Made by a program: the position numbers and the translations under genes. Positions 1-64,000 of a stretch of 64,000 nt of DNA are shown here, one piece after another (the stretch's first letter is position 1; each line of letters opens with the position of its first letter). This DNA is from an uncultured Planctomycetales bacterium. Lineage in GTDB: Bacteria > Omnitrophota > Gorgyraeia > Zapsychrales > GWA2-47-8. Under the pieces are notes generated by a model. It made no database searches. It had not been told where the DNA came from and saw only the letters and a program-made list of their open reading frames with translations. The stretch is taken from positions 28,278-92,277 of the forward strand of contig CAZCLW010000001.1 in NCBI GenBank assembly GCA_964499685.1, in the 5' to 3' direction.

Positions 1-1
1 G

Positions 2-3000
2 ACGGTCCTCGGGTACACCAATCCTTTGGTCCAAACGGTCAATTTCCACAATATTCCTTTAGCTCCTAACGAAACGCTGGTTCCTCAGAATGGGCATATT
101 TATCAGTTGGACCAGCCTTTGACCTCAGCGGCCGACCTCGACCGGATCGTGGCCAATCAAGCTCCGGTCAAAGTCGCCTTTGCCCACCGGAATGAAGCTA
201 CCGGCAAGATCGAACACAAGGTGGCCCCTGTCCATAATGGTAAATTTGTCCATACCGAAGCGCGCGCCGCGACCGTCAACGGCAGAAAGACACAGTTCAA
301 TATTGCCCACACTATGGTCGCGGACAAGAATAATGGTTTCCATGAACGTGAAGATTCCCGTTTAGCGGAGGATGTTGATTTCGGCGGAACAAAATTTGCC
401 AAAGGTACGATCCTGAAGAGTTCCATTCAACCCGGCGTTACATTGTTCGTCGACAAGGATAATCGTCAGCAGATCTTGGGCGCTTATCGCGGGGATCAAG
501 TCTATACTCCCGATGCCGAAAATCGTATCATCTTCTCTGATAAGATTCAGATCGATGGACAAAAAGGTTCATTCGGCCTGCAAAGAGAATATCTGGCGGC
601 CGGTAAAGACCTCATTCTGACAAAGGCCGGGTTCTTGAAAGACCAGCAGCCGGTCATGATCAACGGTCAGTCCATCAATGACCTGCCGATGGACAGCGAA
701 GGTGCCTTCCGTAACGCGCAGGGCGAAATCGTTGCTGTGTATAAAGAAGACAAGAACGAGAAAAATGAAGATATCAAAAAAGTATATGCTGTTAACGACC
801 GACGCTATTTGGCGGAAGAAGAAACAGTCAAGATCATGAGTCCTGCCGATCCCAAGAGAGAGATTAAAGTCAAGGCCCGTCCAAATCTTTACGTTTATGA
901 TCGCGAGAATTCCTCTGCGCCCTATATTGTCTCGGAAGATGTTAAAGAGGCCGGTGTAAAGGCCGGTGATGAGATTTTCCTGAGCCAAACGTATGATGTC
1001 CGGGTTGTGCGCAGCAAGGAAAATGGAAGCTTAAAAGGGTTTATCGGCAAAGATAACCGTTTCCACACTTTTGCCACTGATGAAGATCAATTCATCATTC
1101 CTCCGCCGAAGCACAGCGCAGATGGTTTCCAGACGGCTTCCAAAAAGGAAATCCAGCAAGAAATGGTCTATCAGGATGCGTTGGCGCTTCAGCGTAATTT
1201 AATGGTCGGCAATAGGATATTTGCCAGCGAGGGGAAGGCCGAAGAAAAAGAACGCGAAATTACCGCCTTGCATCAAAAGGTCGAACAACTGACCCGGGAG
1301 TTGGGCGGAAATTGGCAGTTCGAGCGGCAAGGCACATCCTTGTCCATGACCTTACAGTCTACTCCTGAGGAAGTTGCTCAGTTGGCAAAGGAAAGCCAGG
1401 CGTTTGCCAGATTCGTTCTGCGTATACAGGACAAGAGCCAATATACAGATGAACCTATCCGTATTTTATTTGATCCCATGCTCCAGGCGGAATCAGGCAA
1501 TGGGAGACCGGGCGAGGTCGCCGGCAGCAAGTATTGGAAGATGGGAACGGATGCCTTTATAAGCACGGCCTTCGGTTATGCGACAACGCACGGTACGGGT
1601 ATCGGTAGAGAACATGAATACTATCATTTGGCCGACAATATTTCACCTTTGACCGGGAATGTCCGCTGGGGCGCGACCACAATTGTCAGCAACGGTTCCC
1701 GTTTGCTGCCTATTAATTTAGGTATTTACAACGGAGAGCGGAAAGGATTATTGATCGCGCTCGGCGAAATCGGTGCCCATGTACGCGAAGCCAAGGGGAA
1801 ACTCAAAACAATGCTGCAGGCCAAAGAAAAAGGCAATACGGCCCGTTTTGAAGAATATAGACGGCGTTCTCTGGAGCCGTTGACCCGTGCCCGCAATATC
1901 GCTTTTGCCAGCGAAAAGGCTCTTACAGTGACCCTGGCTTCTTTAGAGACAGGTACAGCCCAAGTTGAAATCGTTCCTGATCAGCATAACTCTGCCATCA
2001 AGGTCGCCCAAATTTTATCCAAAACGCCTAGCGGTGAAGTGCTCCCCATATCTCAGCCGCTGCCTGTCGGAGAAGAAGGTTATCTGACGGAAAACAACGG
2101 ACGGACTGAGCTCAGCGAGCGCGGGAAAGAATGGGTCCACAAACAATTGACCGTCGCTAAAAACAAGGCTGTAAGGCAGGGACTTTATGCGGAAATCATG
2201 CTCAGCTCAGCCAAGAACCATGCTAAGGACTTTGCCCTGCTCGAAGTTGCCGCCCGCACCTCTTTACCTCGTGCTTTGACATTGCTCAAAGAGGCGCAGG
2301 CCAATGGTGAAGGTAATTTCTCTGATATTGAAACAACCGCTCAAAATGGCCTGCGCTTGATCGCTGAGGCCGTAAGCACTTCGAATGTTGAATTAAGTCC
2401 GGATGGAAAGAAGCGCACGCATTTTAATCCGTTGACCGGCCGCGGTTTTGTCATGGATGTTAAAACGAAACAGATCGAAAAATTCATTTCGAAGGGCGAA
2501 GGAAGATTGGCTTCTTCGGATATTCTGGATCAAAGGACAAAATACAATATCGACGCTGAGATCGAATCAGCCCGTACAGGAAAACCGCTTTCTATCCAGG
2601 GGAATCTGGTCTATGCCAACGATGCGGACAGACAAGCCAATAAGCCGAATATTTTACGCCGCACAGAAGTGGTGGACACAAAAGAAAACGGTGAAGAAAT
2701 CGAAGCCGAAGTCGATTATCAGATCCATTATGAAAACGATCGCAATCCTTATATCGTCCTGAGGGACCAAGAAGATGTCCGGCAAATACGGGAGCTTAAT
2801 ATAGAGGAAGGAACTTTCGGCGAAAAGAGATTCCTTGTGGCCAAGAATGATGACCGGTATGGCCTGAAGGCGGGAGATGAAATTGTCTCTGCCGGCAATA
2901 TCGCCCTCTTCCGTAACGGTATAGGCGGAGAGATTAAGGCGGCTGAAATACCCGGAAAAGGAGTCCGGCCTGTGGTCGATGGCCGGTTGAGCTTTGGGTT

Positions 3001-6000
3001 GGAAGATATTAACATTCCTCTGTCTGACGGAAAGTCGGTACCCGTTCCTAATGAGATGGTGTTTAGTATCGATCCGCAAACCGGTGAGCCCGGAACTTTA
3101 TTTACGCGTTTAATGCCTCAAGCGCCGCTATCGGTTGCCGGCGGCGAATTGGTTATTGAGTCCGGAGACCGGCTGTATGAAGAAATGGGAGTTGTGACCA
3201 GTGCGCAAGGAGAAATCAAAGGATTTGTTCAAGGATCGGAGTGGAAAGCCGAAATGGCACGCCGCGAGATCAGCGGTCCACAGGATATTGTAAGCCGCGA
3301 CATGGAGTCTCCACTTGAGATATCAAAGGTTAAGGGCCGGAATATTTATCATGTTGAGTTTGCGGATATACGTGCTCAGAATCGCGCTTTTGGCCGTGTG
3401 ACGCTTTTTGCGGAATCCAAAGAGCATAAAGGACAGGTAGCGGAAATGTCGGCAGTGTCGGAGTTTGCTATGATCGGCCATGATCTGACCGTCGGTGATA
3501 TGGTGGAGTTCTACAATAGCGCAGAGCAAGGCGGTATAGAGCTTGATATGGCCGAGCAAGTGGTCCGGACCGCTATGATCAAAGAGGGTCTTATCGCCAA
3601 AGAAAATGGACGGTTCGTGACAAAGTCAGATGCGGCCGTCCTTGCCGTTGCCCGCGATGATTCTCGAAGGCTGATACAAGATAATGATCACCGCGCCGAT
3701 CTGGTCGGGCATGAATTTAATCACGGATTGTATTTCACAGATGCCAACTTTAAACAAGGGGTTGAGCAAGTATGGCAAATGCTTGCGCCGCGGGAACAGA
3801 AAGCGGTCAAGGATTTCTTAGTTTCCCAGGATATGTATGATGGAGAAGATGAGGCTTTAGTCATAAGAGAATTTGCCGGTTGGTTCAGGAGTTTGCGGTC
3901 GGTTGACCGCATGGCCGACGGAAAGATATCTGCCTTGCATGATCCCGAGATCAGAAAAACATTTGAGGATGTGGAAGGCATGCTGTTAAGTTTGGAAAAA
4001 GATGTAATGGCCATGACCGCAGAGCCCACCCAGCTTGCCAAACCCGGCCAGACCGGCAGCATTGATATTCCGGACCAGAAAAACGCCGCCATGTTGGGCA
4101 GTGTCGAAGGACAGATCCGTGCGCCGCCGGTTATCGGGACATTGCCGGTTCCTTTTGTTCCTCCCGCACCTGTTCTTCCTCCGGCTATCGGCCTGTTATC
4201 CGCCAGACAGCCGGATTCAGTTGAACTCAGCCAAGAAGCCCTTTTAGCCTCATCGGTCAGCGGCATTTTAGCCCAGCCGCCAAAAAAGACATCTGAAATC
4301 CCGGAAAGACCCGAATTCGTCCGGCGCGTTGAACCTGCTTCCGGCTCATCCGCGGCCAACGATCAACGACAGCGCGGATTTGATCAGCAAAGATCGAATC
4401 CGGCGATGCTGGCCTTGGTGCAGTCCGAACCGCTGTTCGTCGCTCCGTTAGCCAATGCCACGCCTCAGCAGGAGATCGACCGGGCGGCCCGTGTTGTCCG
4501 CAGCGCTGACGATAAAACTTTAACCACGTTATTCACGATTGCCGGTATACCGCCGCAGGAATCCCGGGATTTGATCAATGATATCAAGATCGCCCGCGCG
4601 GAAAACCGGAACGTTACTTTTGATCAACTGCCGCAAGCCCTGCAGGAGCCGCAGGTCATCCAGGTCCTCGCCCGTGGGCCTTTGGAAACGATGCCGATTG
4701 CGAATGAGGATGAACGATTTGAATTCGGGGATGATGCTTCTTTATTATTGACGCGTCACGGACCGTATCTTGAGCTGCAGCCGCACGCTCCGAAACAGGG
4801 ATTAGGAAAATTAATGTATGCCTTCGCGGCCCATAGGGCCCAAGAAAAGGGCCTGCAGTTGCGTTCCGGATTGATCGGTACCGAAGCCTTATCCGCCGAT
4901 GACAAAGCCCGCTGGGAAAACATGGTCGCTGCCGGCCAAGCTGAGATCGTCAACAACCATTATGTGGCCAGACCGGATATAGACATTGTTTTGGCGGGAA
5001 TGGATACAAGAGAATTTTATGATACAAACGCCGCGATGCTCGCTTCTTCCCGGCGTGCTATTCGTCCAACGCAGTCCAATGCCGTTGTCGCGGAAAAACT
5101 GGAGCAATGGGTCGCTGCCCATGATCAAGAACTCCGGCCCATGGCCCGCTTCATCGCCGATAATATCACCCATATTTCGCAAGAGGATTTTGAGAGTGCT
5201 CTGGGTGAATCGGTCGATCAGTTCAACCAGGCGACCCAGGATGAGCCTTATGTGGTCCTTCTGCCGCCCGGCAATAAAAGCAACACCTGGGTCTATCAGC
5301 TTGCGAGAGAAAATAATTTACGCGAACCCGTTGCCGTCCATGTTGTCGGATCCGACTGGCAAGCCGCCCATCCGGACGTAAAGAACGTTGTCCTTATCGA
5401 TGATGCCGCGTATTCCGGCACAAGCACCGTAGGTTCATTATCACGATCAGGCCTCATGGATCCCGATCTTAGCGATGTGAAGGTCCATGTCATTACGCCT
5501 TTCATGACCGATTGGGCCTTGGACCGCGCACAAACCGCCAGAGCCAATGTCAATGTGTACCGGAGCGGCCGTATCAAGACCGTTGACGACATTTTAAGTG
5601 AAGATGAGATAGCCAATGCCGATGGCATCCGTTCAAAGATCCTGAGCCTGAGCGGCGCCACGCCCGGAGAGCTCAGCCGCCAGACGCTGACTTATTTTGA
5701 TCATACGATAGGGGATTCTTTATCGACCCTGTCCTTGAACGGCCACAGCATTTTTGACGGAGCGGTCGTGGATAAATTCGGTTCCAAACAGACCGCTGTT
5801 CCTTTTGTCGAGAAAACAGTCCAGCCTTATCGACAAGGGGCCAACCAAGCGATGCTGTCCTTGCGCTCGATGGACAGCCCGATCTTGTCCAGCCGCAGAG
5901 CTCATCGTTACGCCCAAGCCGTCCAGATGGAACCGTGGAATTGGGAACCGGTCGTTGACAGCATAAGCGAAACCCGGGCCGGGCGGATGTTCGAAAGGGC

Positions 6001-9000
6001 TAAGGATTCTTTAAGAGGCGGTAATTTCCTCAGAGCCAGATTGCAGTTCAACATGGCCAGAATGATGGCGGAAAAGAGCGAACCGCAGCTGGCTGAACGC
6101 GCCAAAGGATTCGCGGACACTATCCGTCGCAGGGATTCAAAGGATCCTCAAACCGAGAGCGCACGTCTCTTGGGATATGAACCGACCGTTTATGATGTTG
6201 CCGATCTTGTTTTAAGCGTAAGACCGGAATTGGCGGTCAAAGTGCTCGAAGAAGATCAGGGGACATTCACTCCGCAGCAATTTGCGGCGACAAGAGATTT
6301 TCTCTTCTCTATTATGCAGCAGCAGGATGAAGAAAGCATCAAACCGCGGTTCGGGCTTGATCATCCGACCCCTGATCCACGCCACATACCGGCTTATGTG
6401 AGCATCTTTATGGCCCAGGTGAGGGATTCCGAAAAGATAGATCCTGAGATCAAACAGCAGGCCTTGGAAGCTTTGGCCGCCATGCCGGAGATCACGCCGC
6501 AATGGTATGCCAAGCACGTTCGCATGGATGCCGAAGTCGAGGAAAGAATGCGCACAGGGCATCGGCCGCTTCTGGCCGCCGGCCGTGGCGTGCCGCAATT
6601 GGCAGGCACTTCCGAACAACCGGCCCGGCCGCCGATTGTTGAAAAGCCGGTCACGGCCTCAGAAAGAGCCGCCGTTACGCAGACAATGTATGACCTGGAA
6701 GACGGCATCAAACAGGTTTCCGATCAAGACAGAGACAGATTATTGATGCAGATGGCTGCCTCTATCGGTCCTGTCAAGGACGAAGAGCCTTCCATCAAAG
6801 AAATGCTGGCCCTGCGCACCATTGCTAAAGTCGCGGAAGGCAAAGATGTCAAACGTCTTTTGCGTGAAGCAAGACAGAACAGTAATGTCGATACTTCTAC
6901 GGTCACGGATGAAAAGATCGAGTGGGTCGCGCAAAGGATCAGCGATGAATTCGGCCCGACATACTCTGTCTGGGGTGCTCCGACGATGATCCAGCAAGCC
7001 CGTAATCAGTTAGGTTTGCCGGACCTTACCAAAATGATTCTTCTTGAGGGCAGGGAAGCGCCTTCTATCGCCGGTAACGCCGCGATGCTGGCTTCAGCCC
7101 GTCAAGCAACGAAAGAACGACTGGTCCGGCTGCAGCAGACCCTGACGAGCGGTGCAAAAGCAGGGCTCGAGTTTGAAGATCGATTGCTTGAAAGCAGCAC
7201 TGGGGATATCACGCCGCCGGCGCATTTGGTCCGCAGGCCTGACGGTTTATATGTGCATATGCACTTGAATGTTCCGGGTGAGGACGGCAACCAAGCTATT
7301 TCTCACGGCATGTTCTTTAAGGTAGAAAAATTATCGCCTGAAGGTGTGGTCTTAAGCGATCCGTTGATGGATGCTTCCGGCGATTTCAATGCTCCGCAGA
7401 TTGTCCGTTTGGAAGATTTCCCTGAATATCAGAAAGAGATCGGCGATGTTGTCCAAGCCGCCGCTCAAACAGTGGGAGGGCGCCTAACTGAGCTCACGCC
7501 TCATTTGCAGAATAACGGCCGCATCTCTTATTTCATGTCGGGCGATGACCTCATGCAAGTCTCCAAAGCCATTCCGCAAAATCTTTCCAAAGGCGCTTTC
7601 TTGACTCCCGACGGAGAGATCAAAGTCGTCGATTTGCCGGCCGGTACGGCGGATGTTCCGTCCATGTTCGGCATCTCGGTCAAAGCGAGCCCCTCGGTTG
7701 ATCAAAACGACGGCCAAAATCGTATGACGATAAACCTGCAGCGTAATGATCCGCAAAAGCCTGAAATGATCTTTTCGAGAGATGTCATTGCGGAAGAACC
7801 GGTCTCGGAGCAGGAAGCCGCTTATGCCGTCTCCATAGCTTTGATGGAATCCATGGCGGAAGAAAAAGAATTACTGGATACAAACACAGCCTATGTCATT
7901 CCGCAATACAGGATCCGCGAAGCCCGTCAGCAGATCGCCTTGGCCACATCCAATGCCGCCATGCTCAGCTGGACGGACCGCAAGGTCAATAACATGGCGG
8001 AAGTGCGTAACACTTTGGCCAAGTCCACGGATCTTTTGGGATTTGAAGCGAATGTTGCGCCGTCTTTGGAGTATCAACAGGCCGTTAATGACCTTATTGA
8101 GTTTTTGAATGAGCAAGGCGTCACACCTCAACGTCTGGAACAAAAATATAAAGAATGGCATGGGCTCCTGGGCGGAACAAAAATCACCGACGCCGGCGAG
8201 TATCAAGAAGATTTTAAGGGCCAGCATCTACAAATTTTTGAGCGGTTGGTCAAAGGTGACCTTAGTCAAAAAATAGACAGTGATCCCGTAGGTGTGGCCG
8301 CGGAAGTTATCGCGGACCTGGTTTACTGGCAGCCTTTCGTGGACGGCAACAGCCGTACCGCTGGTTTACTGGCCAATTATGTCCTGATCAAGGCCGGTCA
8401 CAGGCCGTTTATCCTTGATGAACAAAATATGTCGGTCTACGAGGATATTGTCCGGCTTGAGAGCTTCGGCAGCCTTCGCGGGGAAAAATTGCAGCAGTTC
8501 AAGCAGGCAAAACTCAGGGAATTTCTGGATGAGCAGTTCATTTCTCGTCAGGTCGCCCATCGCGGTTACAGCGTGATCCGTAACGGCGAGAACGGGGGAG
8601 GACAATGGGAGGTCATGCGCGCGCCTGTCAGCATTATCCGCGATCCCGAGGTCCAGCGTTTAATTGAGACAGAATATTTCTCAGAAGATACGGATAGAAT
8701 AGCGGGCGGCGCACTCTTTAGTCCTTCCATTGATGAAGCCAAGGCCCGCGAGATCTTTGGGCAATATAAGGCTTTGCTCGATCACATGTGGAAAACAGGC
8801 AATATCCAGGATGTGACGGTCGATAAATTATTCTTATCGCCGGACGGAAGGGTTTATTATCCCAACTTGGTCACACGCCTTAAGACGGATGTCCACAACC
8901 AGGCCGATCTTTATCCTGCCGTTTTCACGGCGGCTATTCGCAACAAAAACCGGGAGCTTTTAGCGAAAGTTCCGGCATCGGTCCGCCAAGCTTTTGAAAG

Positions 9001-12000
9001 CGAAATGAAAGACTTCCTTACTGGGGATAATTATAAGCGTCTGCGCCAGGGTGGCGCCAACGCCGCGATGCTGGCCTCACTCAACACCAGAGGCCTGGAA
9101 GCTGAACAGATAAAAGAAAAGATTGTGGAACGCAAGCTCGACCGCAAATACGAAGCGGCTGCGCCGGAAATCCCGCTGCAGGATTTGAGAAAATATGCCG
9201 AAGTTTATTTCGGCGAAATGATGGAACCGCAGGAGATGAAGGGCATCCCGGAAGCGGCTGAACAGCTCATTGCCCGCGCCCAGCAGAAGAACAGCGGTAA
9301 TTATAAGAAGACCATTGATGAGGTCATGCACGCCTTTGATCAAGCCATGGACAAAAAACCGGCGGAAGTCACTGCCTTCCTTAATAGTGTCATCACTGAT
9401 GACGATATCAAGCAGTCAAACCGTTTAAGCGCGAGCGCCAAAGCAATTACCGAAAGGGCCATCCGCCGGACTTATGAGGAATTACATCCCGATGTTCAAG
9501 AAAGCATCGTGGCGGTCATCGGCACCGGCAGCGTTGCCCGCGACCGGGCCGTGACCGGCGTTCCGGCTTTGCGCACGACTGCCAGCGATTACGATGTGCG
9601 CGTGGTGGTGAAGGATAAAGAATCGATTGCTTTTGCCGACAGATTTTTTGAATTGCTTCCTCAGAAAATGGAAGCCGAATTGATCGCGGCTGGATTCGAT
9701 AGAAAGCAGATCCGCGCCCAGGACATTTTAGATGTGCAGAAGGTGGATGTGGAAGTTGCTCCTGACAAGAAGGCACTGGGCAAGGTCATCAGAGATATTG
9801 TCCGTTCACAGGTGGCCCAGGAAGGCGTTTCCGCTTACCATGTGGTTGAATTCCGCGAGCAGCCGTCCAATGCCGCGATGCTCTCGGTACCGGCCCGTCT
9901 GTCTTCTTACAGGCCGGTCAATACGTTCGTTCAAAGACCGCTCATTTCGGCCGCGCCCGATCAAATTTTGAAGCAGCAGTGGATCGAGCGTCATCCGGCC
10001 GATATGCGCTCGACCGCCAGGTTTATTGCCGATAATATTCAGCATATTCCTCAGCAGGAATTTGAAAGGAAACTGCAGCGTTCCGTCGCGGCCTTTAACG
10101 AAGAGATCGACCGCCGGCCGTATGTTGCTGTCAGTGAAACCGGCAAGAGTAATGAGTGGGTCTATGAACTTGCCCGCGAACAGGGCTTGAGAGAGCCGCA
10201 GGCCGTGCTGGAACCGGATGAACTTGAGGATTGGCTGAAAGATCATCCGCGCGTGGAAGACATAGCTATTTTCGATGATGCCTCTTATTCCGGAACGCAG
10301 ACTGCCGAGATCGTTAGGACGGCCATTTTGGCTTCGCCGGAAAGGGATGCCCAGGTCCATGTGGTCGTTCCGTTCATGAGCCGCGCCTCGCAGGATATGA
10401 TTATGATCTTTAATCAGAATTCAGACGTCAATTTTTACGATCAACAGATCATACCGACGATTCCGGAGTTGTGGGAAGAGGCTTACGAACAGGCTCAGCT
10501 GGCCAATAATACTCAACGTTTGAAGGAACTGGAAGAAGTCAAGATAGTGTTCGGTGAAGTTTACGGCGTCAATATGGTCCAAGATAAACCGGAGGGTTTG
10601 GCCGGAGCCCCGATGACCTTAACTTATTTTGACCATAAGATACCGGATAATGTTTCCGCGGTCGCCCCGAAGCGCCATGAAAAGAATGTTTTAAATGGTG
10701 TTGTCGTGAACCGTAGCGGTGAAATTACGGCGAACGTTCCGTTCATCCCGGCCGTCAAAGAGCCGTATGCCGGTAAATATATGGCCTGGGTCGAAAAAGA
10801 ACATCCGGAGATTGCCCGGTTTGTCGCATCGGAAGCGCAGAATCGAAGACCGGCCGCCGCTAACGCTGCCATGCTGAGCAACCGGACCCTTGAAGCGATC
10901 GCCGAACGTATTGCGCCGCAGCCGCTCAGCGCCGAGACGCAAAGAGAACTGGCCAAACTGGAACAGACCCTTGTCCATTCGCCGCATTTGGTCAGGTTCA
11001 GCGGATTGACCGTCGCTCTGCCGGAAACAACGGAAGGCCGGACAATACAATATACCGAGAATGACCTCAAGGCGTTAAAGCGGAATTACTACATCAATGC
11101 CATCCAGAAGGAAGCCCGCAGCCAGAAAGTTTTGCGCGATGTCGTCCTCAAAAGGGTCGATGCCTTGACTCCTGTTGTGGATGTCCTCTCCAAGGAATTT
11201 GCGACCAATGACTTGTTAAAAGAAGAAATTGAAATAGCCGATCCCGAGATCCTCTGGGTCGGGTTAAAGGGAAGCGCCTTGTGGGGCGTTAAAGGAAAGA
11301 AGAAAGAGGACATCGATCTTGTCGTCATGGTCAAAGGTGATTTCACCAACCGCCGTTTCTTTACGATCCCTTCGGCCAATTTCGGACAAGAGGTCATCGA
11401 TCATTTGAGAGAGAACTACGGCGAAGATATTACGGATACCAAGATCCAGATCAACATCATTTCCGACAAATATTTGACCGATCCCGGGTTTGTCGCCGGG
11501 ACCGACAAGCCTTCCCGTAAACGCGTCCAGGAACGGTTGATATTCTTGAGTTCCGTCGCCGATACCACCCTGCCGATCTACAGCAAATTTGAGCAAAATC
11601 CTTTTGATGATATCGAGCTCCATCCCTGGTTACTCTTGGCCCAGGCCGAAAGCCTGATCCATGATGCTCAGCGCTACTTGCAATCAAACGACCATGACCC
11701 GCGTTATGCCGAGCTCAAAGTCGATAAACGGTTGATCGAGGCGGAATTGGCCATTAATTCCATTATGGCCCAGGCCGAGAATCAGGGGATACGGTACAAC
11801 GGTGAGGTCGGCATCGTTCAGCACATGAAAGGCGTTTCACCTCTGAAGCAAAGATTGATCAATCTTCAGCGCAAGGTCAATTTTGTTAAGACGAAATTAC
11901 CCGAATTGGTCAAAGAGCGCGAGGCCTTGTTTGAAAGCGAGGCCAAGACGATCATCGGCCGCGATACATCTATATTGGCTGCTCGTCCGTTGGCATCCAC

Positions 12001-15000
12001 CGAAGGATTTGGTCACGATAACTGGAACAGCCATTTTGACATTGCCGCCAAGGATGAAGGCCGGCGGGTCATCACAGAATTTTTAGATAACGACCGTCAT
12101 GCCTATGTCGGTTTTGGGGATATGTCCAAGATCTCGGCCATGGACAAGGGCTCTGTTTCCCGCCTGGTCGATATTCTTGTTCCTTTCGAAGTCAGGTTCA
12201 TGGATGAAGAATTGAAGAAATACGGCGGCCGGGCCGTGCGTCTGATGTCCGATGAGATCGTCCCGATCTTGCCGTCGAACCTGTCTCCGGGGAAAGTCAA
12301 TGAGATCCGTATGGATGTCCAAAAGAAAGTTTCCGGCCTGATCGCCAACCGTTTCGGCCAGGCGCTGGTCAAGGGTGTGACCGAAGAGAATGTTGAGGAC
12401 ATCCGCCGGGCCGTTCAGGATAACCTCGGAGAGGCCATCTTTGTGGATCTTTATAAAGATGAAGACGGCTATCATATCGTTTTTGACCGTCAGGGTGAGG
12501 ACCTTGAGACGGCGTTTGAGAACAGTTTGACACTTGTTAACGCCGGTCTTGCCGTTCAAGGCCGGGCTGATCTGGAATTAAGTCGCACCGACGCTAAACC
12601 CGTGAGCATGCTGTATAACGGCCGGCAGGTGCAGGTTGATCTGAGCCGTCCCATGCCGGTCTATTCTCCCAAGATTGCTTTTGGCTTTGACAAGGCCGCT
12701 GAGGTCACAAGTGCGCAAGACGGTGCTGAACCGAAATATGATGCTCAAAAGTCTTTTGACCGTGTGGTCAAGCGCGCCGAGTATATTTTGAACCGTTCCA
12801 AAGAAGAGGACAGGGCCGGTGGCATGTACACGGATTTTGCCGATGAACTGGATGAATTCAGCGCCGGAAAAACAGCGACGTTGCCGGCGCTCGACGTGGA
12901 AGAAAAGTCATCCATGGTCCGTCGTCTGGCGGCCGCCGATATCCGCCTGGCCCCGAACATGATTGAAGATTATCTGCCGGTCTTCAAGCGCACCGAATTG
13001 GGTTCCATCTTAAGACAGTTGATCGGCCACGGCGGCGTGACATTGATGAAGGCCGATATCCGTTATATTCCGCAAGGAAAGACGGCTGCCAAGGTCCAGG
13101 AATTATTGACCCCTGACCCGCAGACCGGTAAGGCCAAATTCACTTTGGATACGTTGCGCGGAAAGCAGAACAGCGACGGAAGCGTTGATTTCGGGTTCAA
13201 GATGTGGAATGAGACCAAAGACCACGGTGACGCCAATAAGACCCTCTTGGGTATCGTCAACAGCATTAATGAAGGCTTGAAAGAAGAAGGCGTGCGTGTG
13301 GCCTTGACCAGCCGCGGCCCGCCGGATGAGATATATATCGCCTTTCCTGCCCATCTCCAGAGATTTAATGAAGAAGATTATGTCCGCATCATCGACCGTA
13401 TACAGAAAGAGATCAATGAGGCCCTGGCCGGAGAAGCCGCGGTCAGGATCAATGCCGCCGTTGTTGAGAGCCGTACGGTCGGCACCAACGTTTCCGATAT
13501 CATCACCACGGCGGATAAACTGACCAAGATCGAAAATGCCATTGCCCCCACCGTTACTCCTCAAGGCAACAACATAAGGACATTCAGCATAGAGCCGGCT
13601 TCCCGTGACGCTTATAAGGATGAAGTCGCTGCTTTGCGCGCCTTCAACCGCGCCAAGGCCCGGCTGATCCTGGCGGAAAATTATGGTAACGGCGAAGAGA
13701 TCATCCAGACCAATGCCGCGATGTTGGCCGCCCGTCCTGAGCTGCAGATCCGTACTGTCAATAACTTCACGACACAAGGCGAATTACGTTCTTACGCCCG
13801 CGAGTTGATTGATTCCGGCGAGCAGCGTCCGGTGTATGTCTATGACCCGAACAACGGCAAACCGGTCCTGCGCGTTGCTGATACCCTGCAGATGAAGATG
13901 CCGGATTTCGTCGAGAAAGACGCGATCGTTCTAGCACCGGTCGGCCGTGTCGATGCCTTTGCCGGACCTGAAATGCGTTCTCTTATTCAGCGCGCTGACA
14001 TTGATGAGCGCGCGACTACGTTGGCCAGCTTGGGTATTGTCCGCAGCAATCAGCCCATACATTCGGTCGTGATCGAAGGCCGCGACCTGGTCGTTCTTCA
14101 TCCGGCCCAGTTCACTGACCGGCAAAAAGGATTTATCCAGGCCTTGATCGAGGCGCAAAAAGCCAAAGGTGTCGCCGTTGACATGGTCGCCTTTGTGGCT
14201 GAAGAAAGCCCGGTGCTGATCGATGGCAAGGCCAATATGTACGCGACCAGCGACGGTCAAGAAGCAGGAAAGAGCGTTCTGTTCATCACGCCTGAGTTCG
14301 TCGAAGAACAGGTCAGTTATTTACACAGATTTACCTATAATCAGGGTCCGCAGTGGGCCCGGGATATCGCCAGACCCGACATGCCGTTCGGTCTGGATAT
14401 TTTCAGCGGTCAAAACGCCAATAAGGTCAAAGAAGAGATCGGCAAGATCAAGATCCCGTTGACGAAGGTTGATTTAACCACCGAAGAGATCCTGGCCAAG
14501 GCTTATCCGTCAACTCAAGAGACCCGCATTGTCTCGCGTGATATAGTTGATCTTCCGACGGTGGAATTAAAGACGCCGGAACTTCCGCTCATGCCGGCAA
14601 TCGAACCGGCCGCGCCTATGCCGGTGCAAATGCCGGCGCCGGTTACCATGCCGGGCCTGGTTTCAGCCCAGAGAACGAATGCTTTTGAACGGCCGTCTAC
14701 GATCGCACGGCCTCCGGCAGAACCGCTCCAGATTTCTTTAAGAGAACCGTTTGATTGGGTTCAATACAGAAAAACTTCCAATGATCCGAGCTTTGGCGCC
14801 TCCACCTACGCGGGTTCACGTGTCATCCGCGAATTAAGCCGCGGATTTGTGACGACCCTGGAAGACCGGTCGAACCGTGCCATGCTTTCCATTCCGGCCC
14901 AGGTGCGGCCGCTGCCTCCGGATGCTATAAAGAATTTCATTTCCGCTGTGTTCAACGAACGCCGCGTGCCCGGTCTCTTGCGCATTTATGTGGCCCGCAC

Positions 15001-18000
15001 CACGGCGGATGAGAAGGCGAGCGCAGAAGAAGGCCGCATTGTCCTGCGCGCCAAGACCGAAGAAGAGTTGCCGCAGGCGACGTTAGCCATGATCTCCGCC
15101 GGTCTGGACAAAGGCTTATTCAAGCCGAACCAAGTCAGTGAGCTTATCACCGAAGATGATTACCGTGCCGCTGCCGAGGAGATCGGCCTGCATCCGGACG
15201 ATGCGCTTGAGTTCTTCCTGAAAACAGACCATCTGGCCGTTGTGTATGAAAAGACCGGTCCGGATATCGGCACTTACCTTAAATATGTCGCCAAAACAGA
15301 CAGCGGCCGTGAAACAGTTGCCCAGGCTTTAGCTGAAACTCTGGCGGAATTCCATCAGGACGGCATCGTCGGTCAAGGAAACTTGAAGCAGTTTGTGGTC
15401 TTGGATACAGAAGCAAAAGATATCGCGGTATTGCGCATCGGTTTCGATCGGGAGGAAGGATTAACAGCCGAACAGGAGATCGCCGCTCTTCGCGTGGAAT
15501 TACAAGAATATCCGCTGGCCCTGGTTAAGTTCAATGATAGCTATACTGTTGCGATCGCCAGACAAGCAGTACCTCTTAATAACTTCTTCGCAGGAAGAAT
15601 GCCGACCGCTTCTGTCTTCACCGCGATCGAACCGGGCATCCTGCCGGTCCAGCCGATCCTTCCTGTACAGCCGCCATTGATGGCGCCTATAGGCATTATG
15701 CCTATGGTTGAAGCCGGTTCCGCTGCCAACAGCGCCATGCTGGCGAATGTAAAATCCGGACTTGAAGAGGTCATCGCTAAAATTGAGAGCGATCAGCATC
15801 TTTTAGGTAAGCCTAAGTTTGAAGTTCGCGACATCCAGCGCCGCTTGGCCGAAAGTTTGATCACCGGCAAGATCGGTATTGCCCAGAATGCGGCGGGTAA
15901 GACCTTGGCCATATTCCTGACAGCTTTGGAGAAAGCGAAATTTGGAAATAAAAATGTCACCATCCTTACGTTGGATGAAACGTTCTCAGGTGAAGTTGCG
16001 TCTTCCAAGATCCCCGGCGGCTTGGCCCAGTCGTATCCGGATATGGTCGCCGGTGTTATCGAAGGCGGCCGGCTGGTCGACCTCGATAGGATGGTCAATG
16101 AATTCGATGATCTGCGCAGCAAGGGCGAGAATGCGCAAGCCGCCCGTGTCGCCCAGGAGATCGCCCAGGCCCTGCTCGATAAGAAGGCGATCAAGATCGT
16201 TTCGCTCAATACCCGCGGCCATATGCCGAATAAATTCACCGAATTCCCGCAGGTCTTGCTGGGTCTCAAGGCGATCAAATCACAGAACGGTGTCACCATC
16301 CTCGACGAGGTGGACGATGCGTTAAACCGCGAGGTTACCTACATCGTTTCTCTGGATGCGGAGATCTCCAAGAGCCCGGCCCTGCAGAAGGAAGTCGCCC
16401 AGGCCGAGCAATTGTTCCAGATGCTCAATCTGGAAGGCATTGCCGAATTGCAAGGCACAAGTCATCAGCCGCGCGGTGCCCTGATCAAGCGCGCCAGGAC
16501 CTTGGCAGATTTTGAAAGATTAAGCGCTGGAGGGGAACCCGCGTACTGGATCGGATTGCAGGGTAACAGTATTTTGACCGGACAGAGGGAATTCCTTTTG
16601 AGTGATGCCGTCTTCAGGACCTATAAAGATTTTGATCAGCGTTTGATCAATGATATCGCCCGCGGTATCGCGACCGAGATCGGTACTGAACTCGACGTGG
16701 ATAACAGCCTGTACCCGACCCAGCTCGTGCCGGTCTTCAAGGGCGGCGAAGTCCAGCCGGACATGCTTTCCAACAGTCTGGCCTTTAAAGTGGCCCAGAC
16801 GCTTAAATACAATGTCATTCATAAGGGCGAAGGCCGGCCGCTTAAAGTCGAAGCGATCCGCCTGTCCAAACGGCTGATCCGTGAGAACCCGATCCAGGAA
16901 ATGTTCACCGGTGATCATGAGATCATCGGTGTTTCCGCGACCGATGCGGGCGCGCGCAGCATTATCCAGGTCAAGACCGGTGCCAAGGACATTGTCCGGG
17001 CGGATGAAGGAAGCGACTTCTTCACACAATTGACCCAGGCCAAAGGAACGCGTAAGGCCATTGATATGCTGCCGCAAGAGGCCGATGTTGTGGCCCAAGC
17101 CGTCGGCCTTATTAAGGAAGCGTTTGAGAATGCAGACGGCGAGCGCGGTGTTTTGATTATCACTAATAATCCGAATGATCAGCAAAAGATATTCAAGGCT
17201 TTAGCCGCTTCCGATGAATTCAAGAAAGCCGTGGAAGAGTTGGGTGCCCGGTTGGGCGTTCAGCTGACCGTCGCCGAGGTCTTGCGTGAAATAACCGGAA
17301 GCACCAGCAAAGAAGAGATAAGCGGCAATGAAGAAAAAGGCATCAAGGGCCTGGTCAAGCTGACCGGCGTCAACAAGGACAATGCCATTCCGCACGTCGT
17401 GGTGGCCGTGCCGCGCGTGGCCAAGCAGTTCAGCTTCGAAGGTGATCTGGATGTCGTTATTGTCGGCGCTGAAGGGTTCACCCGCGACTTCCTGACCCAC
17501 GCCGTCAACCGCAATACCCGTGCCGAAGAGGATCAGGGCCGCAAGATCGTTCTGGTCAATGAAACGAGATTACAGGAAAATCTGCAAGTGGCCAATGATG
17601 CCCGCGAGGACCTCAGGGACCTTGGGGATGCCGAAGATATGCGCAAATTGGCGCAGGAGCTTGCCAAATTCAACGACGAGTATAAGAGATATACAGATGA
17701 TGAAAGACAGGCGAAAACAACCGAGATCCTGACGAGACAATTGGCCCTGAATGCCGATTTCCTCCAGTTGAACCAGACATCGGCCACGCATAAAAATACG
17801 ATCCTCACTGTCTTCAGGAATACCCGCATGACCACACCGTTGCAGGCCCTTTTGGACAGCGGTGAATTGAGCGCCACCGATCGTGCGGTCATCGAAAAGA
17901 TCAAAGGTCAGGAAGAAAGCGGCAAGTATCTGCCTCTGCAGCGATTATTGGATGCGCCGGTCGCCGGGAACGAATTTGTCCGCATGGCTTCACAGGAACT

Positions 18001-21000
18001 CTGGCAGTCGGCCATTGCCATGTTCAATGAATTGTTAGGTCCGGTCATTGTCGAACAGGAAGGTAAGGAAACGAAAGTCGCGTTAAGCGATAAGGGGCGT
18101 TACAAGGTCCAGGCGCTTTTGGATGTTGCGACCTCGCGCATGGTGGCGGAGAACGCCGAGTTCGATGTAGCCAAGACTTCCCGCGACGGGTTGAATCAGA
18201 CCCTGCAGGACCTGGAGCTCAATTCTTTTGATGTGGCGACCGGAAGAGACGCCGCCCAAGCCGACCGTATCGCCCAGGAAGGTCTGGATAACCACCGTAA
18301 AGTTTTGGAAGTCGCCAAGTATTTAGGGCAGGAGATCTTGCCCAGCCGTATCAGCCCGTCCTTTACTCATTCGAACCCGGTGGCCCGCTGGTCGGATAAG
18401 CATTCCACTATCGCCCAAACCGCCGCCGCCAAGGTCGGTGATATTGCCGGTATCCTGCCCGGCTTGACTGCCGAACAGCAAATAGCTTTATTGAATATCT
18501 TCAGCGAAGACGAACGCGGCCTCTCCGTCGGAGAAGGACAGGTCCTGACCAACCGCGGCCGTCAGGTCATCGAGATGGTGCAGGCCATGAGCCGCGATGG
18601 TTCCATTCCGCGCGACGGTGTTTATGCCTTGCAGGTCTTGACCGGTTTTGACCGTTCACGCGAAGAGATCGCTTCCGCCGATCAGGAACAATTGACGAGG
18701 ATCGCCTTTGATATCGCTTTGCGTTTGGTCGATGTCGGTTTGGCGGATCTTGCGCAAGCCAGGCAACTGGCCGCCATGGTCACATTCTGGCAAGAACGTC
18801 ATGTCGGTTCAGATCAGCGTCCGGCCCAGGAACGTTTGGCCGCCTTGAGCAAGATCGCCATTGAGCACAGTTTGAAACCGTATCGCCTTTCTCTGGCGGT
18901 TGCCGACTTTATCGGTGTCCCGGCGAACGATCCTGCGTATAACGGTATCCTGAACATGATCGCCAAGGGCGATCTTGACCGGTTGAATGAAGAATTGCGC
19001 ATACAATCCGTCCAATTGAGCGAGCTCGAAAACGGTTGGCAAATATTGTGGCACAACTTCTTCGGTATCGGCCGCGACTTTAGGAAAACCAGCAAGGAAT
19101 TTGCAAAAATAAGTAACCCCACTAACGCCGATATGGCAAAATTGCATCAGGAAATATTTGCGGGTGATCCCAATGCGCCGGAGTTACTGGAGTTTGTGCG
19201 CATTGCCGGGATTGATTCGTCCATTCCTGTTCTTGGGCTTAGTTCCGGCGTGGATAGTATAAAAAACATTGAGCGGGCCCAGCATACTTTGAATATCCTG
19301 CAAACCAATGTTCCCGAATGGCTGGTCGAACAGAAACTGGATCAGTTGGCCGCTGCTCTAGATGACCCGAGATTTTTGCCTGTCTTCCTGCCGGATCTCA
19401 AGAAATTTTATAAGAAGAAACCCAATGATCTTATTGAGACGCTGACGGTGCTGGATAAAGTGATCATGGCCGGCCTTACCGATAAGATGGTAAGCAAGGT
19501 TTATAAGGATTCCGGCGCCCGGCAGACCTTCCGTCAGACACCGAGGATCAATTTAGGCATCAATGAATTTATTGAACATGTCCGCAAGGAGCTTTCTTCG
19601 CCTGAAAAGCAAGCGATCGCCTGGCAGATCGCGGCCGGCCGCGCAATTTCGGAAGCGCAGATCGAGGAGATCAAAACATCTTTAAGCGTCTTGCCGACGG
19701 AGGTAAATAAGGGATTATCTTTGGCCGATGCCATTGAGGCGATCGATGACTTAAAGAAATTGTCAGCCATCGTAGGTAAGTTTAAAGAAAAGAAGCCCGA
19801 AGAAATTACGGACCGCGAACAGTACGCGGATTATGTTGCCCGTCGGGAATTGGGCGAAAGATTGGGCTGGGAATTGACCATGGCCCGCTTGAACGAGATC
19901 GGGCTTTCTATTCCGGGACGTTCTCCTGTCCAGAGCCTCCGTGTCTTTGCTTCCGAAGAAGAGAATTCACCGCTCGCCCAGATTACCAGAGAACTTAAGT
20001 CCGGCCGTATTATGGCCGAAGGCGGCCGCATGGTCAGCATATCAACTTCCGATGATAAAGAAGGCATCGAGAATATTTTGGCCGTAAGGCAATTGGTCCA
20101 TAAAGGGCAGTGGCCGCGCCATATCAGTCAGGTTACCGTGACAAAAGACGGCGGCTTCTTCAAGGTTATCCGCAATAGCGAAACCGGTGAAGTCCAAAGC
20201 ATCCAATTAAGTCCGGCCGCGCTCAAACATTTTGAAGGTTTAGCGAGTGTTGTTGCCGTGGCCACCGAAGCCAAAGAGAAACCGGCATCTCAGCAGGCGC
20301 TTGTTTTGGCCCAGGCCGTGCGTAAGTTAATGACAACGGAAGAAAGCCTGCCCGAAGATATTAAAGAGATTGCGGCCGTTGCCAATGCCTTTGAAACCGC
20401 CCAAGCCGGTCAAGAACATGTTAAGGCCGCTGAAAAGGCTCTGGAGATCGTTGCCGGCATTAATAATAGAGAAGCCGGTTCGATTACGGCTGAAGAAAAA
20501 GATTTGGCAGCCCGGACCATCAAGCGCGTTGTCATGGATCCGGAAGAAGGAAGAGAGTTGGCTAAAGCGGAAGAGATTGCTGCGAGCGAAGCAGATAAGG
20601 ATGACGATAGCGACATTCAACCCCCGCAAGCCAAGCGTTCCGGCTTTGGCCGCTTCTTCGCGAAGTATTTTGGTATGTTAACTTTGGCGGCGCTCTTAGC
20701 AGGAAGTCCTCGTGCCGTTGCCAAAAACGTGGCCGCGGCGGAAGCGAAGCTGGTTCAACAGGAAGCTGCCCTAGCCGCTTATGAAGCCACAGCTCCGCCG
20801 GCCCGATTGGCCGAGTCGATCAAGCCTCCTCTGCCTGAAGAAGATTTGACTGAAAGCCTTATCACGCCTCTGGCGCCGAATGTGCCGATCGAGATCCAGA
20901 TACCTCCGGCCATCATGCCGCCGGCTGTATTGCCGGCTCCGATCCTCAATTTGGGTGCTATCGGACCGCTTAGCAAGGCGGAAGTACCTCTAAATACCAC

Positions 21001-24000
21001 TCCTATAGGACAAAGCGAGCAAGACCATAAGAACCGGGCTGTTCCGCTGCCTGCACCGATCACTTTAGCCAGTTTACCGGCCCCTGACGGCGGCACAGGT
21101 GGCAGTGGCGGCGGCTCAGGCGGTTCAGGCGGTTCGGATCCTGGTGCCAGCCCGGCCGGACCCAGCGGAAAAGCCAAAGCCCCGAGTGCTTATGTAGAAT
21201 ATGCCCGGGCCAAGGCGGTCTCTGCTCAGGATATTTTGAATTTAGTCTCTGTTAAACCCAATACCACCCGATTTGACGTAGTTAGACAGTCAGACAAGGA
21301 TCACCGTACCAACTTCAGTAGAAGTGGTACCAGCCCAACAATTATCCGCGCTGTCGCCCTCTCCGCAGAGGGTCAGACAGGGCAAAATGCAGTAAGCGCG
21401 GAAAGCAGCATACGTACTGTAACAGAAACAGATGCAAATAACGTCAATGTAGCTAAGTCATTGAGATCCATCAGCTTAGGCGAAATGGGTCAAAGTGACG
21501 GAGTTTCAGGTTCGAGTAGTACGCCTCAAGAAGCAGATGCAAACGTTGTAGAAGTTGCTTCAAATACTGTAAAAGTTGTGGGTGTAGAAGTTCGCTCTTT
21601 GGATCAAGCTGGTAATAAGTTCGGCCGTGCGCCGTATGCCATGATCTTGCCTTCGGCTATTATAGAGAAAGCAGGGGAAAGCGTGCTCCGCGTGGTTGAG
21701 GCTGCTACCGGTGCGATTCAGGCTGTACCTAGTACAAATGCAGTAGAAGTAGTTGTGGGTAGTGGTATCGTTTCAGCCCAGACCGGTGCTGGCAACAGTG
21801 CCGCCAGGACTGAAAAACAAGCGTTACCTAAGGTTCAAGAAGTACGTCCAGTTGCAGAAGCAGAACGTAATAGAAACAGATCCAGACTTGTCAAGGATGC
21901 TCTCAAGCAATTGAGAGGTACCGCTGAGCAAGTCAACCGTATTGTAAAGGCTGCACGCAGTAAGCAGTATCGCTCTGTCAGTGGACATCGTGAAGTCACC
22001 ACAGCTGCTGCCGATAACTCCGGAGACGGAGAAGTTGGCGGGGATGCTGAAGATGCAAAACGTGCTTCCCGAGCTGTCGCTGATACTAACGTAGAAAGTA
22101 TCTCTGACAAAGGTACATATCAGATTCTCGGAGTGCGCGCTGAAGAAACAAGCAAGCAAGCCGAGATCAAGTTCTTGAAGTCTGCGAGCTCTACCGGAAG
22201 TGAAATAGAAGGTAGAGATTCTGTCTTAGGTTCGAGGACTGTTACCAATGTCGGATTAAATAATAGAGACGAAGTAAAGATCCAAATCGCTGACGCAAGA
22301 TCAGCTGAAATTCTCGGAGTGCGCGGAAGTGAAGAACGCGAAACTGCCGGGAATCGAGTTTTAGGAAGTGTGTCCGGAAGCCGCAGTAATCCTGCCAAGA
22401 AGCTCATCCGCTTCTTCAATTCCATTGTTGCGTCCCTCAATCAAGAAGTAGCCCGTAACCTGATCGCGTTCATCATCGCCATCAGCGTTGTTCTGTCTTT
22501 ATTGAAGCACGTTCAGCAAGGTCGTGCCCCGAACGTCGTTGTCCGTACGATCCGCATGGTTGTTTCTACAAAAGACCTGGTTGGCAAAGCTTTGGCTTTC
22601 GCCGGCCAGGTCTTCTTATTTAACCAAGCCGAACAAAATTCAAAAGGAGGTACCATACTATGGTTACCGTCAATACGCTCCAAGCAACAGAAAGCTACAA
22701 CAGCCTCAGTTTCCGTTACCTCGTTGAAGTCCCAAAGTCAGAATGCTTCTTTGGCTCAGCCAGAGACCAGCAAGGCAAAAGCCACCTCTTCCTTATCTTT
22801 AACGACGGCCGCACGTACGCTCGAAACGGCCTTCGAAGCACGTGGGAAGAGATCACGCAAACAGCCGATTACGACAGGATCCGCGGACTTGTCAGCAACG
22901 CCATTGCCAACAAGACAGTCCCGCTTTATTCAACAAATCGGCTCAGGCTTAACTAAAGTAACTAAGGCCACTGTAAAGAGCATCCTATCTACCGTGGCGG
23001 GTATCGGAGCTCGTACAGTGGTTATGGCAGGAGCAGTTCTATTCCTGGCTGCTCCTGCCTTTGCGCAAGCTCAGCAACCGTCAGCGCTGATTGCTGCCAG
23101 CTTCCTTGGCTTATCCACCAATACCTGGCTGGTTGTCGGGGGAGTTCTGGTGGCCTTTGGCGCGATTTTAGCGGCCATTAAGTTGTTCAAATACTTCCGT
23201 AACTTAAGCGACAAAAAGAAGCTTTGGACCAACAGTGTTCTTATTACGCTTCTCCTTGCCCTGATTACAGGCATGTTTGCAGGAGCCATGCCGCCAAATA
23301 TGTCGTCGTCTCATCCGGCTATAGTTCCAGTTAATCATCAGGCTGTCCAAGAACAAGCGGCCTTGAACAATGTTGCCCAAGAAGTTCAGTTGAAGTACTT
23401 CGAGCTCATCAACGCCGCCATCAATGATCCGGCAAGAGTCGCTCAATTAAGAGCCGAATTCGAACAAAAAGCTGCGGCGATCCAAACTTTGTCCGGTACG
23501 CTAGGCGGAAACTTAACTGTGAATATGGCTCTCCTGGATGAACAGCTCCAAAACATCCAGAATGTCAGAGATAGACGAGCCGCGGTCCAGGCTGCCCAGG
23601 AAGAAGCTGAAAGGATCGTGGAACTCAACAGACAAGCTGCCGCGGACGCCGTCCGTATCGCTGAAGAACAAAGGATCAACCGGACATTCGGCGGCAATGC
23701 TGATACCGTTCCGACGCCGGATCTTCGCGAGGCGGTCTACAGCACCTTCTTCTATGATTACAACCGCCGTCAATTATTAGAGAAATATTTCGGCAACGCT
23801 ATCAGCTATGAACGCGCCGTCCTGACCATGGCCAGACGGTTAAGCGCTCTGAGCCCGTATGTTGTCTTAGAAGACGGCCGCAGCGGTTTGATGGCCATCC
23901 CGGCCAACGTTTGGGAAGAAGTCATCGCCGGTCAAACCATCCGCACGGGACGCAACGCGACACCGGTTGTTTGGACCTATCAAGACAGATTTGACGTTAA

Positions 24001-27000
24001 TAAGAATGTCGCCGTCTTCACCGCTTACTTTGAATCCAAGATCAGAGCGGTCGAAACCGCGCATCCGGAATTAAATAAAGAAGAGGTCCTGAAAGAAGCC
24101 TTGCGCTTGGTCCAAGCGGCCTTTGCCGAGATCAATATCGAAGAAGCGATCGCCGCGGCCCAGAACAACAGATTGCTGGTCGAGATCCCGCGTGAGACCA
24201 GAAAAGCCAGAGAACTTAATTTAAATTACAATGCCCAGACCGCTCAGGAGCACTTAGAGCAGGTCCGTGTTATCGAAGAATTCACCCGCGATCCGGCGGC
24301 TCGCATGGCCGAAGTCATCACTGAATACCACACGCGCACCGATAAAAATATCCACCTGGTACTGGATGTCGTCGAAACCGCTCAATACGAACAAGGCCTC
24401 TTAGGTGTCACCGAACCGGCCGCTTATCTGGTCTACCGTGAACAGATCGAAAGCGGCAAGTTCAAATATAACGTTATCACCTTCGACGGTTCGGTCAAAG
24501 AAGTCCCGGCTTCCGAACAGGCCGAGATCGAAGCTGTCTTCAACCGCATTGCCGTGAATGCCGAACGTAAAGTCGGCGAAAGAGATTTCGTCCTGGTCGC
24601 TTCCCGCGAAGATCTGCTCAATTTAAGAAGCACAGAAGTCCAGAAGAAGCTCAACAAGCTCTTCATGCAGTTCAATGCCCAATTGGGCTTGAACGCGGCT
24701 GAGAACATCCTTGTCTATTTCGCCGAATATCCGATGTACCACTTCGTCGAAGGCCGTGAATTCGAGGCCCGCCGCTTCTTCGATTCGAACGCCGTCAACG
24801 ATCTGCTCAGAGAAGACACCTCCGCGGTCAACGGATATAAGGAAGAAGCCGATATCTATGACGGCCTGATCGGCTACCGCTATACTGTTCCGGAAAATAC
24901 GCCTGTCTACGCGCCGACAACCGGTATCGTGGTCAAGGCCGAATTGGATCACTTGAACAATTATGTCATCACCATCCGCACGATTGGATTCATGTTCACC
25001 ACGATCGATCACACCTTCGCCCATTTAGGCGCGTTGAACATCAAGGTCGGCGATGCGGTCAGACAAGGCAACCTGATCGGCGTTGCCGCCAAAGAACAAA
25101 CCGGCACAAACAGTTCTTACTTCTACGCCCAGCAGATCATCACCAGGGACGGTGCTAAGACCGTGGATCCGGCTGAGGCCATCCACTTGTTCGGCCCGAA
25201 CCCGTACACAGTCGTTTCTCAAGATTTCGTCAGGAACGCCGGTCTAACCCAGATCGCCAGGGATGAAGAGCAGACCTTCGCCACGAGACTGCAGGAATTG
25301 GCCGAAGCCCGGGCCCAATTGGAACAAGACCGTAGCGACGCTATTGAAGAAGTGAAGGAATATTTTGAAAGTGCCTTATCGGCCGCCATGGATGCGAACG
25401 ATGTCCGCGATCTGGAAGAAAAATTAAGAGTCTACTTAACGGCCTTAAATGCTCCGGCCGGTGCCGCCGAAGAAGTCATCGCTGCTGCCGCCACAAGACG
25501 CGAAGAAACAAGAGTCCAGCGTCATGAAGAACAGATCAACGTCGCCCACGGTGTGGTCGCGGCTCTGGCTGATGCCCGCAATTTGGCGGTCGACAGCATT
25601 GTGGAAAGCATCTTAAGACGTTATGCCGAGGCCCATCCGGAAGAGTATCAGAAAGCCACCCTGAAATTCCAGGCCGGATACAATTCCAACCCGGCCGGCG
25701 GTATCCCTGGATTATTCTTAGGCAGCCCGACCGGCTTCGGTGCCGGTATCTATCTCGATCATGAATTCGCCCAGTATATGGAACTCATGGATATGGCCTT
25801 CGGTATTGATGATCTGGCCAGCGCCTCCGCGCTCAATCAGGCGATCGGCTGGGCCTTCTACGCCCGCGCCGTTGCTAACACCATCAACGCCATCAGAGCT
25901 TCCGGTGTTGCGGTTCCCGAATACGGCGGCTTCTATATCAATTCACAGAAATCGTTCCTGGATCCGTCCAGAATATTGGTCGATCTTTCCAGCAGCATGA
26001 TCGGTAATCCGTATATCGCGGTCAAAGACGGCGAAGGCAATATCGTGGATATGCGCGATGCCACCATGATCAAATTGACCATTCCGAACCTGTTTGTTGA
26101 TCTTCAAAACTGGATCCAGACCAATGTTCTTGGCCGCATCCCGATCGTCGGACCGCTCTTCGGCGATCCGGACAAAGATCAATATTACACCTGGACACGT
26201 CCGGAATTCCCGGTCGTGTATGTGCCGGGCAAACGCGACCTGCAGTTCATGCAGATGGTCATGAACGAGACCGATTTTGAGAATTTCCAATATAGAGTTC
26301 GCCGCGGTGCTGAAAATGAAGTCTTCGTCATCGACGGCAAAGAATATCCGGCCAAATATTTCGTGTTCGGTTACCGCTATGACCTGCGGAGATTAGAAGA
26401 AACCAACGGCAGAGAAGGTAAGTACCTCTATACCATCTCCGCCCGCTACTTTGAAGAGAATGAACAAGAAGGCCCGATCGCCGGGGAATTCCTGAACCAT
26501 CCGACCAACGCCATCTGGAGAATGGAACCGGGTCAAGAAACCGTTCTCCTGCCGCCGCAGCAGATCTTCGAGCAGGTCATGAAATTGGCCATGGTCCGCC
26601 GCGGTGTCGATGCTCAAGGACGCACCATCCTGGCCGGCTTGCAGCATCCGACGACCGGCGACATCTTCGAAGTCCATTACAATCAGTTGCCGCGCACTGA
26701 AAATGTCCAAGGCTTCCGCAGCTCACAAGACGGTTTGAGCCGCTTTACCTCCGAAGCCAAGGTGAGAATACCGGTCGATCCGACAGCCCGCTTCGGCGAG
26801 AACCCCAACGGCGAATCGGTCTTCGCTAATGTCGTCTACAGCGTCCCGGCCCTGCAGCAGGCCTACTTCTTTAACAACAGGACCGCTGCCAACGAAACCG
26901 CCCATATCCTGAAATATCAATTCAAGGGCCGCGATGCTCAAGGCAACGATGTCTATGAATTCATCGGTGCCCAGCCCATCACGGTCGATCCTAAGACCAT

Positions 27001-30000
27001 TAGGCAGACAGGGCTTGTTTATGACGAAACAGTCAGAAATAACCGCACGACCGAATATCCGGTCGTTGTCACCATGCCGGTCTTCAGGCAAGAAGCTCAG
27101 CAAACGACCGACACGATCAGATTGCCGGAAGGCATGCCGGTCATCAAGAATAACGAATTGCTCGGCGGCGCTGATCTGGGCATCATGATCGTCAAGCCGG
27201 AACGCGTGCCGGTCGCCCGCGCGGTCCTTTCGAACTATGTTGTTTACCTCTATGACATCAATGATGTGAACAAGCTCCTGACCCGCGATCTGCCGGAAGG
27301 CACACGTGTTGAACTCGAATGGGTCGTGGAAGAAGGGGAGATCGACCGGGTCGTCTTCACCTCTTCACGGCCGATCGCCGAGGGTGCTCGCGTCATCCTC
27401 AATGCCGAAGGATTGTATAAAGATCAGATCGGTGTTCTCGAATACAGCGTCAACTTCCCGAACACCTTTAAAGAAGCGATCGACAACCGCATCCTGGCCA
27501 CACGTCAATTAAACAGCGGCAGGATCGAACAGCTGACCGCTGAAACAGGCCTGCCGTTCACGCAAGTCTTAAGAGATCTCCGCGCCCAGCCGTCACGCGG
27601 CATCAATCCGGAGATCTTGGCCCATGCCCGCCGTGCTTCGACCGACAACATCGCCGACTTCTTAAGGGCCGCCGGTATCGATATCACGACCAACGAAACG
27701 GTTGAAGCCTTAAAGGCCGCCTTGGAAGAAGCCAATACAGCCGCGGCCCAAACCGCTGTTCAGGCTGAAAAAGCCCGTTTGGACCTCGTTCAGGTCAGCG
27801 AAAGATTGAAGCTCCTGCAGGAAAGAATGAATAACAATCCGGCCGGATTCATTGCTGAGGCCAACGCTATCCATCAGATCCTGCAAGGCTTGGCCGAACA
27901 GGATGTCAAAGATATCAGCGGTATTGCCCTCGAGCGCTTCTTCGCCATGGTCGCTTTGGCCGAAGGCAAGACCGTCGAACAAGTCAAGGCTGAGTTGAGG
28001 GCCCAGGGCGATGCTTATGAAGCTCTCAAGAAGAAGATCAATGAATTCTTCAGCCTGCCGACCTTTATCCAGGGCGCGGATATTGCCGATCTGGAAAAAC
28101 GTGTTCAGGGTATTCTGGAAGCTTTGGAATACCTTGAAACGATCCAGCAGCCGGGAGCCCTGGAAGTTCCGCTCGCCAAGATCTACTTCGAGATCATTGA
28201 AAACGGTCAGGTTATTCAAGACGCCCAAATCTTGATCGAAAAGGCCACCCAGGCCATCGCCGAAGCTCAAGAAGATCTGGAAAATGTTGACGACAATCCG
28301 CCGTCCATGCAGCAGATCGATGCGGCCTTATACTATTTGGATCAGGATGATGAGATCATTGTGGTCGATTTGGGTAACGGCGAAGTCGAGCTCAAGGAGC
28401 CGCCGTTCCGCATCTATGAAACGAAGATGGGCCGGTTGAACCGCTTCAACGCTTCTCTTGAAGACGGTGGCATCTTTGCCCTCTGGAACAAGGCTGTTGC
28501 CCTCTCACAAGGAAATCCGGAATGGAACAGTTTCGCTCAAGCTGAGCTGGCTAACAGCCAGGCCTGGTACGCCCTCGAGCAAGAACGTAAATTATTCAAT
28601 CAGTTGATGAAGTCCTATATTCTGCAAGGCCAAGGCCAGGGCGCGATCTTCTATGGACCGGGTGAAATTCAGCAAGAAAAAATACGGTTCCTGACCACCA
28701 GTATTGAGCTCTTCGAAACCGACATCGAGCTTCTGAAGTCCTCTTTGAAGACCATGATCCCTGATTTCAGCGAACTGCCGCTCATCCCGATCGAGTCCGA
28801 TGATCCCGATGTCATCACGATCGCCGAAGCCCGCGCCTTCATCAATGCCCGCTTAGGCCTGGGCACGTTGGCCGGGGTCAAGAGCATCCAGGAAGATCTC
28901 GCTTATCTCGACCTGGTCCTTAAGAACGAAAATATCACCGAAGAAGCCAAGAAGTGGTTCGCTCTGTTACAAGTCAATCTTCAGGCTGAACGTGATTATT
29001 ATCTCATCCCCGGACACGGCGGAATGGCCGAAGTCGACAAAGATGAATTATTCCAGATCCAGAGCAACAATGGCGAACCTACGACCGAATCCATCCAGGA
29101 TATCATCAAACGCAAGATCTTGACCCGCAACGCCGAACTGGTCGTCTTCGGCGAAGGTACACCGGACAATCCCGGCCGCTTGACCATTATCCGTAGATTA
29201 TTCGATCTTGGCTCTCTGAACCTGCTCTTCACCGATGAGTTCACTGATGACCTGGAAGCCGCGCTCTTTGAGAAGCAGATCGCCCTCCAGGCTCTCGAAA
29301 ACGTGAACAATCGTATCGGTCCGGATAAAGCCCCGTTAAGCCAGATCTTAAGATCTTTAGGCAGCTATCTGCAGGCCGGCAGGACCCAAATGGATGAAAA
29401 GAGGGTCATGCATGAAACCACGGCGGCCCATGAAGAAGCCAGAAGGCTGGCCATTGAGCTCTTCAAGGCCCGCGGCGAAACGGTCATTGCTTACAACAAG
29501 GCCCTCGAAGAACTGCGTAAAGAAGTTATGGTCATCCTCAACCAGAGATTGGCCCGCGGCGAGATCGACCGGCACACCATCATCGCGGTTGAATCGTACT
29601 TTGCCAGATTGGAAAGAGCCCAACCGATCCAGGTGCTTGATAATACACTTTATGGCTTCTTCTCACCGAAACAATTGGCCGCCTTCAATACCCAGACCCG
29701 CGTGGATGTGGCCCAGGTGGGCGTTTCGAAGGTCGAGGCGGTGGACGGCTCGAGCGAGATCGTCCCGACCTTCCAGCAGATCGCCATTAAAGATCTCTTC
29801 CCGGGTGCCAACGTCTATGTCGGCCGCGTCAAAGCCGCTGCGCCGGGCGCACCGGATAATCAATACCTCTTTATCTCCACGGATTTGAGCAACCCGGATA
29901 CCTATTGGATGTTCCATAATTTAGGTGTCGGTTATATCCAAGCCTCGCAATTCCAGCAGAATAATCCTACGGATCCGACTCAAGGCACCACCTACCGCGA

Positions 30001-33000
30001 GAACGCGGTGTTGATCATCGACAGCATCGGCGTTCAGCCGAATGAAAAGCTCTTCTTCGGTGTTGTCGGTTTGATCAAGGTCAACACAAGCGGCGATGAG
30101 GCCGTGACCAAGGCCATTGAAGGTATTTTGAACTATGAGATCAATCCGAGAAGCCGTATCATCCTCGAAGCCGGTTACGCCGACAGCAGCCGCTCACGCG
30201 AAGTGACCGCGACCGCGGTCGATCCGTTCACCGGTATCCGTCAAGACAGGAACCTGCTGGTCAATGTTCGCGACAATTATGACTTCCAGAAGATCACCTT
30301 CCAGCACCAGTTCATCCAGAATACGGATCCGGATGCCTTGCTCAAGAGCTTCACCGTCGATGTCTCCGGTGTCCGCGAGAACGAAGGCCCGTACCTGGAT
30401 GTCTTCGAACGCCGTGAAGAAATGTTCGCCGCTCTCGGCGCCAATGTCGGTTTAGGCCCGGTCGTGTTCCGCGCCGAACAGGCGATCGGTTCCGACAGAA
30501 ATGCCTTAAGCGTCTCGGCCTACGGCTTCAGCGCCTACTATCGTCAGATCGCCGGTGATCAGGCTTACGGTGCGGGTTACAACTTCGGCAATATCGGCGT
30601 ATATGTTGAACAAGATCTCGCCGGCACACAGACATTGCGCATCAACGGCCATGTCGTCGAAGGTACCCAGGTCGGGGCCGGGTTCGGCAGCAACGGCAAT
30701 GTAAGCGGCGGCGTCAGCGTCAACCTGTTGAGCATCGATGATATCTTCAACGGCCTGGCCAATAAACCGGTCTCCGGCGATATCAAGCCGAACGACGCCA
30801 AAGAGGTCACCCTCTACAGAGACCGCACGCTGGTCATCAGCGCCAACGGCAAGATCCTCCGGTTCTCCCTGAACGACAGCGGCATCGTATATACAGAAAA
30901 TAAGGAAGAAAAGAAACTCGAAGTCGGCCAGGTCATTACCGACGGCAATTATGAGATCAAGGCCGTTGCCGCCGATCAGGTCCATATCCGCAACATCGCG
31001 ACAGACAAGGATGTTGTGATCTCGCTCCACGAAGAAGAGGTCCTGCCGTTCATCAATGTTCCTTACACCGCTATCGATGCCGAAACTGTTCCGTATGGCT
31101 TAAGCGCCACACCGGAATGGACAACTTTACGTCAGCGGTTCGTCAATGCCGAGACCGGTGCAACCGACAACCGCAAGTGGGAAGAATTATACAGATTCGC
31201 CCGTGTCAATCTCGATCTGAACGGAAATATTTTAAGCTTCACACCGGAACTGGCCAAGCAGCGTAACGATATCCTCTTCGGCACCGAATTCACCGGCTTG
31301 GCGACACCGGTCGACAATGCCTCGCCGATCGGATTGAAACTTGCCGATTACCTCTTAGGTCAACCGGTCCGCGATCTGACACCGGAAGAAAGAAGAGAAG
31401 CCGGTATCATGGTCAATGCCAGGGGCGAATTCATCATCAACGTCACCTATGCCGGCCAAGTCCGCTCCATCAATTTGGGCGACGGCCGCATCATAGTCAT
31501 CCTGGCGAAGAATTTCGGTAAATTGAGCGAAGAAGTCAGGACCGCCGCCGGCAACATCAGAAATCCGATCATTGTCGAAGCCACCATGGCCACGATTGCC
31601 CAGGAAGTTGAATACTTCGAAGGTCATGGTGTTATCCGCCATCCGAACGGCAACGTCGCCTTGACCGCCGATATGATCAGAGACCTCGTTTTCGGCAGCA
31701 ATAACCGTATCCGCGAAGAAGCGACCGGCATGGTCGACAGCAACTTTGAACCGATCCGCAAGATGATCGTGGTCAGCAACGATCCTTCTCTTAACGGCGG
31801 CATTATCGAGTTGGGCCGCTTAGGCAAACCGTTGATGGATGAACTGACCGCGGCTATCGAAAGCGAATACGGATTTGCCCATAGCCCGAACGGTTCTGTG
31901 GCCGTGACCGAAGATCTGAAGAACAGACTGCTTGATCAGGATCCGGCCAACGGCTTCATCGAATTCATCCCGACCGGCCGCACCAATGCCGAAGGCAAGG
32001 CGATCGTCACCAAGAGGATCGTCGGCATCGCCGGTCTTGAAGATGCCTTCCTCGAGTTCACCAAAGACAGCAAGATGGATACACTGGTCGAAGAATTCTT
32101 CCTCGCCAACTATTATGTCATCCCGACACCGCAAGGCGGCCGTGTCATGACCAAGGCTGAATTCGAAGCGGCGACCGACCTGCCGGCCGGCCTCGATTAC
32201 CGTCAGGATCGCAGTGAAGGCAAATATTCCCGCTATCTCCTGTCGGTCCCGGCCTTCGAAGGCGCCACAGAGACCTTCACCGACCGCCAGGGTGAAGAAC
32301 GCGTCGCGGTCCAGGTGCCGGAGATCAATGTCGAAGATATCGAGAACAAATTCCTGGTCATCTACACCAACAAGAGAACAGAATTCGTTACCCTGGATGA
32401 ACTCAAGACAAAACTGGAAACGCAAGCGGTCTTCATCACCATTGACCGTATCATCCAGGTCAATGAAGACGGCGATCTTTTGGCCCGTGTTTATCCGAAG
32501 GCCCTGCCGTGGTGGCATGAGATCGAAAGGTTCGATCCGGCCAACGAGAACGAAACGGTCATCTACGCCTTGGGCAGCGAACAAGTTGTCGCCCGCACCC
32601 GGCAGCTGGATGAAGTGGTCGTTGACGGCGTCAAAGCGGTCGTCATTCAAAGAGATGACCTCAACGAAGACGGCAGCCTCAAAGCCACCCATGTCCTGAC
32701 CATCGACGGTGCCGGCCGTACCTTGATCCATGAAACCGGTAACGAAAAAGTCGTCTATACCTATAACGGTCCGTTCGGCGCCTTAGGCTTTGCCGATAGC
32801 TCCATGAAGTGGGTCACGATCAAAGGTCAGCAGGTCCTGGCCTTCACCAGCCGCACGGTCGATGTGGATGCCAACGGGGTCGCCACCATCCAGATCACCA
32901 ACGAAGTGTTAAATACGACCTGGCAAGAGCTCTTCAACAAGTTCGGCCCGACCGGCAAGAAGTTCGACGGCTATGTGGATGCAACCGGCACGTTCGTGCG

Positions 33001-36000
33001 TACGACCCTCACCGTCGAGTACGAAGGTATCACGTATCTTTATGATGCCACCAAGCCGGAAGGTAAAGGCGCCATCCTGCGACAATCACCGATCACGCCT
33101 GATTTCGATGTCACCAAACCGTACATCGTCCGCATCGAAGACCGCTTGAGCGGCCTGGTCTGGGAAGAAGAACGGTTAAGAGAAAGAGATCAGGTCCTGG
33201 TCATGGCCAAGTTCGAAGGGCGCATGATCGACGGCCAGTTTGTCCGGGAAAATGTCACCCGCTACGTGTTTGACGGTTATAAGTCGATCGGCGTTGCCCA
33301 ATCTTCCAGCACCTTCATCATCAACGGCGGAAGCGAAGAAACTGTTCCGTTCAAGACATCCGTCACGACCGACATCAGAGACCATAGGGTTTATATTGAT
33401 CTCACCAACAATATCACCGGTGTCAAATGGGCCGAGGTCAGAGACGGTTATGGCCGCGTGATCGAAAAGGTCGAAGGCCAGTTCGTGACCAGACTGACGT
33501 ATGAAGGTATTTCCGGCACCATCAATGTGGCCAGCGCCTCCAAGACCTATCTGGTCAACGCCGACGGCACCGAAGTCCTGATCGATGAGAGCCGTCTGTT
33601 GACCGCTAAGGGCCATGAGATCACGGCCGCGACCACGGCCGCGGAGTTGTTCAACGACATCAAGAAGCTCCGCTACCAGGGTATCCGTTACCATGACGGT
33701 CAGCAGATCGTTTACCAGGAGATCCGCGACGCCAAGGGTAATGTCCTCGAGACACACTTCGGCTTTATCAACCAGCTCGGCCAATTCATCGCGACCTTCA
33801 AGATCTACAGCTTCTATGAGACGGGTGTGGATGAGGACGGTAACTTGAGGGGTGGCATTTATGACATACCGACAAAGACAGTGTTGACTGTTGTCAGAGG
33901 AGACAGGGAAGAAGTTGATTCTTATTCCAATAATACCAGGGTCGAAAGCGGCATTATCCACTATAAATCCAAGAGAGGCTTTGCTACGGTCGAATTTAAC
34001 AATGCCCTGAACAATGAACAGAATAGAAATGACCGCTATGCCTTCTTAAGAGCTGAAATTATGGGTGATGGCATTCCGTTCCGCTATGTGGCCGAATCCC
34101 GTGAAGAAAGAAGAAACGGCAAAGGTCAACTGATCATCACTTTGAACGGTTCCCGTGAATTCGATCAAGTGGGCTTCCCGGCTCAGGATAGTGCTAAATT
34201 CATCACATTCTTGAGCTATCCGGAATCAGGAGATAACCGCTTGTCCCATGAAAGCCGTACTTATGAGTATGTGAAGGGCCATGAAAATATTGAATTCTAC
34301 CAAGATCGTGAACCGATTGTTGTCAGCGATAACTTCAGGATCCTGACCGCTCAAGATGTCAACGGTCAACCGGTCAACGTCATCGTCTATGACACGGAAG
34401 ATACCCGTAGAGCCAAGCAAAGCATTACCGGACGCGCCTTCCGCTTGGATGACGGCCGTCTGTTCGCCGAATATCATACCGGCAAATTGGTCAAGGATGC
34501 TGAATTGGTCGTCTTCTTCAATGAAAACGGATATCCTGTCGCGACAAAAGAACTGGATGTTTCTATCGCAGAAATTCTAAGCCAAGGCAGATCGGAGATC
34601 TTTAACAGAGGATTGACAGACAGCAGTATCCGCCAGGATTACCGGAGACATTACATCGCGCTCCTTAGAGATCGTAACGGTGAATATTTTGTCTTTGATG
34701 AAGATGTAAGAGAAGGTACGCGCTTCGACAGGCTTACCCAGAACGACTTCGTTCAGGGCGAAGAGATCACATCGGCCAGATTCAATGCCCACCGCGCCGG
34801 ACAGCCGGCCGTGCAGATGGACTTCTTTACTTTCGAAGAAGCCGTTGGCTTGGCTGAAAGAGAAGGCACATTCTACAATCAAGACGTCGCCATCTATAAA
34901 ATAAAGAACAGATTTATTCCGGTCGAATGGCAGGATTACAAAGCCGAAGGCTTCCTCGAATCTCTGGTCGAATACTACACTGTCCAGCTGGAAGAGGACA
35001 AACATTATCAGAATAACCTCATCTCCAATGCCAAAGAACTGATCGGTAGAGGCCTGTTGGCTCCGACCATAGTTGTTATCGTTTCTGCCTTCGCTATCTT
35101 TACGATCACTATACCGCTTCTGCTCTTGGCGGTAACTGCCCTGATCTCGCGTGTGTTCATGAGAAAAGTGGGCGGCCGCAGGACCGATACACGCTCAACG
35201 GTCGTTGCCGGTTCCCGCCGCCGCACCGACATTGCGAGAGGCGAGTTTAAAGCGCCGAACCCGATCGATCCGAAGATTTACTTCCGCTTAGGTGTTATCT
35301 TGGGCGGCTTCTCCACGATCGGTCAATTTACCGAATACCTTAACAAACTCTATATCGAAGGCGGTTTCTTAGAGACAGATCCAGCCGTTAAACAAGCTAA
35401 AGAACAAGCCTTGATCGCCCGCTTCTATCCGGGAGTTGTCGAACCTGTCCGCGACGAAGCCACTGTCTGGGCTGGCTATAAAGATCAATTCGGCATTGAA
35501 TTGACCAATATCGAGAAATTGGTCATTGAACCGGTGGCGATATTCTTCTTAATGGCTATCGCCCAGGATTCACGCCGTTTGGACAGCATGACCGGAAGTA
35601 AATTCGCCGAATTCAAGTCATTTAAAGAATTCTATGCTAAATATAAACTCTTCGTCAGCGACCGGGATTTCAGACGCTACTTAGAATATACGATCGAAGA
35701 AGACAAGGTTGATCCATTTACCGGAGAGGCATTGATTGCCGCGGGGCGGACAAATGGTTCTTTGGATTTCCGTGGCCTATTGATCAGATCGATTGAGAAG
35801 AAATTAACGGCTGCCGATCGCGATAATTTAGTGCTTAATCCGATCCGTGAATATTTAATGAAGAAATATGAAGAGCATAAGCTCCAGGGATCTGTGTTGC
35901 CGAAATGGATATCGAGCTTGTTCAGAAAGATCGGCTTAGGCAAGCTCATTGATCTTATTAGCGAAAGACGTTACGCTTTCCCGCAACCGTTCGCTCCGAA

Positions 36001-39000
36001 ATCGATCAGCCGCAAGATCCTGGTGGTATCCGTCGTGATCGGAGCGGTCGGTTTATTGACCTATATCAAGCTGACCTTCGCCATGTCGCTGATCCCGTTT
36101 GTCGGTTTGGCATTGACCGTTGCCTTGCTGGGCTGGCAGATCATCGAAATGGTCTCAATGGCGAGATTCTTTACGCTGTATAAAATCGGCGGTTTGATCG
36201 ATATCTGGAGATCTTCAAGACATTATAAGGGTATTGAGACAGAGCAGATCAAATTGGCCAAATCGTTCTGGAGACGCCTGTTTGCCGCATGGGTTGGTAC
36301 CAGCGCCTTATTGGCGGTTGTTTCCTTCTACTATGCGGCGGGTGCAATGCCGTTCTGGATCCTGACCATATTCGGCGGCATCACTTTTGCCTTCAATACA
36401 GTCGTCGCGCTGCGTACATGGTGGGCATTCTTTATCGAGGCTGTCGCCAAATCCCTGGAAGACAATGGGCGATGGGGTGCGATCATCCACTATGAACGCA
36501 TTCCGCAGGAATTGATTTCTATGGTGAACCGCGATACTTATCTTAAGGATGTCTTTGCCGAGATCATTGTCAACGAAACCTTACTGAAATACTTCCTGGC
36601 TACACCGCAGGAAGCCGAAGCCCTTCTGCAGGCGGTAGCTGCGGGGGAACCGTTACCGGCTTTGACCAATAGGCGCGCCAAAGAAGTCATCGTTCAATTC
36701 TTCAATAACTTGACCCATTACAGTCCTCAGGAATTGGATGAGATCAAGAGATTCATCCGTGCCAATCCGGGCGAATACCTAAAACTCTTTACTAAGATTA
36801 CGACCAACAACCAGTTGGGCGTGGTCACCCGCCAGAGCGTGGATGATGAGAAGAAGGCGGACATCAAGACACCGTTTAGGATCATGAAAGAAGCCTTTGC
36901 CGGCGACTGGAAGGTTTATTTGATGCACATCACGGAAGGCATCGCCGAACCGGTGAGATCTCAATTGATTGCCAAATATAGTAATCCGAGAGTGACCTTC
37001 GAGGAAACCCTTAAAGGCCTGCTTGGTGGAGGCATTAATCCGGAAGGGTATGATCCGGCCTTCGATAAAGAAGCCACTACCGCCGTTTTAACCGCCATCT
37101 TAAAGCTTATGCCTTTGCAAGATTTGGTTAAATTAGCCGATAAGAATGGAATCAAGACGATTACAGTTGATGGCGCTTCCACTGAAATTAAAGCCAAGAT
37201 CGGTGAAATTAAGGCCATGAAGGGTGCCCCGATCAAGATCAGCAAGGCTTATTGGGCACTTGAACAACAGATTCGCGATCTCATTGTCGGTCATGTAGCT
37301 TCTGATATGGTAACGGTCGAAAAAGCCCGTAATATTCTCAGAGAAGAAATGTTGGCTATGCAGATCATGAACCAATGGATCATCTTCCGCGCCGACAATG
37401 CTTTAAAGACCATTCAAACATCCACACAGTCTTCTTTGGCGGCCTATAAGATATTTTTAAGGCATGTTTTGGATCGTGAACCGACTGAAGGCGACATCCG
37501 TGAATACCACCGTGGATTAGTGAATTATAACATTGTCAATCCTAATGCCGGTTCCAATAACTGGAGTGTGGTCATGGAACAACTCCGGATATTTGGTTGG
37601 GAAAAGATCGGCTGGATCAACGGTGAACCGACCGAGCCTTTATTAGGGATTGCCACCAATGAAGCCAGCGAGGCTGCCGGCATGGGTGTTTCTAATTGGG
37701 GTTATAAGATCGATAACTGGACGCATGCGGTTCGCGTTCTCAGGGAACAAGACGGTGTCATCTTCAACACAGACTGGGAACACACCATCCTGCCGGTTGA
37801 TGTCTGGTTATTGCCGTTCGTGGCTTATGAATATACTTTGCGCAAAGATTTAGGCGTTACCACGACCCACTTGCGCGATGCGGACCGCGGCATGACCCCG
37901 ATCGCCAAGAACCAGGAAGTTGCCGAAGATGTCTGGAATACCCGCGTCATGCCGGCTGAAACCCGTATCGGTGCCGTGGCCCTCTACGGTCCGGGTATTG
38001 TCCGCTTGCCGATCATGCGCAGCTTCGGCGCTCCGGTCAGCAAGATCGAAGACTCTGCGACCGCTCAGGAAGCCTTAAAGCAGGGATACAAAGTCGACTA
38101 TGCGCCGGGCATCACCATGACCCGCGGCCGTGAAAAGACCCAGGGCGGCATGCCGGCCTTCGTCAACCGTTTCGGCGGTTTGACCGTTGATAATACGCTG
38201 ACACCTCATTACCGTCAACTTATGAAGAGCGATCGCGTCCATTGGACGGCCAAGATGGCCCTTATGATGAACGATGATCATTACATTAACCAAGTCTTTA
38301 TTCCGCGTTATAACTTGATCATCTTCCTGTTCGCGTTCTTCGTTTCCTTTACACCGTTCGCGTATTTGGCCTTCCCGGCGTTCTTCATCGGACTGCAGAA
38401 CATCTTTGCTCAGGCCATTACCGCCGGCGGTGTCCGCAAATTCATCAAGGATTATGGATTCCTGGCCGGTTATGGCAGATATTTGACCAAATTCTGGTCT
38501 TTGGTCTTCACCTTCTTGTCTTTGGCACCGAACGATGCTTACAAGACAACTTATGCCTTAAGCGGTGAATCGGGCATATTCGCGGGTGGCGAAAAAGATG
38601 TGAAGCATTCTTCCGAAAGCTTCAAGAGCCTGTACGGGAAATATCGTGAATCCATTAAGTGGGGCGTTATCTTGCTCGCCATCGTTGTGTTTGCGCCATT
38701 CCATCCTGTGGGTGTGGCCGCTCAGTTGTTCTTCTATGTGTTGCCGTTCGCCTTCATCTTCGGGCCGTTCTTGGCAAACGGTTTAGGTATTGTTGATTCC
38801 TTCAAGAGATCGCGCAAACAATACCGTGATAAGAAGGAAGGCAAGAAAAAGGCAGAGGGAGAAAACAAAAAGAAGAAAACAGAGCCGAGTATCTCAGAAA
38901 AAATCAAAGAACAGCGTCGTAGATATGTTGCGGGTGTCGCGGCAAACTTGTCTAAAGAGGAATTAGGCAAGATTAGAGCTGAATTGAAAGAATCAGGAGA

Positions 39001-42000
39001 AAAATTGGATAAAGCCTGGGAGTCCGGCAGCTTCTTTACTAATAGAGAAGATTTAATATCCGGAAATTATAAGGATGAAAAAGCTAAGAAAGAGCTGGAA
39101 GAATCATTAAGAAAGAATTTGGGAGTTTTTGTCCGCGCATGGCTCGAATTCTTACCGTTGTCTCTTATTAACTTACTTAATAAACGAGTCTTCTTGAATA
39201 CATCTGGCTTGAAGACTTTCATTAATGGTGTCTTTGCTATTCCGTTCTTCTTGTTTGATATCTTTATGGTCACACCGATAGAGAAGATAGCTATCGCATT
39301 GTTTGGTAAAAGATATGTGACAAAAATTAATGGTATTGCCGCTCAAGGACCGACCGTAGCTCAGACTCCGCGGAGCGGAAACAACACAAGAAATGGCTTC
39401 ATTCTCACACCGATGTTAGGCGTGCTGGCGACTGGATTTACAGGAATTGTGGCCTTAACTGCAATCGGAAAAGTAACGATTGCGGTAGGAGTTATCGTAG
39501 TGATTGGAATCGTTATGGCAATTGTTTCCAGTATTTTAGACAGAATGCATCCTGAACGAGTTATTCTGCGGAAACAAAGAGCATTAGAACAAGAGGCAGA
39601 GAGGAAACTCAGCAAAGAGGTGAAAGCAAAAATATTATCTAAAATTGAAGCTAAGACAAGTGAAAAAGGTTACAAAATTTCAAGAGCTCACGTTTCTAAA
39701 GCCATTGACTTATTCAAAAGAGATGGTGATTTCAAGGTTGCGGTGAATATTGAATATGAAGAAATTAGGAATCCTCAATATTATGAAGAGTTCAGTGGCC
39801 CATTTGAGCCAGAAACAATTTCTCAATTAAAGCAAATTTCTATAAGCATAGAACCTATTGAACCTGACAAATCCGACACCACCCGCCGTTTACCGGGTGA
39901 GAAGATGATGAACGAAAGAGTCATTAAAGCCCAGATCACCAAGAACGGCGGTATCAATGCTTATACGGCCCTGACGACCGAGAGCGAAGAAGCTAAATTG
40001 GCCCGCGAAGTTGTCCGCAGGATCTTCGGCGAACAAGCGCCTGTCCAGTTAGAAGCGATGATCGCAGCCGGCTTATTAAGGGCCGGTCCGCTGGCCGGTG
40101 CGATCGCTGCCAATGTCACCATTAATAGAAAACGTACCATCATTCTCGGTACGACATATCCTGCCTATAACAATCTGACCCAGCGCGTTATCAGCATTGT
40201 TCATGAATTCGGCGCTTTGCGTGGCTTGTCCGATGCTGAAAACGAAGCCAAAGAAGTCGAAGCCCGCAAGATCTTAAGCGAGATCAGTGAAAAAGATTTC
40301 ATCGCCATCAATGATCTGACCAAGACCTTCGAAATGCTCAAACATAAAGAAGAAGTCACGGTCGGCTTCGTGAAGGGCAACAAAGTCGAACACGAAGTCA
40401 AAATGGCTGTTCCGGCCGCCCGCGGCAACGAAATCAAAGATGTCGCTGAATATATCGCCGTCCGCATCGCCGGTACCTTGTCCAAGATCGGCGCCGAAGG
40501 CATTATCATCCATACCAAGAGCGATGAATTATTCGCGGCTGTTGAACAGTTATTCAAAGGTAAATACGGCCGCGTTCCGAGCTACTTCAGCACGATCTAC
40601 GAAACCAAATTCAGAACTGTCCGCGCTGCTTCCACGAAAGAAACCAGAGCCGCTAAAGTTGCCGAAACCAAAGCCGCCGAAGCCATCGATTACAGCAAAG
40701 GCCGCGTGGTCGGTATCGACGTGGGTGCGAGCGACGTGAAAGTCATCAGCTTCGTCAACGGTAAAGTCGTCTACGGTAAAGAAATCAACTGGAAATCGGT
40801 CGAGTTCCGCCGCTCCGAAATGCATTTAAGATATTACGTCCTGATGGCCCAGATCGCCGAAGTCGCTATCTGGCTGTACGAAGATCGCGATGCCAAGTTC
40901 GATGCCTTAAGAGAAGAATTGAAACACTTAGGACATGATGCCAACAGCCCGCTCGACAAAATCGAAGCTTTCATCAATAAAGTTAAAGAATCCGGTATCC
41001 AGAGAAGCACGCTAGATGCGATCGGTTTAAGCACGGCCGGCGCGGTCGTCAATGGCCGTATCGTCCAGGAAGGCGCCCGCGTCTATCAGGGTATCGAAGC
41101 CGAAGAATTCTGGACCAAGGTCGCTCCGATGGCCCGCCGCATTTCCGAATCCATGAACGGTGTTGTGGTCGGCTTATTGAACGACGGTGACGCCGGTGCC
41201 GTCTCCGTCGCCGGAACGTTAGGATTAAAGAAGACGTTAGCCCTGAGCTTGGGTACCGGTTTGGCCGGTGGTTATGTTGACGGCAACGGTCTGGTCACCG
41301 AAAATCTCGGAGAAATCGGTAAAGTCAGTATCGATGTTTCCGCTCACAGCGGCAAGAAAGGTTATGTCCATGAAGGTCTCATGATCCCGGGTGCGTTACA
41401 GCAATATACTTCACAACGCGGTGTCCTGCGTCTGGCCCGCCAAGTCTGGCCGAACATGGACCGTGAATTCGAAGAAAAGAAGGCCCGCGAATTCGTCGTC
41501 AAATACAGTGTTCAGTTGGTCGAAGGTGAAGACGTGGTCGCCCAAGTCATGGCCGGTTTAACCGGTGATAAGCTCGAAGAATTCAAGAAAGCTATCGGCG
41601 ACAGGCCGAAACTGAAATATGTTCAGAGCAAATTGGCTTCGACGAATGCGGTTGAACAAGAACAGGCCCGCTGGATCTTCAGAAAGATCGGCGAATACCT
41701 GGCCGTCGCTGTGGATGTCACGGCCGAAGATCTCGATATCGAAACCGTCGTTCTCTTTGGTGCCGTTACCGCCGGTGAAGCCGGAAGATTACTCGTCGAA
41801 AGCACCCAGTCCAAATTAAACGAAGCTGGATTAAGCATCCAGGTGAAGCTGGCTTCTGAAGAAGATTACGCCGCTAAATTCGGTCAGGAAATCAGCGATG
41901 AATTCGGCAAACAATTCGCTTCCAGATTCGGTCAGGCGGTCGGTGCCGTCTATATGGGCTTACAGGAAAAGGTCAGCCCGAAGACAGGCGAACCGATCAG

Positions 42001-45000
42001 CGATGAAGAAGTCGCCCGCCGCTTCGCCGGTACACCGGAATACGGTATTCATCTCCAGCGCGTGAGACTCGAGCGCGGTTTGGCCGATGCCCGCAACTAT
42101 CATGATGTGGTTGTCTTATTGGTGAAGGGCGACAGCTTGAAGTACGCGGCCGAAGCGATCGAAAACGCCAAGGGCCGTATCATTCCGGAAGCCAGTAACG
42201 TCATCCAGATTCCGGTCACGATGAGCGTGGAAGAAGCCGCTGCTCAGATCCGCGCCATGATGGAAAAACGTCGCACAAGCGGTGAGGTCGCCGTCATCCT
42301 CGATGTTGTTGAAGAAGATATCAGTGGAAACTTATCCGCCGTATTAAGAACCGCCCGTAAACTGGTTGCCGGCGGCGTCAATCTCAATACGGATCGCATC
42401 GCCATGATTCTCGCCGGTGGCGATGGAAAGCGTAACTATCCGATTACTTTGGCCGAAGGTTATGGTAATAAAGGCTTGGTCAGCTCCTTAAACGGCGAAC
42501 CGAACATCTATCAGGCTATCAAACAGAGCTTACAGATCATCGGTGAAGGTAACGTCGGCATGGTCAGCTTGTCCACCGACCGCATCTTCGGTATTACCCA
42601 GCCGTTAGCCAACTTAGGCAAACAGGGTATTCAGTTGTTAGGCAGCGAAATCGCAAAAGATCATCCGGAATGGGATTATTACGGTAAAGTCGAAGCTGAC
42701 GCGGAAGGCCGCTTGGTTGCTCTCCACAAGAGAAAATCCGAACCCGAAGCCGCCTACTTAGGCCGCGATCTAAGCAGAAAATACTTCCCAGCCAACAATT
42801 TGACTATCTACTATTTCAATGCTCACGTCATCAACGAATTCATCAAAGAGGGCGGCATTGAAAATGGTCCGGATATCGCCCGCAAAGATCAGGATCTCAA
42901 CCAGGTCTTAGGTAAAGGTCTCGCGACTCTTCAGGCCGCCGGCATCGATCTCGGCTTCGTCTCCACCGGTGCCGATACCTATATCACCGATCTCGGCACC
43001 AATGACCGCTACTATGTCGGTTATCAAGCCTTGTTCACAGATGCCATTTTAAGACAGCTCGTCGGCTATTCCTTCATGGAGCCGAAGGTGATCGTCAGCG
43101 CCGATGTCCGCTTGGGCAAGGCTGTCAAGATTGAGAATGGCGCCATCATCTTAGGCAAAGGTTCGATCGAAGCTGGACTCATTGAGAAGGGTGCGGTGGT
43201 GATCAATACAACGGCTAAAGAGGTCGAAGCCAAAAACGGTAGCTTGATCGTGGGCGGTTTTGCTCCGGAAGGAAAGATCATCGGCATCGGCGGAGAAGTT
43301 TTGAGCGATGTTGCTATCAATGCGGAGGGCAAGAAAGTCAACGTCCGCGTCACGATCGATGTTAACGCCGATCCGAAAGAAAAATGGAACGAAAAGCAAT
43401 TCGGCGGATACAGCTACAGCGATCTAAAGAAATATCTCGATTACGAAGAGATGCACAGGCGTCATAGCGGTGTTGAGCTCTTGGGCTACGGCACCGGCCC
43501 CGTCCAAAAGGTCGGTTACGATGAAGTAAGAGCCGGTTACGCCGACAAGTACCAGGTCGAAGCCGACTTAAGAAGAGGCGAATTCTACGCTCATGGCACG
43601 GCCTCCAAAGAATTAGCCGAGATGTTGAAGAATGCCTACGGCCGCCTGCGCGAGCTGGTCAAGGCCGATAGCAGCCTGGAAGCCTACTTCAACGAGATCA
43701 TCAACCGCAAGGATAACGCAGTCAGCACGACCATCCATGTCTCAAGTAAACTCCCGATCGACTCGGTAAGACGCTTCTCCTATCAGAGAGAGTGGCTGAT
43801 GATCATCTTCAACCAGGCCTTCATCGAGTTCCTCTTAAAGCACTATAAGGATCCGTCCAATAAAGAAGCCGTTGAGTACCTCCTGGCCGAGAGACTCTTC
43901 CATGAGTTGGGCCACACCAATAACGTCACCTATGTCAGAGGCGCCATCCGCGAAGAGTTGGGCCTGATCAAAAGAGACGTTCAATTGATCCGCGTGGAGG
44001 CCCAGACCGAAGCCGCCGCCAAGATCGCCGCCTTTAAGGCCCTGGTCGCCTCAGCGGGTCAAGAAGACCTGGCCGCTGAGACCTTCTACCGCGGTAAACT
44101 CGAAGAATTCGGCCGCATGACCGACAAGGCCCAGGAAGAGGCCATCCGCAATTATCTGATGGAATACCATATCGACGGTGAGTATGAGATCGCCGGCCAC
44201 AGGGAATGGATCGTCTTAAGGAACAAAAAGGCCCTAGAATCTATCGCCAAGGCGGTCAAGAAAGACCTTAAGGCCATGCTCGCCCAGGTTGCCAAGGAAA
44301 CCGGCAAAACAGAAACCGAGATATTAGCCGGTACTTTAGCCAGCAAAGAGGTCATGGCAATGACCGCTTCCAGAGTCGATGAAGAAAGAAAAAGATATTT
44401 CCAAGAGCACAATATCAAGAAGGTGGTCGTTGTCATAGGCGGTAACGGTTCCCTCTCGGTCAACGCCCCGGCCCTGCAGAACCAGGAAGATACCGCTATC
44501 GTCCTGGTCCAGGCCATCACCGATAACGGCGGAAGAACAGGTGAACAGGAGATCGAATTAAGGCCGGGCAAAGGACGCACCATCGGCTTAGGCGACCAGG
44601 CGGCCGCCGTTGCCAGCGGCTTGCTGACGGATGCCTTCTTGAACAGAAAGATGTACTCGAACTTCAGCGCGGATAAAGACGATGCCGAGACACCCGGTAC
44701 CCTGGAAGGTGTTGTCATCTATGCCATCAAGAGCAAGTTCCCTGAAATGATCGAAAAAGAATTCGGCATCATCGAATTCATCGTCGAACAGCTCAACATG
44801 GCCAGGATCATCGATGGGGAGTTCGGCGGATTCGACTACAGCGACAAGGCCAAGGCCTATGAGAAGAAGTTCCGCTTCCAAGGAAAGAGCATCCGTAACT
44901 TGCATATGCTGGCCCTCTGGCATGAGATGGGCGCCTTCCGGGACCTCAGGGACGGCGGCGGGGTCGACGAAGAAAGGGCCAAAGTGGCCATGTACATGAT

Positions 45001-48000
45001 GGAACGCGCCTGGGGCGTTGAAGGCCGCTTCCATGTCGTCCCGGTCGCCCTGGAACCGGCGACCTTAAAGGCCGTGTATGCTCAGCCTATCGCCGAGAAG
45101 ATGCTGGGTAAATTACGTAAATTAGACACCGATGCCATGCTCAACTTCGACACCAAGTATGTCGTCCGTAACGAGCAAGGCGAGATCATCGGCGTCTACG
45201 GCCAGAAGTTCATGGATCAGCTCAAAGGCAACAAGCTTGTTGAGTATAGGCTGGTCAAGAGCGAAGAAGATGAGAACGCTCAGCTCCCGTCCATGAACCC
45301 TGAGGTCGGGGAATGGCTCCAGAGAGCCGATGCCATCATCTTCGGACCTGGCAGCCTGTATTCGAGCATCCTCTCGCAGCTGACCGTTCCGGGCCTGGCG
45401 GTGGCGGTAAGGAATGCCAAGGCTGCCCGCAAGATCTGGTTCTTCAACCATGTCAACATGGAAGAGACCAGCAACTACACCTTCATGGATTATGTCAACG
45501 CGATCGAACGTGTCTTGAGCACCCGGGAAGTTGCCATGGCCGGCAATATGATCCAGGTCATTAGAGTAAGCCGCGATCACGGCACAGCCCGCTATATTGA
45601 AGATGCCGACCATGTTTATAAGGATGAACAGGGCAACAACTATGTCAAGATAGGCGACCTGGTCAATACCGTCTTGAGCAACAATCCGTACGGGGCAGCC
45701 GTGGATGCTTACATTCAGCAGCATGGATTGAACCAATACGGTGAACCGCAAGAAACAGCTTACACCAACGGTAGCCCGCTGCTCGATGAACAAAAGAGAC
45801 TTAAATTCGTCGGCCGAGATGGCACCATCTATGCCGGCATGGAAGATAATAACGTCCTTCAGCGCTCTAAAGTCGAAGTCCCAGCTGAAAAGGGCGTCTA
45901 TGAGTTCTATCCGATCTTGGTTGCGGAGGATGGAAGGATTATCCGCGTCTCCAAAGACGATCTCGTCCAGGTCGAGATCCGTCCCGGCGTCTATGGCTAC
46001 ATGAGCCCGTATGTGTATGTCAACAGACATGTCTATGCGGTCCTGAAGAACCCGGCATTGATGAGAGAGTTAGGTATCGACCTGACCAGTGACGAAGGCC
46101 TCAAGGTCCTCTGGCTCTTAAGCTGGTCCGAACAAGACGGCAAGCTCTATCACAGCCGTTCGGAAGCCGGCAAATGGGAAAAACTGGTCTACGCCGCCGA
46201 TAGTGACGTTACCGAATTAGAGACCAGAGGCATCAAGAAAGACAATGTCTTAAGAGAGCGTATCGTCAACGTCGCCCGCAAGGACTTGAAGGCCGCCGTG
46301 GGTGAAGCGGTCATCGAGACCATGGGCGGTACGGACGCCACCTCCGTGGGCAAGGTGTTCGAGGCGATGGACCTGTTGGGGAGAGATATAACCCGCCGCT
46401 TACCTGGTGAAAAAATGCTCAGTGAAAAATCCGTTAAGACCCAGATTGCTGAAAACGGCGGTATTCAGGCTTATGCGAGTATTGCCGCAAACAGCCAAGA
46501 AGCCAGATTAGCCGCGGCCATTATTAAGAAAATGCTGGGAGAAAGAGCCGCATCTCAATTAAAGAATATCGTGGATGGCGGAATGTTAAGGGCCGGTCCG
46601 TTAACGGGTGCCGTTGCTGCAAATATAATCATTGATGGAAAACGCATTATCATCCTCAGCACCACATATCCCGCCTATAACAATCTCATTGAAAGAATCA
46701 TCAGTATAGTTCACGAAATCGGCGCTATCCAAGGCTTAAGCGATGCCGCTAACGGAGAGCTTGAGGCTAAAGTTCTTATTTTATTAGAGAAGTTTACGGA
46801 AGCTATTGAAGATATTTTCCGGCTCACGGCTGCCTTTGAACGCAAAACCCTCCGGACCCGAGAGAGCATCATTGACTTCTTGATCGGCTGGTTGGAAAGC
46901 GGTGAGAATTTTGCTTATGAGAAATTGGACATCATCAAGATCCGTAAAGGCAAAGAGATCGTTGCAGGAAGCTTAAATGCCCGCTTAGCTCACGACTTAG
47001 GATTCCGTCACAGATCAGCCAATGCCTTTGTGGTCGCGCCGGATGGCAAAGTGGTCTTCCAAAGACGTGCTCATCATAAACGGGCAGCGCCTTGGCAGAT
47101 ATCCATCTACGGCGGCCATGTCAAGGCCGGTCATTCTTATGAGCATACGATCCTTCATGAAGAGTTACCTGAAGAGTTGGAAATCACCAAGCAATTGAAA
47201 GGACGTTTAGTGCGCGTCGGCAAGGAAGGCGCTTTCCGGTGGGATTCAAAGGGTAATAGAGATGTCAGCACCTTATACGTTTATTTCTTAACAGAAGAAG
47301 AGTATGAGGCTATTCGCGAACATGCCTTCCAGCTGGAAGAAATGAAATCAAGGATGACCGAAGATGAATTCAAGGCATGGCTCGAACAGCAGGCCAAACA
47401 GCATCCCGGCCATTACGAAGTCTATAAGATCATTTTCGAAAATATCGAACGTCTGGCCGGACGCCGTTCCTTCCTCGTTACCGAGAGCTACAACGATAAG
47501 ACTGTGACTGAAGATGTGGCGTTCACTAAAGACGTCATGTCGACCTTGATGAATGATGCGGCATTAATGGAGGAAATCAAGGGTATCATCGATCAAGAAT
47601 TAGGCGAAGTCGACATGCTCGGCTACGGCACCGGCCCCGTCCAAAAGGTCGGTTACGATGAAGTAAGAGCCGGTTACGCCGACAAGTACCAGGTCGAAGC
47701 CGACTTAAGAAGAGGCGAATTCTACGCTCATGGCACGGCCTCCAAAGAATTAGCCGAGATGTTGAAGAATGCCTACGGCCGCCTGCGCGAGCTGGTCAAG
47801 GCCGATAGCAGCCTGGAAGCCTACTTCAACGAGATCATCAACCGCAAGGATAACGCAGTCAGCACGACCATCCATGTCTCAAGTAAACTCCCGATCGACT
47901 CGGTAAGACGCTTCTCCTATCAGAGAGAGTGGCTGATGATCATCTTCAACCAGGCCTTCATCGAGTTCCTCTTAAAGCACTATAAGGATCCGTCCAATAA

Positions 48001-51000
48001 AGAAGCCGTTGAGTACCTCCTGGCCGAGAGACTCTTCCATGAGTTGGGCCACACCAATAACGTCACCTATGTCAGAGGCGCCATCCGCGAAGAGTTGGGC
48101 CTGATCAAAAGAGACGTTCAATTGATCCGCGTGGAGGCCCAGACCGAAGCCGCCGCCAAGATCGCCGCCTTTAAGGCCCTGGTCGCCTCAGCGGGTCAAG
48201 AAGACCTGGCCGCTGAGACCTTCTACCGCGGTAAACTCGAAGAATTCGGCCGCATGACCGACAAGGCCCAGGAAGAGGCCATCCGCAATTATCTGATGGA
48301 ATACCATATCGACGGTGAGTATGAGATCGCCGGCCACAGGGAATGGATCGTCTTAAGGAACAAAAAGGCCCTAGAATCTATCGCCAAGGCGGTCAAGAAA
48401 GACCTTAAGGCCATGCTCGCCCAGGTTGCCAAGGAAACCGGCAAAACAGAAACCGAGATATTAGCCGGTACTTTAGCCAGCAAAGAGGTCATGGCAATGA
48501 CCGCTTCCAGAGTCGATGAAGAAAGAAAAAGATATTTCCAAGAGCACAATATCAAGAAGGTGGTCGTTGTCATAGGCGGTAACGGTTCCCTCTCGGTCAA
48601 CGCCCCGGCCCTGCAGAACCAGGAAGATACCGCTATCGTCCTGGTCCAGGCCATCACCGATAACGGCGGAAGAACAGGTGAACAGGAGATCGAATTAAGG
48701 CCGGGCAAAGGACGCACCATCGGCTTAGGCGACCAGGCGGCCGCCGTTGCCAGCGGCTTGCTGACGGATGCCTTCTTGAACAGAAAGATGTACTCGAACT
48801 TCAGCGCGGATAAAGACGATGCCGAGACACCCGGTACCCTGGAAGGTGTTGTCATCTATGCCATCAAGAGCAAGTTCCCTGAAATGATCGAAAAAGAATT
48901 CGGCATCATCGAATTCATCGTCGAACAGCTCAACATGGCCAGGATCATCGATGGGGAGTTCGGCGGATTCGACTACAGCGACAAGGCCAAGGCCTATGAG
49001 AAGAAGTTCCGCTTCCAAGGAAAGAGCATCCGTAACTTGCATATGCTGGCCCTCTGGCATGAGATGGGCGCCTTCCGGGACCTCAGGGACGGCGGCGGGG
49101 TCGACGAAGAAAGGGCCAAAGTGGCCATGTACATGATGGAACGCGCCTGGGGCGTTGAAGGCCGCTTCCATGTCGTCCCGGTCGCCCTGGAACCGGCGAC
49201 CTTAAAGGCCGTGTATGCTCAGCCTATCGCCGAGAAGATGCTGGGTAAATTACGTAAATTAGACACCGATGCCATGCTCAACTTCGACACCAAGTATGTC
49301 GTCCGTAACGAGCAAGGCGAGATCATCGGCGTCTACGGCCAGAAGTTCATGGATCAGCTCAAAGGCAACAAGCTTGTTGAGTATAGGCTGGTCAAGAGCG
49401 AAGAAGATGAGAACGCTCAGCTCCCGTCCATGAACCCTGAGGTCGGGGAATGGCTCCAGAGAGCCGATGCCATCATCTTCGGACCTGGCAGCCTGTATTC
49501 GAGCATCCTCTCGCAGCTGACCGTTCCGGGCCTGGCGGTGGCGGTAAGGAATGCCAAGGCTGCCCGCAAGATCTGGTTCTTCAACCATGTCAACATGGAA
49601 GAGACCAGCAACTACACCTTCATGGATTATGTCAACGCGATCGAACGTGTCTTGAGCACCCGGGAAGTTGCCATGGCCGGCAATATGATCCAGGTCATTA
49701 GAGTAAGCCGCGATCACGGCACAGCCCGCTATATTGAAGATGCCGACCATGTTTATAAGGATGAACAGGGCAACAACTATGTCAAGATAGGCGACCTGGT
49801 CAATACCGTCTTGAGCAACAATCCGTACGGGGCAGCCGTGGATGCTTACATTCAGCAGCATGGATTGAACCAATACGGTGAACCGCAAGAAACAGCTTAC
49901 ACCAACGGTAGCCCGCTGCTCGATGAACAAAAGAGACTTAAATTCGTCGGCCGAGATGGCACCATCTATGCCGGCATGGAAGATAATAACGTCCTTCAGC
50001 GCTCTAAAGTCGAAGTCCCAGCTGAAAAGGGCGTCTATGAGTTCTATCCGATCTTGGTTGCGGAGGATGGAAGGATTATCCGCGTCTCCAAAGACGATCT
50101 CGTCCAGGTCGAGATCCGTCCCGGCGTCTATGGCTACATGAGCCCGTATGTGTATGTCAACAGACATGTCTATGCGGTCCTGAAGAACCCGGCATTGATG
50201 AGAGAGTTAGGTATCGACCTGACCAGTGACGAAGGCCTCAAGGTCCTCTGGCTCTTAAGCTGGTCCGAACAAGACGGCAAGCTCTATCACAGCCGTTCGG
50301 AAGCCGGCAAATGGGAAAAACTGGTCTACGCCGCCGATAGTGACGTTACCGAATTAGAGACCAGAGGCATCAAGAAAGACAATGTCTTAAGAGAGCGTAT
50401 CGTCAACGTCGCCCGCAAGGACTTGAAGGCCGCCGTGGGTGAAGCGGTCATCGAGACCATGGGCGGTACGGACGCCACCTCCGTGGGCAAGGTGTTCGAG
50501 GCGATGGACCTGTTGGGGAAAAAGCCGGTCCAGCCGGCCAAACAGATCTTAGATCAAGAATTTGTCTCCATTACCGATACACAAAAAGCCTATGAAGCTT
50601 TAGAACGTAAAGAAGAAGTAAGAGTCGGATATTTGCGGGGCGGAAAAGTTTATCATGAAGTGGTCATGACCGTTCCGGTAGCCAGAGCTGAAGAAGAGAT
50701 TGCAACGGTTGCTGAGTATGTGACTTTAAGGATTGCCGGAACATTATCCAGGGTCGGCGCTGAAGGCATCGTTATCTATACTCCGGCCAAGAAGGTCTAT
50801 CAGCAGATTGAAGCGTTATTGACCCAGAAATATGGCCGTGTCCCGAGCTATTTCAGCGGTATTTATGAGACCAGATTCGGAATAAAGAGAGCCAAAAGAT
50901 CGTGGGAAACAAAAGTCAAAGCCTCAGCCGCCGAAGCCATCGCTAAAGAAATTAAATATGATCAAGGTCGTGTGGTCGGCATCGATGTGGGGGCCAGCGA

Positions 51001-54000
51001 CGTTAAAGTCATCAGTTTTGTGGATGGAAAGGTTGTCTATGCTAAGGAAGTCAATTGGTATTCCGTCAGCTTCAGAAGCTCAGATATCCATTTAAGATAT
51101 TATGTGACCATGGCAAGATTGGCGCAGATCGCTATTTCGATCAAAGAAAGCACCAGTTTGGATGTACGCGGGTTTGAGGAAGAATTAAAAGAGTTAGCGC
51201 ATGATGCCAACAGCCCGCTCGATAAGATCGAAGATTTCATCAGGAGAGTTGAAGAAACCGGAATAAGGGTTATTCAATTAGATGCTGTCGGCCTGAGCAC
51301 CGCCGGTGCGGTCGTCGAAGGTCGTATCGTCCAGGAAGGTGCTCGCGTCTATCAAGGCGTTGAAGCCGAAGAATTCTGGACCAAGGTCGCTCCGATGGCC
51401 CGCCGGATTTCTGAGGCCTTGGACGGGGTCGTGGTTGGCGTGTTGAATGACGGCGATGCCGGGGCTATTTCGGTTGCCGGAACGCTCGGATTAAAGAAAA
51501 CATTGGCCTTAAGTTTAGGAACAGGTCTGGCCGGCGGATACGTTGATGAACAAGGCATGGTCACCAATAACTTAGGTGAAGTCGGTAAGGTTTCGATCGA
51601 CATTTCAGCCCGCTCAGGCCAGGAAGGATTTATCCACGAAGGCTTGAGATTGCCGGGTGCCCTCCAGCAATATACCTCACAGCGCGGTGTCTTGAGATTA
51701 GCCGACCAGGCCTGGCCGGGATTAGACAGAGAATTCAAGGAAAAGGTCGCCAAAGAATTTGCCGCTAAGCATAGCATCGACTTAAAGGATGTCCAAGACA
51801 TCATTAAGGCAGTCGGAGAAAAATTAAGCGGCACAGCCAAAGAAGAATATGAAAAAGCCATCGGGGCCCGACCGAAACTCAAATACATCCAGAAGAAGCT
51901 GACTTCGGATAACGAAGAAGAACGGAAAACAGCCGAAGCCATCTTCCGTACGATCGGATATTATTTGGCGGTCGTCGTTGAATCAAGTATTGAAGATCTC
52001 AAGATCGAAAATGTTGTCCTCTTCGGCGCGGTCACCAGCGGTAAGGCCGGTGAATTGATCGTTTCATCCACCATGGAAAACCTGAAGAATAAGGGCATTG
52101 CGGGGGTCAAAGTGCTGTTGGCTTCCGAAGAAAATTATGCCGCTAAGTTCGGAATAGAGATCAGCAAGGAATTCGGCTATCAATTTGCTGCACGCTTTGG
52201 ACAAGCCGTCGGGGCTGTTTATATGGGGTTACAAAGAAAAGTCAATCCTGAGATCGCCAAGGCTGAGCCTATCAGCGATGCAGAAGTCAAAAGAAGATTC
52301 GAAGGAACGGCTGAATATGGCATCCATCTACAACGCGTGAGATTAGAGCGCGGTTTAGCCGATCCAAGAAAGTATCATGATGCGGTTGTCCTGTTAGTAA
52401 AAGGCGATAGCTTAACGTATACGAAAGATGCTCTTGAACTGGCCAAGGGCAAGGTCATTCCGTCAGCCAGTAACATTATCGAGATACCGGCAACCATGAG
52501 CCTGGAAGAAGCGGGCCGCAAGATCGCCGAAGTCATGCAGAGAAGAAGAGATCACGGCGAAACAGCCATTATTCTGGATGTGGTTGAGGAAGATATCGAA
52601 GGTAACTTATCTGCCGTTCTCCGCACCTTTAGAAAGCTCGTCTTAGGCGGCATCAAATTCAAACAAGAACGCGTGCTGATGGTCCTCGCCGGCGGCGATG
52701 GAAAGAGAAATTATCCGATCACGCCTGCCGAAGGGTTCGGGAATAAGGGTCTGGTCAGCTCATTGAACGGCGAGCCGAATATTTATCAGGCGATCAGGCA
52801 GGGCTTGCAGATCTTCGGAGAAGGCAATACCGGTTTAGTCAGCTTGTCCACCGACCGCATCTTCGGCATTACCAAAGCCCTGACCGATTTAGGCAAGCAG
52901 GGCGTTCAATTATTAGGCAGCGAGATCCGTAAAGACCATCCGGAATGGGATTATTACGGTAAGGTCGAGGCCGATTTGGAAGGCCGTCTGGTGGCTTTGC
53001 ACAAGAGAAATTCTCCTGCTGAAGCTGAATACTTAAATCGTGATGCGGGCCGTAAATATTATCCAGCTAACAACTTAACGATTTATTATTTCGGCGATGA
53101 AATGATCAGAAGGTTCATCATGGAGGGCGGAATTGAACATGGGCCTGATATCGCCAGAAAAGACCAGGACCTCAATCAGGTCCTCGGTAAGAACGCACAG
53201 CTGTTGCAGGGTGCAGGTGTCGAGGTCGGATTTGTTTCAACCGGTGAAGATACTTATATAACCGATTTGGGCAGCAACGACAGATATTATGTCGGATATC
53301 AATCATTGTTTACAGATGCCATCTTAAGACAGTTGGTCGGGTACTCATTCATGAAGCCGAAGAAAATTGTGGGTAAGGACATGAAATTAGCTAAGGGAGT
53401 AAAAGTTGAAGACGGTGCCGTTGTTTTGGGTCGCGGTGAAATTAAGGAAGGTATCATTGAAGCTGGCGCCGTTGTCGTGAACACAACAGCTCAAAGAATT
53501 GTTGCCAGGAAAGGAACCCTGGTGATGGCTGGATACGATCCGCAAGGTGAAATAACGGGTGAAGCCGGTCAAGTCTTGAGCGATGTGGCTCTGAATGTTG
53601 AAGGCCAAAAGGTCAATGTCCGCGTAACGGCGCCAATCGAGGCTGATCCGAAAGCGACCTGGAAAGATAAGCAGTTCAGCGGATACAGCTACGCGGATCT
53701 GAAGAAATATTTGGATTATGAGGAAGTGAAAAGAAGGCTTCAAGGTGCTGACTCCACCCAACCCTTCACCGAGATCCCGGTGGCCTTAAGCGGTGAAGAT
53801 GAAGTTTCCGCCGTTGTGAAGGCTGTTCTGAAGAACGATCAAGCGATCCTCGAAGTGACGGAAGGCGCCCTCCAGCCCGGACAGGAAGAGCTATTGAAGG
53901 AAACGCTGACCAAATTATCCATGCTGGTCCGCGGGCCGCCGGTTATCTTGACCATCCGCTTGACCACCCGCCGCACTGATCTTACGATCGGTTCTTCCGC

Positions 54001-57000
54001 TTACATTGCGACCGCCAACCTCACCACCCAGGAAGTCAACGTTCATCCGCAGTACTTCACGTTGGAACCTGTTAAACAATTCGAAATTCTTTACCACGAG
54101 ATCGTCAGCCATATCGTCAATAAAGAGGCCGATGAAACGGCAGCCATGGCCGATACGAAGCGCCTTATGGTTCTTTATGAGATCTTCGACGGTAAGATCG
54201 TGGCTTTAAGCCAGTACATCGAAAGGGCCATTAAGGCCAAGAATTCTTCACTCTCAGCTGTTGTCCGGGGCGCCTTCCATGAAGCCGATAAATTGCAGAC
54301 CCGCGAAACGGCCAAAGCCCATACCGCCAAAGAACAAAAAGACCAGGTGCTTTCCTTCGGCGGCGGCAGCGGCATGCTGGTCATCCTGAAGGCCTTAAAA
54401 CAATTGACCGATCATGACTTAAATATCTTCGCGGTCCAAAGCTCGATCGACGACGGCGGCTCCACCTACAAGCTGGTCACTTCCCTGATGGAGGCCGGTT
54501 TCGGAAAGATCGTTTCCATCGGCGACCTGGTCAACGCTCTGTTCAAAGGGTTTGGTTCGACCGACAAACTCTATAAGCTTCTGGATGATCAAGGCCGTGT
54601 CAGCTTGACCACCAAGGCTGATTTAAAGAAAGATATGCCGGCTTTGGATAAAGAAGGCCGTGTATTCAAGGAAGGCAAGATCATCTTCTTTGATGAAGAC
54701 GGCGGCGTTGTTTACGTGGATTCCCTTAAGGAATTGGTCATCCGCCTCTTAAAGCGTAATGTGGAATATACAGTCGGGAACGGTGCGGGCATCGGTTATC
54801 TGGAACGGGAAAAGACCTCCACCTTAAGCCATGATTTTGTCTATTTTGCCGCCAGCCTCCTGAACCTGATCGATATTGTCGAACCGTATTTCACCCGCAA
54901 TATCATCCCGCTCAAAGGGGCCAGCATCCGCAATCTTCTGTTCGTGGCCGTCTTAGAATACCTCGGCTTGATCAACATCGACGCGCCGAAATATACGCCC
55001 GGCTCCCAGGCTTCCACTTTAAGCGACGAGAATATGAAGGAGATGGAAGCCGGCCTGGGCCTACTGGGCTCCATGGCCGGTATCTCCAAAGGACATGTTT
55101 TATTGTCACATAACCACCCGGCCACGGTTTATGCCGTGTATGAGGGCTATGTCATCCTGATCGAAGAACCGGAAAGCGACACTGAAGACAATAAACATTT
55201 TATCGTGGTCAATCTCAATAAAGAAATGCGCGAGGCGGTGGTTAAGGTCTACCGTGTCGCCCAGGAAAACGGACATGCAAAATTGATCAGCACTTCCCAT
55301 CCGGTGAATTATGCCGCCGCCAACAAAGTGGTCACCATCAGGATCGCGAACGGAAGGATATTGATCCGGATGATGGTCGATCATTTTGGGACCTTTAAGT
55401 TCGATGCGGTCCGCAGGGCCGACAAGACAGATGCGTTTGATTATATTGAGATCCATGAAGAAGCGGATCATATGGAAGAAAACTTCGTGGTCTATCAGGG
55501 CGGCGAACACCGCCTGTCCCAGGACGGCACGGGTATGGTCCGCTTCACTGCCGAGCAAGCCGGCGCTTACGAATACCGTCCGCTCAACGCGAACGGATTG
55601 AATATCTATGTCCGCAACCGTCTGGTCGCCATGCAGACCAATATCACCGAAACGGCCAATTATTCCAAGATCGTTGATTTCGGTATCGCCCAGGAAGCCG
55701 GCGAAGAACTGGTCAAAGAGGCCAAGGGCGTTTCCAAGCGCACGGTTTATGCGCCGAGCCCGAACAAACGCCTGAAGGCCAATGACGCCGTCATCGAAAG
55801 AATATTATCGCCCAAGACCAAAGCGATCACCTTCGGTCCCGGCTCACCGTTTACCAGTACACTGATCCATCTTTTGGTCAGCGATGTCCCCGAAGCCCTG
55901 GCCAAACGCAAGGCCAAAGGCGATATCCGCATTGTCTTTTTGGCCAATCCGACCGTGGACAATGAAAGCGCCGGTTACAGCCTGGAAGGCATGATGGACT
56001 TTATCGAGCAGAAGACCGGTTACCGCTTTGACGATCTCTTCACCGACGTCAATCTGACCGAGTTCGATACGACCAAATTAGAGAACTATCAGCAGATCAG
56101 TGAGGCCAACCGGCCGATGGATGCCTCCTGGTACGTCGATGAGGTTCTGAATAATTTTGAGATCCTGAATCAACTTGGCCTGGTTTATCTCCGCCTGCTT
56201 TATCGCGAAGAAAAAGAGATGGAAGAAGAGGTACGGCGCCAATACATGATCAAGGATGTCGCCGCGCTCCTGAAAGCCCTGTATCAAATCCCCACAGCTG
56301 AGATCAGGACCGATCCGGGCCAGAGCTCCAAAGAGGCCAAGAAATCCCGCGGCCCGCTGGTTGTGGACGCGTTCGAGCTTTCTCGCATCAAGCAAAAATA
56401 TACCGAGCTGCGCATTCACCGCGGGTATTTCGTTGTGGGTATGGAATACAGAGCGCCGCGCGAACCCGGCCGCGGGTTGACCGCCGGCATCGGCTTCCTT
56501 CCGGATTATACACAGTACGCGTTGGGCGACATTTTAGGTATCCGCTATTTCGACCGCGAGATCGCCGAGGCCTACATGAAAGTTTCTTCCGGCCTTAATG
56601 CAGGCGATATTGATACCTTCGAATTTATTTTCCTCCGCCCGGCCTTGAAGACCCGTATTATCGAGCAGCTCAGTCCCGAAGCCAGGGTCTATTTCGGTCA
56701 ATTATCTTTGAACCAGTTCAAGCGCCGCGTTCGGGAAGTCCTGGTAAGAGATAACCTGCGCAAAGACCGCCGCGGAGGTTTGGGTATTGCCCTGACGGCC
56801 CAATTGAGATATGCGGACCATGAAGAGCAGGGAGAATTGAATGACCTTTTGACCCGGCTGACCGGGCGCATACGCTTGATCAGCGATAACCGCGCGGTAT
56901 TGGAATACGGGGAAGCTCCTGCGGACTTTTTGCGCGTGACCATTTCCTCCATTGTGCGCACGATCTTCTTCGATCCTAAACAGCCAGCCACATTCAATGC

Positions 57001-60000
57001 CGCCAAGACCGAGCTGGCGGGTAAAACCACGCATTTACAGGAATTGAGCCAAAGCATGGTCGTCAACGGAAAAGTTGTCCGCGGTCTGGAGAAGGGCCTT
57101 GTCCGCATCGCTGAGCAAAGCGCGCCATTTACCGTAAGGATCAAAGGTGTCGGTTATAACCGCCTGCATGGTGATATCTATCTGGAACTGGAAGCGACCA
57201 GCGAAATCGTTGAAGAAGACGGGCAAAAAATCCCGGCCTTGCAGAGCCGGCAGAAGGGATTGCAGCAGCTGCCTATCGAAATAAATCCTGTCCATGCCAG
57301 CATTCCTCTTCACGTTTCTCTCGGGAAAGTGACCGAACCTATGGATGAACAGCAATCGCGCGATATCGAACAATTAAGCCAGTTAGTGACCGAAGCGCAA
57401 TTGCCTGAGTTCCATGTCGGCCGGATAGCGGTCATTTTCTACGGTCACCGTCTGCACCGGAGCATTATCCATCAGCATGATCTGCTTTTAGGTCAGGAAA
57501 ACGGTGCTTTCGCCCTGGAAGATTTTATCGCCAAGGCGGATAAAGCTTATCGTCTTGAACCGGAAGAAAAAGACGCAGAGGCCCCGGCCGTCCGCGAAGG
57601 ATTATTGGAGGGCAATGAAAAGATCGAGAAATTGATCAACTCCATTGTGTACCGTTGGCAGGAGATCGTTGAACGCGGGGCGTTCGTCTTCGACGTGGAC
57701 GGCACCTTATTGCCCAAGGGTAAAACACTGCGTGCCTTTACACAATTGGCCAATCTGCTCGTTGAATTGCTGCGGGCCAATGTCAGGATCGCCATTATCT
57801 CCGGCAACGCGGAGGCGGCCCAAAGGGAAAATATCGTCCAGCCATTAATGGAAAAATTAGGCCCGAACAAACATCTCTTGCAAGGTTTGACCATGTACGT
57901 CAACGGCGGGGCCACCAAGATCGGCTTCAACGAAGAAGGAGAAGAGTTCTACAACCTTGAGTACAACCGCCGCCATGTGATGGAATCGGCCGATCTGGCT
58001 TACTTTATCACGGTTTTAAGGGAGATGGCGCTGCGCGGGTTCAATTTAAACGACCAAGAACAGACGGAAGTGTTTGAGGCCTGGAAGTCGTTCGCTTCAA
58101 CGGATGAGTACCGTAATATCCAGTTCGATTTCAGCTGGATGACCGGCAATGCGGATTGGACGCCGAGCATTATTTCCGCCGAAGACCTGTTGAAGATGAA
58201 ACGCGAAGGCGGTTCCATAACCTGGCCGTGGGTGGAGCTCAGAGGTCAATTCGAAGAAGGGAAAATGGCCAGCTTTACGATCCGGCCTCTTTTAAGGACG
58301 CCGCATGATGTCCGGCCGGCTGTCATTGCCGCCGTCACCGACAAATTAAAGGAAAAAGCCTCTCAATACGGCATCCGTCTGGCAGGGTTATCTTCCATCG
58401 ACGTCACGCAATTAAGGGCCAATAAGGTCCAAGCCTTGACCGACTTTATTTCTGCTCAAAACCTGGATGGCGCTAGGACATTCTATTTTGGCGATGAATT
58501 CTTCCATCAAGTGATCGAAGGCTTCGAGAATGTTATCGATGAAGGTAACGATGAGCCCATCGCCCGGGATAAAGCGCTACGCAAGAAAGGCGTGGTCACC
58601 TTAAGTGTGTATGCCCATGAACAAAGCGGCTCAAAGGCCAGCTTATGGATCGGCCGCGGCCCGAAAGCGGTTACGGAATTTTTGGGCAAGGTCGTTAAGC
58701 GCCTTGAAACCCTGCCGCGCGAAAACAATGTCCAAGAGAAAATTATTTTCGAACATACGTTCATCCTGGAACCGCGGCACTTTATTGATTCCTCCGAAAG
58801 GGCCATGTTAAGAAAATCGATCAAGAGCATGATCAAAATAGAATGGTCGCGCGCGCCGCATGCGGATGATGTAGCCTCGGCCGAGGCGCTTATCCAGAAT
58901 GTGATCAGATCAAGACAAGATGTGTACCGTCAGGAGTATGCCTCGATGCCCGGGGATGAATTCTTCCGTGAATCAACGCTCGGCAAAAGCTTTGATTTTG
59001 CTTTGGAAGAGATCCTCAAGAACGCCTTCGATGCCTATGTGGCCAAGAATGCCATCGGCCCGATTCTTATACAGGTTAAAGAACAAGGCCATGCTTATGT
59101 CATCGAAGTCTCAGAAGACGGTATCGGTATCGAGTTCAGTTTGACCCGGCATGATCCTGAAAACGGCTGGCAGATCATCCGGCGGACCGGCAACGGCAAA
59201 TCACTGGCGGTCCGGGAAGGCGGCGACGGAATGGGATCACTGTGGGCGGAACTGTTAATGGAAGTCTACGGCGGATCGCTCGATTATGTGCCGGCCACCC
59301 GTCCCGGATTTGTCACCACCGCCCGGATGACCTTACCGAAGGATGCCATAACGGTCACTGTCCTTCCCAATCACATCCGCAAGGAAGCGGCCGGACAAAA
59401 TCATCCGGCGGCGAAGAATGCCAAGCGGTTGAAATTCGGGACCAGCGGCCTAAGAGGGCTGGTGGCTGAACTGACTGACATGGAAGTCTACATTAACGTT
59501 AAAGGTTTCTTGTATTATCTGATCGCCGGTAACCGCATTCAATTCGGTGATACCGTGGCGCTTGGTGAGGACTTGCGTAAGAGTTCGCCTGATATCGCCC
59601 GTGCGGTCGCCAAGGCCATGCAAGACAGCCTGATGCAGGTCATGAATGCCGGACAAGTGCCTTCCCCGGCCCTGGCCCATTATGCTCTGACCCACGCTGT
59701 GGCCGGCATCATGGTGACCGGAAGCCACATCCCCGATGACCGTAACGGCATCAAGTTCATTAAACCTGACGGGGAAGTATTGAAAGAAGATGAAGCCGCC
59801 ATCTTGAAATGGGTTGAAACGATCCGCATCGAAGAATACGCCAAGACTCTTGGACAATCTTTATTTGATGAGAACGGCAAGTTCAAGGCTGTGCCGGAAA
59901 AAATCGCGGCTACGCCGGATGTCCGCCAAGCCTACATCGACCGCTATCTGAGCCTCTTGCCTCAGGATATCTTGAGCGGTAAAAAGGTCGTTGTTTATCA

Positions 60001-63000
60001 GCATTCTTCCGTGGGCCGTGACATTCTGGCCGAGGTCCTGGCCGGTTTGGGCGCTGAGGTCGTGCCCGTCGACCGCAGCGATGAATTTGTTGCCATCGAT
60101 ACAGAACATGTCACGGAAGAAGACCGTATCTATTTCGCCGATCTCGCCCGCCAGCACTCCGATGCCTTTGCCATAGTGTCCATGGACGGCGATGCAGACC
60201 GGCCGTTTGTGATCGATGAGGCCGGGACCTTCCACCGCGGGGACGTTCTGGGGATCATCGTCGCTGTTTATCTTAAGGCCAAGTTTGCCGCGCTTCCGGT
60301 CAGCTCCAATGATGCCGCTGAAGAAGAGCTCTCTAAATATGGTATTGCGCTCAAGAAGACCAGGATCGGCTCGCCTTTTGTCATCAAAGCCATGAACGAA
60401 GCTATCGCCGGCGGGAACAACCATGTGGTCAGCTGGGAAGTCAACGGCGGGTTCCTCACGGGTACGGATTTCGCGTTCGGTCAAGGTATCCTCAAAGCCC
60501 TTCCGACAAGGGATGCGGTCCTGCCTATCCTTACGGTCATGCTGGCCGCCATTGAACAAAGGCTTTCTCTGTCTCAATTGTTCGCCCGCTTGCCCGGTCG
60601 CTATACCCAGGCCGGCCTGCTGGATAACTTCCCGATGGAAACCTCCAAGCGTGTCATTGCCGCCCTTTCGCCGGTCACGGAAGTCCAAATCGAACAGATC
60701 GAGTTCAACATCAATCATATTACCGTCCAGCTGGCCGACGGCACGAGAAATATCGTCATGCCGAACGAACCGTTCAGTCATGAACTGTGGAAGATAGCGA
60801 CCTTGATCACGGAACACTTCAGCCCCAAACAAGGCTTTGGAAGGATCATCAGTATTAATTATATCGACGGCGTACGCATCACGTTTGACCATAGAGATAT
60901 TGTTCATTTCCGTCCCTCAGGCAATGCGCCGCAGTTCCGCATTTATGCGGTCAGCCAGTCGCAGGCGCGGGCCGATGAGATCGTCGCCTTAGGCCTGGCG
61001 GAACCGGACGGTATCCTGCGTAAATTCGAACAGGAATTTGCGTCAGCCTCTGCTGCGGTCGCTCCTTCGCCGGAAAAAGTGATCGTTGAGGAAAGATTGA
61101 CCTTCGCCGAAACGGATTTCGAGAATGCCATGTCCAGGACCGGCAAGCGGTATGACCTGCTCAAGAAACTCGGTTTAGCGTGGGGCCGCACGCCGGATCC
61201 GGCGCTTATCGAACAGGCCAAGCCATTGATAGACGATCTCGTTCGCCGCCGCTTACGATGGCATCAGGATGAAGGTATTTATGAGCTCTATGACGGCACG
61301 GCCATTACGGAAGAACATCTGCGTGAAGGCGTTGTTAACAATACACTGCACTTCGTTGCCGACGAAATATTAAAGAACGCCTTCGATGCCTATGTCCGGG
61401 CTAACGCGACCGGTCCGATCCTGTTCCGGATCATTGAAAAGGACGAAAAGGTCATTATCGAGATCTCCGATAACGGTATCGGCGTCGATTTCAAATATTC
61501 ACGCAAGGATCCGCGCGGCTTCTGGTCGGTCTATTCACAAGGCCGCAAAACCTCTGAGATATCGAAGGGCGAAGTGGAGGGCGGGTTAGGCATCGGTATC
61601 CATTGGAGCCAGGTCTTGGCCATGATCCATGGCGGAGGCATGGAATTCCTCGCCGATCAATATCCGGGATATAAGACAACGGTCCGGATAACCTTACCGC
61701 TCGGTGCCGTGCGCATCAATCAGAAATCGGAGCAAGATCCTAAAGGAAAGCCTCAAGGACCGGCCGATCCCGGTGCTACCACAACGCATTCCTTTGAACC
61801 GCATACAATCTTAGGTATGTTGGCCGGTTTCTTAGTGATCCGTAACGCTTATCCGGTCGTTGCTATTGCATTAGAGATCATTGCGGTTGGCATTCTTTCG
61901 GTCATCGCCTACCGCAAATGGGTTGCGCTCAAGCAAGCCTTAGCTAAACAGCAAACTCATATCATATTGGAAAATAACTTTAGGCCGTTGCGCAGCGATT
62001 CCAACCTACCGTGGCGGGTTGTTCGGGATCTTGCAAGCGCAGCGGCCTCTTTATTTAGGCTGTTGTCCAAAGGTTCTAACCTACCGTGGCGGGTTGTTAG
62101 GAATCTTAGTGAGCGATCACTGGCAACAGCCTTTAGCTTTGTTTGGCCGTCTAGGCCGCTGTCCGTCGGCACATTCCCAATCTCCCGTGGCGGGTTGAAA
62201 GGAATTCTTGCTGTGGCAGCGGCCTTACTTGTCACCGATTCGGTTTATGCGGGCAATAATACTCCGGCAGTTTTTGCGACGAACCTGTCTGTTAATGTGC
62301 TGATCGTTCTGGCCGTGTTAGCGGGTATCGGGACGGTTGTTTCCTTGATCATATTCCTGAAGGTCCGCCGGCTTACTGCCGATTCGCTGCTGAAGAGATT
62401 CCGGTTGGCGGTCAGAAAAACCGTGTGGCTCGGGCTTACGACCCTTTACTTCGGCGTCTTTACTTTCCTGGCCGTTAAGCTTCATTTCGCCGTCAATTCT
62501 CAGGATACGGTGAAGATCGCCGAAATACAGCCAATTGTTCCTGAACAAAAAGCCCCATCACTCGAGCAATATTTCCGTGAATACGCCCGGGCCGCTCAAG
62601 TTTATCTTGATCGTCCGACGTTCCGCGGCACACCGTTGACCGGCGCAATGCTCGCCGAGGGCGCCAAAAAAGCCTTCCTTAAGACAGGCATTATCGTTCC
62701 GGTCGAGTTGGCGTTGGCCCAGGCGCAGATAGAAAGCTCCATGGCGAGAGAAGGGCGCAACCCGGCCACAAATCCGTTCAATGTCGGCGAATTCGATGCC
62801 GGAACGCGTATCCGCTTTAGCGGCATTCAAGCCGGCGTCGATGTTTACTTTACTCTTATGACGGAAAATTATCTGAATGCCCGCGGCCTGGATGAATTAT
62901 TGCGTAACTTCGTCAACAAAGATGGTTACCGGTATGCCTCCAACCGGAATTACGAACGCATGCTCAGCGGACAGGTCCAGACCATCCGAAAATATATCAA

Positions 63001-64000
63001 GGCCCAGACCAGCACCGGCACGACTGTCCGCATGGTCGAGCCGCTTTCACTCATTGCCGGTCTAATTGCCCTGCGCAACATCCATCCGATCGTGAATATT
63101 GTTATCGATCTCCTTATCCTTTTAGCGATCGTTATGATGGTCCGGAATATCCGCAAGCTGGCCAAAGCTCGTCCGGCTGAACAAAAAGCCGGCGGCTACG
63201 CCGGCATGAGCCACGGTCAAGCCGAGCAGCAACTGGAAGCCTATCAGTCTTCGGGTATCCATATTGATTTAGCCGCCAGCAGCGATATCTTGTTTGGCTA
63301 CCAGTTGGCCTTGATCTACATGGGCAAGCGGAATAAATTGAACCAAAACCGCGCTCCGCCACTGGTCTTCATCGTTGAAAATCGACAAACAAGATTTGGG
63401 GCGGTGTTCATTGAGGAAGAAAACCACATTTATTTTGAGCGTTCCCTCTTTGTTCAATTAAGCACTTCTCCGGCAGCTCTGCGTAAATTTGCCCGCGTTT
63501 TTGTCTTTATCTTAAACAACCATCCGAGTCATCTTCATAATCGTTTGGTGGAATACCGTTACGTCGCCCAATTGATCATTGTCCCCGCTGTTCAGTGGGG
63601 CCGCAATATCAAGACTTGGCTGCTCAGTTACCGCAAGGTCTGGGTCAATCGCAACGTCATGGCAGGGGCAGGGCTTTTCAGCATTGAAGAACTCAAGGCG
63701 GCCAAGGCCATTATCGACCGGTATTTATCTCCGACACCGCTGATATATTCCCATAGCTTAAGCGAGATCATTGGAGCGAATGTTTGGCTTAAATTCAATA
63801 CGCGCCATAAATTGAACGGAACGACGATCGAAACGCATTCCTATAAGATCCGCGGTGTTCTCTATAAGATCCTTGAAGCCATACAAGGAAAGACCCCTGA
63901 GCAGATAGCACAGATATCGTTTGTGGCTGCTTCCGCCGGCAATCTTGCTGAAGCCGTGGCCGCTGCGGCCAAGCTCGTGGGCGCCAAGGGCGTGATCTAC
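2..64000 (+). CDS. Internal fragment of a giant multidomain protein gene, partial at both ends. 21,333 consecutive sense codons in phase 2, with no start or stop in the window.
   Basis: Manual codon-by-codon read of the frame starting at nt 2 found no TAA/TAG/TGA through nt 64000. The ORF track has no + strand ORF in this phase, and the other five frames are fragmented into ORFs under 350 aa. Codon bias is consistent along the frame, and many recognisable protein motifs are all in this one frame. Confidence 0.93.
4960..5640 (+). other. Repeated module copy 1, containing a phosphoribosyltransferase-like PRPP-loop motif (VVLIDDAAYSGTST, nt 5386-5430), preceded by a NAAML motif
   Basis: Translation ...FIADNITHISQEDFESALGESVDQFNQ...YVVLLPPGNKSNTWVYQLARENNLREPVAVHVV...VVLIDDAAYSGTSTVGS. 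Type I PRTase motif: hydrophobic stretch, acidic DD, then SGT. Confidence 0.4.
8100..8500 (+). other. Fic/Fido-like segment with a substituted core motif QPFVDGNSRTAG (nt 8330-8365). Canonical HxFx[DE]GNGRxxR with the catalytic His replaced by Gln.
   Basis: Translation ...VGVAAEVIADLVYWQPFVDGNSRTAGLLANYVLIKAGHRPF. Spacing and flanking hydrophobics match Fic motif geometry. Confidence 0.4.
9500..9620 (+). other. Minimal nucleotidyltransferase (pol-beta superfamily) motif GS-x-DxD: IGTGSVARDRAVTG...SDYDVRVVV
   Basis: hG[GS] followed about 20 residues later by DhDh, as in MNT-fold nucleotidyltransferases. Confidence 0.35.
9940..10420 (+). other. Repeated module copy 2, a diverged paralogue of 4960-5640, with PRTase-like motif IAIFDDASYSGTQT (nt 10262-10300)
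   Basis: ...ARFIADNIQHIPQQEFERKLQRSVAAFNEE...YVAVSETGKSNEWVYELAREQGLREPQAV...IAIFDDASYSGTQTAEIV aligns position by position with copy 1, at roughly 45-50% amino-acid identity by eye. Confidence 0.4.
11240..11420 (+). other. Second minimal nucleotidyltransferase motif: LKGSALWGVKGKKKEDIDLVVMV (nt 11262-11335)
   Basis: Classic GS...[DE]hDh signature of pol-beta-type nucleotidyltransferases. Confidence 0.4.
15830..17560 (+). other. SecA-like / SF2 DEAD-motor ATPase domain. Motif I IAQNAAGKTLAIFLTAL (15881-15905); ILTLDETF; motif II ILDEVDDALNREVTYIVS (16299-16350); motif III GVSATDAG (16928-16950); motif VI-like HAVNRNTRAEEDQGRK (17497-17545).
   Basis: Order and spacing are Walker A, about 135 aa, DEVD, about 210 aa, SAT, about 190 aa, arginine-rich motif VI. 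This mirrors the SecA layout NBD1-insert-NBD2. Compare SecA MKTGEGKTL...VHVVTVNDYLA...DEVDSILIDEARTPLIIS. Confidence 0.6.
20790..21180 (+). other. Pro-rich then Gly/Ser-rich flexible linker (PPLPEEDL...IQIPPAIMPPAVLPAPILNLG...GGTGGSGGGSGGSGGSDPGASPAGPSG)
   Basis: Low-complexity translation; GGSGG repeats at 21087-21140. Confidence 0.7.
21200..22440 (+). other. Ser/Thr/Ala/Val-rich low-complexity region with atypical, A/T-richer codon usage (gta, agt, aca, tca, gtt)
   Basis: Local codon preference visibly differs from the GCC/CCG/ATC-dominated remainder. Contains the short internal repeat ILGVRAEET / ILGVRGSEE (16-nt DNA repeat attctcggagtgcgcg, 192 nt apart). Confidence 0.5.
22440..23310 (+). 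other. Cluster of about four predicted transmembrane helices (LIAFIIAISVVLSLL; ILSTVAGIGARTVVMAGAVLFLAAPAFA; LIAASFLGLSTNTWLVVGGVLVAFGAILAAIKLF; VLITLLLALITGMFAGAM)
   Basis: Hydrophobic 18-30 residue stretches flanked by charged residues (RNLSDKKK). Confidence 0.6.
24840..25200 (+). other. M23 (LytM)-like segment lacking the Zn-ligand histidines: GYRYTVPENTPVYAPTTGIVVKA...NYVITIRT...AHLGALNIKVGDAVRQGNLIGVAAKEQTGTNSSYFY
   Basis: Matches the M23 pattern GTPV.A...G.V....NYV.I.H.....Y.HL....V..G..V..G..IG..G.TG, but lacks the HxxxD and HxH Zn ligands (no HLHFE). This resembles the variant LytM domains of EnvC/NlpD. Confidence 0.4.
32700..34560 (+). other. YD/RHS-like beta-repeat region (recurring G..xYxYD/G motifs: VYTYNGPFG, TYLYDATKPEG, TRYVFDGYKS, RLTYEGISG, RYHDGQQIV, TYEYVKGHEN, AEYHTGKLV)
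   Basis: Tyr/Asp/Gly-punctuated repeats of about 20 aa period, typical of YD-repeat shells; by eye only. Confidence 0.35.
35030..36450 (+). other. Transmembrane helix cluster (LLAPTIVVIVSAFAIFTITIPLLLLAVTALISRVF; ILVVSVVIGAVGLLTYIKLTFAMSLIPFVGLALTVALLGWQII; FAAWVGTSALLAVVSFYYAAGAMPFWILTIFGGITFAFNTVVAL)
   Basis: Long hydrophobic stretches in the translated frame. Confidence 0.6.
38290..39560 (+). other. Transmembrane helix clusters (38290-38790 and 39170-39560) separated by a Lys/Glu-rich charged, AT-richer segment (38790-39170: KKEGKKKAEGENKKKKTE...)
   Basis: Hydrophobic stretches IIFLFAFFVSFTPFAYLAFPAFFIGL, WGVILLAIVVFAPFHPVGVAAQLFFYVLPFAFIFGPFLANGLGIV, FILTPMLGVLATGFTGIVALTAIGKVTIAVGVIVVIGIVMAIVSSIL. 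The charged region shows a local codon and composition shift. Confidence 0.6.
40690..41800 (+). other. ROK/ASKHA-family sugar-kinase-like domain, copy 1 (GIDVGASDVKV; VVVGLLNDGDAGAVSVAG; LSLGTGLAGGYV)
   Basis: Phosphate-1 loop hhGIDhG..., the ND(A/G)NAAA catalytic-Asp motif and the GTGhGGG adenosine motif, in the order typical of ROK/glucokinase/GlcNAc kinases. No CxCGxxGC zinc motif. Confidence 0.6.
42390..43390 (+). other. Sugar-1-phosphate nucleotidyltransferase-like domain (MILAGGDGKRNYPIT, nt 42404-42450) followed by a left-handed beta-helix / hexapeptide-repeat region (43080-43340), copy 1. The arrangement is GlmU/MurU-like.
   Basis: ILAGGxGxRhxPhT signature, followed by ...NKGLVSSLNGEPNIYQAIKQ. 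The C-terminal VIVSADVRLGKAVKIENGAIILGKGSIEAGLIEKGAVVINTTAKEV... shows hexad periodicity. Confidence 0.6.
43901..43915 (+). other. HExxH zincin-like motif (LLAERLFHELGHTNN) inside unit B; also at 48038-48052 in copy 2
   Basis: Short motif only; no downstream third ligand identified. Confidence 0.2.
44400..45560 (+). other. YvcK/CofD (UPF0052)-like domain, copy 1 (VVVVIGGNGSLS; ITDNGGRTGEQ; LGDQ; ADAIIFGPGSLYSSILSQLTVPGLAVAV...KIWFFNHVNMEETSNYTFMDYVNAIERVL)
   Basis: Matches the family hallmarks GGGxG, DDGGSSGRL, PPGDhRN and ADhIVhGPGSLYTSIhPNLLVPGI...NLMTQPGET..YT..DH in the correct order. Confidence 0.65.
46383..47620 (+). other. Spacer between the two exact repeat copies. The N-terminal part is a diverged copy of 39880-40280 (RRLPGEKM...TTYPAYNNL...). 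A Nudix-like segment with substituted box residues follows at about 47000-47190 (AFVVAPDGKVVFQRRAHHKRAAPWQISIYGGHVKAGHSYEHTILHEELPEELEI).
   Basis: Side-by-side comparison of the translations. Nudix box GX5EX7REUXEEXGU is only approximately satisfied (HEELPEELEI). Confidence 0.35.
47621..50519 (+). repeat. Copy 2 of the 2,899-bp exact direct repeat (unit B), including the YvcK/CofD-like domain copy 2 at about 48537-49697
   Basis: See copy 1. Confidence 0.85.
50950..52060 (+). other. ROK/ASKHA sugar-kinase-like domain, copy 2 (diverged paralogue of 40690-41800; GIDVGASDVKV; VVVGVLNDGDAGAISVAG; LSLGTGLAGGYV)
   Basis: Aligns with copy 1 throughout, at roughly 60-70% amino-acid identity by eye. 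Confidence 0.6.
52660..53690 (+). other. Sugar-1-phosphate nucleotidyltransferase-like (MVLAGGDGKRNYPIT, 52675-52725) plus left-handed beta-helix region, copy 2
   Basis: Diverged paralogue of 42390-43390. Confidence 0.6.
54340..55960 (+). other. Third YvcK/CofD (UPF0052)-like domain (LSFGGGSGMLVILKALK; SIDDGGSTYKL; SIGDLVNAL; ITFGPGSPFTSTLIHLLVSDVPEAL)
   Basis: Best match of the three to the family signatures GGGTGLSxLLRGLK, DDGGSSGRLR, PPGDIRN, GPGSLYTSILPNLLVPGI. Confidence 0.7.
57670..58620 (+). other. HAD-superfamily phosphatase-like domain (motif I FVFDVDGTLL at 57685-57712; motif IV-like YFGDEF at 58484-58500), probably with a cap domain in between
   Basis: DxDGT nucleophile motif with both aspartates present; a distal GDxx acidic motif about 265 aa downstream. 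Confidence 0.55.
58960..59350 (+). other. GHKL / histidine-kinase-like ATPase (HATPase_c) domain 1 (N-box EEILKNAFDA; G1 SEDGIGI; G2 GGDGMGSLWAELLMEVYGGSL; ...ARMTLP)
   Basis: Bergerat-fold motifs in canonical order. Confidence 0.55.
59420..60990 (+). other. Alpha-D-phosphohexomutase (PGM/PMM/GlmM-like) domain with all four signature loops: KFGTSGLRG (59434-59457), TGSHIPDDRNGIK (59717-59755), DGDADR (60185-60202), HFRPSGNAPQFRIY (60904-60945)
   Basis: The loops appear in the canonical order of the four PGM/PMM subdomains: N-terminal GxSGhRG, the phosphoserine loop TASHNP (here TGSHIP, Ser retained), the metal loop DGDGDR, and the sugar-phosphate loop (G)RPSGTEP..R.Y. Confidence 0.75.
61340..61700 (+). 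other. GHKL / HATPase_c-like domain 2 (DEILKNAFDA; SDNGIGV; GGLGIGIHWSQVLAMIHGGGMEF; ...VRITLP), paralogous to domain 1
   Basis: Same motif set as 58960-59350. The two flank the phosphohexomutase domain. Confidence 0.55.
61790..63150 (+). other. Transmembrane helix cluster (ILGMLAGFLVIRNAYPVVAIALEIIAVGILSVIAY; VNVLIVLAVLAGIGTVVSLIIFL; VWLGLTTLYFGVFTFLAV; LIAGLIALRNIHPIVNIVIDLLILLAIVMMV)
   Basis: Hydrophobic stretches in frame. Confidence 0.6.
61999..62110 (+). repeat. Short direct repeat: ttc(c/t)aacctaccgtggcgggttgtt(c/a)gg(g/a)atctt, two copies 75 nt apart, encoding SNLPWRVVR(D/N)L. A partial third copy ccgtggcgggttg lies at 62185.
   Basis: Direct base comparison. Confidence 0.7.
63700..64000 (+). 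other. N-terminal part of a PLP-dependent fold-type-II (tryptophan-synthase-beta-like) domain, truncated by the window end: TPL...LKFNTRHKLNGTTIETHSYKIRGVLYKILEA...ISFVAASAGNLAEAVAAAAKLVGAKGVIY
   Basis: Matches T.L......V.LK.E..NPTGSFK.RG (PLP-binding Lys) followed by V.AASSGNHG.A.A.AA..G of threonine dehydratase / cysteine synthase / threonine synthase. Only about 100 aa are visible. Confidence 0.5.

Follow-up and report, generated by a model that had tools for sequence, protein, structure and literature searches.

A phosphohexomutase lodged between two ATP-binding domains of the GHKL type raises the question of whether the three domains form a unit of their own, and of what the ATPases could do to the enzyme. 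A first-pass annotation of the window (the whole 64,000-nucleotide stretch of DNA analysed here) had described such an arrangement, a complete PGM/PMM-type mutase between two paralogous GHKL domains; Pfam matches to HATPase_c and PGM_PMM, together with similarity between the paralogues at E ~1e-35, bear this description out. The region contains the following features:

57683–58498, + strand: HAD-IIB (Cof/Hydrolase_3-type) phosphatase or phosphomutase-like domain (Pfam Hydrolase_3, NCBIfam HAD-SF-IIB)
58736–59389, + strand: GHKL module 1 (GHKL1), an N-terminal extension of ~90 aa and a histidine-kinase-type ATP-binding core (Pfam, paralogy, motifs)
59006–59041, + strand: GHKL1 N-box, EILKNAFDAYV
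59111–59131, + strand: GHKL1 G1 box, SEDGIGI, with Glu where the family has Asp
59216–59239, + strand: GHKL1 G2 box, EGGDGMGS
59390–61054, + strand: phosphomannomutase-type alpha-D-phosphohexomutase (PMM), four domains (Pfam, PDB profile match, AlphaFold)
59717–59749, + strand: mutase Ser loop, TGSHIPDDRNG, catalytic Ser codon 59723–59725
60185–60205, + strand: mutase metal loop, DGDADRP
60434–60454, + strand: mutase sugar loop, WEVNGGF
60911–60940, + strand: mutase phosphate loop, RPSGNAPQFR
61073–61750, + strand: GHKL module 2 (GHKL2), N-terminal extension and ATP-binding core, all family motifs canonical (Pfam, AlphaFold, Foldseek)
61361–61396, + strand: GHKL2 N-box, EILKNAFDAYV
61466–61486, + strand: GHKL2 G1 box, SDNGIGV
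61577–61600, + strand: GHKL2 G2 box, EGGLGIGI

The in-frame translation of nt 56003–64000 was searched with Pfam, and the matches to PGM_PMM_I (E 8.6e-23, nt 59429–59821), PGM_PMM_II (E 2.5e-10, nt 59930–60226) and PGM_PMM_III (E 1.3e-08, nt 60239–60601) were above cutoff, with PGM_PMM_IV matching weakly (14.7 bits against a cutoff of 23.1, nt 60839–60985). The mutase matches the phosphomannomutase PDB 4hjh_A at E 2.5e-94. It shares ~50% identity across its whole length with stand-alone bacterial phosphomannomutases of this type (481 aa for 4hjh_A, 550–580 aa for the closest homologues, which are ordinary stand-alone enzymes), and 4hjh_A has exactly the same Ser loop (VTGSHIPDDRNG) and the same metal loop (DGDADRP). 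With all four loops intact, the middle domain is, judged by its sequence, a catalytically complete phosphomannomutase, as the annotation had it. Unlike the 4HJH-type enzymes it is internal to a giant polypeptide and bracketed by GHKL domains; a GHKL module was found in 0 of its 120 closest phosphomannomutase homologues.

For the flanking domains, HATPase_c matched in two stretches (E 1.4e-15; 58.1 bits, cutoff 26.4), the best at nt 61343–61702; the upstream copy was placed by HATPase_c_3, which matched weakly at nt 58988–59134. The two copies share 37% identity over 156 aa (E 4e-36) or, in a longer alignment, 33% over 216 aa (E 1e-34). As this repeat begins ~90 residues upstream of each N-box, the full units were taken to be nt 58736–59389 and 61073–61750. 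The N-box, G1 and G2 motifs quoted in the annotation are present in both, and a profile built from the two copies identified no third one in the window's 21,333 aa. AlphaFold modelled GHKL2 with its extension at pLDDT 91.9 and pTM 0.88, the extension forming a mixed alpha/beta unit packed onto the GHKL core and not a free helical hairpin. Domain annotation with HMMs and structure prediction, which the annotation had named as tests, show both flanking regions to be Bergerat-fold GHKL domains. In GHKL1, alone in the family, the Asp of the adenine contact is replaced by Glu, and this module may be weakened.

The unit is not self-contained. A six-frame stop scan revealed a frame without stops from nt 2 to 64000, 21,333 codons long and open past both ends of the window, which is why it was missing from the program-made list of open reading frames. 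Pfam matches lie in this frame from nt 5102 to 64000, and its further domains include PRTase-CE, Fic, M23, NTP-transferase, CofD, NUDIX, HAD-IIB and PALP, with hydrophobic segments interspersed. The features on this larger scale are:

2–64000, + strand: giant multi-domain gene fragment (six-frame stop scan; Pfam domains in one frame)
39530–61830, + strand: stretch of ~7,400 residues without a TM-like segment (Pfam, Kyte-Doolittle)
42500–42847, + strand: NTP_transferase, inside the TM-free stretch (Pfam)
44426–45577, + strand: best of the CofD copies, inside the TM-free stretch (Pfam)
47006–47398, + strand: NUDIX, inside the TM-free stretch (Pfam)
61832–61912, 62297–62353 and 63086–63142, + strand: three strongly hydrophobic TM-like segments (Kyte-Doolittle scan)
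63722–64000, + strand: first part of a PLP-dependent domain (threonine/serine dehydratase-like), truncated at the window end (Pfam PALP, NCBIfam)

The mutase and its flanking GHKL domains therefore take up ~3 kb (~1,000 residues) of a single gene at least 64 kb long, whose product exceeds 21,333 aa and is a membrane-threaded chain of many enzyme domains, of the Omnitrophota “multi-enzyme” giant type. That the frame is an assembly chimera or non-coding sequence free of stops, in which case the domain arrangement would be meaningless, is extremely improbable. An identical direct repeat of 2,899 nt (nt 43484–46382 and 47621–50519) means that some of the window is possibly affected by assembly, but the GHKL/PMM region is 8 kb away from it, 21,333 codons without a stop are impossible by chance, significant domain matches fall in one frame across all 64 kb, and homologous ORFs, open over their full length, are found in independent MAGs and metagenome contigs. 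The closest relatives of the giant ORF are contig-spanning ORFs in Omnitrophota MAGs: a 1,259-aa segment adjoining the GHKL/PMM region has 46% identity with a partial protein from an Omnitrophota MAG, and L001, L002, L003, L006, L007 and L011, from MAGs that are either Omnitrophota or unclassified PVC-type, are each open across the entire fetched length.

Giant multi-enzyme proteins of Omnitrophota have been named “Archaeovorins” (West-Roberts et al., 2023, bioRxiv 10.1101/2023.11.21.568195), and a “multi-enzyme metabolic cluster” class of such giants is described in a 2026 preprint (10.64898/2026.06.07.730766). Like these giants, the window is one ORF, tens of kilobases long, with many enzyme domains, none dominating, and interspersed hydrophobic segments, and it shares a repertoire of HATPase_c, PGM/PMM, HAD, NUDIX, ROK and peptidases, of which HATPase_c, PGM/PMM, HAD and NUDIX are already listed there (10.1101/2023.11.21.568195; 10.64898/2026.06.07.730766); its closest sequence relatives, at 43–46% identity, are in Omnitrophota MAGs. 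It differs in showing no SecA-DEAD, C39, HEAT, GT or dockerin domains, but the gene is truncated at both ends. HATPase_c and PGM/PMM fall into separate protein-level co-occurrence modules in the later preprint (10.64898/2026.06.07.730766), and the available parts of the two preprints describe neither a GHKL subfamily with an N-terminal extension nor its place after a mutase or HAD domain (10.1101/2023.11.21.568195; 10.64898/2026.06.07.730766).

The TM-free stretch also includes the HAD-IIB domain, GHKL1, the mutase and GHKL2, and its single hydrophobic peak (aa 20082) belongs to a strand inside the mutase. We read it as a nucleotide-sugar and sugar-phosphate block on one side of the membrane and, since NTP-transferase, CofD, NUDIX, HAD and PMM domains use ATP or NTPs, this block probably faces the cytoplasm, the TM-like segments and the topology being a Kyte-Doolittle hydropathy estimate only. 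The first TM-like segment begins 28 residues past the end of GHKL2, and the PLP-dependent domain beyond was recognised by Pfam PALP (E 5.8e-12) and by NCBIfam threonine ammonia-lyase models (E ~1e-12). At the other end of the region, the HAD-IIB domain matches Hydrolase_3 (E 9.6e-05; 22.7 bits, cutoff 20.9) and HAD-SF-IIB (E 1.2e-08, but with 35.3 bits below the cutoff of 41.8), has the nucleophile motif FDVDGTL at nt 57692–57706, and shares 39% identity with its counterpart in L003/P0128.

The flanking domains belong to a distinct, undescribed GHKL subfamily that occurs beside sugar-phosphate enzymes. It is rare: in a set of 1.84 billion representative proteins it has ~45 members. A profile search of this set gave 173 matches at E<=1e-3, of which 36 reached E<=1e-10 and 10 reached E<=1e-30, the best being long fragments (P0121 has three copies), and a word-indexed search returned no members. 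Although the members share only ~30% identity, the ATP-binding residues are nearly invariant in a census of 45 modules (E98, G137 and T202 in all 45, N102 in 44, the G1 Asp in 43); W37 is Trp in all 35 modules covering the column.

What stands before the module varies. It starts 0–8 residues past the end of the mutase envelope in the window, P0122, P0123 and P0130, and HAD domains lie near it in the window, P0131, P0128/L003, L011, L001 and P0129. The metagenomic P0123 (1,330 aa) and P0130 (1,277 aa; PGM-GHKL-NagB, on a 360-kb contig amid housekeeping genes) have a phosphohexomutase followed within a few residues by a module 32–38% identical to GHKL2; in contrast to the window, they are complete genes of normal size (~1,300 aa) with one module, placed after the mutase, and no upstream copy. 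Their mutase, of another subfamily, is barely alignable to that of the window by BLASTP (a weak local match of 24–32% identity in the Ser-loop region), and therefore two mutase subfamilies carry the same module. Directly before other copies are RidA (P0124), a sugar transferase (P0151), NUDIX (L001), a cytidylyltransferase (L007) and DUF218 (L011), and many copies are without a recognisable neighbour. Coupling to a mutase is not obligatory, because P0136 has a P0123-like architecture without a mutase; these unrelated domains, the lack of a module in the 120 phosphomannomutase homologues, and the separate co-occurrence modules of HATPase_c and PGM/PMM (10.64898/2026.06.07.730766) are further points against it.

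It is about an even chance that the locus consists of two consecutive cassettes inside the TM-free block, each with a GHKL module placed after a sugar-phosphate enzyme (HAD-IIB-GHKL1 and PMM-GHKL2). It is improbable that the three domains are instead a dedicated regulatory unit, with both GHKL domains clamping the mutase or phosphorylating it in the manner of a serine kinase. In favour of such a unit, the linkers are short (~0–30 residues), the sole two GHKL copies in 21,333 aa bracket the mutase, mutase followed by GHKL recurs elsewhere, the ATP-binding motifs are conserved, and serine kinases (PDK, BCKDK) are the best Foldseek matches. However, the recurrence of the sandwich, which the annotation had proposed to look for in other genomes, was not borne out among the 1.84 billion representative proteins or in scans of genome and metagenome contigs; P0123 and P0130 have the module after the mutase and none before it; GHKL1 begins 79 residues past the HAD domain, a spacing identical in P0131; and a joint AlphaFold prediction of GHKL1-PMM-GHKL2 (pTM 0.64) gave the mutase pLDDT 90–98 and the GHKL parts pLDDT <50, with no confident packing between domains, an outcome that the shallow alignment of the GHKL parts may explain.

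As a whole, we somewhat favour an account that combines the giant gene, the rare GHKL subfamily, the cassettes and a putative action in cis. Each module would bind ATP and act on neighbouring domains of its own chain, as a histidine-independent kinase or as an ATP-dependent switch; this action is the tentative part, and on present evidence rather doubtful. Phosphorylation of the catalytic serine is required for phosphohexomutase activity, and in the most specific version for the mutase the GHKL module would phosphorylate that serine (codon 59723–59725). We know of no GHKL kinase acting on a mutase; the suggestion of the annotation, that the mutase is phosphorylated or under ATP-dependent control, is possible.

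PDK1-4 and BCKDK, the mitochondrial-type GHKL serine protein kinases, act without histidine, their target being a serine in a metabolic enzyme. They too have a GHKL core after an N-terminal helical region. In searches with Foldseek and against PDB profiles GHKL2 matched PDK/BCKDK and histidine-kinase catalytic domains, PDK and BCKDK being the best Foldseek matches (E 8e-6 to 5e-4). The TM-scores to PDK are, however, only 0.35–0.38 (rmsd 11–15 Å), the sequence-profile E-values only ~4e-4 to 5e-3, and Pfam gave no match to the PDK/BCKDK N-terminal domain; the resemblance is a lead and not evidence of membership.

By sequence profile the best matches are the catalytic (CA) domains of histidine kinases (WalK/YycG/VicK; PDB 3sl2, 5c93, 4u7n; E 1e-9), which share the Bergerat fold, the N, G1 and G2 boxes and a C-terminal “TT.R..LP” strand. 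The anti-sigma-type assignment that had been considered is not supported, HATPase_c_2 scoring 26.2 bits against a cutoff of 27.4. The modules might be catalytic halves of two-component histidine kinases, with DHp/His and receiver partners elsewhere in the protein or genome, a reading to which the WalK/YycG/VicK/SrrB-type matches (E 1e-9 to 1e-7) and matching NCBIfam histidine-kinase models lend some weight, as do the receiver domains in 105 published long Omnitrophota proteins (10.64898/2026.06.07.730766). We consider it very unlikely: HisKA, HPt and Response_reg have 0 Pfam matches in the window's 21,333 aa, and no DHp/HisKA domain, one of the usual GHKL partners named in the annotation, lies alongside the modules. 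In place of DHp, phospho-acceptor His and receiver, the core bears the ~90-aa family-specific extension (a strand, two long helices and the invariant Trp), predicted to pack on it as described above; across the family this extension has no conserved histidine, the residue after the frequent Trp being H, Y or F.

The modules could also be catalytically irrelevant, either structural or oligomerisation domains or C-terminal leftovers of smaller proteins fused into the giant ORF. The shuffled domain order among relatives would fit this, as would complete proteins of 1.3 kaa whose module lies towards the C-terminus (P0123) and the place of GHKL2 as the last soluble domain ahead of a hydrophobic segment in the window; across the family a TM-like segment follows within 150 aa in 8 of 41 modules, against 12% at random positions, but this enrichment is weak. 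In a purely structural relic one would not expect the residues that bind Mg-ATP (Glu and Asn of the N-box, the G1 Asp, the G1/G2 glycines and Thr202) to be near-invariant at ~30% identity, as they are, and we regard irrelevance as improbable.

A single stop-free frame of 21,333 codons runs along the plus strand of the window from nt 2 to 64000 and is open at both ends; since it never closes within the window, no long plus-strand ORF appears in the ORF listing. A hydropathy scan places about 20 TM-like segments, in clusters, across its at least 21,333 aa. With a single ORF of more than 10,000 aa, some ten distinct domain families and interspersed TM-like segments, the window captures part of a giant multi-enzyme ORF.

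Features of the continuous plus-strand frame
nt 5024-5830 and 9866-10768, plus strand: two copies of a PRTase-CE domain (35% mutual identity, E 1e-44)
nt 8258-8386, plus strand: Fic/DOC domain (Pfam), between the two PRTase-CE-like domains
about nt 22.4-23.3 kb, plus strand: cluster of TM-like segments
nt 24872-25108, plus strand: Peptidase_M23 domain, peptidoglycan endopeptidase-type (Pfam E 4.5e-09)
nt 35-39.5 kb, plus strand: clusters of TM-like segments
nt 57683-58498, plus strand: HAD-IIB hydrolase domain
nt 58736-59389, plus strand: GHKL1, first copy of the GHKL module
nt 59390-61054, plus strand: PMM, the phosphohexomutase
nt 61073-61750, plus strand: GHKL2, second copy of the GHKL module
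nt 61832-63142, plus strand: three TM-like segments directly after GHKL2
nt 63722-64000, plus strand: PLP-dependent threonine/serine dehydratase-like domain, cut by the window end, after the three TM-like segments
Further Pfam domains in the same frame: NTP_transferase, CofD (three stretches) and NUDIX

The approximately 4,667 residues encoded by nt 28004-42004 gave no Pfam match at E ≤ 0.01 and contain several of the TM-like clusters (nt 35-39.5 kb). As the hydropathy scan found no TM-like segment in nt 39.5-61.8 kb, GHKL-PMM-GHKL closes a block of about 7,400 residues free of such segments. The enzymes in this block deal with nucleotide sugars and sugar phosphates (NTP-transferase, CofD, NUDIX, HAD-IIB, PMM); because ATP and NTPs are needed there, it probably faces the cytoplasm. 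The PLP domain, of an amino-acid-metabolism type, lies downstream of the sugar-phosphate block; it is unusual to find PRTase-CE and Fic in one ORF with sugar-metabolism domains; and the Peptidase_M23 domain lies some 1.6 kb downstream of the first TM-like cluster. A 348-aa ATG-started antisense ORF inside the mutase (nt 59861-60907, minus strand) is regarded as a by-product of the coding strand and not as a gene, and the further long antisense ORFs at nt 45122-46030 and 49259-50167 are most likely by-products of the same kind.

Internal repeats were revealed by BLAST of the 21,333-aa translation in 500-aa tiles, the whole-sequence self-BLAST having returned the identity match only. A direct repeat of 2,899 nt, 100% identical and in the coding frame (nt 43484-46382 and 47621-50519; 4,137 nt from start to start), spans CofD-type domains; a very recent duplication within the gene would account for it, as would an error of assembly. 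It is flanked by an older duplication of about 1,100 aa (nt 39875-43534 versus 50462-53812; 61-74% protein identity), which includes a region resembling the ROK-containing part of L001, one of the relative loci discussed below.

Giant multi-enzyme ORFs have recently been recognised in Omnitrophota-like bacteria, their function being unexplained. One preprint describes Omnitrophota proteins that reach 85,804 aa and places HATPase_c among the 20 most frequent domains, with NUDIX, HAD_2 and PGM/PMM among the others (West-Roberts et al., 2023; 10.1101/2023.11.21.568195). A 2026 preprint (10.64898/2026.06.07.730766) reports proteins of up to 147,155 aa, defines a class of “multi-enzyme metabolic cluster” and gives, for a catalogue of 916 long proteins, PF02518 in 136, PGM_PMM in 88/65/64, HAD_2 in 74 and ROK in 44. 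The window fits this class, and its ORF probably belongs to the Omnitrophota, the nearest relatives (37-46% identity) being from MAGs of Omnitrophota or MAGs labelled Planctomycetales, Endomicrobiales and KSB1; a neighbouring segment of 1,259 aa is 46% identical to a partial Omnitrophota MAG protein. N-terminal C39/S8 peptidase and SecA-DEAD-like domains are reported as common in full-length Omnitrophota giants, whereas neither type of domain is found within the 64 kb, the ORF extending past both ends. The published domain lists are silent on domain order and cooperation, and the GHKL subfamily treated here, its extension and its position after mutase or HAD domains are not described in the accessible parts of either preprint; a full-text literature search for phosphoglucomutase with HATPase_c gave nothing else relevant. 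The giant multi-enzyme ORF is thus already known as a type; new are this particular GHKL subfamily and the way it repeatedly follows phosphohexomutases as a fusion. They give a concrete piece of domain order, in which a rare ATP-binding module stands directly behind sugar-phosphate enzymes, in giant ORFs as well as in two genes of normal size.

Judged by its sequence, the middle domain is a complete four-domain alpha-D-phosphohexomutase. PGM_PMM_I (E 8.6e-23, 81 bits), II (E 2.5e-10, 41.2 bits) and III (E 1.3e-08, 35.4 bits) all score above the Pfam cutoffs; PGM_PMM_IV is weak (14.7 bits versus a cutoff of 23.1), and domain IV aligns as a second stretch to the phosphomannomutase structure 4hjh_A. 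Against this structure (E 2.5e-94), the serine loop (VTGSHIPDDRNG) and the metal loop (DGDADRP) are identical and the sugar and phosphate loops conserved; the loops of a phosphohexomutase are all present (Ser, TGSHIPDDRNG; metal, DGDADRP; sugar, WEVNGGF; phosphate, RPSGNAPQFR). Among 5.8 billion proteins, those closest to the mutase are ordinary phosphomannomutases, 550-580 aa long and about 50% identical to it; these stand-alone proteins align with just the middle 54% of the 995-aa query, and the GHKL module is absent from all 120 best phosphomannomutase homologues. Phosphomannomutase activity, on mannose or glucose phosphates, is predicted from similarity to annotated proteins; the mutase domain does not reach the NCBIfam equivalog cutoffs.

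HATPase_c (PF02518) was found in two stretches bracketing the mutase (E 1.4e-15; 58.1 bits versus a cutoff of 26.4), and the two are paralogous (37% identity over 156 aa, E 4e-36; 33% over 216 aa, E 1e-34). The HMM annotation therefore bears out the first-pass annotation, which had read a mutase sandwiched between paralogous GHKL ATPase domains. The repeated unit is larger than was then thought, beginning about 90 residues ahead of each N-box. A profile built from the two copies detected no third copy in the window, and a word-indexed protein search with the two-copy alignment gave no match. Searched exhaustively with HMMER, 1.84 billion cluster representatives yielded 173 proteins at E ≤ 1e-3, of which 36 reach E ≤ 1e-10 and 10 reach E ≤ 1e-30; matches weaker than about E 1e-8 are ordinary histidine kinases aligned over the core only. 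What is left is a specific family of about 45 full modules, most of them in long proteins (2-7 kaa) that are cut by contig ends; some proteins carry two or three copies.

At about 30% shared identity, the 45 modules conserve the N-box Glu (45/45) and Asn (44/45), the G1 Asp (43/45) and glycines (44/45 and 45/45), the G2 glycines (41/45) and Thr202 (45/45). The N-box Asn (Mg), the G1 DxGxG (adenine) and the glycine-rich hinge of the G2 lid are present in both window copies, with Glu replacing the G1 Asp in GHKL1, the sole such case in the family. In the N-terminal extension, Trp37 is invariant in the 35 modules that span its column, and Arg22 is kept in 26 of 27; the extension motif is RR..W[H/Y/F]Q[D/E]E, with a gap at this motif in GHKL1.

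An AlphaFold model of GHKL2, built from a 16-sequence family alignment (pLDDT 91.9, pTM 0.88), predicts the alpha/beta sandwich of a Bergerat fold, as the first-pass annotation had supposed. In the model, the extension (a 10-residue strand, helices 14-33 and 43-66 and a short helix 80-88) packs on a Bergerat core of N-box helix 92-110, strands, a lid of about 40 residues, helix 175-185 and terminal strands. Foldseek matches in the PDB are exclusively GHKL kinases. The serine kinases PDK1/2/4 and BCKDK rank first (E 8e-6 to 5e-4), but with a TM of only 0.35-0.38 and an rmsd of 11-15 Å, and we did not accept membership of this group; PDK/BCKDK combine an N-terminal four-helix bundle with the GHKL core, whereas the predicted extension of the window module has a long beta-strand plus helices. 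Histidine-kinase cores come next, CusS and the WalK-type 5c93 (121 columns, rmsd 4.8 Å, 25% identity), and the best sequence-profile matches are likewise the catalytic domains of WalK/YycG/VicK/SrrB (E 1e-9 to 1e-7). A two-component sensor histidine kinase was rejected all the same: no His is conserved along the roughly 90 aa of the extension, neither across the 16 aligned sequences nor between the two window copies, and no HisKA (DHp) or receiver (Response_reg) domain was matched by Pfam in the window's 21,333 aa. Nor did the suggested serine-kinase control of anti-sigma-factor type (SpoIIAB/RsbW) hold, as HATPase_c_2 (PF13581) reaches 26.2 bits against a cutoff of 27.4, in GHKL2 only, and no STAS domain was found. 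On these sequence criteria, GHKL1 and GHKL2 represent a rare GHKL subfamily of histidine-kinase type that has an N-terminal extension, keeps the ATP-binding residues and lacks a phospho-acceptor apparatus.

A genome scan with a 7-sequence GHKL alignment and the pattern [LIV]KNAFDAY gave nine loci and a metagenome scan four; none holds a second GHKL-mutase-GHKL sandwich. Six relative loci (L001, L002, L003, L006, L007 and L011), found in MAGs of Candidatus Omnitrophota or in MAGs labelled Planctomycetales or Endomicrobiales, each remain open in one frame over all the fetched DNA, up to 20.5 kb, on contigs of up to 107 kb. Collinearity with the window was ruled out, the common domains being shuffled and not syntenic. 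PGM/PMM stands directly upstream of the module in the window and in the relatives P0122, P0123 and P0130, with the junction within 0-8 residues in each, and a HAD domain is upstream at a distance of 79 residues in the window and 80 residues in P0131. Elsewhere the place directly upstream is taken by RidA (P0124), a sugar transferase (P0151), NUDIX (L001), a cytidylyltransferase (L007) or DUF218 (L011); in P0128 (encoded by L003) and L011, HAD-IIB or PGM domains follow at most about 1,000 residues downstream of the module. A tendency of the module to be the final domain before a membrane pass was too weak to retain (8 of 41 modules, versus 12% at random).

P0123 (1,330 aa) and P0130 (1,277 aa; PGM-GHKL-NagB) are complete genes, the latter on a 360-kb contig among ribosomal-protein, pheST and zapAB genes, and they are collinear homologues (32% identity over 845 aa). 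Their modules share 32-38% identity with GHKL2, but their mutases can scarcely be aligned with that of the window; two mutase subfamilies thus have the same module immediately behind domain IV. The pairing is optional, P0136 having a P0123-like architecture minus the mutase.

In every mutase-bearing relative the module follows the mutase and does not precede it, and the spacing of GHKL1 behind the HAD domain is that of P0131. The sandwich is most simply read as two successive enzyme-then-GHKL cassettes, HAD-IIB followed by GHKL1 and PMM by GHKL2. Phosphohexomutases are active only as phospho-enzymes and normally need a sugar-1,6-bisphosphate activator. We tentatively favour, with distinctly less than even confidence, the reading that the GHKL modules act ATP-dependently in cis on adjoining domains; in the sharpest version, the module would phosphorylate the catalytic serine of the mutase (Ser19908, codon at nt 59723-59725). 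Against a mutase-specific role stand the diverse other neighbours of the module and the placing of HATPase_c and PGM/PMM in separate co-occurrence modules in the 2026 preprint (10.64898/2026.06.07.730766). A joint AlphaFold model of GHKL1-PMM-GHKL2 has no confident interface: the mutase reaches pLDDT 90-98 and the GHKL parts fall below 50, the composite alignment being probably shallow or misaligned there, and the model speaks neither for nor against contact between the domains. It is a long shot that the module would be a built-in, histidine-independent priming kinase, phosphorylating from ATP the catalytic Ser of the adjacent mutase, and perhaps the HAD Asp nucleophile, to give phospho-enzymes free of the sugar-bisphosphate activator. 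The first-pass interpretation is therefore supported in part, its domains and fold standing, its anti-sigma reading abandoned and its ATP-dependent regulation or phosphorylation of the mutase possible.

If such priming were true, the mutases of two subfamilies that are followed by the module would form a novel, self-activating class, and GHKL kinases would gain a new class of substrate. Regulation or priming of enzymes by the module would more generally offer a first handle on the control of giant polypeptides and a new route of phosphohexomutase activation; failing that, the arrangement would be one further domain combination in a known class of giant proteins.

Several regions without a Pfam match accompany the module in relatives. 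The non-giant proteins P0122, P0123 (L010:206-4198) and P0136 have in common a C-terminal region past the GHKL module, with the motif “GGIDL(N/T)...PVI.G(V)...FLG”, and an N-terminal domain (about 400 aa; “LSPYEKDRIVPEAFGETEMGRDLLAQDY”) is common to P0123 and P0136. In P0121, the Omnitrophota MAG protein of locus L002, a repeat starting “DPAWPREGY...” (residues ~20-170 and ~790-960) lies ahead of the GHKL modules; it carries an HExxH-like “HEIH/HEF” motif and may be a metalloprotease-like domain.
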